Source of the DNA: Phoronis australis
Taxonomy: Eukaryota > Animalia > Phoronida
NCBI GenBank assembly: GCA_002633005.1
Contig: NMRA01000589.1
Location: 172,642 to 236,641 of the forward strand
Length of the DNA stretch: 64,000 nt
Direction of reading: 5' to 3'
In this document: positions 1 to 64,000 of the stretch, one piece after another
Numbering within the stretch: the first letter of the stretch is position 1
Layout of the letters: every line of letters starts with the position of its first letter
Program-made: the position numbers and the translations under genes
The notes under the pieces: generated by a model
Databases searched by the model: none
Told to the model about the DNA's origin: nothing
Seen by the model: only the letters and a program-made list of their open reading frames with translations

Positions 1-165
1 CATTGCTCCCTTTAGCGGCAATGTTTAAGTTAATGCCCATCCGCAGTATCTGCAATGTATGTGATGCACTTAGTGGGCGCCTTGCGTCTCCCTTGCGAGC
101 CAATTTTTCATGAAAGGCTAATGTTTTCCATTCATTTTCTATACAAAATTCGTGTATAATTTCAG

Positions 166-3100
166 CACACACTAAAGAGGACGTGGCAATCAACGATACC
201 GTCCGTAGCGGTTTCCTCATCAGCCCTCAGTATTCCTCCGCTTACCCACCTGGCTTTCAGTACAGTTGGTTCTTCAACACGTCGGCAGTCAACGGGTCTT
301 ATAGCATATCCTTCTTAATCGTTACGTTGAGGATGGAAAACTGTTGTGACTATATTGAGGTAATACTGAACTTCTGAGACTGGTTCTGTGGCACCGTTGG
401 CCCTACTGAATTTTAACTTCCGAACTTTGTTTAATCCTAAAATTGATTTCAATAATCTGCCTTGTCTTACATTTAGCCTGCGTTCGCGAAAAAGCAAAAT
501 CCATCGTGTATTGCAGGCGAAGAACGTAATCACATTAGCTTTTTGTTATGGGTCTGCGGGAGGCGCTTCTACATTTGTTCATAACACAATTTCAGTTTTA
601 TTCTTCTAAGCTGCAAGTCAAAGGAATACGTGGAAAAATATTTTCTGTTTTTACATAGTCTACTCGTTATATTTCCCGACACTTTGTTGTTAGGTGTTTG
701 ACCTAGATGAAGACGGTAACCGCGTGGCGTCGCGGGGTCGCCTCAGTGGCGCGGACGTGACTCATTACACTATGCAGGACACTACAAGCAGCTTTGTGGA
801 GCTTTACTTCTACAGTGATCCCAGCATTGTGAGCGAAGGGTTCACGCTGGTCTGGGTGGCACGGAGCACGGTACCTACGACAATTTTAACATTCTTCGAC
901 ACCCCGGGCAACACTCCTGGTAAATATATTGCAATTTCTGTGCGGATTGAAAAATAACTGCGTCCATTATAAAAGGGGATAATTCCTTTTATTCCCTGTC
1001 TATTCAAAATTTTTGTGCTTATATCGCCCAGAATAGTACACCTAATTTTGACGCCCTTGTGCTTTCAAACTTGATAGATCTGTAAATAATCCACGCTACA
1101 AGAAGTATTGTACTTTTTACAATTCCTCTAGAAAAGGTGCTACAAAACCGCGTTCTTTCAAAAAGTAACTCAATTTGCCATTATTAGAAGTATACTAAAC
1201 CCAGTATTGGCCCGTTCATATTTACAAAAAAACGAGATTGGCACCCTGCTCTCTAAAACAAAATAATTCTCTAACACTCTAAAACCATAAAAAAGTTCGC
1301 GACAACAGTAGGAAAAGCCCCCCCCCACCACCACCAGAAGCCATAATTTCCTTTTGTGACACAGTGAGTATGTGTGTCTTCATTGAATCCTACTGTAATT
1401 ATGCGCCCACATATTTATATGTGGACGCATTATGCCGTCATCTCCGTCCGTCCGTACGGGCGGCGTCCGTCCGGCGTCGGGTGTCCGGCGTCCGGCGTCC
1501 GCTGCTCTATCTCCAAAACCCTTTGACATACGTTCATGAAATTTGGCACATATGTTCCATTCATGAATGGGACGGCATGTGAGAACTTTTGGACGGATCC
1601 GACTACCGGTGTGCCCCCTAGTGGCAATTTTAGTTTTTTACGCTTACCTTTGTATCTTCAAAAGTCCTGAACGGATTTTCATGAAATTTGGTATGTAGGC
1701 ACCTATTAGTGAGATGACGCTATCCTCCCGTTTTCAGATGGATTNNNNNNNNNNNNNNNNNNNNNNNNNNNNNNNNNNNNNNNNNNNNNNNNNNNNNNNN
1801 NNNNNNNNNNNNNNNNNNNNNNNNNNNNNNNNNNNNNNNNNNNNNNNNNNNNNNNNNNNNNNNNNNNNNNNNNNNNNNNNNNNNNNNNNNNNNNNNNNNN
1901 NNNNNNNNNNNNNNNNNNNNNNNNNNNNNNNNNNNNNNNNNNNNNNNNNNNNNNNNNNNNNNNNNNNNNNNNNNNNNNNNNNNNNNNNNNNNNNNNNNNN
2001 NNNNNNNNNNNNNNNNNNNNNNNNNNNNNNNNNNNNNNNNNNNNNNNNNNNNNNNNNNNNNNNNNNNNNNNNNNNNNNNNNNNNNNNNNNNNNNNNNNNN
2101 NNNNNNNNNNNNNNNNNNNNNNNNNNNNNNNNNNNNNNNNNNNNNNNNNNNNNNNNNNNNNNNNNNNNNNNNNNNNNNNNNNNNNNNNNNNNNNNNNNNN
2201 NNNNNNNNNNNNNNNNNNNNNNNNNNNNNNNNNNNNNNNNNNNNNNNNNNNNNNNNNNNNNNNNNNNNNNNNNNNNNNNNNNNNNNNNNNNNNNNNNNNN
2301 NNNNNNNNNCCCTAGTGGCAATTTTATTTTTTTACGTTTAACTTTGTATCTTCAAAAGTCCTTAACGGATTTTCATGAAATTTGGTATGTAGGCACCTAT
2401 TAGTGCGTTGATGCTATCCTCCCGTTTTCGGATGGATTCGACCTAGTTTGCGACACGCAGTAGCCATTTTTACTGTTTTTTAGTCTGTTTTTTGGCGTCC
2501 ACCCCTCTATCAACCAAACCGCTCTAAGTATGATTGTGAAAATTGGGCATGTATGTTCTTACTATGAAGAGGACGGTTGACGCTGAATTTCCCATGACTT
2601 TGATTACTGTGGCGCCTCCTATTGGCAGTTTTTTTTTGCGCCCATGGCTGTATCTCCCAAACCGTTTGCAGGATCTTTACTAAATTTATGGTGGTAAATT
2701 TGTTTTTAATTCTATGTTTTTGTGGTGCTTTAAGCAACTGATGTATAGGATGTGCTTGTATTATGAAGATCACTCACATTTTGCCCCTAGCCTATTGAGG
2801 AGACAATAACCATGCCTTTCCATTTTGCAAAGCACAACATACTACATATATGCCCTCTACTGGCCACTATATGGTACCAATAAACAACCCTAGAAGTATA
2901 CCGTATACGGTGCAATTGTGGGCGCATTTCAACGCTCTGCGTTGCTCTTGTTAGTCAAGCTAGACGCCAATGGTGCTTTACCAGGGCACAGAAAGACGAT
3001 TGGTTGACATCGCCAAAACAGGGTTTTGCGTTTGTTTAAACTGATCCCAAGCTGTTCTTTCCTTAGAACTAATTTCTGGGCTTGGGAAAACTGAAAATTT

Positions 3101-4326
3101 GTTATTGTTTGGAAGACGCAATAACTTGGCTTGACCCTGCATTTCATATACGTTGAGTGTCAAGCACAAATTGTCATAATTACTTCCTAATTCAACAAAT
3201 ATACCTCCGTCTGTGGAACACCTGTAGAACTGATTCTAGTATCAAGTCACTTTTTTGAAGAAAGCGGATTTGTATCCGATTTATACGTCAACTGCAGTCT
3301 TGTGGAAAATACGTTGGACAAGCGGAGAGCGTGCAGGTTCTACAAGGCATTGATCGTTTTCATGTGCATCAAAAACGTATTTCTGCGAACTCTTGGTTTT
3401 GCATTAGTTGCATTTGCTTAAAACCCATATTTGTCATCTTTATTAACACGGGTCTATTCCACATTAATTTTTGTTTTGTTCCAGAGGCTGTTGCCGCCTG
3501 CGTCATCGTATTCGTTGCTGTTGTCAGTTTGTTAGCACTCATTTGTTACTGCACGAAAACTGACTCGGGACGTATGTCAAGCGTAAAGACTTCTCAATCT
3601 AACAAAAAAGATATCGTCTTGGAAGATGTAGAAGAAGCAGACGGCAAATCACTACCTAATGACAATGTGACAGAAACGGACGAGGGAGGCTCAGAAAAAG
3701 ACAAAGACACAGTTGCTGATGACCAAATGGAATCCCTCGATAAAAGTGACAAAGACACAAAGGGATTGAGTGCTGCTGATGCAGATAGGGGTGACATGAA
3801 CGTAGTGCAATATGAAGTGTTAAACATGTCTGGAACTAATACGCCTGCACCCTTCGCTTACGATACCGTAAACCCAGAACGGCGAAGTGTCGCGTCGCCC
3901 TCTGGTGTTAGTGCTTCTGACGTCACTCCGCTGGATGTGTCCTATAACCCAGACGGTTTGTACAATGAAGAGTCCTATGGGCAACCGTTAAAATTAGCCA
4001 CCGAAGGAGGACTTGATATAACGATTGCGCCAAAGACGGAAGAAGTACAAGTGCCAAAATTACAATCTCCAAGAAAGAAGAGGTTTTCGCTTACGCCAAG
4101 TTCAGAACGGCAGCGAAAATCATTGCTTAACACTAGAAGATTTAGTGTTCCAGCAGATATTGCCGCAAAGACGAGTCGCAATGCGGATGACTTACCTAGA
4201 TACGATATGGATTTTGCGGAGGAAAATGGGACACATGTTGCTCCCTCTAGTGACCAGCTGTATGGAGATGATGGCGTCAGCCATCCAGTTCTAACTCAGT
4301 CAGAAAATGAAGTTTCTTATGTTTGA
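166..4326 (+). CDS. CUB-domain single-pass membrane protein, 3' part (exons 166-359, 694-919, 3485-4326); 5' end outside the window
   Basis: Exons have AG/GT ends and compatible phases (0, then 1). The joined sequence has CUB motifs (ISPQYSSAYP, CCDYIEV, LYFYSDPSIVSEGF), then a TM helix AVAACVIVFVAVVSLLALICYC and an acidic cytoplasmic tail ending EVSYV*. AATAAA at ~4807. An extra exon could lie in the 1745-2309 gap. Confidence 0.8.
1399..2952 (+). mobile_element. Non-autonomous Helentron-associated (HINE/DINE-1-like) element in an intron
   Basis: 5' ATGCGCCCAC with adjacent inverted copy GTGGACGCAT, a (CCGT)-type microsatellite, internal repeated core on both sides of the gap, 3' GTGGGCGCAT (2918-2927) followed by the hairpin CAACGC-TCT-GCGTTG. 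Confidence 0.7.
1745..2309. other. Assembly gap (N run)
   Basis: Run of N seen directly. Confidence 1.
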
Positions 4327-4453
4327 AGCAAGTTACATTGTTCTATCAAAATGCCTAAATTCCCTGTATTGCGATGTCTAAATGAACCTGTAGTTGTGAC
4401 ATTTGTATGCTACATGCACTGCACATGTAACATGCGGACAATGTAGAACTTCA

Positions 4454-4603
4454 GGCCCCAGTTGCATAAAAGTTTTACGCCGTATAGAACAATGACTTCG
4501 CATTATCACGCGCCACGTTGTTATTGTTGAACAATGCACCTGACCTTATGCAACAATTAAACTTATCCAGAAGATAATTTTTAAGTTTTATGCAACCTAG
4601 CCC
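4454..4603. mobile_element. Short MITE with terminal inverted repeats
   Basis: GGCCCCAGTTGCATAAAA ... TTTTATGCAACCTAGCCC imperfect inverted ends. Confidence 0.55.
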
Positions 4604-4958
4604 AGGTGTAAATTTTGCTTATGTGCTGCACCACACTCTGTTAATTTTTGTGAAATGGGGTTTAAAAATCCACCTCGTCAGATTACGTTCTTGTTCTGGA
4701 ATCATAAACAGTATGAAAATACCACAGAGAAAACATACTTCTGTTGCACACCAAAGTGCATTTTTATTGATAATTTGCCAAATAACATGTGAATATAAAG
4801 TATACAAATAAAGCTTAACACGTGAATATAACAAAATAATTTCAATTCATCATGCAATTCTTCCTTAGTCTCCTAAAATGCAAAAAACAGTATTCACCTG
4901 CCACCCCTTGAGCTAAATCTACGTAGATAAAATCAAGGCAGGCCAAACTATCTCCATA

Positions 4959-5334
4959 CCAGGCGTGCGTTTAGTAATGCTTGGACCTACGCTAGGACAC
5001 ATCTAAAATTTAGTCAAGGTCACGTATTCTCATTTACAATACACGGCAATCTCTAACGTAATCTCGCGAAGTCTTGCCTTTTTGGCGAGGTCCTGGCGTT
5101 ACTGCACTGGAGGCTGGTCACGTCAATGCATATTGCGGACTGGTTTGATACGAGTGAACAAGGATCTGCTGCATGAAAGTGACTTGAGAATTACAGAAAT
5201 CTGCCTCCCGTTTAGTAATGCTAGGACCTCGCTAAAAGGCAAGACTTCGCGAGATTACGTGAGATGTTGCTGTTTATTTTAAATGAGAGCACGTGATTTT
5301 GGCTAGGTCCTAAGGTAGCTGAACCCACGCCAGG
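4959..5334. mobile_element. MITE with long imperfect inverted arms; related partial copy at ~40287-40418 in an NRPS intron
   Basis: CGTAATCTCGCGAAGTC / GACTTCGCGAGATTACG are inverted within the element, and the same segment recurs at ~40320. Confidence 0.65.
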
Positions 5335-5559
5335 TCTCTCGCTCCTATCTCGTGATTGACGAATAAAGCCTTGGCCAAGTAATTGCAAGGGCATGATGGA
5401 GTTTAGAGAACTAATTTATAGTTTATCTTGGAAACCAACAGTTACGCGCACTTTTGAGATTAATTATCTTTAGGATTCTGAAATAGTTGCATGGACTTTT
5501 AGAACAAATTTCTGTCTTAAGTAACGTAATTTCTGTCTTATTGACTTCGTGAAACTATG

Positions 5560-5802
5560 ACCGTTCCAGGAAAACTGACTTAGCTAAAACAAATCTTAAA
5601 TTTAAGCCAGTTTTAATATGAAAGTTCCATTTGTCTTAAATCCGTTACAAGAAAGGAGACTTAAGTTAGACTTGAGTTTCTGACTCAGGTTTTATCTTAA
5701 GTTCAACAACTTAAGAGATGTGGAAGTTTCAAATTTAAAAGTTGAGACAAACATTAGACTTAAGTGAAATTTGAACTTAGTCAGTTTCTTGGAACTAGCC
5801 CC
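5560..5802. mobile_element. AT-rich MITE with internal CTTAAG repeats
   Basis: GTTCCAGGAAAACTGACTTAG ... TTAGTCAGTTTCTTGGAAC inverted ends. Confidence 0.55.
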
Positions 5803-6007
5803 AAACCTCTGACCTGGTGGTAAAGGTTGAGTCAAACCAACTGACACATTTATTGAGGTGGAACTACAGGGACATTGAAAGGCGAAGCCAACCACAACAA
5901 TATGTCCATTTGCCGCTCTAAATAATTTTGTGAATTGCGTTCAGTTACCGAACCTCGACCCGTTCTCCAAAAAGTAGTGGCAAAGGTATTATGGATGAAC
6001 AGTACTT

Positions 6008-9000
6008 TTAGATTTCGTCTATTCGACATGTTGGTTTGTTGAATTCGAACACATTCATGTAGCCACATCGTGCCATATGGTTCGTCGACTTGTACGGTGT
6101 TACTCCACCTGCGGTTCCCGAGCATAGGTCGTCTTGGAAAATAGCACTCTCCCAGCCGTCCCCCTGCGTCAAGAAGCAACGGAACTCAAACCAACCATTC
6201 CTCGTCTGATTATAGTCCATTAGGAAGTCAAGCATCCAGTAGTGTTCCCCAAAACTGAAACAATTTCAACAAAGTGAGTGAAATGTAGTAGATTATTAAT
6301 ACCTCTTAATTCTGCTGCTGCCGCTGCCGCTGATGCTGCTGCTGCAGCTGCTGCTGCCGCTGCTGCTGCTGCTGTTACCACTGCAGTAATTAGGCAACGC
6401 ATTTAGCTTTGTCAAGAAAATCATGATTTTGTGATTAGTTATCAAAAATTTTAGATAGCTATCTGGACTTTTCAGTTGCTTTAATTTTGAATATATCCAC
6501 CATCTCCCTCAATTTGTAACATGATTGTCGTCTGATACACACATACACCTGAGTACACGTAATTTCATAATACATACCTGTAACGTTACTATACAATACT
6601 ACCGTGACCAAGACCTGAGTATTAGACAAATAATCAAATGGCTGCATTGATAATTCCACAATACAAAGGTTACGGGCATTAAAAATACTATGCTTGTTTT
6701 TCAATCTGACCTCAAACCAATCTAGTTCAAAAAACTTATTCTGAGCTGAAGCTGTTCATTGTATGGGAGATCAAGTGTTCAAAGTAACAAGAATTAAATA
6801 GTTTCTGAATTTTTGATGATGCACTGGTAAAATGGCCGCCAAAGTTGAATGAACTTCACTTCTTTATAAATTGCCAGTAATTAACACAATATACGTAATG
6901 TCTCTAGTTTATAGTAACTCTTTTTGTGTTCTAAATGGTGGAAATGAAGGAACTGCTTTTTAGAAATGAAGGAACGTAAACACTATTCAGTCACTGAGGC
7001 TGCCGAACAGCTGTCGTTTTACGTCGATTGCATGATATATTAGATTTCATCAGATATGTGAACACATTTGACATCGATTCGCCAATAAAATCAACTATCT
7101 GAATTGTGAACTAATAATGAACACAAGTGAGACGAGACAACTGTCATTTTCGAATCATTAAATAATAGTATTTTGAGACCACATATGTTGATTACCAGAC
7201 AATCGGTTTTACTGCCGGAAACGCACTTTTACAAATTTAGAAGGGGGTAGACTTCTTGAAGTTCTTAGTCGTGATCACAGTTATAAGACAACAAAACCAA
7301 TACTAAATCTAGTCTTGAAGACTGTTTGTCCTATTAAACTTGTTTAAATGATATAAAGTTAGAGTTTGCCAATTATGATGTTTTAAAACTTAACATGGCG
7401 TAAGAAACGTCGATTAAATAGGAGATGTTGGACATAATATTGACGATAACACGTGCAGTTTTTATCGATAGTTTAACGTTAAGCGGATATTTCCTATTGA
7501 CCAGAGATTTAAATGATGATTTGGATTAAAGGTCATTATCTCGGGTAGTAAACCTCGTGATTTGAAATTCCACCGAACGAGTGACCGCCTCTCAGGATAT
7601 TAGTGTAGATAAAACAAACATTATAAACAAGATTTTATTCTGGTGAGCGATTTCGAAGTGATATGAAATCAGTATACATGACGCAACGGTGTTTTATTTA
7701 TATACCGAGTCTTTTGTGAATTGAGGTATAGGGTTCTAGCGCGAACAAAATTTAGGACACGATTCTGGTCTGACATCAGTTTCTTTGAAATTCTTCATGA
7801 AAGCTCAACTTTTGTGGCTGCAGGATCACATTGGTGTAGCAGAATGCCATTCTTGGAACACTTATCCTTTGCAAAATGAAATGGTTTTGACTTGGCAGTT
7901 TGCAAAAAAATGAAGATGTGTATTAGTAATTTTAAATGTTAAAAAGATTTTTAAAAAATTACAGCAAACAATAGGGCCTACAAGGACGTGAAATGTAATT
8001 AGAAAGACTTGAACGGCAGGCTTGCCCGTGATTAACCTCAAACATCAGCCACAATGAGAAGGCAAAATTAATCCAACTGCCCTGTATAGAACATGCATAA
8101 GCCAGATTAAAACTCTGCGTTACTCACGTGTTCAACGGCTGGTATTCCACAACGTCCGTTTTATTGGATGTCCAAGCCCCTGGAGCGCCAACTGCCGGTA
8201 ATCCTTCAAAGCTCCCCTGTCCCCCTTCACATCCGTACCAGTCAAACTTAGTGACGCCCTTTCTCCACGAGTCGTATTTGTTGTAATGCGGTGTAGTGCC
8301 CAAGCTTTCGTATTGGATTGCTATTGACCCGTCTTTTCTCACGTTGTTATTTTGATCACCGTCTGAAAATCACAGTGAAGTCCGTTTTACATAGCCAGAG
8401 GCAAAGCATACGAATACAAGAAAACCCAGTTGACCATGCAAAAGACGTGAATACGCCGCAAATACTGGTGAAGGCTTATTGACAAACAACTTTCATTACT
8501 GCCTTCACGATTCATGTCGAAACATGATGTTGGCGGAACGTTCTAGTTTTTTAAATGTGGTTATCAGTCATTATGTACATTAATTGGCACTAAGCCTAGA
8601 AAGGGTTAGAAAGAATTATCTATGGAACGGCGTCAAAAATATGACATAATTATGTATCAACATATACAACAAAGAATACACATATTTACATATACTCGGC
8701 TGTCTACTGGTTCACCATTTTGCGTCCATCAAGCAGGTGAGATAATGCCGTTTTAGTGTTGGTCACATGTGTTGGGGATTTGGTAAACGACGTACTCATT
8801 CACGGTGTATTCCGATGATTTTATTCATTCACGTTTCCAGTAGCATCTCACCAAAAGAAGCGTGTTTCAGACAAGATGAAAAAAGTGCGATAAATACAAC
8901 TTTAAGGTGTGGATTTTCCAAAGATCACAGAAATAGCACCTTTATCAATACTAATAAAGCTTTTGAGAATTAGTATACGATATCAGCATATCATGAATAT

Positions 9001-12000
9001 CTGTAACCCCGATTTCAATGTGTCATCCAATATGACGGACATTAGTTTTGGGATACGTCAAAAAGCAGTGCTGTAGTGGGGCGTAGGCGCACGTAGGTGC
9101 ACTCAACCACCCTTTGGCATTTGAACGTAGCGCCTACGCACCGTAAGTTACGTTCAGCGGTCAAGGTGGTACGGTGGGCTTTGAGCGCTTACTTACCTCT
9201 TATTTTACCACTACAGCACTGTCAAAACGATAATGACGCCTAATGCCTTTGGGGTGCCTCAGAGCCTCAGGAGATAGGAAAAAAACAGAATCTTACCAGG
9301 ACAGAAAAAAATTAAATAAATTACTCACAATCAGTATTTGTACTAAGTCCCCCTCTGATGAATAAGTCTTGGCCGGGTACGGTCACCTTTTTAATGAACA
9401 GAACAGTCCTCAGCCACATGGCAGGCAGTGGCAAGAGGGGAATTGATGACGAAACTGTGTCTGCAAAAGAAAAAGACAACAAATGCTAATCGGACACATT
9501 TAACTTGACAGAGTCTCGATCAAAAATCGAGCACTTCTGGGAACCTAAATCATGATGGTCACTGTATAACTGAAATATTGGCCCCATGTGTGCTGTATGC
9601 AGCTCACTAATTCAGAGACAAGTACATTATGTTTTGGCGAAAAAGTTCACAAATGTCTATTTGAAAGTCGACCAACACCTGTACACGTAAATCGGTTAGT
9701 TGACAATGGACACGACCAAGCTTTATAGACACCACAAAACTGGTTACAAGATTTTTCATATTTTAAGAGATAATCCGATCACTGCGACGGAGCGATTTAA
9801 ACCAACAAAGTTATAACTATTATAGCTAAAACTAGAGAGTGCGGCTTCTGGTATTTTGTTAAAAATTTAGGTAAAAACGCATTAGAGTTCTCATTCACAA
9901 CAAAGTTATCAACTTCAAAGGGAAACAATATATTTGAGTTGACTTGTCAATCAATTTGAAGAACAGCTGGATCTAGTCATTGGTTTTAACACCTTCTCAT
10001 TTGAAATGAGCTTTTCTCAAATAAATGAGCTTCGAAAAAAGGACTTAAGTTGAATACTTAATAAGGTATTTCCCAGACAATGCCACACTTGCAAATTCAT
10101 TAACCGGTCTATCCTATACATATATATAGGGTATACCACTAGCGTCATTCGTTTGAGTGGTCTATTCTATATATGTATAGGATAGACCGGTTAATGAATT
10201 TGCAAGTGTGGCATTGTCTGGGAAATACCTTATTAAGTATTCAACTTAAGTCCTTTTTTCGAAGCTCATTTATTTGAGAAAAGCTCATTTCAAATGAGAT
10301 GTTTTTTACTTAAATTGAATAATAAACACTAGCGCTGCAAAAGCGCAAGTAGCCACTACGCTAACATTATAATTAGTTAGCCCCACTTGCAGGGCGTCAC
10401 ACCCTGTGTGATCTACTGTACTCTCCCCAAGAATGACCCCTTCGAGCTTGACCAACACCCCACTGACTACTTCTCGAACATGAAGGTAAATAAAACCGTA
10501 ATACGCAACCTAGTTTACTCGAAATAAAACAGAGCCTACGGTCAATTATCGTGTATACTGTCTGCACCGAAGCTACCTTAGAATTTTAGGAAATGTCGCA
10601 ATATCACCAGAGTTCTATTCACTGGCCTCCCTTATTTGGGAAATTTGTGGAGATTGGAGATTCGTGACTTTTGGTTAGTAAGAAATTCTTAAGACTGACA
10701 ACCAGATTGCACGGTGGTCATTTGGTATAAAAACAAACAAAACCTGGGGGACACTAGTGGTCGATCTTAAAAAATACAGCCCTCATGTACGCCAACTAAA
10801 CCAGGCACTTATCATGTTTTCATTCGCACCAATAGTAAACCGTGCTAAAGATTCTCAGCATTATGGAGTGTTGGAATAACTTACACCAGACAAGTTATAT
10901 TTGTGTTGAATCAGTTCCAGGGTAAATAATGTAAACATTTCAATAAGTAACACGTACCCAGCAATATAGATTTCATTTTGTGCCAATTCCATTTGTGCTG
11001 CGATTCCGCGGAATCGTTAGCATGGGTGGTTCAAGATGAAGAAAACATGATCATTGGAATCCACAGATTTATGTTAGTGTATTTTTAGAAGGCGTTCAGC
11101 TTAAGGGACATGGTTTTTCCATCCTCATTCTGAAAACTTTCTTCCTTGTTTCGATTAAAAACAAATTTTAATAACAACTAAATAAGTCAATTTATTCTTA
11201 GTTTTTGATAAAGCCCAAAACGTTTAGAAATAACCCAATAAAGATTAGAAAATCATTTTTATTTCAAATTTATGATGAAAAATTGGCGGCCTCAGCTGGA
11301 CGGCCCTGAACTTAAAAGTGACCCGAAAAAATCACACAACAGCGGTAATTTCATAAATGATGTGTTTCAATTTCAATGATAATGTTGATTGATGAGATCA
11401 ATTTTACGTTGCAAAGTTGACCAGGACAGGTCAACCACAATAACTCACCGACATCGACCACGTCAATGACCTCTTCTACCTCTTGACACGGCTCTAACAT
11501 GATATCTTTGACCCCTGTTTCGTCCAGACTGGTCACTGAATTGCTCGTCTCTTCTGACCGCGTAAGGTCACTCTCGTAGTCTGCGTCATGACGTGTATAG
11601 TCAACATCGTCAAGTCTAACGTGAGTGGCCGGGCCGTGCCAGTGGGATTTGTCCAACTCGATTTCGTGGTGTTGTCGAACGGATTCGAGTTTAATAATGT
11701 TTATTATAAGTTCAGACCTGGAATGAGTAAATGTGACTACAATTAACATTCACGGACTACTTGTCACGACAATGACGACGATAGCGTGAAAGATGAGGAG
11801 GTTTACCGTTTTAATGACAGCGATGATGGTGATGTTGATTGCGACTAAGATGATGATAAGATTTTGATGACGATACCGTATACTATGCAATTCAGCTCGC
11901 ACGGCTAATTTGTGGAGCTGCGCCTAAGTGCGGATCTTAGGCGCGTGTGCCTATATGCAGGGCATTTGAGTAGGAATCAAGTGCTATTTCAACGACGATT

Positions 12001-13239
12001 AAGGCTAAAGGTTTTCTTAAAAATATAGCTGTGTTGTATATTTTTAGTTTTTAACCATTACTCTAACCTCTTTAATCTTCTCAGAGTATACATGACGTCA
12101 CAGACGTTGTGTGAAATGAAATGGTTCGGCAGTGTTTTTTTTTAAATGAAGATGTGCAGTGTCGTGGAGCATCAAATAGACCTAATTGTAGAACATAAGC
12201 ACGTGCACCCATATGCGGGACCTTTGATCGAAAAAATCAAGCGGAAAACCCGCATATAGTAGGCATATGTGCTTATTTGAGGGCTCATACCGTAATAACT
12301 AGGGCTACGATAGTACTGATGACAACGACTATGATGACGAAGACGATGATAGTGAAGATGATGACGATTATGATGACGACGCGGCAGTGACTATGAGGGC
12401 AATCATGGCCATGATGCAGGTGGATAATGAAGACGATGATGAGGAATTTCGATGTTGGTGACAACGACAATGATGAAGACAATTGTGTCACTAGTGACGA
12501 CGACAATTTTGATGATAATGATAGAGTGACGGTGACTGTGATAATAGTGATAATGTTGTTGATGGCCGGTGATGACTGGGTTGTTGAATTCTTCCTTTTG
12601 GAACACAACTGAAACTTATTCTACCGGTATCCCTGACCGCATATCGAACTGAGAAACCAGACGGTTGGTTTCTGGCTCGATTATTTTTTCAATGTCATAT
12701 ACAAGGTCATTGTCCCAGACGTGAAGAGCTTCGAGCTTGGGGGGTATTTATGATGTAAACAGCGCGACAAATACTGTTGAGTTGCGTGAAATTTGGATTC
12801 ACTTATTGATTTCATGCCTTTATATTGAGCTATTGGATGCAGGTCAGCTTTGTAGGTGACAATTTAATCCTACATGAATGGCTACCTATTTGCTTTCTAG
12901 GCATGGGGTTTTCAATTAAAATGGCTTTGCATTATGACAACAAACGGAAGACAAGGCAAAAAGTACATTAGTGGAAAACATTGAATAGCGGCAGCTACAA
13001 TAATGACAATCCTCTTCGCGAGTGTCCTCGAACGTTTTTTGAGGTCACGTCTCAGTTACACGGCTGAAACGATAAATGCTGAGTATATAATCTGCACTGT
13101 GTTAAAACTAAGCGTAAATCAAAAGAACTCACATAAAGGTGTATTTGGTAACAGGTTCTTCAGTCGTATCTTCGGTGGATATCGGAGTGTTTGTATGTTG
13201 GACATTATAGGCTACGCCGGGAACTCCGGGAAAGTCCAT
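6008..13239 (-). CDS. ~329-aa protein: acidic N-terminal region plus an alpha-amylase C-terminal (propeptide-like) domain; exons 13239-13133, 11717-11449, 9460-9329, 8362-8128, 6254-6008
   Basis: All junctions are GT-AG with matching phases (2,1,1,2), total 990 nt. Motifs [67 protein letters not shown] match my recollection of the C-terminal domain of some invertebrate and Pseudoalteromonas alpha-amylases. The first exon is the least certain. Confidence 0.75.
6312..6374. repeat. (GCT/GCC)n microsatellite, intronic
   Basis: Seen directly. Confidence 0.95.
9066..9221. mobile_element. hAT-type MITE
   Basis: 14-bp TIR CAGTGCTGTAGTGG / CCACTACAGCACTG; flanks TCAAAAAG / TCAAAACG match 7 of 8 (8-bp TSD). 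Confidence 0.75.
9995..10299. repeat. Long palindrome (~133-bp arms, ~40-bp spacer), foldback/MITE-like
   Basis: 9995-10127 is the reverse complement of ~10168-10299. Confidence 0.9.
11766..12580. repeat. Degenerate (GAT/GAC)n tract interrupted by a ~420-bp insertion (~11874-12293)
   Basis: GAT/GAC-rich sequence lies on both sides of a non-repetitive block that begins with TACCGTA. Confidence 0.7.
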
Positions 13240-15419
13240 AGTTGTTGTACCGGTCCTGTGTACGCAGTGCAAGTGTCGTTATTTCAGTATAGCGTAGCAG
13301 GACTGCCGTACTATACGTGACAATTGGGTCATGACGCCGGCACTAAACTATGTGTTTACTATTCCGGCCTTTCGTATTTTTTCAATTGCATGGGTTTGGT
13401 CTGGCATGCACCAAGCTGGTAGTGAACACGTGTTGATATTTTTACCAATTTTTGTTAGCGTGGCAGTGCAAGTTAACGACTGACTAGAAATAAAAGAATG
13501 AGCGAGACGGAAACTAACCATATCCATCACAAACCTTCGCTACGCGGCAGTTACTATACACCATCCATCGAGTCCTTCTTCGATCTGAAATGTTTTGTAC
13601 CCTAAAATATTCTGTCCTTCGAACACATTGAAGGTTACCCATACGTCTGGTAAAATAAAAATTTGGAAATGTCGCATTTCAATTACCGGTATCATGTCCC
13701 GACCTCCCGGCGCACACCCACAACTTTTACACTCGAGGGGTCAGGTGATAGGCATGAACGGTTATGTAATTTATCAATTAAGAACTTCAGAGACATTTTG
13801 TGTGTGTGATATTCTAGTTGACCATCCATCGCCGTTATATCGAGATCTATTAATTACTCTTAGCTATTGCATAACAACACTGAGATTTACATTGTTAGTG
13901 GCTTACAGCACGTATTTTTCTATAGCTGCACCCAATACTATGTTGTAATTAAAGCGACAATAGACCGCGTCACGGTCGAAAAAAACTAAATTTTGGTTTA
14001 GAGCACTTATCGCTATAAAATTGCGGCAAGCCTCGGCTGGGCTCCTTACTTACATCTGGGAATCAGTTCCTAGCTTACATGAGAAGTGATTTTTGGTCCT
14101 GCAAAAGTCACAGTTTGTTATTCCTCGAGGCAATGCTCGGCGAATTAGATGACACGCCATGATAAGTAGAGCTGCCAGTTCCTTCCAAACTCGGAAATCA
14201 CACCTATTTTAACTAAAAACAGTTTGCGACCAATTTCATAACGGTCTAAACCACTTGTTGTGACAACCAGCTCTTCGTCAGCCATTCAAATAGGATTTGA
14301 AAATTAGCACGGAGTACTCAACACCACTTCCTCGGCAACCGCCTCAATCTTTCATTCCGGAACTATATTACGTCATCGGTTCCTTTGAAATCCTGTATTA
14401 CTTGGCGTGATCTGTGAGCTCTGCTAACTTTCAATCGAAGCAGTCTGCTCACCTCGTGTTTTTTTCTTCTGCACTGGCCCTTCGAGTTTATGTCTCCTTC
14501 ACGGATACATGTATAGCGTCGGTTGTTCAATAGCAAGTATAAATTTGTTAAGCACTAGGTCAAATTCGATTTCGCGGTTGTGAATTGTCACGTACACGCA
14601 ACCTATCCAAAAAGTTTGCTTTTGAACACAGTTTAACAACGTAACTATCTTAATATTTCACTTCGAGATGTTTACACTGCTCCCACCGACATTGTAGTTA
14701 GTAGATTTCGCAAAAATTCAATCACTTTTAACAAACACGTACATTTGCTTTTGCCGTGTAGGAAGTCATGTGTTCACCTACAACTGAAGCAATGAATATG
14801 AAATTGCTCGGATTTCAAAATTTTAAAATATTTTTATTGGCAAACAGAAAAGAAAACGTGTCAAATAGATTTACTAAATAAGTAAGCATTAAAATAATAA
14901 CATAATAATCGCTTTCCCCGGTTAAGTATGATACAAAAGTTCAAGGTTTTCATTATAACGGTTGTGTTCCAAAAATACCCTATATGTCAATAGAAGCCGA
15001 ATTGTTAACTGTATGTGTGAAATCCGATTGTGACTCAAGCATATGAAGAAATTCAACATAGCCATGCATTTTTGCCGTGCTAAATCTACCGTCAAAAAAC
15101 CGAGATGCCAAAAAATGGCCAAGAAGTGTGATTTTGACCATATTTTTATCTAAAAACACAAATTCAAGACTGCCCGGTGCAATAAAAGAGACTATCATCC
15201 AAATGTTCTTTCACCCTAAACTCTATAAATTCAAGTTAAATATGTCATTACTAATCACACTTTTGGCAAATTCCATTTGTCTGAAAGCTAAGTACCTGGA
15301 TTTGTGCCAAAAATTCAAGACTCAACAAGCATGTGCTCTCAAGTAGACAAGAGCACAGGCCAAATTTCTGGACACAGTTTACTAAAACAACTTCACGGAA
15401 CTACCGAAAACCATTTGTG

Positions 15420-15627
15420 GCAATCCCTTCCCATTTAGTCCACAAAACTGCCGTCAAACCGGACCCATCTCATTTTAATCATTTTGGGGGGAGCTAAAAG
15501 GGTCCGCACCGTGGTCTTAGATCATCCTTTGCAGAAGAGAGGTACAAAATTGTCATCTTATCGTAAACTTCGCAAAACATCCTGCACCAGTTTGAAGTGT
15601 CACAAATCTGTTTAAACAAACTGCTAC
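15420..15627. repeat. Interspersed repeat; second copy at ~43780-43990
   Basis: Shared CAATCCCTTCCCA.TTAGTCCACAAAACT ... ATCCTGCACCAGTT.GAAGT.TCACAAATCTG. Confidence 0.8.
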
Positions 15628-15699
15628 ATCGATGGCAATGTTTAAAAATAAACGTGTTTATGCTAAATGACAGAGTAAACAACCCCCTTGTTGGGACAA

Positions 15700-16470
15700 A
15701 GAATTTCAAACTTCAAAAAAACTTTATAAAATCACCTTTTGAATATTTTTCGGAGAGACTCTTCCCCTGGAAAATTGGCAGTATACAAAGAAAATAAGAA
15801 ACAATTTCACATGTTATACAAAGAAAAAGAAAACGAGCTTCAAGCGAAGTTGCTGGAAAATATTCTGGATAGAAAAAATAATCCAAAGCAATTCTGGCCT
15901 CTGGTAAAATCAAATTTTAATAGTAGTCTGGAGGAAACTCCAGAACGGTGGTACATGTATTTTAATTTGTTGCTCAATGAACGGATAGAACCGAGCGACA
16001 CTGTCAAATGCGGTCGTAAGACAACAAGAAAATCATGACAATTACTGTGATGCTTGTGACGAAAATTTACCCAGTGATATGAACACTTGTTTCTCATGTG
16101 AGGAAATTGACTGCGCTATAATGGATCTAGCAAACGGCAAAGCAGCCGGCATTGACCACGTTGTATTTGAGATGTTGAAGAGTACGAGGGTAGCTATTGT
16201 TCCTGTATTGGAACTGCTTTTCAATGGAATTCTCGCTACAGGTCACTACACACAATAATTGTTCCTATGTTAAAACAGGGTGACACCGAAGATGAGAACA
16301 ATTATAGGGGTATCTCATTGTTGTCAGCAGTAGGAAAGCTATTCACCAAACTTTTGAACAACCGGCTTAGCACCTGGGCTGAGGCAAATGGCGAACTTCG
16401 TGAATCACAGGCGGGATTCCGCAAGGGCTACTGCACACAGGACCAAATGTTTACGCTCCAGGCCATGTTG
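15700..16470 (+). mobile_element. Degenerate non-LTR retrotransposon ORF2 (reverse transcriptase N-terminal part, CR1/L2-like)
   Basis: KAAGIDHV..EMLK, KQGD..DENNYRGISLLSAVGKLFTKLLNNRL, ESQAGFRKGY.TQDQ; stops and frameshifts present. Confidence 0.85.
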
Positions 16471-17009
16471 TTAGTATGTTTTGAACTGCACTCAGTGTTC
16501 ATTTATATGATTAGGTACGACGGTAAGCTATTTCACAGCACAAATGACGATGAGAAAAATTGAGTTTGCGCCCTTAGACAAAGTTAAATTTTGTTGATGG
16601 CCGCTGGTCTTAAGTTCAGCCTTGGCTTGCCGGCGAGGTCACGTGTAATGTCACTCATATATTTTATCATTAACCTTTATTAATTCACATCACAACATAG
16701 TATAGTTGAAAAACATCATGAAAGTGAATTTAAAATGTTTTTTTTTATTTTCAATTTCACCAAATCTTAAGGTCATCTGCAGTCGCTTGTGTCCCGCAAG
16801 CCTGTTCGTTCCACGTAAACCGTTGATCCGCATTTAGGTTTCCCAAGCTCTTCGAAAAACCATGTTGCAGCTTTCATTAGCGACGTGGGACTAAAATCAA
16901 ATAATGTACTTCTTGCTAAAATGGAGGACGATCGCAGTCTCCCGCGCCCTGGCATATCGCAACTTACCCATTGAGTGTCACACTTAAAGTAGTCACTTAT
17001 GAATTCATG

Positions 17010-17112
17010 TTTGTACTCGTATAATACATGAAAACAAATGTAACAGCAGTTTTCAAAACAGTTAGTGGCGTACCTGATCAAGGTCCAAAATTTCTTTTTC
17101 CATATAGTTTGA
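17010..17112. repeat. Interspersed repeat; second copy at ~61968-62055
   Basis: Shared TTTGTACTCGTATAATACA.GAAAACAA ... GTTAGTGGCGTACCTGATCAA..CCAAAATTTCTTTTTCCATATAGTTT. Confidence 0.75.
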
Positions 17113-18898
17113 TTGAGTGGTATAGTTCTAATTTTACATCATGCGAATTCACATGAAATGACCTAAAAGTTACAACTATCAACCACCTGTAATCAAATCA
17201 AATGACGTTCCAGCAGCCAGGCTCTGTAATCTTATCACCATTGTTACGTGTACCATCTATATCGAAATAACTTTTAAGCATTCATTTCATAGATTCCTAG
17301 AGATAAAATAACCGCTTAACACATGCTTTGGTCAAGTCACGTGGATATCAACTCCGTGTCGCACGCGTCGCATAATACCGCGAGTAGCCTGGTTTTGAAG
17401 GAAAACATTACGATCTAATTGTTTGGACTGGGGATCAAAGCGGCAAAAACACAATTTGGTATTAAATGGCATGAACTTAATTCAGAGTAATTAGAAGGCC
17501 AAATCGTTTTTACTGCCGAAAAACGCATTTTAGGTGAGATTGCTTTTTGGGTGCCATAGACGTTTTGAAATTATTAGCCCAAAGCTGTAAGTCAAAAAAA
17601 TCAGTTGCGTCCTTGTATTTTTTTTCAAATCGGGTGCTGGGGGGTTGGGAGGCATAGCCCCCACTTTTTTTTAGTGCTGCGCTGTCCATGATCTATGAGT
17701 GGTGCACCACAGGGGGGCTGAAGGGGGGCTATAGCACCCACTTTTTAAGTGCTGCGCAGCCCATGTAACAGGAATAATTTTTGGACATTTCGTGCCGCGA
17801 AATGCGTTTTCGAGTAAAACTCACGTGAATAGGTGCTGGTATCAGATAATCCATACTCAGTGTTGCACTATTAAACCCATAGTACCTGATAACTGCAGGA
17901 CGAAACCATGTCAGAATTCAACACATTTTCCATACGAACAAGACAAAAGTATGTTTATTTGCAATACACTATATTCTACAAAACAATTACCGGCCTGACT
18001 ATGAAAACTTAAATCATGACTAAAATGCCTGTTCACTCTGAACGCCACTTTCGTCGTCATACCGACAATTTCCTACGCTCTACCCACCTCCCCTTTTTAT
18101 TGGCTTCCAAGTATTATAAAGCCCTATGACTATCATGTGGCGCATTGCCGGCAGATCCTTGGCGACGGCTTGGCAGGCCACAGAACTCTCGGACGTACAA
18201 TCACAAACGCATTGATTCGTAATGAGAAGGTGATCCCGAAGACTGAAGTGTCAACGAAGGTGTGCAACAATGACTGGCGGGTCAGGTAGGTGATTTTTAT
18301 TCCTTCAGGCGAGACCGGAAGACCTACAAAGCACTTTTATTATACATAAATGTTCTCTATCAACAGTTTATCTTGTACTTTATCTCTCTAATAATTCTAA
18401 TTGGATGGCGTTGATGATATCTAAGAACTTCGATTCGATTTTCATAGGAGCTTATTTAGCTGTAAATATAAACAGTTTTATACTGGTTAAACTAGAAGCA
18501 AATTAAAAAAAGAGTTTCTTCCCTTTAAATATATATTTAATGCATTCGTTGATGCAAAAAAGTTTAAGTCAAAACTCATTTAAACGACTATATTCGAAAG
18601 CAAACTTTGCTGCACTGCTTGAAAAGAGCAAAAATTCGCTTGTCCATGGTGACAATAAATTTTAGTGATTAAGACTCAAAAGGGTTGTTTTCAACTTTGG
18701 TTACACTTTTGTGGTAACTGCACATGCGTGAAATTAGTCTCATGTACCCATATTCAAAAATAAGTTTTTTCTAAAAATTATATTAACTGAAGTACTTAAC
18801 ATGTACCTATGACAAAGTTGGCCAATTTTGTTTACGCTGTTAATGGTCGTTAATATACATGTACGTTAACATAGACCATTACGTCACGGATAACACGG

Positions 18899-20344
18899 GT
18901 ACCACAGAGTCATACCCACGAGCATCGCATCCTACCCACGAGCATCGCATCCTACGCACGAACGACCTATGAACCTATGAGTCATGCACACGAACCCAAA
19001 AATCACGCATACGAATAAAAATCATGCGTACGTTGAAGGTTTTTTAAAGTCCTGTTTTGAAAAAGGCTTAAGATTTATCAGAGATGTGTTTACCTCTTAT
19101 GGCGATTTCGTTAGTTTAAACCATATGATAAATGACTTCAAAGTAAAAACCAACTTTGTAGAATATATTGGTAATGTTTCTGTTCTAAGAAGGTTTAAAA
19201 AAGGCTGTTTCAAAGTAAATTTAACAGTTTTAATGTCTATTCTCTTTGCATGCCTTTAGCAATTACTCACTTACTGAAAGATTTGAACGGTTGTAGACAT
19301 ACTTGTTCAATCTTTAACGACGTTAAGAAATCTTTTAAGTCAGAGTGTAAATGGGAAATAGAGTTAGAAGATAGTTTAGATTGGAATAAAATATTCGCAT
19401 TGCCTTATGAAATTACAAAGGATCCCAACATTAGACGGTTCCAATTTAGAATATTACACAAAATACAACAAATATTATTTTAGTCAAAATCCGTGCTTGG
19501 GATTCTAATTTATGTTCCTTTTGTTACAACGCTCCAGAGACGCTGTCACATCTTTTTGGGAATGTCACCCTTTACAAGATTTTTGTAAGGAATTTAGGAA
19601 ACTACTTCAATAGTGTCTCTTTCAGGTTCTCAACTGTCTCTCTTATCAAAGTGTTATTCTTGAACTTTATAAGACACGTGATTTTCTATTTAAAATTTTG
19701 CTTTTACTAGCTAAACAGTACATTTACAAGGAGAGATGTCACAAAAATATAGATTACCTAAGATTCACGGGTTTGTTACATACACATATGAATACTATAA
19801 TGCTGAAAAATTAATTCCATATAAAAGTTTTGCATAAGACAGCTTCTCTGCGAAATGGGAAAAAATTATTGTTCACGTTATCTCCATGTAGCAGTTGTTT
19901 ACTTTATACGAGATATGAAAATGGTCTCTCTTGAGGTGTGCATGCGTGAATGAATGGATGTACTTGTTTGTTTGTTTGTTTTTGTACTTTTGTATCAATG
20001 GTAATAAATACCTAAAAAGTCATGCGCACGAATCACGAAAATCATACACTCGTGCATCCGAATCATACGCACGAACCACCCGGCTAGCCAAACGATAGTG
20101 TTCATGCGTGTCACTTGATGCTCGTGTGTATGATTTTTGTGTTCTTATGTATGATTTTTGTGGTTCGTGCGTAGGATTTTTGTTCGTATGCGTGATTTTG
20201 TGGGTTCGTATGCATGATGCATATGTTCTTATGCATGATGCATAGGTTCGTATGCATGATTGATGGGTTCGTATGCATGATTCATAGGATCGTAGGTGGT
20301 TCGTGCGTAAGATGCAATGCTCGAGCGTATAATTACTATGGTAC
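18899..20344. mobile_element. Foldback-like element with inverted arms of ~21-bp tandem units, interrupted by a LINE fragment
   Basis: Left arm (CATCCTACCCACGAGCATCG.., CACGAACCCAAAAATCACGCATACGAA) is inverted relative to 20100-20344; ends GTACCA / TGGTAC. Confidence 0.65.
19030..19880 (+). mobile_element. 3' fragment of an L1/Tx1-like LINE ORF2 (zinc-knuckle region), degenerate
   Basis: KGLRFIRD, KWE.EL...DW.KIF, FQFRILH, CSFC..APETL.HLF(W)EC; frameshifted. Confidence 0.75.
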
Positions 20345-23202
20345 ACCTGGAAACGTTAAGATTACCTGTTATTTTTAAAAGTTGCTTCTTAGCTCAAACG
20401 TTTGCAATTAGGCGCATGCACTTAATTCGGAAGTAGACATAACTTCACACATAAGTGCATAAATTTAAGCACGTACGTATCAGTTAATGCGCCAACATTT
20501 GAACACCGATATGTCCAAATATGGACCTTGCTTGTGTTTTTTACTGAACATTCATTACGAATTAGTTTTTGAGCAAAATGATTGTACCTCGGGCTCAGGA
20601 GGCTGGTTCTCGAAGAGTCTGTTGTCTTTTGGTTAAAATCAACCTGCAGACTACTTTGCCATTTCCACGAAATCAGGCTAAGGCTAAGCCAGTAAATCTG
20701 TGTTCAACTTGAAGCTGAGATTCAAATCCGTAATCTTCCCGGGAATAGACTCAAAGACAAAGCCAAAAAAAATCAACTTTTGGGTATAGACTAATGGAGA
20801 AATAGACAATAGGCTTGGATTTCCAAGAGTCAATTGCAATCAAGAACTATGCACGCTCTTTGTCTTCGGTAACCCGTATAAGTCTGTCTCAATCTGGGAG
20901 ACGGTTGAATGAAGAACTCTGAATGAATCGTTTTGTGGATTTCGAAGTGAACAGTACTTGTCTATGACTTTGAGGTTTCAAATTGTGGGACACTCATGTT
21001 AGAGGTCGATTCTTTTATAAACCAGCATTATGTTTCGTTAAAACAGTAGAGTTAGAAAATGGCAATTTTTCGAAAATTTTTGAATGACAAAACTGGCAAA
21101 GGTAGGACCGGCTGCAGTCTGGTTTTAAGTGACATTATCGACGAGAATTTCTTATTTGAGAACGGTGACAACGTGGATCGAAGTTGAAACTCTAGCAGGG
21201 CAGCCAAACACCCGGCTGGAAGATCTGAATCCCCCTTAGTATTTGGAAGTGTTTTTAAATCTATTTAATTCGATTAAGTCGTCGGCCTCGATTTCAGCGA
21301 ATGTCTGGCAGACAACAGCGAGAATGGCGATTTGTAATAAAATCACAAAAACGCAACAGATTTTATTGTTTACCAGTTGTCTGGTTAAAGCTAACTTAAT
21401 AACCTCAAAAATCTTTCTCAATCAACAATTGCGTTTTTGGGTTGTTAGAACGACAATGTCTCACGAATGCACATCATCCTGCAAGCGAAAACAATCTGCA
21501 TAGTAAATGTGAGTTCAACTAGGGCATTAAACTTTTAAGTTAAAACCATGCACGTACAAACTTGGGTGTCACTCTCTGCTTCGCTATGCTGGTAATGAAT
21601 ACTCTCTTTTCCACTCTACTGATCTACACAAAACAAAGCGTTCAGGTATATCGAAGATACCCAAAGGACTACATTGAGACATCTCGATACGGCTGAAATT
21701 GTAATACACATCCCGGACATTTCTAAATTCTACTCTATTCACACTATTCTCAAACCTAGAGACTCAAGGGTCAGTGGAATTGGACGGGTAGTCCATCTCA
21801 GAAACTCCTTTAAGCCAAATATTTACATATTAATTTACATATTTTAATATGTAAGAATTTGGCTTAAAGGAGTTAAATGTTTTTGCATGTAAACTGAAAT
21901 AAAACGCACGGATAGTATGACAATATACATTGGCAAGACGTTTCGAGCGGTCATTTCTTTGGTCATTTTCAGGATTAAAACATCCTTAGAAGAACGAGCT
22001 CGGGTATGTTTTAAACTCATGCTAGTCAGTGACGAGCACGTTCCGGAAACGGAATGCATTAACTACCGATTCACACAGTGTCGCTCATTCGATAAAATTC
22101 GTCATTTTCCGTACGACGTTGTAACGTACACAGATAAGTCGCTATACATTAAGCAGCAATTAACACGCTACGTCACACGGAAATGGACGAACTGTGTATC
22201 GAATGAGCGTATTCTTGTTGTAACGCCAAACACCGCAAAAGTACTTTGTGTAATTTCTCTATGAGCTGAACACGGCATCATTTTTGTTTATAAATCCATC
22301 ACATTCAAGCCGACATTTACTGTACAATATAGTCCACAAATTTGCCACTAGTTTCCCGACTGTACAAGATGTTCACCTTTTCTCACATCTTAGAAGTGGA
22401 AAAAGGAAGTTTGGCTTCACCTTTAGTGCAGTCTTCACCAGATTATAATTGCTGTTCTTATAGTTATACACCAATGCATTGAAAGAATTACAAAAACGCC
22501 TAACACGTTTGAACAAAGTTCGATTGATCGGAGAGTCAGTCATGATTTTGTAAAGTCATTACTCTGCGGAGTGAAAGGGTTTTTGTAAGGTATGACATAA
22601 CCACAAGCTGGTTCAAAACGACCAGTCACTAGATGTCAGTGCTTTCTTCATTCGCCACCGGATGGTACTTGATTTACTTTTTATAAAACTGTTATTTGCT
22701 TTCAGCTCATTAATTTCTAGACTTGCGCTTTGAAGAATCATAGAGAAAAATGGCGAAAATTCTCTTTTAATATTTTATACATTTAGACGATGGTTGACAC
22801 CAACGAATTTTTTATGCATCCACACAAACAGAATTGGTTGCATCACAGTCAATAAACATCCACATAAACGTATGTAGCTGCCTATCGCCATCAACTCCGT
22901 CTAGCGCCTGACGTCGACTTCTCCAACACTGTTAGTAGGGTTTTCACGAACACACAGGTGTTTTCCTTTTAACGACATCTCGGCGAATGCTGTCAATTTT
23001 CAGACGTTGCATCTCAATGGGTGCACGTCATTGTTGGGTCAACCAGCTAACAACATCTGATTGATTATTACAAAGGGAGTTACACTAGGTGGCCAAATTA
23101 AGACAACCTGTCTAACTGCATTACAAAAACAAATATAAGCACCTCTTACAGTAGGCCTACACCGTTTGCGCACATCGACGCTCAGCGTTACTTTTATTTT
23201 AG

Positions 23203-26200
23203 CCGTGCACAGTAATGAAGCAGACACCAGATGCTCAGAGGGCAAAGAAAAACTTCACTTCAATTTAGATGAAGACAGATGTGCTCAGCTCAAGTCCATA
23301 GCGAAGGCACTAGGATGTCATGTCATCGACGTTTTCGTGGCGTTTGTCTACGCAATTCTCGTACGTTACGAAGGAGCCGAAAAGTCGTCTTCTGTCGAAG
23401 TTGGCTTTGCAACTCCAAATGAAGATCAAACCTCAGAGACCACTCTATTCCTCTCAGACGAATTCCTGCAATTCACGGACATTCAGTTACCTACTGACAC
23501 ACAAGGGGATGTTGCTAGCTTAATACAGTCATTCAAGACCAGCTTGGGAAAAGTAGTCAACGCTGTCTCACCATACAAGACATCTTTGCCTAACATTCTT
23601 ATTGGTTTTAACTTCCCACGGGAATTTGAGAAGCATGTGGCGCTAGACAGGTTTGCAGTGCGGCTACAAGCAAACAGGTTTAAGAACAAAGACACAAACC
23701 TTGATACGTACAGATGCACGCTTGTATACAGTGGTGAAGGCAAAAGTGCTGGCCTCCTGAAAATGTTCGAAGGGCACCTCCTTACGCTTGTTCAAGAGGT
23801 CATTGTATCACGAGAAGTCGGCAAACAAATGAATCTCTTTAGCTTACCAATGCTAACTCCAAGCGAAAAGAGTTTTCAGGATCATTACAATGACACCAAC
23901 AGAAAGTATTCTGAAGGCAAATTACTGATGCATGAACTATTTGAGAAGAAGGTGAAGATGTCCCAGGACGCAGTTGCTGTTAAATGTGAAAACGAAAGTC
24001 TTACATATGCAGAGCTTGATCAACTCTCAGATAGTCTAGCTGAACAGATATTGTCAACGGCAGGCGACAACTTGAGCAATCGCGTGGTTGGCATAAGCGT
24101 TGACGCCTCAGTCCAAATGGTTGTTGGTCTCTATGCCATAATGAAGGCAGGATTGGCTTACGTACCTTTAGACCCAAGCTACCCCGAGGATCGTCTGAGC
24201 TATATGATTGAAAACTCCGAAGCGTCATTGATTCTTGCAAAGACAGACATGACAGACAAACTTAAGAAGTTTTCAGCGAACGTCTTGTGTTTAGATGATA
24301 TGCTCAACCAAGTAGAATTTGACCCAAACCACAACGTCATCAAGAGAAATAAGAAGGTTGACGTCAGACCAGACGACTTAGCTTACATCATCTACACATC
24401 AGGGTCAACGGGAAAACCCAAAGGGGTAATGATAAGCCACAGAAATGCAGTCAATACAATTCTGGACATAAACGACAGATACAACATTACTGCCAAAGAT
24501 AAGTTACTCCTTGTTGCATCTTTAAGTTTCGACTTATCGGTATATGACATATTTGGTATTTTAGCAGCTGGTGGGACCCTAGTCATCCCTGTCCCAGAAA
24601 TTCGCGGTGTCCCGGATCCCGCCTGTTGGATAAAAACTATGAAGCAAGAGAGCGTCACGTTCTGGGACTCTGCTCCAGCAGTATTAAGCCTTCTGGTAGA
24701 GTATCTTCACTCAGAGGGGGACGTCTTACCTCAATCATTACGTCTTGTAATACTAAGTGGTGATCGCATACCCCTAATGCTGCCTTCTCACTTGCAAGAA
24801 ATGGTGCCAAACGTACAGGTTATGAGCCAGGGGGGAGCAACCGAAGGTTCTATTTGGTCAATTTACTACCCAGTCAAAACAGTTAACCCTGCTTGGACAA
24901 CCATACCCTACGGCATGCCATTGACAAATCAGAAGTATTATGTTTTAGATGAGTTCCTGAACCCTGCACCTACCTTAGTGACTGGCGAGCTTTACATCGG
25001 TGGTCTCGGAGTAGCAATGGGATACATGAATAACGAAAAAGTCACCAGCTACCGTTTCCTCCCTAGTCCATTTAAAGACGGCGGACGCATTTACAAAACG
25101 GGAGACTTAGGTCGATTTCACCCTGAGGGGTACATCGAGTTCTGTGGTCGCATTGACAACCAAGTAAAGATCCGAGGATTTAGAGTCGAGCTATCGGAAA
25201 TTGAATCCGCCTTGATTAACCAAGACGGTGTGGACGATGCCCTAGTCATGAAGGTTCAGGAAAAGCTTGTTGCTTACGTCATACACGACCAACATGCTAA
25301 ACTAAACGCGACAGACCTTCAAAAGCATATTAGCGAAACCCTGCCAACATACATGGTGCCAGCATACATAGTTATCATGGATTCATTTCCGGTTACCGTG
25401 AACGGTAAAGTTAACCGAAAAAAATTACCTCCCGCGGAATCAACGAGCCACAGAACCGAAGGCACAGGACCACCAGACGAGACTGCCCAATCATCAGAGC
25501 TAAAACTTTCAAACAACGAACAAGCCATCGCATCTGTTTGGTGCGAACTACTGAACACCGACATCCAGTCAATAAAACCAAGATCGTCCTTCTATGAAGT
25601 TGGTGGAGATTCCATATCCGCCATGACTATAGTGACGCAGTTGAAAAAGAAAGGCTTGAGCTTGACTGTCCAACAACTTCTAAGTCAACCAACTCTAGAA
25701 CAATTGGCATTAGTAGCCAAACCCATCAAGAAGCGAGTGGGAACAAAACAACACGAAAGAGAGGCGTCATCACCAAACGTGGAACTGACTCCAGCACAGG
25801 TTTGGTTCTTTGAGCAGGAGTTTGACAACATCAATTTCTGGAACCAGTCTTTTCTCATGATACCAAAAGTTAGATTGGAAAAAGAAAAATTGTCAAATGC
25901 TGTCCATGGTCTTGTCTCAAAACACGAAATGCTGAGGTGTAAATTCACCAAAGATCATCTTGGAAAATGGAAACAGACAATAGGAAATGAAGTTTCCTTT
26001 GTTTTTGAAAATGAAGATATATCAATAGACTTACTTAACACTAATATTGACAAGCTTAGACGGTCACTTGACATTTCCAAAGGTATCCTTATTGCAGTTG
26101 GGCTATTTGAAATCGATGGAGAACAGAAAATCTTTGTCACTGTTCACCATCTTGTAGTTGATTTGGTATCGTGGCGCATAATTCTAGAAGACATCGAGTT

Positions 26201-29200
26201 TCTTTACACAGACTCCGCAACACAAGACACGACACTTTCATTTCAGCGATGGTCTTCACATCTTCAACAAAAAGCCATAAACTGTCGTAATATTAATATG
26301 GATGACAAGTTTTGTCTATTGCACTGCGACTTCGACAGCGGTATTGTCCCACGAGCTAGTTCCAGAAGCGTTCTCTCAACTAAGCTACCTCATGACATCA
26401 CTGCCCAACTGACGACCACTGCGAACGATGCTTTCAGAACCACTACCGTCGACCTCCTCTTGACGACACTGATGCTGTCGTACAACCACTGTCTTGGAAA
26501 ATCGGCCCTCCACATTGACGTGGAAGCTCATGGGCGTGAACCCTTAGATGCAGACATAGACATATCTCGTACACTCGGCTGGTTCATGACAATGTTTCCT
26601 CTAAAGCTTGAAGTCACACGAGAGCAATCGACAGAGGCAACACTTGAAAGCACAATTAAACGTACAAAAGAAGCGATCAGAAAAATTCCGCACAAAGGAA
26701 TTACATTCTGGTTATTGAAATATTTGAAGTCGCTCGACAGCATCAGCTTTCCATCGTCAGACGTCTTGTTCAACTACTACGGGAGGTTTGACCAGATACA
26801 AACAAGAAGTGATTTCTGGGACATGGATCCGAGTTATAGCTCTGGCGAAGATGAATTTGATGAAAGCGAAAAGCTAACTCATAAGCTAGTTGTTGAATGT
26901 TACATAAAAGATGAGCTTCTTCATCTTAAAATGTTCTACAGTACCGACTTCCACAAACCTAACACCATTCAAATTTGGCTACAGAAATGGAAAGAGTCGT
27001 TGCTAAAGACTGCTCGACACTGCGCACAAAATGGAGTGCAAGGATACACCCCATCAGACTTCCCGCTTTTGAGCCTGTCACAGGGACACTTGGACTATCT
27101 CTTGGCTACAAGATTAGCGCAGCTTGATCTGAAAGCCGAGCAGATTTCGGATATGTATCCCTGTACACCAATGCAAGAAGGTTTCTTGTTCAGTCTGTTA
27201 CAAGATCCGTCATCATATCTCATTCAACGGTCTTGCACGGTGAACGGTGATCTCGATCAAAATCAGCTTCACCAGTGTGTGGCAAAGGTCATCCAGCGAC
27301 ATGATGCACTGAGGACAAGGTTTTTCGTCGATAGACTCAATGGGTGCATGCAAATTGTTCGAAAAACACATGACACAACCTGGGCAGTCGAAGATTTGTC
27401 AAATGTCACGGAGTCTCAGGCGGAGGAAAGAGAGCAGCAGTATTTGAGTCAGGATCGCAAAAGAGGATTCAGCATGTCTGAGTCAATGATTCGATTCTGT
27501 CTCTTTGTCCTGACAAAGAGTAAACATCGACTCATTATGACCGTGCACCACAGTTTGTTAGACGGTATGTCCTGTTCCATTTTGTTGCAAGAAGTTGTCC
27601 AAGCCTGCAACAATTCGGCTTTACCGGAAGCGCCAAAATACAGAGAGTTTGTCCAAGAGGTTATGGTCTCGAGGCAGAGTGCCTACACATCAGAGGGATT
27701 TTGGAAGGAAGAGATGCAGGACCTCCCTTTCCTTGGGAACCTTCGCATGCTGTCCCCAGTCACACCTCTTCGAGGTCACGAAGTAATCCTGGAATCATTT
27801 GACGTAGTTCCAAACTTTTCAGCATACACTGAACAACACGAGATATCGCCTGCTGCGATACTGTGTGCTGCATGGGCGTTCATCATCAATAAGTACTCTT
27901 GTGATCCAAATGACGTCATATTTGGGCTCATAGTGTCTGGGCGAAGTTCATCAAATATCGACCAAATTAATAAGATGGTTGGTCTAACTATTAACACTCT
28001 CCCGATGCGGGTTAAAATTCAAGATCACCACGTCACCGAATGGGTAAAGTATGTACAACGAAAAATTGCATCCATTACAGCTCAAGAAAAATCGTTCACG
28101 ACTGATATTCAAAAGTGGTGTGGTCTAAACCCAGACGATAAGTTATTCGAAACCGCTATTTCTTACCAAACGGCCCACACAGAAGTTGACCAGACTCCAC
28201 ACGGCATTAGTATAACTGATGTTTATGACCACGAATATACAGAATATCCCCTGACTTTAGACATTTTAAATACGGGTACGTCTTTTCAAGTGAAAGCGAT
28301 TTACGATACCAAAATTATTGACGTTCTAGCACTGAAACAGATGTTGATGCAGTGGAAACAAGTCATCGGTGCCATAGTTAAGTCCGGCAATAGCTATAAA
28401 GTGTGCGATCTAAATATGCTCTCTAACGAAGAAAACACGATCGTTCGAGAATTCAATACTCCAAATGAATTCGACATAACCTTTGGTCATGTGAAAGGTG
28501 TTCATCAGCTGTTTGAAGACAAGATGAAGTTTTTACCAGCCAGTCATAAAGCTATTGAATCAAGACTCGGTTCTCTGACTTATGAGGAAGTCAACAATGC
28601 CGCAAATTTCATTGCTTCTCAACTGCGTGTCCTTGGCGTCAAGCGGGAGAGCAAGGTCGGCTTACTGCTCGATCGCAGTGAATCCATGCCAGTGTGCATG
28701 CTTGCAGTCTGGAAAGCAGGAGGAGCATTTGTTGCGATTGAAGACTCGCTTCCCAGCGACAGAATCAACTTCATCCTTCAAGACAGTGGATGCACAGTTG
28801 TTGTTAATGCTGCGAACATCCCGTTAGACGACATAGCAGGACGTTTGGCGCAAATCACAGTGAGCAGAAGCGATATTTGCGACTACGCTAGCCGTCATAG
28901 GGAAAACTTAGCGAGCTTAAACGCATGGCAAGACCTTGCATATGTGAGCTACACGTCAGGATCCACTGGACGGCCTAATGGGGTTTTAATTGAACACGGC
29001 GGGATAATTAATCTTTTGCTGTGTAAGCCTGGAGGACTGTTTCAAGTCTCGCAAAAGTCACGAGTCATGCAATTCTTTTCCGCTAGTTCTGACAAGGCTG
29101 TAGGTGAAATATTTGGAACACTTTGCCATGGCGGATGTCTTGTTATCGCCGATGAAAATTTCGCAGAAAGTCTTAAGTCTGTTGACACAGCTACACTTAT

Positions 29201-32200
29201 GCCATCAGGATTTGGAATGCTGGACTTTAACGATTATCCCAATCTTGAACTGATCGTTTCAACCAGCGAACCTTGTACCCAAGTGATGGTTAATTCTTGG
29301 GGGCGAGACCGAATTGTGGAAAATGCTTATGGGACAGCTGAGTGTAGCATTTTTACCAATGTTGGCCGCCTTTTGCCGCACAAAAGAATAACCGTAGGAA
29401 AGCCTTTGCCAAACACAAAGAGTTACGTCCTTGATAAAAATCTGAGCTTATTACCAGTGAACGTAACAGGACATCTTTACATCGGGGGAGTTGCCGTTGC
29501 ACGAGGTTACCACAATAGACCAGATTTAACTGACAGTGCCTTCATTGAAAATCCTTTCGACAATGGATACTTCTATAAGACAGGCGATTTAGCTAGGTGG
29601 CTGGACACGGGAGAGATCGAAATAATTGGTCGTCAAGACAGCCAGGTACACTTACGAGGAAAAAGAATTGAGTTGATGGAAATAAGATCTGCACTCGAAC
29701 AACTCCCAGAGGTAAAACAAGCACACGTTGTATTGCAAGACAAGCAGTATATAATTGCTTACGTGGTAGCGTCAGCTGAATGCGACATCATTGATAGGCT
29801 CAAAAGGCAACTGCCTAGTTTCATGGTGCCAACATCAGTTATTTCCGTGGATTTTCTCCCGTTGACATCGGGAAATAAGATTGATGACGCTGCTCTTCCC
29901 AAGTTCACTCCCAAGCCATCTCATGATGACTCTCGAACGCCACTCAATGACTTGGAATTTCTGACTTTGAAAGCATACAAAGAAGTTATAGATCCCAACT
30001 TCACTATGGACGACGATTTCTTCAGTCTCGGCGGTCATTCACTTCTCGCGATAACATTGAAAACTGTTTTGGTTGAGAGTCTTGGATATGAGATTTCTAT
30101 GACGGACATCATGCGATACACAACACCTGCAGAACTTGCAGATCAACTGGGTAGAAGGATGTTAGCTCCACGGAAACTCCAAACATCTACCAGACTTATT
30201 CCAAAATCCTGTCCATCGGATGAAGCTGTTATTAAAGAACGAACTTCCTTTCATCAAGAACAAATGTGCTTGTTGTACGAAGTGATACAGGACAGCCCAG
30301 TGTACAACGTGTCGCTCATTTTGACTTTCCGTGGTCAGCTGAACGTTGAGTCTTTGAAACAGTCACTCATCGCGGTAACTCAAAACCATCACTCATTCAG
30401 AACAGCTTTTGAAATTGCAGAAGACAAATTCGTGCAAGTAGTGAGACCGGTGAACGAGACAGCATTTGACTTTGAATACCATGAAGGTGAGCACAGCGAA
30501 GCCGAAACGAGAGAGATCATCTACACAGAGGCATCCAAACCGTTTAACTTGTATAAGCTTCCACTAGCAAGATTCCGATTGGTGGAACTCAATGCACAAG
30601 AACACAGAATGCTACTCTTGATGCATCATGCAGTAACAGACGGTGCTTCACTGAAGATCATTGTGGATGAAATGTCCGAACGTTACCACTGTTTGTCAGA
30701 AAATCTTAATTATAACGTACCTCCCCAAACCCTGGAATATATTGACTACAGCATCTGGGAGAGAAGTGTCCTAGAGACCGAAACCTTTGAAGCTCAACTT
30801 TCTTTCTGGAAACGCCAGTTGGAATACGCTCCTTCGTTACTGGATTTACCGTTGGACAGACCCCGCCCAGCAGTTCCGTCATACGACGGTGCGTCGGTGT
30901 TCTTTTCTATTCCAGAAAGTGTGACAAACAANTGTTAGCTCCACGGAAACTCCAAACATCTACCAGACTAATTCCAAAATCCTGTCCATCGGATGAAGCT
31001 GTTATTAAAGAACGAACTTCTTTTCATCAAGAACAAATGTGCTTGTTATACGAAGTGATACAGGACAGCCCAGTGTACAACGTGTCGCTCATTTTGACTT
31101 TCCGTGGTCAGCTGAACGTTGAGTCTTTGAAACAATCACTCATCGCGGTAACTCAAAACCATCACTCATTCAGAACAGCTTTTGAAATTGCAGAAGACAA
31201 ATTCGTGCAAGTAGTGAGACCGGTGAACGAGACAGCATTTGACTTTGAATACCATGAAGGTGAGCACAGCGAAGCTGAAGCGAGAGAGATCATCTACACA
31301 GAGGCATCCAAACCGTTTAACTTGTATAAGCTTCCACTAGCAAGATTCCGATTGGTGGAACTCAATGCACAAGAACACAGAATGCTACTCTTGATGCATC
31401 ATGCAGTAACAGACGGTGCTTCACTGAAGATCATTGTGGATGAAATGTCCGAACGTTACCACTGTTTGTCAGAAAATCTTAATTATAACGTACCTCCCCA
31501 AACCCTGGAATATATTGACTACAGCATCTGGGAGAGAAGTGTCCTAGAGACCGAAACCTTTGAAGCTCAACTTTCTTTCTGGAAACGCCAGTTGGAATAC
31601 GCTCCTTCGTTACTGGATTTACCGTTGGACAGACCCCGCCCAGCAGTTCCGTCATACGACGGTGCGTCGGTGTTCTTTTCTATTCCAGAAAGTGTGACAA
31701 ACAAGCTGATGAGCTTGACATATAAGTTCGGGGGAACGATGTTTACAGCACTTCTTACGGTATATGCACTCTTGATACGCATATACTGCCAAGCAGACGA
31801 CATTGCACTGGGAGCGTTTGTTTCCGGAAGACACAACCAAGGTACAGAGAATATCGTGGGTTATTTTGTGAACACCCTCCCTCTTAGAGTTAAGTTTAAC
31901 AAGAAACAAACGTTCAACGATATGCTCATTATGATTAAAGACCTTATGCTGGATGTTCTAAACAACCAGGACGTGCCTTTTCAAAAAATCTTAGAAGCAC
32001 TCAGCATCCCACGTGACACAGCCTACCACCCAATCATTCAAGCCGCTACGATCTTGCAAGAAGGACTAGCAAGCAGACAAGTTAGTAAAGGGTTGAACTT
32101 AAACGTTGACAGTTTCGAACAGTTCACAGCAAAATTTGATTTAAACTTGGAGTATTTACGACATCCGAATGGCCAGATTTCAGGGCAATTTGTTTACAAT

Positions 32201-32547
32201 ACTGACGTCTTTAACAAGTCCACTATTGAGCGGATGACTGATCACCTACTCTATTTGTTCGATTTGGTTACAAGAGACTGTGACACTCCAATGAACCATC
32301 TGTGCATGCTACCTCCCAAAGATTTGGAGCGCATAATGTCTTTCAACACGACTGGAGACTGTACGGACGTTCGCATCCACCGACAGTTTGAAATGAGGGC
32401 AGACGAGTCGCCAGAGGAGATCGCGGTCGAAGAAAAAAGGCGCCATATAACTTATGGTGGACTGAACAAAGCCGCAAATGACTTAGCACGTCAGCTGCGA
32501 TCACTTGAAGTGACCTTTGATGTACCAGTGGCCTTGCTGGGAGAAAG
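23203..32547 (+). CDS. NRPS giant exon (partial C, A1, T1, E1, C2, A2, T2, C3, start of A3)
   Basis: ORFs 23166-30938 and 31037-32551 form one frame once the duplicate is removed; acceptor TTTTATTTTAG|23203, donor AG|GTAAGA at 32548 (phase 2). Confidence 0.9.
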
Positions 32548-35500
32548 GTAAGAAATCATTTATTTTGGTAAAATTTAACGTCCCAGTGACTTACAGGAGT
32601 TTTCCGCAGATAAGCCCACCCGATGAAACGCTCATGGGCGTTTATTTGGTGTTACAACTGGTATCAAGTGTCTAGATAGTGGGCCGTTTATTCGGAAGAT
32701 TTCCTCTTAAGAGCCCACAATGAGGTCTGGAGGTGCACATTAATCTTCTTGTCCCACTGGGCAGATATTGCAAAAATTCATGGGCTGTTACACAATTAAC
32801 GTTGTTAACCCGCATTCACAACAATCCTTTTAGGACTACCAATCCACCCAGAAAGGCTGTTTCACTTACAAAAAATACGTACAGCGCTTCCTTTCGTCAT
32901 TTGCGTAGCCGAAACTATGACTTTCCATTTACACGCCCCCTTTTCCGAATAAACGCCAGGGCGTTTATTTGGCGTTACTAAAACGCCTGAAATTTTTCAC
33001 TTTCCGAATACACCCCATGGCTTATCCCCGGAAATATCGGTATTATGGAAAATCTTGTTTTAACATTGGTAAAACATCACCACTCGGATGCTTGTGACAT
33101 GTGGCAAAACTCTTCGCTTTTTCATGTTTTAGGACGTCCTTGCCAAATGCCAACTCGAACTAATCACTATGGAAATATATACATCAGTTACCTACTTTTT
33201 GTTTTAGAAACCTTGAGCTCATCGCTGCTATCCTGGGTACATTAAAAGCAGACGGAGCCTTTGTTTGCATAGACGTATCCTTGCCCCAAAATCGCATCGA
33301 CTACATGCTCGAAGATTCGGAATGTCACGTTGTCGTAACCTCGCAACGCATCCTTAATTCCGGAATCCTAAAGCATTTTGGGGGACATGTCATATGCCTA
33401 GACATAGAGAAATGCACAACAAAATACCCTATTCGTCTCAGCTCTGATAAAGACAGAGAAGTGCAAGCCCAGAGCAAAGTGACGTCCAGTAATATGGCAT
33501 ACATAGTATACACATCGGGGACAACCGGGAAGCCGAAGGGTGTTATGGTAACACACAAAGGCGTAGAAAATCTTATCCCAAAAATGAACAAGGCGCTAGG
33601 TGTAAGGAAGGGAAGGAAAATAACACAGTTCTTCAACATAATGTTTGATGGCGCGTATCAAGAAATATTCATGGCGCTCTCCAGCGGAGCTACTCTTGTA
33701 CTTCGTGAGACGGACTACCGCAACACGTTGAAGTCGGTGGACTTTTCTATGATGACGCCAACTGTACTTGCATCTTTGGATCCAAGAGACTTCCCAAACC
33801 TAAAAACTGTGGCTGTTCTTGGCGAAATATTGCCCGAATCTGTGGTCGCGTGCTGGGAGGATCACGTAGACTTATTTAATGAATATGGCCCGTGCGAGGT
33901 GACAATCAACTGTACTATTGGTAAGGTGAATAACAGATCGCAAGTGACAGCTGGAAAGCCAATAGAAAATTGCACGACCTTTGTGCTTGGAGACGACATG
34001 AACCTGGTTCCAATTGGCGTGAAAGGAACAATTTTCATTAGCGGACTCGGTGTTGCAAGAGGATACCTCAACAGACCGGACTTGACCCTTCAGAAATTTG
34101 TAGATAATCCATTCGGTGAGGGTAAACTCTACAACTCCGGAGACGTTGGATGTTGGACCGACGACGGTGAACTCGTGGTCAATGGACGAAAAGACAGACA
34201 GGTAAAGTTCAAACGGTGATCATAAGATGGGCTGTAATTTTTTCACAATGATGTCTTGCTCGCAATCCGATCTTTCCCAAGAAGTTTCGAGATATTCATT
34301 GTCAGTTTGCCGTATGACTGTTGATAGGACAATAAACGGATAGGACGTGAATTTTAACGAGCTTTTATGATACTATGCAACAAATAAAACTGGTATGTTA
34401 CATAACTTACGTTCAATGTGTATAACTGAGACATAGCTTCAATACTACGACAAGAATTTGTCATGCTGCTTTGCATTCTTTATTATTCATTCCCGTGTCA
34501 ACTCAATCAAAAATTGATAAACCCATGGGTTTCAATGGTCGTTCTAGGTCAAATTGCGAGGATTTCGAGTAGAGCTCGGGGAAGTGGAACACGCGCTTGC
34601 TACGTTGGAGGGCATTGGGAACGCTGCTGTGTTGATGAAAAAGGACATTTTAGTAGGATATGTCACGCCCGATATCGGTAAGTGTGTCAATCCGTTTACT
34701 TAGACCGGTTTCCGGTATGAAATTGATCCTAACTTTACCTAGATGAAGATTGATTTCTGGGTTATGGAAAAGCTGGCAGTAAATTATTGTTTGCGAACGT
34801 GCTCGGCACATAACGTGACTGACACACTGTGACAATCCAAATTATCGAGTCTGATCCCAAGCAATAATGAACTGTGAGTTCTTCTACAACCCAGGAATTT
34901 TGTATCCGTCAGTGTCATAAACTAAAAGTTGTTTACGGAAGGCGAGTTAATAGCCGCTGTAAGAAGCCACTGCTAATGGTCACCTCGATGTCAACAAATT
35001 TTTAATTGAAACTAAATGAGCCTTATTTCGCTATCTGAGTAAAATCATTTTTGTTTTATATCTCGCTGAAGCTGCAGTGTGTCTACAATCTCTTCTCAAA
35101 ATCTTGTCTTCACAGGCACGACGAAAGCCCAAGAGCTTAAACAGAAACTCGAAGAAACTCTTCCGCGGTATATGATACCCACAGTGATCGTTCCTCTGGC
35201 AAAATTCCCAATGTCAACAGCCGAAAAGGTAAATTATCGCGCATTGCCCGAACCGAACTTAGTGCAACAGGAAACTGCCACAACAAAAGAAAAAATGCTC
35301 ATACAAATTTGGAGCGAAGTTCTTGGAATCAGCCCATCAAAGATCAAACCAACAGATTCCTTCTTTTATTTGGGTGGAGATTCAATTTCTGCCATGAAAG
35401 TTTTCACTTTGGCAAGAAAACAAGACTTACGATTCACAGTACAACAAATTTTCCAAACGCGGAATTTGTCTCAACTCGCAGCTGTAGCCAAATTTGAAAA

Positions 35501-38500
35501 GTCATCTATAGAGGCAGATCAAGTCGAGATTTCTGGACTCATACCTTTGACACCAATTCAAGAGTGGTTCATAGGCTTGGACATGATGAACCTCAACCAT
35601 TTCAACCAGTCTGCTCTCCTCAAGCCTCATAACATACTTGATGCTCAAGCACTTCAGAAAAGCATTGACAAACTTGTGTCGCATCATGACATGCTTAGAG
35701 TAAAGTTCCATTTCAGAGACGACGGTACAGTCACGCAAGAAATCAAATCTTCAAATGATTGCATAAAACCAAAACTATTACACAAAGCTGTATCGCAAGA
35801 CCAGGTGAATGACACACTGCACCAAATTCAATCATCTTTGAGCATAACAGATGGCCCTGTTGCAGCTTTCTGCCTGCTAGACGTGAAGAGTCAAGGGCAG
35901 TTGCTCTTCATAACTGTTCATCACGTCGCAATTGACTTGGTTTCATGGCAAATCCTTCTTGAAGACCTTGAGCTGTTGTACTTAGGCAAGAAGTTACAAC
36001 CTAAAACAACGTCGTTCAAAGCATGGTCAGAGGGTCTCTCGAATGAGTATCGTTTAACTATGTCAACAGATACTTGGCCCAAATGGCAGAATACAGCATC
36101 AAAAACTTTTGATCACTTCCTGTACGGGAACAAGATTAACGAGACTGGGGAAAACCGCACACTGAAACTGGAAAGTATTTCACTTCATGCTGAAACAACG
36201 GGCAAACTGCTTTCTCTTCAGGGAACCCAGGGGAGCGATTTAACTTCCGTTAACGACGTGTTATTGACTGCCTTAATTGTAGCATATCACAGATGTACTG
36301 CGATGACATCTCTTGCTGTAGAACAAGAATGGTTTGGAAGGGAACCTTGGAATGAGAAATATGATGTGTCCAGAACAGTAGGTTGGTTTACCGTCATGTA
36401 CCCTGTTACAATGACAATTGACAAAAATGGAGAATTGGAAGATCATCTTGAAAAGACAAAATCAATTCTGCGACGAGTTCCACAAGGCGGGCTTCCATTC
36501 GGTGTCAATAAATACCTGAATAAAGACGAAGACTACAGGTTCCACCAAAGTTGTGACGTTCTCTTCAACTACCACGGTAGTGCAACACAATTTTCCCAAG
36601 ACCTGACGCTTTGGGACGTATGCATGGATGGGGAATTCGTCTTCACAAACCGAGGCAAAGATGAGAAGTTATCCCATAGTCTTGTAATTGAGTGTTCCGT
36701 GCAAGACGAGTGTCTGAAGTCAATGTTCATTTATATGCACGATCAGAGAAGTCCGTTCATAAAAGAATTGGCTTCAACCTGGCTCGAAATCGTCAATTCC
36801 ATTATGTCAACTTGCAAAGTAATGCAGGTTGATAAAGGCATAGATCCATCCAATGATACCCTTCCTGCGCTTAATACAACTCAAATCCTAACAGACAACG
36901 ACACCGAAGCCATTTACGAATGTACCCCACTTCAAGAAGGTTTCATTCTTTCACTGCTTCAAGATAAATCTTCATATCTTGTCCAAATGGCAATGGATAT
37001 TGAAGGAAAGTTGGATGTACCACGGTTCATAGACGCTTGGAATGTAGTCATTCGCCGCCACCAGTCTCTAAGAACCTCGTTTGCAATCGAAACAAAGGAC
37101 CACATGTTGAGGCAAAACGTCAGAAGACAAGCAAACATTCAGTGGACAAAAGATCACTGGACGGATCCACTGCAGCAAGAGAACGAGTATGTGATCAAAG
37201 ACAGAAACGTAGGATTTGAAATGAAGGAGGTAATGATGCGCTTTGCGTTAATGAAACAACCTGATGACACATACAGGTTTATCTGGACGACCCATCACTC
37301 CCTGATTGATGGTTGGTCAACTCAGCTCGTGTTAAGAGAGGTTCTCTTAGCCTATCATCAACAGGAACTGCCTCCTCCACCACCTCCATTCCAAACTTTT
37401 GTCGAGTATTGTAAATCGCGAAATACTTCAGCCGCAAAGACTTTCTGGGGTGAATTCTTTGAAAACTTACATTCAAAGTTTTTAATTACCGGAAAGGAAA
37501 CCGTAAGACCCAAAGAAGTCTCATCGTCAAATGTGAAGAATTTCACCAAACAACTTGAAGTACGCACTGATAACCTCTGGCGTTTTGCACGTGAAAACAG
37601 TCTAACAATTTCCAGTGTCGTTTTTGGTGCATGGTCTATCGTGTTAGATAGATTTTGTAGCAATGGAGGGAACGATTGTGTGTTCGGCGTGGTACTGGCT
37701 TCCAGGAGTGCAGAAGTTGAAGGAATAGAAGACATGGTAGGTCTCTTGATTAACACATTGCCACTTCGAATCACATTTCCAACGAGTGCAGGTATTTCGA
37801 TGCTTGACTGGTTGCATTCAGTACAGTCCCGCCAAAGCAGTATAATGGAGTACGACTACTGCAACTTAGCAGATGTCGTACGATGGAGTGGCCTACCAAG
37901 AAACCAGAATATCATGGATTCTTTGGTAATTTTTGAAAATTATCCTCCGATGCACGACGTGGAAAACGGCGAAATAGCGCTCACTAATCTCCAAGCATAC
38001 GAGAAAGTACAGTTTCCCATAACAATAGAGGTTGCCGCGGACTCCGACTATGTTAGTGTCACGTGCATGCATGATACCAGCCGGATAAGCGATGATCTAG
38101 CTAGCGAGATGCTAGATTACATGAACAGTGCAATCAAGGAGCTGCTCAACTATGACACAGAGAAACCGATAGTTGAAATGGACATCGTCAAGGCGAGACC
38201 TGGGAGAGATGCCAAAGGAGTACGTTTGGACATGTGGAACGGGGTGGGATCCACAAGCCAACTTAAATGTTATATCAGGGATCAAAAGGGACGCATGACG
38301 CCACCAGGTATTGCCGGAAAACTAGAGTTCAGCACTAGTAATGGCGAGGCATGTCAAACGAACGTTGTGGCTCTGCTACATAACAACGGCGATATAAGCG
38401 TTTTATGCAAGAAAGGCAATTACGAACTTGAGGGTGCAGTTAAGTATGTTACGTTTGAAACTGAAGAGGGCGCGATAGCACTTACTCAGAAACCAGTTTC

Positions 38501-41500
38501 TTTTGAGGTTTTGAAAGAATTTCAAAAAAAGCACCTCAAGTGTATTCCAGTTCACAGCATTGAGTTTGTTCACGAAGAACTCATCAATCTCGTAACAGAT
38601 GAGGTAACGATCGATCAAGTGAGCACAATACAGGAAACACAGAGAGAAAGATTCGTTGACGAGTTCCAGATGACTTATTCCCAGAAACTGCTAAGAGATA
38701 TTTGGAGCCAACTTTTAGAAGTACCGCGGGATGACATCAAACTTGACCACTCGTTCTTTGACTTAGGTGGGACATCTATAAAGGCAATTAGCATGACTTC
38801 TTTGGCAGAAAAGAAAGGGCTGCATTTGAATTTAAATGACATCTTGGAGTATCAAACTCTCAGAGGCATTTCAGCTGCTGCTAAGACACAGACAGGTGAG
38901 TTTTTCAAGCAAAATATTTCGTGTTTTCGAACAAAATTTAAAATTAGTATGTCTTTTAATAAGTATGCTAAAGAAAACTAACATTTCAGGTATTTTACAG
39001 GCATAAGTTTTTCATAATTGTTAGAATTTATTCAGGAATAACAAACCATTTTTTCTGCAAGAAATTAAACGGCCAACATAATGTGCCAGAGCCTTGGTAG
39101 GCGAAACAGTTGGCCAACTCTGAGAGTAATTACAGTTTCGTTACTCTCAGGCCATCGTAGTTCGTGTCCACCAGAAACTTTATCAGAAGCATTTCAACCG
39201 ATTCTTGGAAGTTTTAGGTAGCTACTTCAGGTTCCTAAATCTCTACAGTCATTTATACCAAACCAATTAAAACAAATGAACGTGAGAGGGGACTGTCCAC
39301 GAAATGCAGGCGCTAGTAACAGACTTCGGGGTTATATGTGTTTGAATTCCACGAGGACCAGGCAAGTCTGGTAGCAGAAAATTAATGGAAATGTACACTG
39401 CACGCTCTTAAAAACCATTTAGAAAATTCTACATTTTCTACACTATTTCGTTGAACTGATATCTTCCGCCAAAAGTATTGCAAAGGCATAATTATTTAAT
39501 TTTGGTCCTTCAGTTTATCTGTCTTTTTAGAATTTCCAGCTTCGGTGATATCAAAACTTGACATTTCGTGATGAGGTCATTGCTTACAAAGTCGCTTGTT
39601 TCCTTGTTTTTAAAGTGACATGCTTGCTTCGCGTGGCACAAGTATGACCGACTGAAGTATTTTTACTTATTAACAAATTTTAACTTCTTACAGACAATGC
39701 AAACGACATTCTGGTGCGTCTGAATGAAGGAGAGAAGGACCGTATACCAATCGTTTGCGTCCACGCAAGCGATGGTGGCACGTCATCCTACGCGTACCTA
39801 GCAGGTAAATATTTCGCGTGTCCATTGTTGTTATTACATGTACTGCACGTGCAGTGCAGGTGACTGCGTACGAGTCCTCTAACTACAGTAGTAACCAAAC
39901 TGAATTGGAAAAAATACTGTTTGCCATCATGACGGCTACTTACCATCAAAAATGATTACTTACCACCAAGGCGGCAAACTTCTAATTACAGAATGGCTTA
40001 TAAGCCACCATATTAACTTTCCTGTTAACTGCTCTCCATTCTCGGTCACAAATGAGAGAAAATTTTTCTAACGACGAATTTGACTTCGGCCCAGCCATCA
40101 TGACGGGGAATCCCGGGTCATTTTTTCTGAAACACTTCTGGCTCGCGCTGTGCATAGATCTCTTCGTCGGAGGTATAAGCGCAAGAGGATTAAAGAAACT
40201 TTATCGGCATTATTACAGGGAAACTCATTTTGGGAATTGTTGTTCGGTGGGATAAACTTCTTAATTTTATTACTTTTGACCAGCTTCCCGTCCAGTAACG
40301 CTAGGACGTTGCTAAAAACCGACTTCGCGAGATTACGTGACATGATATTGTCGTGTATTGAGAACATGTGACTTTGGCTTGATTTTAGCTAGGTCCCAGC
40401 GTTACTGAACGCACGCCAGAACTATCGAAGAACATCTATCGTCTTTTTGTGATTTTATTACAAATTGCCAATTTTCGACATTTCCTGCCAGGAATTCGCC
40501 GAAACCAAGGCATGTACGCTTAACAACTCTGATATTTATCGAGGGGCCTTAGCTCTGTTAGCAGACCATAGAACTGTGATGGGGGGGTTGTATGCAGGTT
40601 TGATTGATCGCCGAGAGTGATCTCACAAAATTATTTTTCTCGCCAATAATGTCCCTTCATACCGCCAACCAGACCTTGCTTCACTCAAAGCGAAAAAACG
40701 AACGAATACGCGAATACTACTACATGTATGGAACGGCCGGCCACAAATTCGTGAAACTGTGAAAAACGGAACACAGCGAATGATATGCACCACCCAACCA
40801 GTAAATAAAACAAGCCCTCGGTGAGGGTTTGCAGAAAACGACGTTTTTACAGAACCTGAGCTTATACCAGGTTCGCTAGTAGGCTCACAGCTGTTGTTTA
40901 TGCAAAAATGAGCTGAACTCCACCAGCCTGTATACATAGGTGTTGGTTCATTCTACATATAGTAACAGAAAAGCAGGCGGCAAATCTCATACTTTAGTAG
41001 CAAAATAAGAGCGAAATCACGAGAAGCTGAGTTCATAACCAACGCATTCAAAGCCCTTAGAAAGGATACACAGAAGGTTGTTGGATGTTTTATGTTAGCT
41101 AGACCGCCATCCGACGGTAATACTCGGAACTAGAGAAAATATTAGATAAACACTATGTCGAGCAGCTACAGAACGGAACACGTTTCACGCACTTTCCACC
41201 AGAAAAAAGGCACACGCAGTTCTGTTGTACAAAAGATTTGAAATTATCCATTGGTCATGAAAGAGCATTCAACCAAACACTCGCCTATACTCTTGAGGAA
41301 ACTTAATGACGTACTATCACGTGTTCATTTTGCAGGCAACTTAAACCGACATCCATTATACGCATTCCGCTTAAAAGAGGATACACCATTCGAGTCGATT
41401 GAACAACTTTCTGCTTTGTACGTGGAAAGAATGGTCTCACTCGACTTCTTCGCCAACGTGCAACCATACTTACTGGTGGGGTATTCAACAGGAGGCGCAG

Positions 41501-41976
41501 TGGCGTTCGAGATGGCGCTTCAGCTTGAGCTAAAGCAATACCCACCCGCCAGACTGGTTCTGCTCGACGGCACACCAGAGTTTATGCGGAGAACTTATCA
41601 CGGCATCAGTAGTAAAAGCGAAGACGAAATTGTCGATGTAAAGAATTTCTTGACAAAAACGTGGGACGAGAAAGGACTGGACAAATCTGACCTTCAGAGA
41701 GCGTTGACCAACTTCAACAACACCGTCTCTCAGTACGCTAGCTACTCGCCGACTGAATTGTACCACGGCAGCACCGTTCTTGTTCAGCCAGCTAGCAATG
41801 AAAATAATGAGTTGTTGATGGCGGCTATCTCGCAGATGCCAAGTGAAGATTATGGGCTACAGGCGCTGTGTACCCAACCTGTGAAGATCGTAGTGGTGGA
41901 GGGAGATCACTACAGCATGATGCGAGATGCAGACGGAGTGATATCTCATACAGTTGTGGAAGGACTATCTCAGTAG
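23203..41976 (+). CDS. Spliced multimodular nonribosomal peptide synthetase, ~4,740 aa: C(partial)-A1-T1-E1-C2-A2-T2-C3-A3-T3-E2-C4-A(vestigial)-T4-TE
   Basis: Three YTSG(S/T)TG.P.GV adenylation motifs; four carrier serines (GGDSI, GGHSL, GGDSI, GGTSI); C-domain HHSLLDG, HHAVTDG, HHSLIDG; two E domains (HH...DLVSW, EAHGRE/EWFGRE, RT.GWF, FNY.G); TE with GYSTGG, LLDG, GDHY. Exons 23203-32547 (less the 773-bp duplicate), 33208-34201, 34548-34677, 35116-38895, 39694-39804, 41336-41976 join in frame. True start codon not resolved. Confidence 0.95.
30160..31704 (+). repeat. 772-bp direct duplication around a single N (30932); probable unmerged haplotype overlap
   Basis: 30160-30931 matches 30933-31704 apart from six substitutions that I could find. 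Confidence 0.9.
33208..34201 (+). CDS. NRPS exon (A3 core)
   Basis: Acceptor TTTTGTTTTAG; restores ER|NLELIAAILGTLKADGAFVCID; donor CAG|GTAAAG (phase 0). Confidence 0.92.
34548..34677 (+). CDS. NRPS exon (A3 motif A8 region)
   Basis: VKLRGFRVELGEVEHAL...LVGYVTPDI; TAG acceptor, GTAAGT donor (phase 1). Not shown in this frame by the ORF track. Confidence 0.92.
35116..38895 (+). CDS. NRPS exon (end of A3, T3, E2, C4, vestigial A, T4)
   Basis: Acceptor TCTTCACAG, donor GTGAGT (phase 1/1); within ORF 35079-38981. Confidence 0.92.
39694..39804 (+). CDS. NRPS exon (thioesterase N-terminus)
   Basis: DNANDILVRLNEGEKDRIPIVCVHASDGGTSSYAYLA; TTCTTACAG acceptor, GTAAAT donor (phase 1/1). Confidence 0.9.
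41336..41976 (+). CDS. NRPS last exon (thioesterase catalytic core)
   Basis: TTTTGCAG acceptor; PYLLVGYSTGGAVAFEMA, LVLLDG, EGDHYSMM; stop TAG at 41974-41976. Confidence 0.92.
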
Positions 41977-42069
41977 CCATGAAGTCCTAAATGATGGAGC
42001 CCAGATGGAGAATTTCACGCACAAAACATACAGGGCAGACGATATGAGATAATTAACTAATAATTGTTC

Positions 42070-42075
42070 AATAAA
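42070..42075 (+). promoter_or_regulatory. Candidate polyadenylation signal of the NRPS gene
   Basis: AATAAA ~95 nt after the stop, with a second at ~42151; the region is AT-rich, so chance occurrence is possible. Confidence 0.5.
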
Positions 42076-43102
42076 AAAATCCAATTATATGTTATAATTG
42101 TTGTTTCACGGATAACAGGTTGATATGATTTCGTTGTAACGATATTAAGAAATAAAAACATTTATCAAAGGATCAAAGGACTTCAATGGAGATGACTTCG
42201 GTGCATAGGACGGGCCAATCTAAGGTTAAAAATCCATTATTTGCAGGAATAGTGTGACGCAAAACGTTCAAATTAAATAAAACTCTGTTCAAATAATGTT
42301 TCGCTGTTTATACGCGAATGGTCGCCACTGCGACATTGTCCCAAACAATTACGAATAAATTTTCTGCCAGAGTTTACTCATCATCAAAAAAGCGTTTCAT
42401 ATTTTCATTCTTGTTCATATATAACATCTCAACTTTTTAAAAATTATTAACAACTTCAGTGAGCGTACTTTTGGCAATTAAATGACTGTTCCAATGAGAC
42501 AAGTCCATGAAACTATTGAAGTATGAAAATACAGTTTGCCCGTGCGATCTAATACAATTCATCCTGCAACAGGACATGTGACCACGGCAGTAGCCAACTT
42601 TAAATTTAAGTGAGACAAATTCATGTACCAGTTACTCTGGTTAGACGTCCTGTTTACGCGTTATGCACGCGACAGATGCCTTTAATTGACGAACTTTTTC
42701 ACGCAAAAAGCAAACCTCGCAAATGGGGAGGGAGCCTAAAGAGGGCGACACTGCATTGGTTTATAAAAGTGCAGCTGGGAGATTAATAAATCCGGGAAAG
42801 ACTCTCCAATGGTAAGTAATCATACGGGTTATTTATGCGCAAAATGGAAACCATGTCGAATCTGCCAGGAACATCCTTGCAAACGCTTGAATCCGGATTT
42901 TCGCCATAGCCACGCGCCAGTCTTCCCCAAGCTCCAAAATATTCCTACCCTGTGTCATAAAAGCACATTTTGTTCTCGTTTGTGCCAGTCAGGTTCATTT
43001 TGAAGCAACCAAAAAGGGGAAAGCGCGTGCGCGTGTCATTTTTTTTCCAAAAATCTTATTTCATAAGCCTCACAAAGAAATTACTCAAATTTAGTTTAGT
43101 TT

Positions 43103-43312
43103 TTTAAGGCGAAGGCAACGCTTTTTATGTCATTTTTAGCAAAAATAAGATTCGTTGATTATCCCAGACATATTTTTCACTTAATTACAGGTTTTCAAAA
43201 TTTAATTAATCATTTCGTTCGTTACTCCGGAAGTGACGTTTTGGGAGGCAAGAATTTCGCGCCAATTTCTTTTCATATAGTCTGACTATGAGAGCTCTCT
43301 AGCCAGTCATCA
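43103..43312 (+). mobile_element. Terminal fragment of the same Kolobok-like transposon family as 59025
   Basis: TTAAGGCGAAGGCAAC ... TACTCCGGAAGTGACGTTTT ... CATATAGTCTGACT shared with 59025-59232. Confidence 0.7.
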
Positions 43313-43470
43313 TTCTACATCCCAAGCAATAGCACTTAAACCAAGGCGTCCATGACTACCTAGTGATATTTCACCACATTGCTTTACGCCCAAGCGATTA
43401 TGCCTAACCTTACCAAACACATGTATAAGACAAAAACATAGCATTCACAAAAAGTTACAGCACTTGACGT

Positions 43471-43537
43471 TCATTGCTTCGCCATGTGGGTAATGAGGTC
43501 TACGACACGAGCACTGTAACCATACTCATTACCATAC
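43471..43537 (-). pseudogene. GAPDH: Isolated last exon of glyceraldehyde-3-phosphate dehydrogenase
   Basis: TTTCAG acceptor, then (W)YGNEYGYSARVVDLITHMAKQ*, against the conserved WYDNE(F/Y)GYS.RVVDL; no other GAPDH exons found in the window. Confidence 0.8.
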
Positions 43538-44767
43538 CTGAAATCAAAGAAACACAAGATTGTAATGTGTGACTTCATATTTACAAGCTGGTGCCAACGA
43601 AGGAAATGGTACATGAAACTAGAGGTGCATAAGTCTTCCCCTTCTGACAAAAACCAACTTTTATCGAGCCCATGTCTATAATCTGACGGTTATATAGTCC
43701 AAAGTTTCCACAGTCTGAAGGTTCGTCACTCAAACAACAAAACGCATGTCCCCTGTAGTCTGGAGAGCCCCACTATTACACAATCCCTTCCCAATTAGTC
43801 CACAAAACTAATGTCAAACCCGACCCACCTAATTTTAATCATTTTGGGGGACCCAAAATGATCTGAACAGTGGTCTTAGATCATACATTGCAGAAAAGAG
43901 GGACAAAATCGTCATCTTGTTGCAAACCTCGCAGACTATCCTGCACCAGTTCGAAGTTTCACAAATCTGAGCTGAAATCCTGCTGTATCAGGTTAGCATC
44001 ATGACGTCAAGGAAGTAGAACAAAAATCCAACTCACTTCTCATCTTCCAAAATGATTATTGATTAATTAGTTCAGATATAAGTGAACAGTATGTCGTTAA
44101 TAACCAGGTAATGGGAATATCGATATTTTTCTTTATCGTCCCAAAAATGCTAGGCCAAGTCGAAATTGAAAATTTCAAAAATGAATTAAATCAAATTAGC
44201 GGTGGTCATTAATTTCCCCCTTCATGCAATAATGATGTTAGAGGTAACTTGAAAAGCCTAAATTCTTGTGTTAAAAACAAAGGGTGCTATCTCAAAAGGG
44301 GAGAGCGGCATGGAGCTTCATGAGTTTAATATTTCACGTAATTGAAAGCGTAAAATTACGATGACTTCAATTTGTGTGTTACGTCAGGCAAAGTTGAGGC
44401 CACGGTGGACAAAAGACCGCGTAAAGCTGTAACGAAACCACAAAGCAAAGAGTTTCAAGTTCTTTATCGGAGATAAAGGTAGGCACTTTCCCTGTCTTTA
44501 AATATTATTTTGAAACATTCCGGTGTAACTTTACATGCTTTCTAAATAACACTGCCACTGCCTAAAATAAGTGTGATTTTAGAAAACGTTGCAAATATCT
44601 AACTGAATAGGATACGAAAACTGAAAATTGTTTCCAAAAATAAACAGCTTAAAAGTTTTGCCCTTTTGTATTCGGAACAACAACTCGTACCCGTTGTCTT
44701 AAATATTTAATGTATTTCCAGGCATCTACAGTTCACACCTGTATTGACAATAGAAATCGACGATATA

Positions 44768-45160
44768 ATGAATACGCGTATTCTTCTCGTCTGTATCTTG
44801 GGAGGAAGTTTTCTGGTGGCCGAAGCGCGCCCGTTGATGCCACGAGATACATCTCGTAAACCATCAGATGCATCCCAGCCTTCCAAACCTACTAAGAAAG
44901 TAGACGAAGGTACATGTAGACAACCTAAAGCGCAATTGTGATAATCACAATTTAATGAAACGAAAGATTCTTATTTAATCCAAGATTTTTCACTGAATAC
45001 TTCACAGTGTAAAGTCATTCGAGATCCCCGTCGATGAATTATTTAACTGTTTCTTCTGTCTTTTTCAGTCATAATTTCCTTCGTTCTGTTTGCTGCAATT
45101 AGCGGTTCAGTGACATGCTTTGCTTGGATCATAAGCGACTTGTTCCTACCCCAATGGTAG
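44768..45160 (+). CDS. 77-aa protein with signal peptide and C-terminal hydrophobic helix (exons 44768-44909, 45069-45160)
   Basis: MNTRILLVCILGGSFLVAEA|RPLMPRDTSRKPSDASQPSKPTKKVDE + VIISFVLFAAISGSVTCFAWIISDLFLPQW*; phase-1 GT-AG intron; upstream acceptor at 44721 and a donor-like site at ~44479. Confidence 0.6.
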
Positions 45161-47139
45161 TCTCGACGTGGCCCAAACTCCAACAAAGGATTGGTGTATT
45201 ATGGCGACGGAAGAACCTGGTACCACTTCGTATAAAGTGCTGCAACAGTGGGGGAGATAATGGACTATAGGAGAATACATTTATATATACATATACATAT
45301 ACATATGTAGTTTTTAATGCCGGTGCAAAGCCGTATATTTGTAAATATACGGCTTTGTACCAAAGCTAGCCTTGGTACAAAGCTGTATACTAAATATACT
45401 ACAGTCTTCTTTTAGTAGACTAAATTATTAAACGGTGTTGGAAAAAATGGCGTCCCACCGTTATTTTGCTGCTAAATTGTGGAGCGATCTATAGCGACGG
45501 CTTCCGGCGCCATGAAGTATTGCGTCACCTATTGGCCAGTTTCTTTTTCCCCCCGATTCTTCAATCAACTGTTGTTCTTTCACAAGTTGCGTACATGTCA
45601 CAAAAAATTATCGGAACTGATTTCACTTCATAATAAGTTTTTAGAATTTTGATACCGAAAGACCGAATTTCAGAACAAATTTTGCTGCTGGGAAGTTGTC
45701 GCAAAATTACGAAATGGCGCGTGCGCGTGACACGAGCGTACCGTTTTCAAAACGACGACATACTTTTCATTGTTAGAAAAGGCGGAGAGTTACGCAAGAA
45801 AACGACGCTTATTGCATTGTTTTTCACTTGAACGGCTGTAACGGGCAAAGTGAGTGTCGATTGATTCCCAGATTTTGCATGCACCGGGCCATCCGGTCAT
45901 TAGCTTTACATGTTGATACAAGTTTCACAGCGAGGTGACGAGCAGAACTACCCTGGTTGTGTGCAATTTCGGGGTCTAAGAAAGAAATGCACACAGTGTA
46001 CCTAGCCACAGACGCTTGAGTTTATCTGTTCCTCAATCACGACTGACGACACTGACTAATAAAACATTAAGGTTGGACACTCACAATCTGTTTGCTCTGA
46101 ATTTCCTACTCAAAAGTGAACGGAACTCCGCGAAACTTGCATCGAACAAATCTTTGAATACTTTCTTTTATTTATTTATTGCTTTCAAGTGGTGATTTGA
46201 TGACAAAAATTGCAAAAGAATGCCAAAATTACAAATTCAAGAACCTTATTCCGTGATATCATGGCAGACGGTCTTCGAACATCCGGGTTTTTGGCGGACG
46301 CTCCCGAGCTAAATCTGAAAGTCTATTTTCGCGCGCCGTCAATCCCGCGACTACTTGGTCATGAGAAGTAGAGAGCACTTTAAAAATATCATTTGCCTAA
46401 TAAATGTAACTACTCAGAGATATTTGTGTCAGATATAAATTATCCTGATACTGTATTGATATGCGATGTTTTTTGTGTACTGTGATTTCTTATGAAGGTT
46501 TTACTTTTGGCCAAAACCATTGAGTTAACTCGTCGGCCACGCGCATTGGAATACTTGCACGTACTGCGTTTCCTGGCCGAGTGTATGTTGTGCTTCAACC
46601 ACAAAAGTGCATGATGTCAAGATGAGAAACAAGATACGCCAGTTTATGCAATAAAATTCTAAGTTAAGGGCTAAAATGAGCTATCAATGGAATAAAGTTA
46701 CAAATAATCATTAAAATACTAACTTTAACATTCTCGATTAGTTGAGTTCTGGATTATAATTATTGAATTTGAAATATATGTTGCTTGCTCAACTCGAATT
46801 TTCACCTACGACAGGCGTACAAGTAGAAGCACAACTGAAATCCGCCATGTTTAATGTTTTAGGTCCTTGAATTCCGAGTTTTGAGATTGTTTTGGAAATT
46901 CCATCGCCAATTCACCACTCACGAGGACAGTAAATAGGACCTAGGAAAGACAAGGCTTCGAAGGTTTATACATTGCCAGACTGAGGGAGGTGCACGCAGA
47001 TTTTATTTGGATTTTGGACAGTTTAAGTTGGGAGCCTCGGCTTGGCAAAGTTTTAGTGTCCAACCTTTATGTTTCCCATATATGGTTATGAGTCATCGGA
47101 AAATTCGAGCGCCTAGCTTATTTTGACGATAGTCTTCAT

Positions 47140-47745
47140 ACAGTGTGGACCACGCCTTCTTTAACATAGGCCGTGGTCGTTTGGACGAAAAATGACCGCC
47201 CGACCACAAGCGATCTGAAACTAGAGAAAAATCGTGTCAGGTCAAAAGGGACGAAAATTTAAAGCCCACACCACCCTTCCTAAATAGTTTAAAGTGCGTG
47301 GTCGTATGGTAAAAATATATCCGTCGGGACCACGCCTTCTTTAACATAGACCTACTTATAGCGCGTGGTCGTTTGGACGAAAAATGGCCGTCCGACCACA
47401 AGCGATCTGAGAATCGAGAAAAATCGTGCCAGGTCAGTAGGGACGAAAATTGACTGCCCCGACCACCCTCTCTAAATCGTTTAAAGCGCGTGGTTGTATA
47501 ATAAAAAAATATTCGTGTTGACCACGCATTCTTTAACATAGACCTACTTACAAGCGCGTGGTCGTTTGGACGAAAAAATGACCGCCTGACCACATGCGAT
47601 CTGAGTCTCGGAACAAAATCGTGTCCGGTCAATAGGGACGAAAATTAAAAGCCCACACCACCCTTCCTAAATCGTTTAAAGTGCGTGGTCGTATGGTAAA
47701 AAAATATCCGTCGGGACAACGCCTTCTTTAACATAGACATGGTCG
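47140..47745. repeat. Tandem array of ~180-195-bp units; related inverted copies at ~61300-61580
   Basis: GACCACGCCTTCTTTAACATAG-like sequence recurs at ~47148, 47328, 47520 and 47715. Confidence 0.85.
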
Positions 47746-47950
47746 TTTAGTTCAGTGACGGGGTTGACAGACTTTCAGCTTCGCTACTGAAAATATTTGC
47801 GACGATCTAATTGTCAAATGGTCTGAATTCAATGTTGGTTTTGTGACTGAAGACGGGTTGGCAACATGGCACAACGGTGATTAAGGCAATGCATAAAAAT
47901 GTAGAAAACGTATTGTGACTTCCGACATGTTGATCTATAAAGGAACTTGC

Positions 47951-48754
47951 CTGTCATTTGTTTCTCCAATGTCAGGAGTTGAACTGTAGGAGTCAGAGTC
48001 ATCACTTTCTTGAATTGGAGTTCCATCCACTTCGAGCTCAAGTCCTGCAATTCATCAGTACAGTATTTGCGTGGTAAAACTACACAGAAGGCAGAAAGAT
48101 AGATAATTAGCTTTGAATTTTCATTTTATTACATCTACAATTTGGGTGTCAACAATATAAAAACGCACGAGGGTCACTGAAATACGACATACATTTCCAG
48201 TGTTGGAGTTGTCAAAATGTGTCGCGCGAGTCCTTAGGGATTGAAGTTCACGGCCATTGCTTCATCACTCATTATTCAAATTTACCATAAGTAACGATAT
48301 ACATGAACTTTATAGCCACTTTACCTTCTCCACACTTGTAATAGGCCTCTGCCACATCAACTAATTACAGCCTTGTTAATTTTGGAAGACCTATACAAGA
48401 GCACGATGACGTAAAATTGATGAGCTACGTTTCATTACCACAAGGACGAAAATTTTCAATTGACATGTTTTACAACGCAATTTCTGATAACCTAATAACA
48501 TAGAAACTAGCTTGCACGCACCAGATAGGCCAATAGAATATGCGTGTTTATGATCAAAATAGGAATCATCGACATTACGAGGGGAGTCTGCTCCGTTTGT
48601 TCCGTTGTTATGCGACATTAACAAGATCATAATTAATTAAAATAAACATTACCACATACACACTCACCGTTTCTAGGGTTGTTTGGTGATTGGAAAGGTA
48701 TACTGTCAGGCCACCATCCTGGCTTGTTTTCCTGTTTCCAGAAATCAGGCTTGC
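47951..48754 (-). pseudogene. Spliced relic with an NRF1/Erect-wing-like DNA-binding motif (exons 48754-48668, 48390-48325, possibly 48079-47951)
   Basis: GKPDFWKQENKPGWWPDSIPF resembles NRF1 GKPGWGKESCKPIWWPEDIPW; the next phase-1 exon GLPKLTRL*LVDVAEAYYKCGE carries an in-frame TAA. Confidence 0.55.
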
Positions 48755-51700
48755 CTAAGCAAAACGAGTACTTTATCAAATTTCAGTACCATAATGTTGA
48801 TGGGGTCAAAAGTCTTGAAGTGGCGATGAGCTCAGTGTTCTTGTTTGTGTTTTTGAGGCAATTGTCGGTTTGTGTTTTGGGGCAATTGTCGGTTTTCCCC
48901 GAAAACCATCATAGTGTTTCGATGACAGCAGCGTTGCCATATGGCCTAGGAGCATCGGTACGTACAAATGTGACTATTGTTATTGAATATACCAAAAATT
49001 TAGCATGGATTTATTTACAAATCTCACTTACCGATTGGAAATGATAACGGGAAAAGAACGACTACGGCCGCGATATTCCCTCGGTGTTCTGATTTGAATT
49101 ATTCCAGTGCTGTTAAGTTTATCAGCATCGTACAAAATTAAACACCCTCCCCCAGTTACAGTACGCGTACACTCACCAGTTGGGTTTGCCAGGGTCGGTA
49201 GCAGATGTCTAAGACTCTTGGCGGACGCAGACGATAATAGAAGCAAACGTCAAATTGAAATTCCAGATTACACGCATTACTTTTGACTGGACGATTATAT
49301 ATAATTCATTTTTGCTATGAATGCTCGATTTTAATAAAAAACATGGTCACCCGATCCGATTAATATGAAATTGGTAAATAATCAAAACGCGAACTCTTCA
49401 AACTTTTGACATACAGAAAGTGCATAGGCTATTATTCAGAGGTAAAACATGTAGTATTGATAATTGACTAAATATGCAGAGTTGTCAGCTACACTCAATA
49501 AAAATTTAAAATGCCATGAATACTCAAATATTTAACTATTCATAGAATAAACTATTAAAGCATTGAAAAATGTTGGGGTTGACACAGGTCAGTACTGAAG
49601 AAATAAGAAAATCGATGAACAGAAAATGGAAATTCGGCCCAAAGATCACATTCCCTACAAAGAAATATCCAGGAAATTGTGAGATGTTCACTGGAATATG
49701 GCAAGAAAGAGTGTTATTTGTTTCGTCTATTTTTACACATAGTGCTACGTACCTGACGCGATACATGCTCGATTCTTTAACGGTACCCATTGTTCTACTG
49801 AAAATCACAATTACAATGCGTAAGGAGACATCCAGACTAAGTCTTTGACACGTCATTCATCTCAAAAACGTATTTTATTCGACGTCGTTTTCATACGTTT
49901 AATTTATTTTAATTATGAATCCATCATTATCACAATATGTTCTCTTCGTTAACATTGATCAACGTTGAATTTCTTAAATAACGGATACAACCTTTCTGCT
50001 TTTCGGTAATGAAATACAAAAGAAATATAAACAGATGCCTTATCGTCATGACTTCGGTTGAAAAAAATGTTTTCGGTAACAAACAGGATGTTACATTACG
50101 ATAGTTGTGACATGGCTGCGATCGTTCCAGCATATAGTGATGCTAACTAGAGAGTGTCAGAGCAAGACAGATAAACATGTAACGGGAACATTACCATAGT
50201 GTTTTTCTACACCATGGCGTTCAGTCTTTATAATGAATAATTTGATTCAAGGATTTCTCATGAATTCACCCTCTAATTTATTGATAACACATCAAAATAG
50301 AACGTGGTCACGAGAGATGCATATCCTGACATACGGGACTGTCCACTGTTTTCCTAACACGGACTTGTGCACTCTCTCATTAGCAACGTGTTTTCCTATA
50401 ATGTTTCTATCAATTCTAAACAGATTTCCATACTTCGAAGCATTATATGAACACCGATGGCATTTTCAATAGCGCAAAACTTGAATACGGTTGAAATGGG
50501 GTTAATGCATTTTTTGTTGAAAACAATTATTTCAAAACATTCAACATATATCTCTTTATAGCTACGTCAAACGCATTGGCTTACCTCTTGCAGATTGCAA
50601 GAATTTCTCTTGAACGACAGGATGCTCTACAAAGGTTGCCATATGTTGCGATCCTGGAAACAATAAAAAATACCGTAGATAAATTGAAACGGAAAGAACA
50701 CAGCATATATACCATCTCCATACCCGTGAAACTGCGACTTCGCGAGAAGACAAAACACTGGCATAAAATTATCGGGTTTTTTAAAAATATACTGATTGTT
50801 TTAATAGAACAATCAATACAAATTCTGTAACCCCTCCCCTCCTTAGTTAGATAAACTAGGTGAAGTGCAGCCCAAGGGGTGAATGTAATAAATTTCAGCT
50901 TAAATTATTATCAATAAAAGTGCAATTACTTGCCCTCCCATTTAACAACGCCGTTCTCCTGCCACATCAGTACAACGCTTGGTTGATCCTCATCTGTGCA
51001 CAAACTCATCCACTTCGTTTTCTACAGCGAATGTAAATTAGCACATCTTCATTCAACGAAGATAGATGATTCTTGTTTCATAATTGCCCTTTTGCAAGTT
51101 TATATCAATAATGCGAGATTATGTGAGACTTATCTGCGAGAGCGCTAAAATTCCTTTCCGGTTGAGTGTCAATTCATAACATTATATTTTCTAAAATTAC
51201 TGAGGGAACGGGACACCCGTTCATGTCGTTCACAGTACTGCGCCATTCTAGTAGTCGCACGACCGTTCTTTTTGTAGAAAAATGTCGTGTTTAAAAGTTA
51301 AATTGCTTTCGAGAAAGTCCTTATACCAGCATGAACCACATTCCGATTTTAAAACTTACATAAAAAGCTCAAATCTGTCTGGAATTTCCCGTAGTTAGTG
51401 TCATTGTTTTTAAAGGTTGGTATTCATGTAGAGTTTAAGGCCATAGTCGCGAAGTACAATTACAGCAAACGAAATTAAAATTATACAGAGGCACAAACAG
51501 TTCTTTGCGTAATACTGATCTCTTACAACGTTAATGGTAAGCGTCACTGAATTAAGCAATAATCCGCAAGATGATTTGTATATCTCTTACATCGTAGCTT
51601 TAAAATTTGAACACGTACTTAATAAATTTAAATTAACGTTATGAGAAAGAAGAGGTAAGGACCACCAATCACTTAACACTGCATAATTTGAACAGGTAGA

Positions 51701-51996
51701 TCCTGAAGAGGGGACATGTAATCATAATAAGTGAATGCCGTACTTCTAAGTCGTTTTCACAAGGAAATAGTATTAATCTGACCTTATGTCTTGCTTGCTG
51801 TAATTGGTTTCTATTTCTTCTCTTCACACTGTCCCTTGTTGGCATCTTTGTTCTCGTTCACTACTACTTGTGATATGTGGTGTATCTTTTGTGGACTGTG
51901 AGCCAGTGTGTGTTTCGTAATAATGACTTATCTCGTCATGCCCATTAACCGCTAATTTGCTTATTTCCTCTTCTGTTGTTTGAAATGACCAGTACG

Positions 51997-52145
51997 CATG
52001 GGCGGCGCACGGCACTGAAAAAAAGGGGGGGGCTAAAGTCCACTCAGACCCCGTGGATTGTCGCCTGTAGACCATGTGCGGGGTACCACTAAAACAGTGG
52101 GGGCTACAGCCCCCCCCCCCAGCCCCCTATGGTGCGCCGTCCATG
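51997..52145. mobile_element. MITE with 14-bp TIR and 5-bp TSD; related fragments at ~17630-17765
   Basis: CATGGGCGGCGCAC / GTGCGCCGTCCATG, flanked by GTACG on both sides. Confidence 0.75.
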
Positions 52146-53458
52146 GTACGTAACCCAGTTTAGTTCTTCCTGGTAGATCAAAGTACTCGTTACTCATATG
52201 TTTAAGATACTTTTGCAAATTAAATTTCGTAATTAGTAATTATGTATTAAATGATGTTTTAAATACTTTACATAATCATGCAGTTCTGTAAATGTATATG
52301 GATAGTAAGCCTTAGGTTATTGCAATTAGCATAAGAACTTTCCAATAGTTATGTTTTTGTTATGTATTGTTATTTCTCTATATTTGAGTTTGAATGGTCC
52401 CCTTTCGTTTCTATATGTTGTCTAGCTCCTGCCTAAGTGGCTTCAGTTGTACTTTGTTTGAATTGCACAGTCAAGTAACTTAGGTTAGTTTCAAACATTA
52501 TACATTTTATGTTTTCTTCAATGTTTTTTCACACACTCACAGACACGCGCGCACACATACACGCAGATACATATATGCATGAATTTCGACAGATTTACCT
52601 CGACTGGACTTAGAGTGTATAACTATTATTTATAACCTAGCCTGTTTTTCCTGAGATGTATTTGTTCAATTGTACTACAAATAATCTCATACATCCTTGC
52701 GCATAATCTCTGGGACACCAACAACCAAAACAACAACTAACGCTATTAATTTACGGGTGAATGTGCTGGGAACGTGTTAATCGCTGCACTTGAATTGCTT
52801 CAAATATTGCTTCAAATATGAATGATTACATTCCTCCTTGCGAAATTTATGTGTTTCATATTAACTATAAAGTCAATGAACATGGTGCCACAGCCCAATT
52901 CTGTATATGAGGTGGGTGTTCATTCACTGTCAATCATCCCAAGTCTACCTGAGACCATATTTACAATAATTGGTTGATGGTTTATCGGCAAATATTTGTT
53001 TACAGAAAGTTGATAAGCGTGAAGTAAAAAGTCATCACACAATACGCTAGGTTTGGCGAGCTTAATCAGAATTCGTAAACTGATAATCATGGAAATCAGT
53101 TGCACATAGCAACAGTGACAAGGAGATATTACGTAGCAGGAACATGTACGTCATTTATTCAACATTTGTACCATATTTAGATTATGAAACAAATACAGGA
53201 GACCTGCCACACCATTCCAACTTGGGTTAACTTCGTTCATGAGGACAATGAATGACAAGTATCAATTAAGGATATAGTGGTAACTTCTGTGCAGTTAATG
53301 AAATGTATTAGCTGTTAACCGAAATTTATTGCCTCCTATGAGTGCATAGGAAATGGATCGGCATAAACGTCTTTGACCAGGCTTATGTAACATTACATTA
53401 ATCGGAGCTAGTTAAGAGCGAGTCATATTCCAGACAACAACAAGAATCTTTGTATTCA

Positions 53459-54735
53459 CCAGAAATAACTTAAATGTTGTAAAACCCCGTAATTACCATA
53501 TTTGGCGATAGCTTGGATTCATACCTGAGTACTACGAGAGAGACAGCCAGTTTGATAGATATGCTTGAAGATATTCTACTGGTTTGCTCAGAAATCCCTG
53601 AAACATGTCGTTTAACGAGATAATGGATGCAAGTAAAGACGAGCAGTCAGCAGTACGTTTTTTACAACAGTGGCACGATATAGGTTATAGTGAAAACGCA
53701 CATTTTTAAATGTGTCGATTATTGAGGGTGAAATCGACACATTTCGTTTCGTGACGAAAACCCGCGGAAACTTCCTAATCATGCCCGGAGTAACAAAAGT
53801 CCGCAAACCTCATACTGCACCACATATCAGTAATGTATCCGACGCCGTGAAGAAAAGCAGGACGTAGACTTTAGATACATGTATACTTGGCGTGCCGCCA
53901 GGAATATTTTTGTTAATTGTAGTGATAAATTGTGTTAACGAACTCTATATTATTGTCTTTGGTAAATACACTATACACTATATTATCGTAAATGCTCTAT
54001 ATTATTGTCTATTTTAGCCAATATAATTCTTAAACATTTATCGGGTCTAATTTTCTCAGAACAATTCATGCTCGCACCCAGCCTTCAATATGGCTTAATA
54101 TTGAATTGCCCACGTTGTGGACCTTTCAAAAACAAAAGAGCGGCGGACTAAAAAAAGTATTAGAAGAGGGAGCACCACTGTGAATTGCACATTTGCGCTT
54201 ATTTAATGGAGTTTTGTGAGCATGCAATTTGCCTAGCACATACATTTAATGGCCGTGATCCACCTTGTTTTCGAAACAGTGTTATTCTTAATTAAAATAT
54301 AAGCATTGTTGTGCTTCCATTAATGTATAATTCAATTTTAGAAATGTTGGAATTTTTTTAACATTATATCACAATTAGTTTTCCTGTATATTTTTCTGAA
54401 TTCAGCTTTAATTTAAATGATTTAAAAGTAGAAACCATATGTTTTCAAAGAATGTTTCTAAGTCATTTAAAAGCAAATTGAAACCGTTCAAATTCAAGTA
54501 GTTGTACGATAGCCACCCCTACGTTGGAATAATTTGAGGAGTGGCTGTTTTAATAAGGTATAGGTGTCATTTTGAAGTGTAAACGGTCAGTTTTGCGAGT
54601 GTCCACCTGTGCGATGAAAACCAGACCACTTCCGCTACGATGGTCCTATAAAACGAGTCCTAGGAAGCGTTCGGCTGCTTGTTGTCATTCATTTGAAATG
54701 CAATTACCACTTTATCATGTTGAATAAGAGTAAGA
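53459..54735 (+). repeat. First copy of a duplicated segment (second copy ~56402-58328), lacking the transposase core
   Basis: 53459-53663 matches 56402-56602, and 53812-54735 matches 57420-58328. Confidence 0.85.
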
Positions 54736-56395
54736 AATGCAATTACCACTTTATCATGTTGAATAAGAGTAAGAAATGCAATTACCACTTGATCATGTTG
54801 AATAAGAGTAAGAAATGCAATTACCACTTGATCATGTTGAATAAGAGTAAGAAATGCAATTACCACTTGATCATGTTGAATAAGAGTAAGAAATGCAATT
54901 ACCACTTGATCATGTTGAATAAGAGTAAGAAATGCAATTACCACTTGATCATGTTGAATAAGAGTAAGAAATGCAATTACCACTTGATCATGTTGAATAA
55001 GAGTAAGAAATGCAATTACCACTTGATCATGTTGAATAAGAGTAAGAAATGCAATTACCACTTGATCATGTTGAATAAGAGTAAGAAATGCAATTACCAC
55101 TTGATCATGTTGAATAAGAGTAAGAAATGCAATTACCACTTGATCATGTTGAATAAGAGTAAGAAATGCAATTACCACTTGATCATGTTGAATAAGAGTA
55201 AGAAATGCAATTACCACTTGATCATGTTGAATAAGAGTAAGAAATGCAATTACCACTTGATCATGTTGAATAAGAGTAAGAAATGCAATTACCACTTGAT
55301 CATGTTGAATAAGAGTAAGAAATGCAATTACCACTTGATCATGTTGAATAAGAGTAAGAAATGCAATTACCACTTGATCATGTTGAATAAGAGTAAGAAA
55401 TGCAATTACCACTTGATCATGTTGAATAAGAGTAAGAAATGCAATTACCACTTGATCATGTTGAATAAGAGTAAGAAATGCAATTACCACTTGATCATGT
55501 TGAATAAGAGTAAGAAATGCAATTACCACTTGATCATGTTGAATAAGAGTAAGAAATGCAATTACCACTTGATCATGTTGAATAAGAGTAAGAAATGCAA
55601 TTACCACTTGATCATGTTGAATAAGAGTAAGAAATGCAATTACCACTTGATCATGTTGAATAAGAGTAAGAAATGCAATTACCACTTGATCATGTTGAAT
55701 AAGAGTAAGAAATGCAATTACCACTTGATCATGTTGAATAAGAGTAAGAAATGCAATTACCACTTGATCATGTTGAATAAGAGTAAGAAATGCAATTACC
55801 ACTTGATCATGTTGAATAAGAGTAAGAAATGCAATTACCACTTGATCATGTTGAATAAGAGTAAGAAATGCAATTACCACTTGATCATGTTGAATAAGAG
55901 TAAGAAATGCAATTACCACTTGATCATGTTGAATAAGAGTAAGAAATGCAATTACCACTTGATCATGTTGAATAAGAGTAAGAAATGCAATTACCACTTG
56001 ATCATGTTGAATAAGAGTAAGAAATGCAATTACCACTTGATCATGTTGAATAAGAGTAAGAAATGCAATTACCACTTGATCATGTTGAATAAGAGTAAGA
56101 AATGCAATTACCACTTGATCATGTTGAATAAGAGTAAGAAATGCAATTACCACTTGATCATGTTGAATAAGAGTAAGAAATGCAATTACCACTTGATCAT
56201 GTTGAATAAGAGTAAGAAATGCAATTACCACTTGATCATGTTGAATAAGAGTAAGAAATGCAATTACCACTTGATCATGTTGAATAAGAGTAAGAAATGC
56301 AATTACCACTTGATCATGTTGAATAAGAGTAAGAAATGCAATTACCACTTGATCATGTTGAATAAGAGTAAGAAATGCAATTACCACTTGATCAT
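54696..56395. repeat. 39-bp tandem array, ~43 near-identical copies, ending at a single N
   Basis: Unit AAATGCAATTACCACTTGATCATGTTGAATAAGAGTAAG with no spacers. Confidence 0.97.
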
Positions 56396-56599
56396 NATTA
56401 ACCAGAAATTACATAAAGGTTGTAAAACCCCTTACCATATTTGGCGATAGCTCGGATTCATACCCGAGTCCTATGAGAGAGAGAGCCAGTTTGATAGATA
56501 TTCTTGAAGATATTCTACTGGTTTGCTCAGAAATCCCTGAAACATGTCGTTTAACGAGATAATGGATGCAAGTAAAGACGAGCAGTCACCAGTACGTTT

Positions 56600-57445
56600 T
56601 TTATGATTCCACGAAGTGATAAGAAGGCAGCAGCCAACCTGCGACAGACCTCACGGCCGCGTGATGACGGAAATTGCAAGGGGCCAGACATGGGTATGGC
56701 ATTGTCCCGACCATAAGGGGGCAACAAAGTCCATCAGGAAAGACTCATTTAATTCTAAGTCTAAATTTTCTCTGGCCATATTGATAAGACTGTGCTGGGC
56801 CTGGGCATACCCCCAAGCTCAGTTGATCAAACCGCAGACATGATGGGTGTCAACCCGCGTAAAGCAGTGATTCAATGGTGCAGCTACACGTACATGTGCG
56901 ATGTGTGTAGCTGGTGGCTACTTAATCATGCACCCAATGCCACAACTTGGCGGTCCGGGTGTGGTTGTCGAAATTGACGAAAGTGTCATGGCAAGAAGAA
57001 AATATCAGCGGGGACGTGTTGTACCGGAGCGGTGGGTCTTCGGGGCTTTCTGTCAAGAACAAGAAGTGGGGCGCTTGATGAATGTAGCTGACCGCCTCGC
57101 GCAAACCCTTTTACCTATAATCCAGGATTGGATTGCGCCTGGATCCATAATACAGAGCGACGAATTTGCAAGCTAAATAGAGGGATTGCCAATATACCGG
57201 TGAATCCGCCCTACATTCATTTAACTGTTAATTACTCGGTGAATTTCGTCAATCCTGTCAATGGCGCAACAACGAATAACGTGGAAAACTTTTGGAAAAA
57301 CGCTAAGAGACGACTAAAAGCTATGTCAGGTATGGGCGTTGAGCAATTGCCAAGCTATCTCGACGAGTTTATGTGGCGTGGGGAACACGGACAAACATCC
57401 AGTGGAGCTTTTTTCAATATACTGCACCACATATCAGTAATATGT
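56600..57445 (+). mobile_element. Merlin (IS1595/ISXO2-like DDE) transposase, frameshifted
   Basis: LGGPGVVVEIDES..RRKY.RGR....WVFG, TLLPII..WI.PGSII.SD, HLTVN.S.NFVNP..GA.TN.VE..W, LPSYLDEFMWR, split over two frames. Confidence 0.9.
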
Positions 57446-59024
57446 ATTCGACGCCGTGAAGAAAAGCAGATACGAGTATACTTGGCGTGCCTCCAGAAAT
57501 ATTTTTGTTAAATTGTAGTGATGAATTGTGTTAACGAACTCTATATTATTGTCTTTGGTAAATACGCTATACTCGCTATCGTAAATACTCTATGTTATTG
57601 TCTATTTTAGTCAATATAATTCTTAAACATTTATCGGGTCTAATTTTCTCAGAACAATTCATGCTCGCACCCAGCCTTCAATATGGCTTAATATTGAATT
57701 GCCCACGTTGTGGACCTTTCAATAACAAAAGAGCTGCGGACTAAAAAAAAGTATTAGAAGAGGGAGCACCACTGTGAATTGCACATTTGCGCTTATTTAA
57801 TGGAGTTTTGTGAGCATGCAATGTGCCTAGCACATACATTTAATGGCCGTGATCCACCTTGTTTTCGAAGCAGTGTTATTCTTAATTAAAATATATGGCG
57901 TTGTTGTGCTTCCATTAATGTATAATTCAATTTTAGAAGTGTTGGCATTTTTGTAACATTATATCACAATTAGTTTTCCTGTATATTTTTTCTGAATTCA
58001 GCTTTAATTTAAATGGTTTAAAAGTAGAAACCATATGTTTTCAAAGAATGTTTCTAAGTCATTTAAAAGCAAGTTGAAACCGTTCAAATTCAAGTAGTTG
58101 TACGATAGCCACCCCTACGTTGGAATAATTTGAGGAGTGGCTGTTTTAATAAGGTATAGGTGTCATTATGAAGTGTAAACGGTCAGTTTTGCAAGTGTCC
58201 ACCTGTGCGATGAAAACCAGACCACTTCCGCTGCGATGGTCCTATAAAACGAGTCCTAGAAAACGCTAGGCTGCTTGTAGTCATTCATTTGAAATGCAAT
58301 TACCGCTTTATCATGTTGAATAAGAGTAAAAAATCATGGTGTGATTGATGTTACTTATAAAATTAAAAATCTAGCGAAGAATTGTGTGTTTCAGTACTTG
58401 TTATAAAATGCATCTCTTGTCGGTGCACACAGAACACAAGAATTTCAATATGAAATTGGTGTTGTCCATGTGGAAATGTTGTAAAACGTAATGCGTAATA
58501 ACCAATTTAAAATATGAAATGCTCAGTTAGGTAAAGAATATGCCGATTATCGCCCATTTACGTAGAAAATGTGATATGTATAGGTATAGTTTAAATTCAC
58601 ACAAGCTGGCAAGTGTGACAAGCTTGCCACGTGGTCCGCGAGATAAACACCTGCCGTATTAGGTGGCCTCTACGGACTACCAGTCCTGCGTGGCGATGAG
58701 GTCCTCTGCCATCGTCCGAGCGGTAGGCCTAAAGCGCAACATGTTGTAGGAGGAAGACCTGCATCTAGCATCAGGTCGGGAAGGAATTAAAACAAACAGG
58801 TCCCAAAGGGCATTTGCCACGAACCTATTACCTGTCTCGGACTCGGTGACGGATTTAGTGGTAAGGGGCCCAGAGATCATGCCCCCCATAAAACTCTTTC
58901 ACATTCCATTTCGCAGTTCGAGGTTGCGAATGTCTGACGGGCAAAATCCTGATTAATACTCTTCCCTGACCCACCTAACTCAAAATCGTGGATCCGCTCT
59001 GGCTCAGGTGTAATTTTTGTTCTT

Positions 59025-59623
59025 TTAAAGGCGAAGACAACTTTTTTTCATGTCATTTTGAGCTAAAGTATGTTTGGTTGGTTATCCTAGACATATTTTC
59101 CACTTAATTACAGCTTTTCGTAATTTTGCTAATTGCTCGTCCGCTACTCCGGAAGTGACGTTTTAGGAGGCAAGCATTTCGCGCCAATTTCTTTTCATAT
59201 AGTCTGACTGTGAGAGCTGCCGAGTCAGTCATTGCTCTACCTCGGTTGTGTTAAGTTACGTCGTCGTTTCCGTTCATTTACTAGTCAGTCAACATGCCAC
59301 ACTGTTGCTGCGAACCGGGATGTACTAATTATCGTCTCACGCGCGCTTTGGGAGTACCTTAGCATAGCTTTCCGATGGATGACACACTTCGCCGTACTTG
59401 TCTCGTTCGTGTGAAGAACGCAGCGTTATCCGTCCACGCAACGTACAAAGCAGTCGAGAATTACCGTGTGTGTGGCAAGCACTTTCTGCCGTCCGATTAC
59501 GAAAGGGATTTGAACGCTGAACTGATGAGGGTCCCTGCGAAACAACGCCTGAAGAAGGATGCCATTCCGTCTGTGTTGATTCCCGGCAGTGCCCCGTCGC
59601 CACCCCCGAGAAGTGCGTTTTTG
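59025..59623 (+). mobile_element. 5' end of a THAP-domain transposon (Kolobok-like), inactivated and truncated by the gap
   Basis: TTAA|AGG terminus; from ATG 59294 MPHCCCEPGCTN...*HSFP...VCGKHF...RLKKDAIPS, a THAP zinc finger with an in-frame stop and loss of the conserved Trp. Confidence 0.75.
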
Positions 59624-60216
59624 NNNNNNNNNNNNNNNNNNNNNNNNNNNNNNNNNNNNNNNNNNNNNNNNNNNNNNNNNNNNNNNNNNNNNNNNNNNNN
59701 NNNNNNNNNNNNNNNNNNNNNNNNNNNNNNNNNNNNNNNNNNNNNNNNNNNNNNNNNNNNNNNNNNNNNNNNNNNNNNNNNNNNNNNNNNNNNNNNNNNN
59801 NNNNNNNNNNNNNNNNNNNNNNNNNNNNNNNNNNNNNNNNNNNNNNNNNNNNNNNNNNNNNNNNNNNNNNNNNNNNNNNNNNNNNNNNNNNNNNNNNNNN
59901 NNNNNNNNNNNNNNNNNNNNNNNNNNNNNNNNNNNNNNNNNNNNNNNNNNNNNNNNNNNNNNNNNNNNNNNNNNNNNNNNNNNNNNNNNNNNNNNNNNNN
60001 NNNNNNNNNNNNNNNNNNNNNNNNNNNNNNNNNNNNNNNNNNNNNNNNNNNNNNNNNNNNNNNNNNNNNNNNNNNNNNNNNNNNNNNNNNNNNNNNNNNN
60101 NNNNNNNNNNNNNNNNNNNNNNNNNNNNNNNNNNNNNNNNNNNNNNNNNNNNNNNNNNNNNNNNNNNNNNNNNNNNNNNNNNNNNNNNNNNNNNNNNNNN
60201 NNNNNNNNNNNNNNNN
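59624..60216. other. Assembly gap (N run)
   Basis: Run of N seen directly. Confidence 1.
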
Positions 60217-63200
60217 CGCGTGTAATTAAGTAAACAGTAAATGCTATAACCGTTTATGACCGGAGTTTGCTTAATAAGTAACTATTTTTCTCGTGCCCAA
60301 CTCCAGAGATGATTGTTAAGAATATCTGTCAATCTTACAGTGTTCGAGCTTCAGCAAATAAAGGTGCTGGACCCGCGGGCCAGTTACTTGTATATGAGAC
60401 CACATGCACATAGGCCGGGAGCAAATTCAACGGCCTTGGGCCACCGGGCCAGCGTGTATTTCAAACATTAATTGATATCTTACCGGTAACAGACAGTTGC
60501 GATGAGTTGTAGTTTTCATATGGGATAAACTATCAACTGCACTAGCGCCCCCATTTGCAAAGCGTATGCATTCACCGTTTAAATCCCAACGGATTCCCTC
60601 ATAGTTTAAATGGTGCATGTCCAACTCACAATACATCCTCATCAGGGCTTGACCAAATGAGTTTACATAATCTTTGCTGTTTGTACTTGAACTAAAGGCG
60701 TCATATCTATATCAATTGTATACGTTTTGATTTATCGTATATCACGAAGTCACTACTAGGTTAAGTTACACAAACTGGCAATCGAGTCGCAATATACATA
60801 TAATATATTCAATTTTAAATTATTTTTCAAACAATTACTTATTACCATGATTGTACCCATATGTTTAATTAATTAACCTGGTGATACACTAGTGATCTGT
60901 TCAGTGTCTTTGGCCCAAGTCTCCACCACTCCAATAACATCCTGTTAACTTAGTCAAAAGTTTCTTACAAATTATTTTCTTTTTTTAAAGTCCATGTGCG
61001 TTCCATGTCGCCAAATAGAGACCTTAACATAATTCCTATCCAAGGTCTTTTGCCGTTGTTCCACTATTTTCTTTAAACCTCAAAAGCCAGTGGTCCAGAC
61101 CTTGCAAAAGTGTGTCCTTCCTGCAGGACTGGTTCTCAAGATCATCTACTTAGCTTTCCGTTCCAGCGATTTAACTGGTCTTGGATCTTCATTTTCTGAC
61201 CTACTTAGTGACTCCTCCAGATGTCGCCCCACCTTGAGCATTTCATTTTCTATTTTTTTCGAACCTGGAATTAATACTTTGTATTATGACGGATAACTTT
61301 TTTGGTCCCGACGTACAATTTTTTACCAGACGACCACGTACTTTAATTGACTCAGAGAGACTAGTAGAGGCTTTAATTTTTTGTCGGTACCGACCCGATG
61401 CGATTTTGCTCAAGTCTCAGATCGCTTGTGGTCGAGCGGACATTTTTCCTCCAAACGACCACGCGCTTTAAGGGCCTTGGAGAAGGCGTGGTCCCGACGG
61501 ATAATTTTTGACCATTTTAAGGGCCATGGAGAAGGCGTGGTTCCAACGTACAATTTTTCCCAGACGACCACGTACTTTAAATAAGCTAGTTAGGAGGTAT
61601 ATAAGGATCATTACTATCCACAACAGCGGATTCTTCTTAATTTGAATTACCTCTGCAAAGGTGTGCAGTGCTGGCGGATAACATTGCCAAGAAAAAATAC
61701 TGTGATTGTTCCTAATTTACATGTACACGACGTAGTTGTCATCCGCAGGTGGCGCAATAATACAATCACATTCAAACATGGCGTCTCCGCAAGTTCATCG
61801 AGTTCGAAAAATTTTTTGATATTGCGACTGCATGTTGGAAGTTGGGAGAAGTATAACACTGCAAGATAGAAAAGAATAGTCATTTCATATCTTCGACCCA
61901 CATATGTGAGTATTTATAATCGAAAAAAGAAATACGTTGGGTGCCGTATTTGACACCATTGCCAAGGTTTGTACTCGTATAATACAGGAAAACAAGTGCA
62001 ACAGTTAGTGGCGTACCTGATCAAAGCCCAAAATTTCTTTTTCCATATAGTTTGATCATAGACTATTGGATCAAATGAAATTTTCGGATGTAATAACGTC
62101 CTTTGTCAACAGAAACAGAAATAAAGTAAAATTAAACACTATTTCACGCGAGACGCAAATCGCATCGCGAATTCGCGACAGCTGACTTGTTCTGAGCTCT
62201 CGTGAGCGTTTTTCTGGTTTTGCTTTTTAGTTAGGAAGTTGTGCTATCGGAGTTCAGTCTAATAAACCATTTCTAAACTGTTTTATATGAAGTTGTAACT
62301 GACTTAGCGAACAGGACCGTAACATGACAGTGACGGATTTATGGGGGGTTCAGGGGTTTAACCCCCTCTCTTGGGCCAGGACCCAAAATAAAAAAATCGT
62401 CTCCAGCAAAACAAAAACAGCACCACCATCGTGTGTAAACCCCAAATAAACTAACTTGGAAAAAATTGAGGAGGGTTCACTCTAAAAATATAAATTTTGC
62501 ATTGTGAATTGCTGTTATGAAAATCAACGCATTTCGAGTTTTCGTGGCTCATCGGCAAAAAGCGCGGAGATCAATTGTGCGCGCTTCCGTCGACACTTCT
62601 GAAGTAGCCAAGCATTTTAGATGGATCCAACGCTGAAAGAGCAGTTCTATAGCTGATTTCTTTAGGTAACTAGCTTCTTTACTCTAAGAAATGTTTTGAT
62701 TTGATTAGGGAAAATACTATGGTGCCGCAACCTTGATATTCAGGCGAATTGACGTGCAACGTTTTTACCTCATCTGTCTTGCCGTGTCATGCTATTACAC
62801 TCCACACGTTTGTAACTCAAATTTGACTGGTGTATAGTAAAGTTGTCTTGCGCAATATCATACAGTGTACATGTCCATGTAATATTTTTGAAAAAAAAAA
62901 TCGTTCTCAGCAGAATTTGCTGTTGTCAGGCGGGCGCCGTGGTCTGGTCGCGAGTCCGTTTGAAGATGCACTCTAATAAGTTATGTCTATACAAAGAATG
63001 ACCAAGGGGAACTCACTTTGACAAAGTGACCGCATTCACGAACAGTGTACAGTACCAGAAATTGCGGGGAGGCTGTACTGTCACAGCAAAGTTTTGAGGG
63101 ACTCGTGCGATGTTCAATAGGCCTCCTAAGGAGCCCTAGTTGCGACTTCAGCACTAAACCTACCGTCGTTCTACCTGCAATAAGCACCACAGCCGGACGG

Positions 63201-63904
63201 TCTTCTATACTGGGAATTTCCGCAGAAAGGCCCACCCGATAAAACGCCAATGCCCATGGGCATGTATTTGATGTTAGTACTTCGGGCTTCATGCTTTCAG
63301 ACATTGGGACGTTTATTCCGAAAATTGCAAGAGGTGCAAATAGGTCCTGGGATACATCGTCTAGGTTTGAAGTAGTCCGTGATGAACGGATCAAATTTAG
63401 TTGCGCATGTAAGTCTTTTGAATGGACTTGGTAACCTTTGGGGGCTTAGTGCCAACTGAGCTGCGAAACGAGATGCTGACGTTGTAGAGGCTTACAAGCT
63501 CATTGACACAGCAGTTGACGAAGTGCAAACGTTGGGAACAAATATCGAAGATGTCTGAGTAGAATGGTTCCAAGACGAGCAAACCATTGGATCCGATATA
63601 CAGATTCCTCGGCAGTCCAAGGATAGGACTAACGTTCCTGGAGAAAGACCCAGATAACAAGTTAATTCTACACAGTTTGCACATAATGTCGGTTTTTTAT
63701 GCTTGCGTACAATGAAAACGAAATAGAGATTATTTGTGGTCGTGCCAAATTTACCCAGTGCAGCACAGGGTCTACGAGCGCACCGAAACTGATTCTGGTT
63801 TGTATTTCCACTTGGCTCTATCTGCTTCATATCCCGCCCTCCCCCAGGTGACTCTAGCACGACAGTGATTAATGCAGTCTGGAATAATCTAGAGACTAGT
63901 ACTA

Positions 63905-63990
63905 CAGTGGCGGATCTACGGGGGGGGTTCAGGGGGTTTAAACCCCCCCCCTCGGGCCAGGACCCAAAAATTAAAAAAACAAAAAACAAA
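63905..63990. mobile_element. MITE terminus; second copy at ~62328-62400
   Basis: CAGTG.CGGAT.TA.GGGGGGTTCAGGGG.TTAA.CCCCC...GGGCCAGGACCCAAAA occurs twice. Confidence 0.7.
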
Positions 63991-64000
63991 ACAAAAACGT

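Follow-up and report, generated by a model that had tools for sequence, protein, structure and literature searches.

A predicted multimodular non-ribosomal peptide synthetase with two epimerisation domains in the genome of the phoronid Phoronis australis

Introduction

Non-ribosomal peptide synthetases (NRPSs) are already known from animals, and one survey (Suring et al. 2023, PMC10531068) tabulates seven NRPS regions in Phoronis australis; its text notes several phoronid NRPSs and calls them a riddle. The 64,000-nucleotide stretch of the P. australis assembly analysed here (hereafter the window) contains an NRPS gene that raises the following questions: is a multimodular assembly line with two epimerisation domains encoded by the animal itself, what could it make and where did it come from? 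The locus has likely been counted before. Adding 40 kb to the interval between its first start codon (23166) and the stop of the ORF (38981) yields 55,816 bp, which is precisely the length given for row 212 in Table S4 of that survey, where contamination was judged 'unlikely'. The novelty that a preliminary description had claimed for the locus is therefore unlikely to hold, although that row, as far as the available portion of the source goes, comes without domain order, introns, substrates or relatives. New here is the recognition of P0016 as a domain-for-domain orthologue of the phoronid NRPS.

Results

Reading the gene first requires the removal of an assembly artefact, which the preliminary description, sound in its frame and introns, had not mentioned. 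Positions 30160-30931 are repeated at 30933-31704 (772 bp, 99.2% identity, six SNPs) with a single N between them, so that 30932..31704 comprises one N and a second-haplotype copy. Because a DNA contig that has 105 extra upstream letters and extends to 32629 carries the copy-1 alleles at the copy-2 position, the 773-bp duplication is attributed to two haplotypes that the assembly joined with an overlap; the N-flanked copy and this contig rule out both a sixth intron and a real tandem repeat.

The remaining coding sequence, all on the forward strand, joins into one 4,741-aa frame with a single terminal stop (14.2 kb open, five introns), in agreement with the ~4,740-aa protein and frame-preserving GT-AG introns described earlier. 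A very long first exon spans 23203..30931 (domains C*-A1-T1-E1-C2-A2-T2 and the start of C3) and continues at 31705..32547 (the remainder of C3 and the start of A3). It is followed by exons at 33208..34201 (A3 core), 34548..34677 (A3 subdomain), 35116..38895 (A3 end, T3, E3, C4, a 158-aa spacer at 38208-38681 and T4), 39694..39804 (thioesterase start) and 41336..41976 (thioesterase motifs and the stop TAG). Introns 1 to 5 (32548..33207, phase 2; 34202..34547, phase 0; 34678..35115, 38896..39693 and 39805..41335, all phase 1) begin with GTAAG, GTAAA, GTAAG, GTGAG and GTAAA, respectively, and end in a pyrimidine-rich tract and AG. At introns 1-3 (residues 2856, 3188 and 3231) the alignment of the spliced product with P0016, which is a single ORF, contains no gap; this includes intron 2, whose removal joins DRQ to VKLRG as the preliminary description had noticed. 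Frame and splice signals predict splicing of all five introns, and the P0016 alignment agrees at the first three. At the other end, a putative splice acceptor at 23202 lies directly 5' of the giant exon and no in-frame ATG occurs ahead of residue 187 of the joined frame, so a 5' exon is missing from the model. Between 18001 and 23150, only two phase-1 donors preceded by an ATG came up, neither of them convincing, and the N-terminal condensation lobe was not found in a six-frame scan of 9001-23300; the gene is nearly complete, with its start exon still lacking.

DNA and RNA reads were mapped over 30933-43000, the RNA being represented by three runs at 18-19% of each. RNA depth over the gene was about 1x, with library strand uncalibrated: run X5 was enriched in exons (1.22x in 15 exon bins versus 0.10x in four intron bins), run X6 was not (0.95 versus 0.82) and run X7 had reads only in repeats. 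In these portions of the three runs, none of the five predicted junctions attained the threshold for listing.

The surroundings of the gene are those of an animal genome, as previously proposed. Runs of N occur in the window solely at 1745-2309, 30932, 56396 and 59624-60216, and each half of the gene is linked by gap-free sequence either to flanks with LINE-like, THAP or repeat content or to the intron-rich gene that lies upstream. Introns 1 and 5 contain high-copy host repeats that also match other parts of the window (63217-63326 for intron 1), with DNA word depths of 446 (versus ~5.6 beside it) and 779, respectively, and DNA contigs connect exons to repeats at ~80-130x local depth. The MITE reported inside an intron is also present, as a MITE-like inverted-repeat element at ~40277-40427 in intron 5. 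The neighbours said to be metazoan-type match THAP (E 4.6e-7), IS1595/Merlin-type DDE (E 5.7e-6) and reverse transcriptase (E 6.5e-5) sequences, while the CUB protein finds only a weak match (E 0.0035). Among 40 of the 89 variant rows, all five indels are intronic, and 12 of the 16 classifiable exonic differences are silent and the other four conservative (four of five silent in the spacer); intron 2 carries an 11-bp indel variant. The NRPS gene appears to be under purifying selection, and its encoding by the host is well supported by the intronic repeats, the restriction of listed indels to introns and the mostly silent exonic variants. It is correspondingly very improbable that the region derives from a fungus or protist and was merely scaffolded together with animal sequence. 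Such an origin would suit the grouping of several domains with fungal NRPSs (below) and the DNA word depth of most exons (3.9-6.1), which lies under that of the 3' flank (8.3-9.8). However, the thioesterase exon stands at flank level (9.5), the lower depth elsewhere would fit one haplotype per contig, RNA runs of a second study and other samples contain allelic versions of the gene, and neither the intronic repeats shared with other window sites nor the gap-free joins to host-type flanks are expected of a contaminant.

Pfam recognised three adenylation (A) domains, six condensation-family stretches in the non-duplicated sequence, four carrier (T) domains and one thioesterase (TE), and the spliced protein reads C*-A-T-E-C-A-T-C-A-T-E-C-spacer-T-TE. 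In the tree of condensation (C) and epimerisation (E) domains (124 of 857 rows; long-branch joins flagged), E1 and E3 fell in the E clade (support 100), C2 and C4 in the DCL class and C3 in the LCL class, while C* was scored apart. These classes fit the upstream chirality, with the DCL domains after E and C3 as LCL. The previously described order with two E domains is upheld by Pfam and the tree classes, the putative fourth A domain ('A*') aside, supporting the prediction of a multimodular NRPS with two E domains that is host-encoded and bears introns.

The predicted specificities differ in clarity along the protein. C* (23205..23924) is only the C-terminal lobe of a condensation domain (Atlas 0.96, with the Condensation set contributing 22 of 30 matches; Pfam E 0.016; profile score 13.4 bits versus 3.1 for the best of 200 shuffles), and since HHxxxDG is absent it is predicted to be non-catalytic. 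A1 (23925..25439) belongs to the cysteine clade. Its pocket, DLYDISQIWK, differs from the cysteine code at three of ten positions, whereas that of P0016 (DLYNLSLIWK) is identical to the pocket of a match named yersiniabactin synthetase and one position off that of a match named pyochelin synthetase; the likely substrate is cysteine or a cysteine-like residue. T1 (GGDS) and the epimerase E1 (HHLVVD, EAHGRE, RTLGWF) lie at 25512..27029, and C2, A2 and T2 (GGHS) at 27150..30149. A2 (pocket DKGTVTAIFK) retains Asp, A7 and Lys and deviates in the A3, A4 and A8 core motifs, its drifted stretches reading TGRPNG, SDKA, TSEP and ELMEI, while A2 of P0016 is canonical. Neither A2 nor A3 (pocket DGQMALEINK) had a matching code in the comparison set; as a control, the same read-out reproduced the Pro, Val, Orn and Leu codes of GrsB. 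In NRPSs, GGDS carrier motifs stand ahead of E domains and GGHS motifs ahead of C domains. T1-T3 (GGDS, GGHS, GGDS) agree with this rule and T4 has a GGTS that is common to both orthologues; all four have PP-binding matches and the phosphopantetheine serine. E3 reads EWFGRE in place of EGHGRE, C4 has an intact HHSLIDG, and the TE has the Ser-Asp-His set (GYSTGG, LLDG, GDH; Pfam Thioesterase E 3.3e-17). Module 4 is without an A domain in both the window and P0016, and the enzyme is therefore not a strictly colinear (type A) NRPS with one A domain per elongation module. The spacer that had been read as an A-domain relic scored 5.2 bits against the A-domain profile, a value equalled by one of 300 shuffles, gave no Pfam match and yielded an unusable AlphaFold model (pLDDT 33), leaving that reading unproven.

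P0016 is colinear with the window NRPS domain for domain at 36.6% identity, which shows that the arrangement is old. It ends just past T4, and its tail resembles the start of the TE no better than 55 of 500 shuffles. That P0016 reads into an intron at the TE start was considered and rejected, the only resemblance being a G-K read-through with no profile support.

Phylogenies (FastTree or IQ-TREE LG+G4; subsets of 107 of 741 A rows, the C/E rows above, 32 A rows and 159 then 43 TE rows, with long-branch joins flagged in the TE tree as well) indicate a mosaic, in which A1 is of bacterial type and A2, A3 and the C, E and TE domains appear nearer to fungal sequences. A1 is nested in a bacterial cysteine clade (100/100) and its named top matches are all bacterial (43-52% identity); those of E1 are mostly bacterial (27-34%). 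A2 and A3, in contrast, form a 100/99 clade with the NRPS of the fungus Basidiobolus meristosporus, with which they have in common a reduced distance between motifs A3 and A5, a trait of seven of 667 A domains; C3 and the TE also group with this NRPS. The top matches of the TE are animal fatty acid synthase (FAS) thioesterases, and it falls in a 99/93 group of FAS-type and Basidiobolus TEs, outside a 97/92 core of 15 FAS-type rows. Capture of the TE from the host FAS is not claimed, as the Basidiobolus TE lies in the same group. No close relative turned up in GTDB genomes (best segment 36% to P0016) or among the JGI metagenome matches listed for the family (best 37%), and no named member of the echinoderm-mollusc or bdelloid NRPS clades appeared among the homologue-search matches.

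Discussion

We consider it somewhat likely that the enzyme's product is a short peptide in which D and L residues alternate, probably led by D-cysteine or a similar small polar residue, with T4 loaded in cis by one of the enzyme's A domains, release by the TE and a possibly defensive role. Following priming of T1-T4 by a host phosphopantetheinyl transferase, A1 would load the cysteine or cysteine-like residue for inversion by E1, C2 would couple it to residue 2 from A2, C3 would add residue 3 from A3 for inversion by E3, and C4 would extend the chain by the residue carried on T4, the fourth. Since both orthologues lack a working A domain in module 4, T4 would be charged by an A domain from elsewhere in the same enzyme. 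The resulting D-Cys*-L-X-D-Y-L-Z would be freed by the TE, either cyclised or as a linear acid. As a precedent, malformin synthetase MlfA has fewer A domains than its D-Cys-containing product has residues, for which its authors hypothesise iterative use (PMC6298953), and one A domain of nemamide NRPS-1 accounts for two D-Asn residues according to the available part of PMC8363725. The likely product would thus be a D-Cys-like/L-X/D-Y/Z tri- or tetrapeptide, and by analogy its most likely role is defence, whether antimicrobial or anti-predator. No tailoring gene and no IPNS gene was found among the window ORFs scanned. The full gene model, an orthologue with the exact cysteine code and a conserved A-less module make the product predictable enough for LC-MS.

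Alternatively, C4-T4 could be a capping or release unit, such that a D-L-D tripeptide is condensed onto a unit supplied in trans (by a ligase or as a free amine) or is cyclised. The lack of an A domain in module 4 of both orthologues, the end of P0016 just past T4 and the trans-acting partners documented for the nemamide pathway (PMC8363725, available part) suit this reading, but C4 clusters with DCL domains of the usual elongating kind and is paired there with sequences of C2 type, the T4 serine motif is kept in both orthologues and a complete TE follows in the window; we regard it as possible but doubtful. It is less probable still that an old NRPS is decaying, with module 2 and the 5' end eroding and little or no peptide made. 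The drifted A2 motifs, the altered E3 motif, the late first ATG and the low RNA depth with no listed junction point that way, against which stand the 14.2 kb of open frame, the exons free of listed indels, the mostly silent variants (including those in the spacer) and the presence, in every C, E, T, TE and A domain, of the motifs that carry the catalytic His, Asp, Ser or Lys.

As to origin, acquisition of the whole gene by one recent bacterial transfer is improbable. The bacterial affinities of A1 and E1 and the very long first exon with only five introns in 14.2 kb would agree with it, as would the inclusion of the Basidiobolus relative (gene 338397) among candidate bacterial transfers in the available portion of PMC7466969. 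However, the best bacterial identities are modest for A1 and E1, nothing close came up in GTDB or among the JGI matches listed, and the grouping of A2, A3, C3 and the TE with the Basidiobolus NRPS, the shared motif spacing and the proximity of the TE to animal FAS thioesterases do not fit such an event. The horizontal acquisition proposed in the preliminary description thus stays plausible, but it has to accommodate mosaic ancestry and an old arrangement. A transfer that took place long ago, from bacteria not yet sampled, is possible. We would instead envisage an old architecture in which a bacterial-type cysteine module and fungal-type modules were combined in or before an unknown eukaryote, with introns gained in the window lineage or lost in that of P0016. 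Should P0016 come from another animal, this would tentatively point to a family of assembly lines with epimerases that is ancient and conserved among animals and makes a D-cysteine-led peptide. A phoronid thiol peptide could then be the predator deterrent that, as described for Phoronopsis harmeri, has eluded isolation, reportedly because it is volatile or reacts with air (PMC13232333). The gene model, P0016 and the A-less module also render the origin testable: animals may have acquired such lines from a fungal or protist source or from bacteria not yet sampled, or inherited them from a common ancestor.

ACV synthetases have the order A-T-C-A-T-C-A-T-E-TE, with one E domain at the end. They share three A domains, epimerisation and a terminal TE with the window NRPS, which instead reads A-T-E-C-A-T-C-A-T-E-C-T-TE, with modules 1 and 3 each followed by an E domain, a C-T pair in addition and the cysteine-type A domain in first place. 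Among animals, ACV synthetases occur in springtails and Plectus, as well as in fungi and bacteria (PMC10531068). Mollusc FmtATR, Ebony and Sm-NRPS are animal-encoded but are described as single-module enzymes (one A-T without canonical C domains), an organisation the window NRPS does not have; as the preliminary description held, its order is that of neither ACV synthetase nor Ebony. Nemamide NRPS-1 is set apart by description, as it incorporates D-Asn although no domain for epimerisation has been identified in it, and depends on a PKS (PMC8363725, available part), and the bdelloid NRP-PKS has C domains that form their own clade in the published account. An animal NRPS that has two stand-alone E domains and whose architecture or product is described was not found in the literature searched, which included few subscription journals and gave no described product for this locus, consistent with the undescribed metabolite suggested earlier. 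The closest named relative of A2 and A3 (38-40%), C3 and the TE is the Basidiobolus enzyme (ORX93212.1, P0265; C-A-T-TE), a single-module fungal protein of 1,283 aa without an E domain or a cysteine-clade A domain. A functional analogue is Aspergillus MlfA, likened by function alone: it makes a D-Cys peptide with fewer modules than residues using E and DL-joining domains, and differs, as far as the available portion of its description goes, in that its C domain performs cyclisation and disulfide enzymes are encoded next to it (PMC6298953).

Gene model and domain organisation

The gene falls within 23139-41976 of the + strand, and joining its seven coding segments yields one 4,741-aa frame with a single terminal stop. 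Five of the six gaps between segments are canonical GT-AG introns (660, 346, 438, 798 and 1,531 bp), as stated in the preliminary description, which had claimed five frame-preserving introns. The sixth gap was rejected as an intron: 30160-30931 is duplicated at 30933-31704 (99.2% identity) around one N. As a contig from DNA run X1 carries the first-copy alleles at 31135, 31276 and 31280, has 105 more letters upstream and extends to 32629, the repeat is a haplotype overlap left over from scaffolding; with it removed, the first coding exon measures at least 8.5 kb. The frame has no ATG upstream of residue 187, and a good splice acceptor at 23202, the 5' edge of the first coding segment, suggests a short start exon upstream, which was not found.

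The domain order is C*-A1-T1-E1-C2-A2-T2-C3-A3-T3-E3-C4-spacer-T4-TE, where C* corresponds to the C-terminal lobe of a condensation domain. A tree built on 124 of the 857 C and E domains, with class labels taken from our own profiles and domain context, placed E1 and E3 among epimerases, C2 and C4 in the post-E (DCL) class and C3 in the LCL class. The T domains have their carrier serines, and the TE its motifs. Domain order and tree thus bear out the proposed multimodular NRPS with two epimerization domains; the domain tests identify a multimodular NRPS, and the strict colinearity test does not hold for it. The 158-aa spacer (38208-38681) had been described as a further A domain, 'A*', of which only a by-eye likeness to the A6 region stood: it has no Pfam match, its structure model was unusable and its profile score was equalled by 1 of 300 shuffles. 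Relic or not, activity as an A domain is ruled out.

Host encoding and expression

The placement in the animal genome also held, on the evidence of host repeats in the introns and of contigs spanning exons, repeats and 3' flank. DNA word depth reaches 446 in the intron 1 bin and 779 in the intron 5 bin, against about 5 alongside; the repeats in these introns match elements elsewhere in the window, and DNA contigs run from exons into the intron repeats and from the last exon's end into the 3' flank. All five listed indels are intronic. Of 16 exonic differences classed (six from the duplication, ten from 40 of 89 variant rows) 12 are silent and four conservative. Coding GC (44%) is close to that of neighbouring exons (44-49%), and the neighbours include THAP, IS1595/Merlin-type DDE, RT and weak CUB matches. 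Counting against host encoding, most exons have a lower word depth (3.9-6.1) than do the 3' flank and TE exon (8.3-9.8); we infer that this reflects one haplotype per contig.

Reading 18-19% of each RNA run gave about 1x depth on the gene in X5 and X6, and none outside repeats in X7; within this sample no spliced reads crossed the junctions at the listing threshold. Mean depth was 1.22x in 15 exon bins versus 0.10x in four intron bins for X5, and 0.95x versus 0.82x for X6. First mates in exon bins are mainly from the + strand (13.5:4.8 and 12.3:1.9), a bias that argues against plain DNA carry-over, with library strand uncalibrated; in the commonest library type, such mates would mean antisense RNA here. 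The gene is likely transcribed at a low level, and support for its splicing comes from homology and not from reads. In X5 and X6, RNA depth of 0.5-2.4x carries on about 1 kb beyond the stop (42000-43000), possibly as a long 3' UTR.

Elsewhere in the window, CUB-like exons (114-954 and 3259-4323, + strand; weak Pfam match) are followed by a last exon that encodes a predicted transmembrane segment and an acidic cytoplasmic tail. Three exon-like ORFs on the - strand (6011-6265, 8127-8369 and 9324-9485) read like the C-terminal extension domain present in some invertebrate alpha-amylases; no catalytic amylase exons were seen beside them, they have no Pfam or NCBIfam match, Atlas leads were below 0.9, and they are possibly a stand-alone domain gene. 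A 305-bp palindromic element (9995-10299; 93% self-complementary) is probably a young MITE; a second element, at 5011-5305, is more decayed. A near-perfect tandem array of a 39-bp unit (54695-56395) ends at a single N (56396); flanking sequence (53454-54738) recurs at 56397-56603 and 57419-58334 (93-94%), around IS1595/Merlin-type transposase fragments (56871-57508). The THAP domain (59363-59620; E 4.6e-7) is interrupted by an N gap (59624-60216).

A domain-for-domain orthologue and mosaic ancestry

P0016, a single-ORF protein of 4,451 aa from ENA, lies on a 2.42-Mb contig, and its cluster mate P0391, 20 residues different, on one of 3.17 Mb. It shares the domain order as far as T4, lacks the spacer and ends about 45 residues past T4. 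Identity is 36.6% over 4,324 aligned positions, and the alignment is gap-free over the positions of introns 1-3. Among 390 proteins, P0016 is the top match for A1-A3, both E domains, C2-C4, T1, T2 and T4, though not for T3 or TE. Trees recover positional pairs for A1 (100/100), A2 (96/83) and E1, E3, C2, C3 and C4 (82-100), with A3 resolved no further than a five-row clade. No close relative of P0016 was found among GTDB genomes (best segment 36%), and no family member among the matches listed in a JGI metagenome scan (best 37%); a eukaryotic host is plausible.

The domains point in several directions. A1 nests within a bacterial clade whose members bear a cysteine-type pocket, while A2 and A3 of both orthologues cluster (100/99) with a Basidiobolus meristosporus NRPS, ORX93212.1 (P0265), as does C3 (93). 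An A3-to-A5 spacing of 118-119 residues occurs in seven of 667 A domains, all from these proteins (one 22-residue mis-match set aside), in a sample dominated by bacteria and without fungal ETP-type domains, in which this spacing is also short. DCL domains join their fungal counterparts (99; flagged for long branches), and E domains do so weakly (82). The best named matches of the TE are mostly animal FAS TEs (32-36%), and it groups with these and the Basidiobolus TE (99/93), outside the FAS core; the latter TE itself falls with animal FAS-type rather than bacterial NRPS TEs. The adjoining accession, ORX93211.1, is tied hypothetically to cyclopentapeptides in part of one paper, and Basidiobolus NRPSs are themselves proposed as bacterial transfers in passages of PMC7466969. 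The overall picture is an old mosaic, which may have arisen by passage via a microbial eukaryote, from an unsampled bacterial source or by patchy inheritance; the unrooted trees and the present sampling give no direction.

Predicted product

A-domain pockets were taken from the alignment, and the read-out was checked on GrsB against its known codes. They read DLYDISQIWK (A1), DKGTVTAIFK (A2) and DGQMALEINK (A3) in the window NRPS, and DLYNLSLIWK, DAFCLCGICK and DGLCFGMICK in P0016. From these codes, P0016 likely incorporates Cys first, then hydrophobic residues, and because the pockets of the window's enzyme have shifted, the product of the latter is probably different. Speculatively, acidic side chains might be bound by the Lys of A2 in the window's enzyme, and basic ones by the Glu of its A3.

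Modules 1 and 3 each end in an E domain followed by a DCL domain, which predicts a D-L-D order. As C4 and T4 are intact in both orthologues with no A domain in their module, the reading we favour is that an A domain of the same protein would load T4 and that the TE would free a tetrapeptide; the relevant parts of the malformin (PMC6298953) and nemamide NRPS-1 (PMC8363725) reports offer precedents. The chief alternative is that a unit provided in trans caps a tripeptide. By analogy with bdelloid NRPSs (PMC11258130, in part) and a not yet isolated deterrent of another phoronid (PMC13232333, in part), the likeliest role would be defence.

Comparison with known systems

Beyond the one paper considered here, a literature search for phoronid NRPSs found none. 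Measured from the TTG at 23166, where the first ORF has its earliest start codon, to the stop at 38981, and with the 20-kb flanks that are the antiSMASH default, the region comes to 55,816 bp. Suring et al. 2023 (PMC10531068) tabulated seven Phoronis australis NRPS regions, termed a riddle, and this length equals row 212 of Table S4 exactly, the only match among all combinations of seven rows, 19 starts, five ends and three offsets. On this single coincidence of length, the locus is very probably one already listed there and, as a locus, probably not new. The text portions and table rows of that paper contain no statement of its architecture, introns or substrates. What is new here is the architecture, the orthologue and the mosaic ancestry.

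The predicted assembly line would work as bacterial and fungal multimodular NRPSs do, but without strict colinearity. Its domain order sets it apart from ACVS, and it is multimodular, whereas FmtATR, as described in part of PMC11869996, is a single-module animal NRPS.

Follow-up and report, generated by a model that had tools for sequence, protein, structure and literature searches.

An intact, intron-bearing non-ribosomal peptide synthetase gene, likely of an invertebrate, with two epimerisation domains and a predicted D-L-D core

Peptides with D-residues from marine invertebrates are usually attributed to microbes. Characterised non-ribosomal peptide synthetase (NRPS) pathways of animals are few (PMC11869996). 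The ACV synthetase (ACVS) of springtails and Plectus, which gives LLD-ACV, is described as an animal-encoded NRPS with three adenylation (A) domains, an epimerisation (E) domain and a thioesterase (TE), and its single E domain lies directly before the TE, resulting in L-L-D (PMC10531068). In C. elegans the nemamide line PKS-1/NRPS-1 makes an animal non-ribosomal product with D residues and requires enzymes in trans; its D-Asn may arise via D-loading or through an epimerase (PMC8363725). An earlier note on the DNA analysed here had implied that non-ribosomal D-residues would be new to animals, a suggestion countered by the published E domain of animal ACVS (PMC10531068) and the D-Asn of nemamide (PMC8363725). 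Animal D-residue NRPS chemistry is thus already precedented, and the stereochemical reasoning itself is routine. In bacteria, a carrier (T) domain, an E domain and a DCL condensation (C) domain stand in T-E-C order in TycA/TycB, GrsA, PvdL and BacC. Loss of the catalytic His or Glu of the E domain cuts the TycA product by at least 99% (PMC8905534). Basidiobolus produces D/L cyclic pentapeptides (PMC10964425).

We analysed a window of 64,000 nucleotides, the whole stretch of DNA considered here. It holds an NRPS gene at 23203..41976 on the forward strand, as are all its domains. The model is one open frame with five GT-AG introns (660, 346, 438, 798 and 1531 nt) and coding exons at 23203-32547 (minus a 773-nt artefact), 33208-34201, 34548-34677, 35116-38895, 39694-39804 and 41336-41976. 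The introns were placed from the sequence, no RNA splice joint being listed, and translation of the joined exons gave 4,741 aa with 0 internal stops. The start codon and upstream exon were sought by scanning for exons with an ATG and a donor site, which yielded 10 candidates, 0 of them supported. The domain order is C*-A1-T1-E1-C2-A2-T2-C3-A3-T3-E3-C4-(A remnant)-T4-TE. Domain matches to solved NRPS domains in the PDB reached E values of 1e-47 to 1e-63, so they do not reflect chance. The earlier note had placed the locus at 25510..38150; its motifs lie inside that span, but the end at 38150 is too early, since the A remnant, T4 and TE lie 3' of it and the gene runs on into two further exons. 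The five GT-AG introns and a spliced neighbour gene are features expected of an animal genome, and we conclude that this is an intact intron-bearing gene, likely of an invertebrate. Around it lie CUB-like, THAP-like and transposon sequences, the CUB-like matches being weak (E 0.0016-0.0035), and a sequence-atlas look-up with the neighbour exon gave no usable match.

A stretch of the gene appears twice in the assembly. The segment 30160-30931 recurs at 30933-31704, either side of a single N at 30932, with 6 sites differing between copies, and because of this LDLPLDRPRP is found at both 30840 and 31613. In the DNA contig of run X1 this region is shorter by exactly 773 nt, and its depth drops from 37 to 14-18. 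We therefore regard 30932..31704 (no strand assigned), the N plus a second allelic copy, as an allelic-overlap artefact; a genuine duplicated C domain was rejected on the same omission and halved depth. Across the coding exons 17 of 29 allelic differences were synonymous, where 22-28% would be expected (pN/pS 0.20-0.27; p ≤ 5e-4), and 0 of 12 listed indels fell in coding exons. This suggests purifying selection on the gene.

The model begins with C* (23205..23879), a degenerate piece corresponding to the C-terminal half of a C domain. Pfam Condensation matched it over profile positions 226-271 at E 0.014, and it has 22-23% identity to two NRPSs of the comparison set. A1 (23886..25439; code DLYDISQIWK) belongs to the cysteine clade. 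Its best single-domain PDB match was BmdB (411.7 bits), and in the tree it is sister to Basidiobolus A1 (support 98/96), to which it is 47% identical. T1 (25518..25754) has GGDSI at 25602 and is followed by E1 (25776..27104), which has the catalytic His in HHxxxD (HHLVVD, 26145), the Glu in ExxGRE (EAHGRE, 26523), TxGWF (RTLGWF) and FNY (FNYYG). E1 scored 155-202 bits to solved E domains versus ≤36 to C domains, and its TIGR01720 score of 110 bits exceeds the cut-off of 74.2. C2 (27141..28439; HHSLLDG) is a divergent DCL-clade C domain, deviating at 9 of 37 conserved columns, with 165.5 bits to McyB, 129.7 to TycB and 114 to SrfAC versus 77.9 to the TycC LCL domain. A2 (28446..29909; code DKGTVTAIFK) is also divergent: it deviates at 6 of 48 conserved columns, among them the P-loop Lys, here Asn, a substitution present in 0 of 213 A rows. 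T2 (29937..30179) carries GGHSL at 30030.

The C domain after T2, C3 (30237..32347; HHAVTDG, LDLPLDRPRP), had been described as LCL-looking, and both PDB scores and the tree agree. It groups with LCL domains that include its sister from Basidiobolus (support 100/99), and matched Txo2 and 5u89 with 216.5 and 213.3 bits versus ≤45 for solved single E domains. A3 (32360..35261; code DGQMALEINK) extends across four exons with core motifs nearly intact, deviating at 1 of 48 conserved columns. For A2 and A3 the closest neighbours share ≤6 of 10 code positions and substrates are not callable from the code; an achiral residue at either would void the label 'L' or 'D'. T3 (35283..35516) has GGDSI at 35373. 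E3 (35541..36881) follows it with HHVAID (35919), EWFGRE (36327), RTVGWF and FNYHG, so that the reported GGDSI carriers, each followed by an E domain with the catalytic His, were recovered in frame at both places. E3 groups with E domains and scored 134-171 bits to solved ones versus ≤28 to other domains; its TIGR01720 score, 51.4 bits, is under the cut-off of 74.2. The Glu motif named for E1 stands as it was. That of E3 keeps the catalytic Glu, as well as the Arg, but is atypical: it departs from the canonical EGHGRE, and of 362 E domains 359 have His at the second residue past the Glu and 0 have Phe, the residue found here.

E3 is followed by C4 (36897..38216; HHSLIDG), a DCL-clade C domain with 202.6 bits to McyB and 146.1 to SrfAC versus 63.2 to the TycC LCL domain. 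Next comes the remnant of a fourth A domain (38217..38666, ~150 aa), recognised by a weak A-domain HMM match: 28 residues align to positions 322-349 of 504 (8.0 bits), a score that 0 of 300 shuffles reached. A Pfam search found no A-domain match in it and a sequence-atlas look-up no usable match. Judged from what is left of it, the remnant cannot adenylate. T4 (38673..38895) was recognised by Pfam PP-binding and has GGTSI at 38766 with Ser intact, although GGTS is unusual (0 of 1,299 T domains of the comparison set); a single-sequence fold of remnant plus T4 had pLDDT 32. A colinear canonical NRPS has an intact A domain in each elongation module, and this gene departs from it in module 4 and in the P-loop of A2.

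The TE (39694..41976) lies on two exons of its own and has the triad Ser (GYSTGG, 41479), Asp (LLDG) and His (GDH, 41902), with a Pfam Thioesterase E value of 3e-17. By bit score its best match was the TE of animal fatty acid synthase (FAS; 58.1 bits), only 10 bits above the best microbial TE (48.2). The likeness covers two stretches, including the tail DYxLxxxC...V...EGDH, which was found in 0 of 39 microbial TE-bearing proteins of the comparison set. Unlike the FAS domain, this TE comes after a peptidyl carrier. The protein search with the TE covered proteins of 372-2,000 aa, and thus left out full-length FAS; it gave 5 weak matches. The first TE exon alone had no match in the PDB, and a single-sequence fold of the TE had pLDDT 36.

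We compared these domains with 388 NRPSs, among them 563 context-defined E domains. We found that 562 of the 563 E domains scored best to E1/E3 and that 560 of 564 post-E C domains scored best to C2/C4. C2 and C4 each follow an E domain and group with post-E C domains, while E1 and E3 fall inside the E clade (support 1.0). PDB matches, the NRPS set and the tree give the series E, DCL, LCL, E, DCL that had been predicted. The DCL class is weak evidence of a D donor here, because 15 of 16 fungal C domains without a preceding E domain were also in the DCL clade. The carrier motifs were less even as guides. GGHS is informative, preceding an E domain in only 1 of 563 cases. GGDS stood before nearly every E domain (558 of 563), yet 169 of 393 non-E C domains had it before them as well, and it was rejected as a sufficient E marker; only GGHS is therefore informative.

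The recovery of the predicted classes, together with the catalytic His and Glu retained by E1 and by E3, makes D the most likely configuration of residues 1 and 3, with D-L-D as the default reading. The epimerisation proposed for these residues is thus backed by class and catalytic residues, while the substitutions in E3 and A2 could break the D-L-D logic. The term tripeptide is not supported, as a fourth C-T unit with an intact C4 His motif, the T4 Ser and a TE triad comes after the core. With an A-less fourth module and a TE downstream, the product may be a tetrapeptide.

What is demonstrated is the domain order, the domain classes, the catalytic residues and the open frame. On these we favour, with somewhat better than even confidence, a four-module NRPS with E domains after modules 1 and 3 that would pass a D-L-D core through an A-less module 4 to a FAS-like TE. 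A1 would load a cysteine-like small residue onto T1, and E1 would flip it there. C2 would couple it to the T2-bound residue, which would stay as loaded, since T2 is not followed by an E domain. C3, of the LCL class, would then couple the dipeptide to residue 3, E3 would flip that residue on tripeptidyl-T3, and C4 would transfer the chain to T4. With no A domain left in its module, T4 would probably be charged by a different adenylating domain, to give a D-L-D-X tetrapeptide; we think this slightly more probable than direct transfer of the tripeptide. Charging of an A-less module by the A domain of another module has precedent (PMC12400406). The TE would hydrolyse the chain and likely release a short linear peptide.

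The strongest alternative, itself unlikely, is that E1 is active and E3 a dead or weak spacer, with a D-L-L core and C4 taking an L donor. In EWFGRE both the near-invariant His and the usual Gly beside the catalytic Glu are replaced, the TIGR01720 score is low, the end branch of E3 is longer than that of E1 (1.24 vs 0.94), and fungal DCL-clade C domains often come after L modules. However, E3 retains His, both Asp, Glu, Arg, TxGWF and FNY. It deviates at 3 of 40 conserved columns, as many as E1 does, and 61 of 362 E rows match that count. Less probable is a non-linear line with an impaired A2, in which T2, like T4, receives its residue from A1, from A3 or from a separate ligase of the host, or in which the module is bypassed; module order would then not reveal the product. 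Besides the P-loop Lys, A2 lacks three further core residues, the fourth A domain has already decayed, and nemamide provides an animal line with in-trans loading (PMC8363725). Yet A2 is full length with TGD and the A10 Lys retained, and an equal number of deviations occurs in 14 of 213 A rows.

We consider it improbable that the gene was transferred and survives only as a relic, silent or decaying, that makes no product today. Over 25 non-repeat bins mean sense RNA depth was 0.24 (X5), 0.10 (X6) and 0 (X7), against antisense depths of 1.07, 1.12 and 0. RNA depth was rejected as a measure of NRPS expression, being mostly antisense after strand calibration, and no NRPS splice joint exceeded the listing threshold in ~18-19% of each of the three RNA runs. 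The decay of A4 and C* and the start codon missing from the upstream-exon scan point the same way. Against this stand a coding sequence of 14.2 kb that no stop interrupts, the intactness of all five introns, the synonymous excess and the lack of coding indels among the 12 listed; rotifer NRPS genes, moreover, are reported as scarcely expressed before challenge (PMC11258130). A fungal or protist contaminant contig misjoined to the scaffold is very improbable. The nearest relatives of the NRPS are indeed fungal, but DNA depth on its exons is 35-41, similar to the flank, intron repeats at depth 1,700-10,000 recur in host RNA runs, RNA runs that carry the same species label include reads matching its exons, and its neighbours are CUB-like, THAP-like and transposon sequences and its TE FAS-like.

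By sequence comparison the closest relative found is Basidiobolus meristosporus ORX93211.1 (P0243, 6,237 aa). Among the 388 NRPSs it was the best or second-best match for 3 of 3 A and 5 of 5 C/E domains, and it is colinear with the window's NRPS over 4,156 columns at 33% identity (A1 47%, E1 37%, C3 33%, A3 41%). Among 29 named eukaryote proteins, ORX93211.1 alone had a high-scoring bacterial-type LCL domain. E1 and E3 group with eukaryotic, mostly fungal, E domains: in a quick tree one branch (SH-aLRT 95) sets them and 23 of these apart from the rest, although a placement of E1 and E3 outside them was not rejected (p-AU 0.357). Protein searches with the E/C region gave identities of ≤32% among the best 150 matches, from which shorter fragments may escape because multi-domain sums fill the top 150, and neither A1-T1-E1 nor the TE had a match when metagenomes were scanned. 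The link of ORX93211.1 to a product is put forward as a hypothesis in PMC7466969. The model equated there with ORX93211.1 is called tetra-modular with N-methyltransferases (PMC7466969), a description that disagrees with the domain parse made here.

Origin is the less ordinary aspect of this locus, given what look like a fungal-type body, eukaryotic-type E domains and a FAS-like TE. The NRPS body may derive from the ORX93211.1 lineage, minus one A-T-E-C unit and with the last A domain decayed, and it probably gained a host TE. The full account, in which an animal acquired a Basidiobolus-type fungal cyclopeptide synthetase, lost a module, let the last A domain decay, joined its own FAS TE and makes D-L-D(-X), is tentative and on balance doubtful. 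If true, it would describe a cross-kingdom chimeric line in which both epimerases work, different from the animal NRPSs compared, that would lead directly to a D-peptide of an invertebrate otherwise attributed to symbionts. A body of fungal type that ends in an A-less module and a FAS-like release domain would also illustrate the remodelling of an acquired assembly line within an animal. With its two E domains the intact gene, likely of an animal, offers a concrete and testable prediction of a host-made D-peptide.

Like ACVS, the gene appears to be an animal-encoded NRPS with three A domains, E and TE (PMC10531068). It differs from the ACVS layout A-T-C-A-T-C-A-T-E-TE in that its two E domains are internal, a DCL-type C domain comes after each of them, and there is an extra C-T unit. 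With nemamide it would share a non-ribosomal animal product with D residues, but it has canonical E domains and no PKS (PMC8363725). Bacterial T-E-C(DCL) modules share the catalytic His and Glu and the domain order; in contrast, the window's domains are at best 32-35% identical to them, its E domains group with eukaryotic ones, and it has spliceosomal introns. Basidiobolus ORX93211.1 shares the order A(Cys clade)-T-E-C ... A-T-C(LCL)-A-T-E-C and the E motif HHxxxDLVSW, and its A1 and C3 are sisters of the window's in trees. It has five A and three E domains, predicted to give D-D-L-D-L, whereas the window's NRPS is shorter by one A-T-E-C unit, its last A domain has decayed and its TE is FAS-like.

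We found that the four long open frames of the non-ribosomal peptide synthetase (NRPS) merge through five GT-AG introns into a single frame of 4,741 aa with zero internal stops, and the region is thus eukaryotic. The domain order is C*-A1-T1-E1-C2-A2-T2-C3-A3-T3-E3-C4-(A remnant)-T4-TE, where C* is a degenerate condensation half-domain and numbers denote modules. The motifs named in the earlier note are all there and in frame. Neither a start codon nor any upstream exon was found in a search 5' of the model. Around a single N at 30932 a stretch of 772 nt is present twice, in copies differing at 6 sites, and a contig of the X1 DNA run omits exactly 773 nt there, where depth is 14-18 versus 37. 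The break at 30932 is therefore an artefact.

The earlier note predicted a D-L-D tripeptide core, with domain classes E, DCL, LCL, E and DCL. All five classes were recovered by PDB scores, context-labelled NRPSs and a 137-row tree. E1 scored 155-202 bits against solved E domains and at most 36 against other chains; the values for E3 were 134-171 and at most 28. The top PDB scores of C2 and C4 were to McyB, TycB, BacC, PvdL and SrfAC, which we take to be DCL domains, and those of C3 to Txo2, 5u89, Txo1 and TycC, presumably LCL. We additionally used context to label the domains found in 388 stored NRPSs, with boundaries set using the window's own domains, so that this labelling is not fully independent. 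E1 or E3 gave the best score for 562 of 563 context-E domains, C2 or C4 for 560 of 564 post-E domains, and C3 for 237 of 393 other C domains. In the tree E1 and E3 fell within the E clade (support 1.0), while C2 and C4 grouped with post-E domains and C3 with LCL.

The D-L-D reading had also drawn on the carrier motifs, GGDSI in T1 and T3 and GGHSL in T2. The part concerning GGHS as a mark of C-serving carriers stands, as this motif lies ahead of just 1 of 563 E domains in the stored NRPSs. The part concerning GGDS is not supported: besides 558 of these E domains, the motif precedes 169 of 393 C domains outside the E class; exceptions to the rule have been described (PMC10212144). DCL class is likewise weak evidence of a D donor in this lineage: of 16 fungal C domains with no E domain before them, 15 sit in the clade of C2 and C4 in the 137-row tree. 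The two catalytic residues with roles demonstrated in TycA (PMC8905534), His and Glu, are retained in both E1 and E3. E3 has Phe where 359 of 362 E domains have His, and its TIGR01720 score is 51.4 versus 110.1 for E1 (cut-off 74.2). A2 misses 6 of 48 conserved columns, the P-loop Lys included; this Lys change occurs in 0 of 213 A rows and an equal number of misses in 14. C2 misses 9 of 37 conserved columns. The NRPS is real and probably functional, and judged on its sequence we lean slightly towards a D-L-D core for the product.

The specificity codes are DLYDISQIWK (A1), DKGTVTAIFK (A2) and DGQMALEINK (A3), and no substrate is callable from the latter two. A1 belongs to the clade of BmdB (411.7 bits), and its code matches at 7 of 10 positions DLYN[LM]SLIWK, which we take to be a cysteine code.

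Because E3 is followed by an intact C4, an A remnant of ~150 residues, T4 and TE, the three residues hold as a core and are not necessarily the whole product. In the remnant, 28 residues match the A-domain profile at 8.0 bits, a score reached by 0 of 300 shuffles (best 1.8). T4 has its carrier Ser in GGTSI, and GGTS occurs in 0 of 1,299 stored carriers. In capreomycin synthesis an A-less module is loaded by the A domain of another module (PMC12400406). Speculatively, the tripeptide might be passed directly onto T4. The TE retains Ser, Asp and His. Its best PDB matches are all fatty acid synthase (FAS; 58.1 bits), with microbial TEs at most 31.6 in the PDB and 48.2 among stored proteins. The TE shares with FAS a tail motif that none of the 39 stored microbial proteins with a TE has, and it lies on exons of its own behind a phase-1 intron. 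The TE is FAS-like, the rest of the NRPS Basidiobolus-like, and on one comparison the TE is likely host-derived.

No relative of the E/C region exceeded 32% identity in three protein searches. The Basidiobolus meristosporus NRPS ORX93211.1 ranked 1 or 2 for every one of the three A and five C/E domains, and is colinear with the model across 4,156 columns (33% identity). In trees of the 22 best-scoring rows each its domains were sister to A1 (98/96) and C3 (100/99), the latter pair being also the two longest branches. In a tree of 362 E domains, E1 and E3 lay in a 23-tip clade (0.953) of early-diverging fungi and one oomycete, nested in a 53-tip clade (0.973) whose nameable tips, some of the total, were all fungal. 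A quick search under a mixture model, run on 48 selected rows, separated E1, E3 and 23 eukaryote E domains from the remaining rows at a branch with SH-aLRT 95, the base being unresolved. Holding the window E domains outside those 23 was not rejected (p-AU 0.357). Taken together, the sequences support kinship with this eukaryotic lineage, not a donor or direction. An NRPS E domain of the oomycete Aphanomyces stellatus (P0326) nests among chytrid E domains (support 99), which suggests that this synthetase lineage has crossed between eukaryotic kingdoms earlier. Basidiobolus produces D/L cyclic pentapeptides (PMC10964425), and their assignment to ORX93211.1 is a hypothesis yet to be confirmed (PMC7466969).

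Signs of an animal host are CUB-like exons (weak matches), a THAP remnant, reverse transcriptase and IS1595-like pieces, the length of the introns, repeats in high copy number and the FAS-like TE. At 114-4326 on the plus strand, the CUB-like exons lead to an exon that encodes a hydrophobic stretch and an acidic tail; sense reads lie on the last exon. Fragments of a non-LTR reverse transcriptase, an IS1595-like transposase and a THAP domain lie at 15730-16563, 56871-57511 and 59363-59623. An expressed minus-strand gene (~6008-13300; five exons, four RNA-supported introns, ~329 aa) had no Pfam or Atlas match; its C-terminal part looks like the extension at the C-terminus of some alpha-amylases. 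A plus-strand short frame with a signal-peptide-like start (44711-44941), 2.7 kb 3' of the NRPS, had no Pfam match. At 54695-56400 a 39-nt unit recurs in about 45 near-identical copies up to an N (56396), and the flanks are duplicated; this is likely a satellite or assembly effect.

Coding exons hold 23 of 40 listed allelic differences (163 further differences lie outside the listing) and 0 of the 12 listed indels. With the 6 duplicate-copy differences, 17 of 29 are synonymous versus 22-28% expected (pN/pS 0.20-0.27). The four CT..AC joints of the neighbouring minus-strand gene (6-26 reads each per run) identify first-mate-plus reads as minus-strand RNA. Over 25 non-repeat NRPS bins, mean antisense depth was 1.07 (RNA run X5) and 1.12 (X6), and mean sense depth 0.24 (X5, 10 bins) and 0.10 (X6, 7 bins); X7 had no reads of either sense. 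No NRPS splice joint was among the joints listed, which cover 18-19% of each RNA run. NRPS expression is thus poorly supported; rotifer NRPS genes have low baseline expression (PMC11258130). In X5 and X6, not X7, minus-strand RNA covers 13740-42200 at a low level, taking in the exons and introns of the NRPS and the 9 kb upstream of it. This may be a long primary transcript, antisense to the NRPS, that continues into the minus-strand gene at 13300.

An epimerising NRPS contrasts with the peptide isomerases of frogs, cone snails and spiders. None of the open-licence titles and abstract openings searched describes an NRPS of an animal that has two internal E domains, kinship of the Basidiobolus kind or a TE like that of FAS. 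One survey covered 1,059 animal genomes and accepted 199 NRPS clusters; since its table gives coordinates without architectures, this locus may stand there unexamined (PMC10531068). The novelty that the earlier note implied for non-ribosomal D residues in animals falls away: an E domain is shown in ACV synthetases of animals (PMC10531068), and nemamide contains a D-Asn of unclear origin (PMC8363725).

Follow-up and report, generated by a model that had tools for sequence, protein, structure and literature searches.

The window, that is, the whole 64-kb stretch of DNA analyzed here, carries on its forward strand an open frame of 4,763 codons without a stop, which is read from position 23139 to 41976 when seven coding stretches, located by open reading frames and a motif map, are joined via five predicted GT-AG introns and one assembly overlap. 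Pfam, NCBIfam and the motif map together give the domain order partial C-A1-T1-E1-C2-A2-T2-C3-A3-T3-E3-C4-A*-T4-TE (C, condensation; A, adenylation; T, carrier; E, epimerase; TE, thioesterase; A*, adenylation remnant), and the C-A-T module recurs within a single frame with its core motifs intact, which marks the product as a multimodular NRPS. The gene is intron-containing and animal-like, and it encodes a bacterial-style peptide assembly line; its introns are predicted from their GT-AG ends and from the restoration of the frame. The surrounding sequence is gene-poor with ~39% G+C, and the window also contains fragments resembling LINE and ISXO2 elements, along with a weak match to the CUB domain; this setting points to an animal.

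The most upstream exon assigned (23139-30159, with a provisional 5' end; open reading frame, Pfam and motifs) encodes the partial N-terminal C domain, A1 with a cysteine-like pocket, T1, E1, the DCL-type C2, A2 and T2. It is followed by a 772-bp assembly duplicate ahead of a single N (30160-30932), which represents a second allele and repeats the sequence from 30933 onward with six differences, five of them synonymous; a candidate fifth C domain near this position was rejected as being this allele duplicate at the assembly overlap. The exon continues at 30933-32547 with the LCL-type C3 and the start of A3 (Pfam, motifs and the C-domain tree), the A3 core with its P-loop lies at 33208-34201 (Pfam and motifs), and a small exon at 34548-34677, whose GT-AG ends restore both the frame and the A8 motif, carries A3 from A8 on. 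The next exon, 35116-38895, encodes in its first part the A3 C-terminus, T3 and the epimerase E3 (35116-36908; motifs and TIGR01720), and then C4 (36909-38195; Pfam and PDB match), A* (38196-38687; motif and shuffle tests) and the carrier T4 (38688-38876; Pfam E 8e-15). A predicted phase-1 intron stands directly between T4 and TE (38896-39693; GT...AG ends and frame), and a second predicted intron (39805-41335; GT-AG ends and frame) separates the first TE exon of 37 codons (39694-39804; frame and splice ends) from the main TE exon (41336-41976; PDB matches). The initial annotation had treated 38160-41976 as one module, and the two introns in this span are a correction to it.

A1, A2 and A3 each have the P-loop, A7, A8 and A10 motifs, and E1 matches TIGR01720 above its cut-off. 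The best single-A-domain PDB match of A1 is BmdB, and the A1 pocket reads cysteine-like against known Cys codes; from its residues, A1 looks cysteine-specific, and of the three A domains it is the only one for which the pocket gave a substrate assignment. In searches for orthologues (word-indexed searches that together span lengths of 365-5000 aa, and a full HMMER search), only distant NRPS matches were found, with at most 45-46% identity over short carrier stretches; the full HMMER search was swamped by carrier repeats, among which a distant orthologue could stay hidden.

In the last module, the adenylation domain has collapsed while the active sites of C, T and TE are kept, as had been noticed from the letters alone. 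The gap between C4 and T4, then put at about 160 residues, measures 164 aa by Pfam with no AMP-binding match inside, and a search of 38160-38660 against NCBIfam found nothing. From HHxxxDG to the carrier there are 488 aa in module 4 vs 825 and 841 aa in modules 2 and 3, and therefore ~340 residues of the A core are missing. None of the P-loop (absent as annotated), A7, A8 and A10 motifs is intact, and A*, in which the C-A linker runs on into the final third of an A domain, has neither the substrate pocket nor the lysine of A10, and the loop between A6 and A7 is gone as well; by established NRPS enzymology, a domain without P-loop, pocket and A10 lysine cannot adenylate. The motif HHxxxDG of C4 is intact at 37293, and T4 and TE keep their serines at 38775 and 41485, the latter with the Asp and His of its triad.

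An assembly deletion, which had been named as one of the findings that would overturn this reading, is not borne out. Three contigs cross the deletion point without a joint or a loose end: X1 (38064-38920), X2 (35100-38998) and X3 (35100-39900, in one piece). They were assembled apart from three runs of one sample, perhaps the window's own source, and X2 and X3 represent different alleles, including at site 38212 beside the deletion. Because three separately assembled contigs and two alleles cross the site unbroken, we rejected an assembly deletion.

The A6/A7 traces of A* score 6.3 bits against a profile of 68 C-terminal halves of A domains, a value reached by 3 of 2000 shuffles, and their scores against the gene's own A1, A2 and A3 are reached by 5, 30 and 93 of 500 shuffles, respectively. 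The claimed A6 and A7 traces therefore appear weak but above chance, while the short A8 trace falls where A8 is expected, but the ungapped alignment suggests a shift in its register. There is also a second deletion in A*, of 25 residues, which has the same length in two bacterial C-A*-T proteins. Structure prediction of C4-A*-T4, suggested earlier as a check, gave a mixed outcome. With an alignment of 12 rows, which is ~10 residues out of register in mid-A*, AlphaFold places T4 confidently (pLDDT >90; TM 0.94 to a solved carrier), and A* stays below pLDDT 50 over its residues 36-139, by which its fold is not confirmed; a single-sequence fold of C4-A*-T4 reaches pLDDT 32. A search of the ESM Atlas with A* returned low-score Ig-like clusters only. 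An alignment of 74 rows was discarded, as it placed A* on the wrong part of the A domain.

The closest look-alike of A* is found in P0216 (also L007), a partial Blastocatellia protein with the order DCL-A*-T-TE, which was chosen from 587 matches for its 92% coverage. The two A* align ungapped over 63 aa with a score of 72, reached by none of 2000 shuffles (the score is somewhat inflated, the protein having been chosen for likeness) and higher than that of any of the 113 canonical domains compared, which score 66 at best with a median of 37. Moreover, the spacing from A6 to A7 is 12 residues in A*, in P0216 and in L012 (WP_126391570.1, a C-A*-T protein on a Pseudanabaena plasmid, whose C is of the LCL type and whose carrier lacks the serine), vs 33-54 in 93 canonical domains, and L012 shares both deletions with the A* studied here. 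This short-spacing form is rare. It occurs 4 times among 642 sequences scanned, from P0216 and L012 only; the metagenome collection gave one match, which is a contig already known, and none was found in 401 Acidobacteriota genomes, in 3 other genomes or in six further fetched loci. Among the plasmid matches to the A* of P0216 or to a herbicolin-like hit, 7 of 8, and L008, are canonical or unrelated, and only L012 is an A*. In the best tree of 97 C domains, C4 has no firm place and does not group with the C domain of P0216; forcing the two into one clade costs 47 log units, which the AU test does not reject (p 0.173), and the C domain of P0216 is 57% identical to that of a full module. On these sequence comparisons, repeated collapse to a minimal spacer seems no less likely than a single origin for the 12-residue A*.

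The exon bearing module 4 is under purifying selection. The variant counts refer to 40 listed sites, beside which there are 12 further sites; 22 of the 40 fall in exon 35116-38895, 17 being synonymous and 5 not, which over 808 synonymous and 2969 nonsynonymous sites gives a pN/pS of ~0.08, and 8 of the 10 listed variants in C4 are synonymous. These values, the 4,763 codons without a stop and the retention of all catalytic motifs stand against the view that module 4 is a decaying remnant with release taking place from T3, or that the gene is becoming a pseudogene. Such decay, which we consider very unlikely, would fit the single listed variant in A*, a nonsynonymous one, and the far greater divergence of this A* than of the bacterial A*. 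It would also fit the RNA data, in which the depth over the gene is ~1-2 and strand-biased in two runs (X5 and X6; library strand not given) and coverage of the exons is absent in a third (X7). No RNA read falls in the bin 38159-38319 over the deletion point, some reads fall in predicted introns, and the RNA alignments over the gene list no spliced joints.

We then turn to the domains on either side of A*. E3 carries E-type motifs at 35919, 36321 and 36369 and matches TIGR01720 with E 1.4e-12, which is under the cut-off of that model. The best PDB match of C4 is the C domain of microcystin McyB (E 6.5e-62), a DCL domain. An epimerase stands directly ahead of a DCL-type C domain, which is followed by T and TE with no working A, and C4 is, by its predicted type, D-selective. 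As described in PMC8471579, an E domain leaves a mixture of L and D forms and the following C domain takes the D form only.

With the main TE exon (212 residues) as a query against PDB, the top 10 of 19 matches are animal fatty acid synthases (FAS), of which the best scores 58 bits and aligns over both halves, whereas type I NRPS TEs all stay short of the E 0.01 threshold; the first exon alone has no PDB match. The best bacterial TEs found score 46 bits (the four top plasmid matches of 232 records) and 37 bits (33 fetched TEs), and the FAS affinity accordingly corresponds to a margin of 12 bits with vertebrate FAS as the sole animal comparison. The C-terminal half scores 25 bits with FAS, and none of four bacterial TEs gets above 11 bits there. 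A control bacterial TE behaves in the opposite way, matching NRPS and Pks13 TEs at 82-88 bits and FAS at 44 bits over the N-terminal half only. By these scores the TE appears most like that of an animal FAS, including its C-terminal half. T4 for its part scores 70.5 bits with a profile of carriers before E, 65.3 with carriers before C and 58.9 with carriers before TE (margins of 5 and 12), and in this order of preference it resembles T1 and T3. The FAS-like scores, the phase-1 intron after T4 and the carrier type of T4 suggest that the TE was added later, and its source was probably the host FAS or a FAS-like gene. If it was acquired later, this suggests in turn that the TE is needed for release. 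The DCL type of C4 behind an epimerase, the second deletion of A* and the FAS-like TE had all been missed in the initial annotation.

What, then, might a module without a working A domain do? The possibilities listed earlier (loading in trans or by an upstream A domain, a tether or relay, addition of a free amine) do cover the live readings, each of which has a published precedent, and they had been left unranked. Our preference, held tentatively and with somewhat less than even confidence, is a three-residue NRPS in which module 4 acts as a chirality-gated relay to T4, followed by release via the FAS-type TE. C4 would take only the epimerized, D-ended tripeptide from T3 and may pass it, by thioester transfer, to the empty thiol arm of T4, which would be phosphopantetheinylated; A* would serve as a structural spacer only, and the FAS-type, probably host-derived TE, presumably grafted from the host via exon shuffling, would hydrolyze the tripeptide off T4. 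The expected product would be a linear tripeptide whose first and third residues are in the D form, residue 1 being cysteine-like if the A1 pocket is read against known Cys codes. That module 4 lies behind an E domain, keeps three active sites and has seemingly gained a hydrolase favors the relay over its rivals, and the DCL type of C4 together with the FAS-like TE shifts the odds towards a relay gated by stereochemistry. In the relay, each catalytic part that has been kept finds a use, and no further enzyme has to be postulated.

A terminal E-DCL-T-TE without an A domain recurs in bacteria, being found in P0129, P0132, P0134 and P0044 among 483 proteins. One member of the P0129 cluster has 3164 aa, the size of ocfD (9495 bp), and the A-domain pockets of P0129 itself are presumably of the Asn and Ser types; from size and pockets we infer that P0129 is OcfD, a name it does not bear in the records examined. 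Occidiofungin is described as having eight residues that end with Asn7 and D-Ser8 (PMC9494966, PMC10897925, PMC4906002), so the terminal C-T of its line appears to add none; by this residue count, the last C-T of OcfD would be relay-like. Similarly, the extra C-T unit of GliP is reported to serve release and not elongation (PMC10086836).

Against the relay, the module that has been studied experimentally with the exact order C-A*-T-TE, that of glidonin, adds a free amine. By this precedent, C4 would free the chain by joining the D-ended tripeptide to a free amine, either a polyamine or a biogenic amine, with A* and T4 stabilizing the fold and TE only editing; as reported for glidonin (PMC10587159), C13 joins putrescine, A* and T13 stabilize, TE is dispensable for release, and the C domain has a Ser/Asp/Glu amine pocket. 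Amides are also made from free amines by StaS, described as a C domain joined to a shortened A region (bioRxiv 10.64898/2026.06.15.732422). Mutation of the T serine abolished the glidonin product (PMC10587159), so this serine is needed there as well while an amine is added, and its retention in T4 does not discriminate between the two functions. We nevertheless regard amine capping as unlikely here, since a seemingly later-acquired TE is harder to explain if it merely edits, and C4 shows no affinity to an amine-adding C domain in a tree that itself holds no known one.

Alternatively, T4 could receive a fourth amino acid from one of A1, A2 and A3, used a second time in cis, or from a separate A domain that works in trans; C4 would then form a D-L peptide bond and TE would free a tetrapeptide. 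All retained motifs would be used in this way, and C4 looks like an ordinary DCL domain. There are precedents for each route: in the animal nemamide NRPS-1, C3 and A3 are described as placing two D-Asn, and not PKS-1 as loading it in trans (PMC8363725), reuse of an A domain has been proposed for fungal ferrichrome synthetases (PMC2644324), and loading of an A-less module in trans has been shown for WS9326A (PMC7539972). However, no stand-alone A domain is present among the open reading frames of the window, although the genes of an animal pathway may well lie apart, and A* would occupy the site at which an incoming A domain has to dock. The addition of a fourth residue is in our judgment a serious candidate, if a rather improbable one.

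Returning to the relay, a wider evolutionary scenario can be drawn up, of which we are doubtful: an NRPS of bacteria would have entered an animal, where the assembly line lost its end and received, through exon shuffling, the TE of the animal's own FAS as a new cap, and the A-less module may act as a stereo-selective adaptor for a lipid enzyme that releases a D-Cys peptide. Animal NRPSs are described as scattered over several phyla (PMC10531068), and few are reported to be characterized (PMC11869996; PMC11258130). Multimodular animal NRPSs with canonical epimerases would mean that D-amino-acid peptides are made in animals by the bacterial route. If true, the union of an NRPS carrier with a FAS-type TE would be a natural, evolved example of the domain swap that engineers attempt, and such a fusion would show how a transferred assembly line gets fitted to host parts. 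Module 4 is in addition a small and expressible test of the roles of terminal C-A*-T-TE and E-C-T-TE units, namely relay, amine capping and trans loading.

The initial annotation had drawn parallels with fungal siderophore and ETP synthetases. The C-T unit of GliP (PMC10086836) and the T-C repeats of fungal ferrichrome lines (PMC2644324) do share extra C and T domains without a working A; however, by their descriptions these lines are fungal and finish with C or T, having no TE, and the bacterial C-A*-T-TE and E-DCL-T-TE modules are closer. Module 13 of glidonin GdnB from Schlegelella brevitalea (PMC10587159) has the same layout as module 4, a terminal C, a partial A without its core, T and TE; as described, its A* cannot activate amino acids and the C His, T Ser and TE Ser are kept, as they are here. 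It differs in being bacterial with a doubled TE, whereas here an E domain precedes C4, the TE resembles that of FAS and the erosion of A* has gone further. Proteins of the OcfD type (occidiofungin/burkholdine, the P0129 family) likewise have a last D-residue followed by DCL, carrier and TE with no A, but unlike the gene studied here they have no A* remnant, a bacterial TE and a cyclic product.

Among animal systems, nemamide NRPS-1 of C. elegans is by description multimodular, closes with a TE and incorporates D-residues, its residues outnumbering its A domains (PMC8363725); according to the same account it is a polyketide hybrid with no assigned source of D-Asn, in contrast to the pair of canonical E domains encoded here. 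ACV synthetase has an N-terminal partial C domain and is built of Aad, Cys and Val modules with one E domain, placed at the end ahead of the TE. It is described from fungi, bacteria, springtails and Plectus with three A domains including a Cys-type one, a terminal D-residue and release by TE (PMC10531068), all of which are seen or expected here, but the two E domains, the first position of the cysteine-like A and the extra C-A*-T before the TE set this gene apart from it. In the open-access literature, we found neither a FAS-type TE nor a terminal C-A*-T-TE in any animal NRPS. A-less terminal modules as such are already known; what appears new is that an animal gene with introns combines one with a FAS-like TE and a pair of epimerases.

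The N-terminus of the NRPS, as far as the predicted gene reaches, is a degenerate half C domain (Pfam E 0.014) at window positions 23139-23900, and four of the six variants listed for the first 50 codons of this N-terminal half domain are amino-acid changes. Upstream of the first predicted NRPS exon, at 22790-22853, there is also a short frame from an ATG that is like the start motif of a C domain; it reaches a stop after 21 codons, and RNA covers 22500-23163, this frame included. Further into the gene, two copies of 772 bp, differing at 6 sites, flank a single N at 30932 (30160-31704). This doubling is two alleles fused in the assembly. An extra half C domain considered near 30160-31704 was rejected, being mimicked by the allele doubling around that N. 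High-copy repeats occupy 32600-33020 and 39950-40480 within two NRPS introns; reads show inverted-repeat-like joints, and the repeats are MITE-like.

Elsewhere in the window, exons at 114-4323 carry a weak Pfam CUB match (E 0.0035), and the gene, with an N run at 1745-2309, probably encodes a CUB-domain single-pass membrane protein. A long tandem repeat of a 45-bp unit (54660-56450) has frames open on both strands and an N at its end. Broken fragments of an ISXO2/IS1595-like transposase and a LINE-like reverse transcriptase are found at 56871-57508 and at 15730-16563 and 18981-19814.

Among the bacterial proteins compared with the last module, the Blastocatellia DCL-A*-T-TE protein (A*, adenylation remnant without core; L007, 3-2318) is followed by an MFS transporter and a peptidase-like membrane protein. 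An Actinoalloteichus NRPS (P0328/P0329, residues ~2620-3100) bears an internal E-DCL-A*-T module, in which the small subdomain is the sole part of A* kept. The C-A*-T protein of the Pseudanabaena plasmid (L012, 10669-13005) has Phe where Ser is expected in its carrier, and its gene adjoins NRPS, PKS, LLM monooxygenase and ExbB/ExbD/TonB genes; the locus is likely a cluster for a siderophore, its terminal module having a dead carrier.
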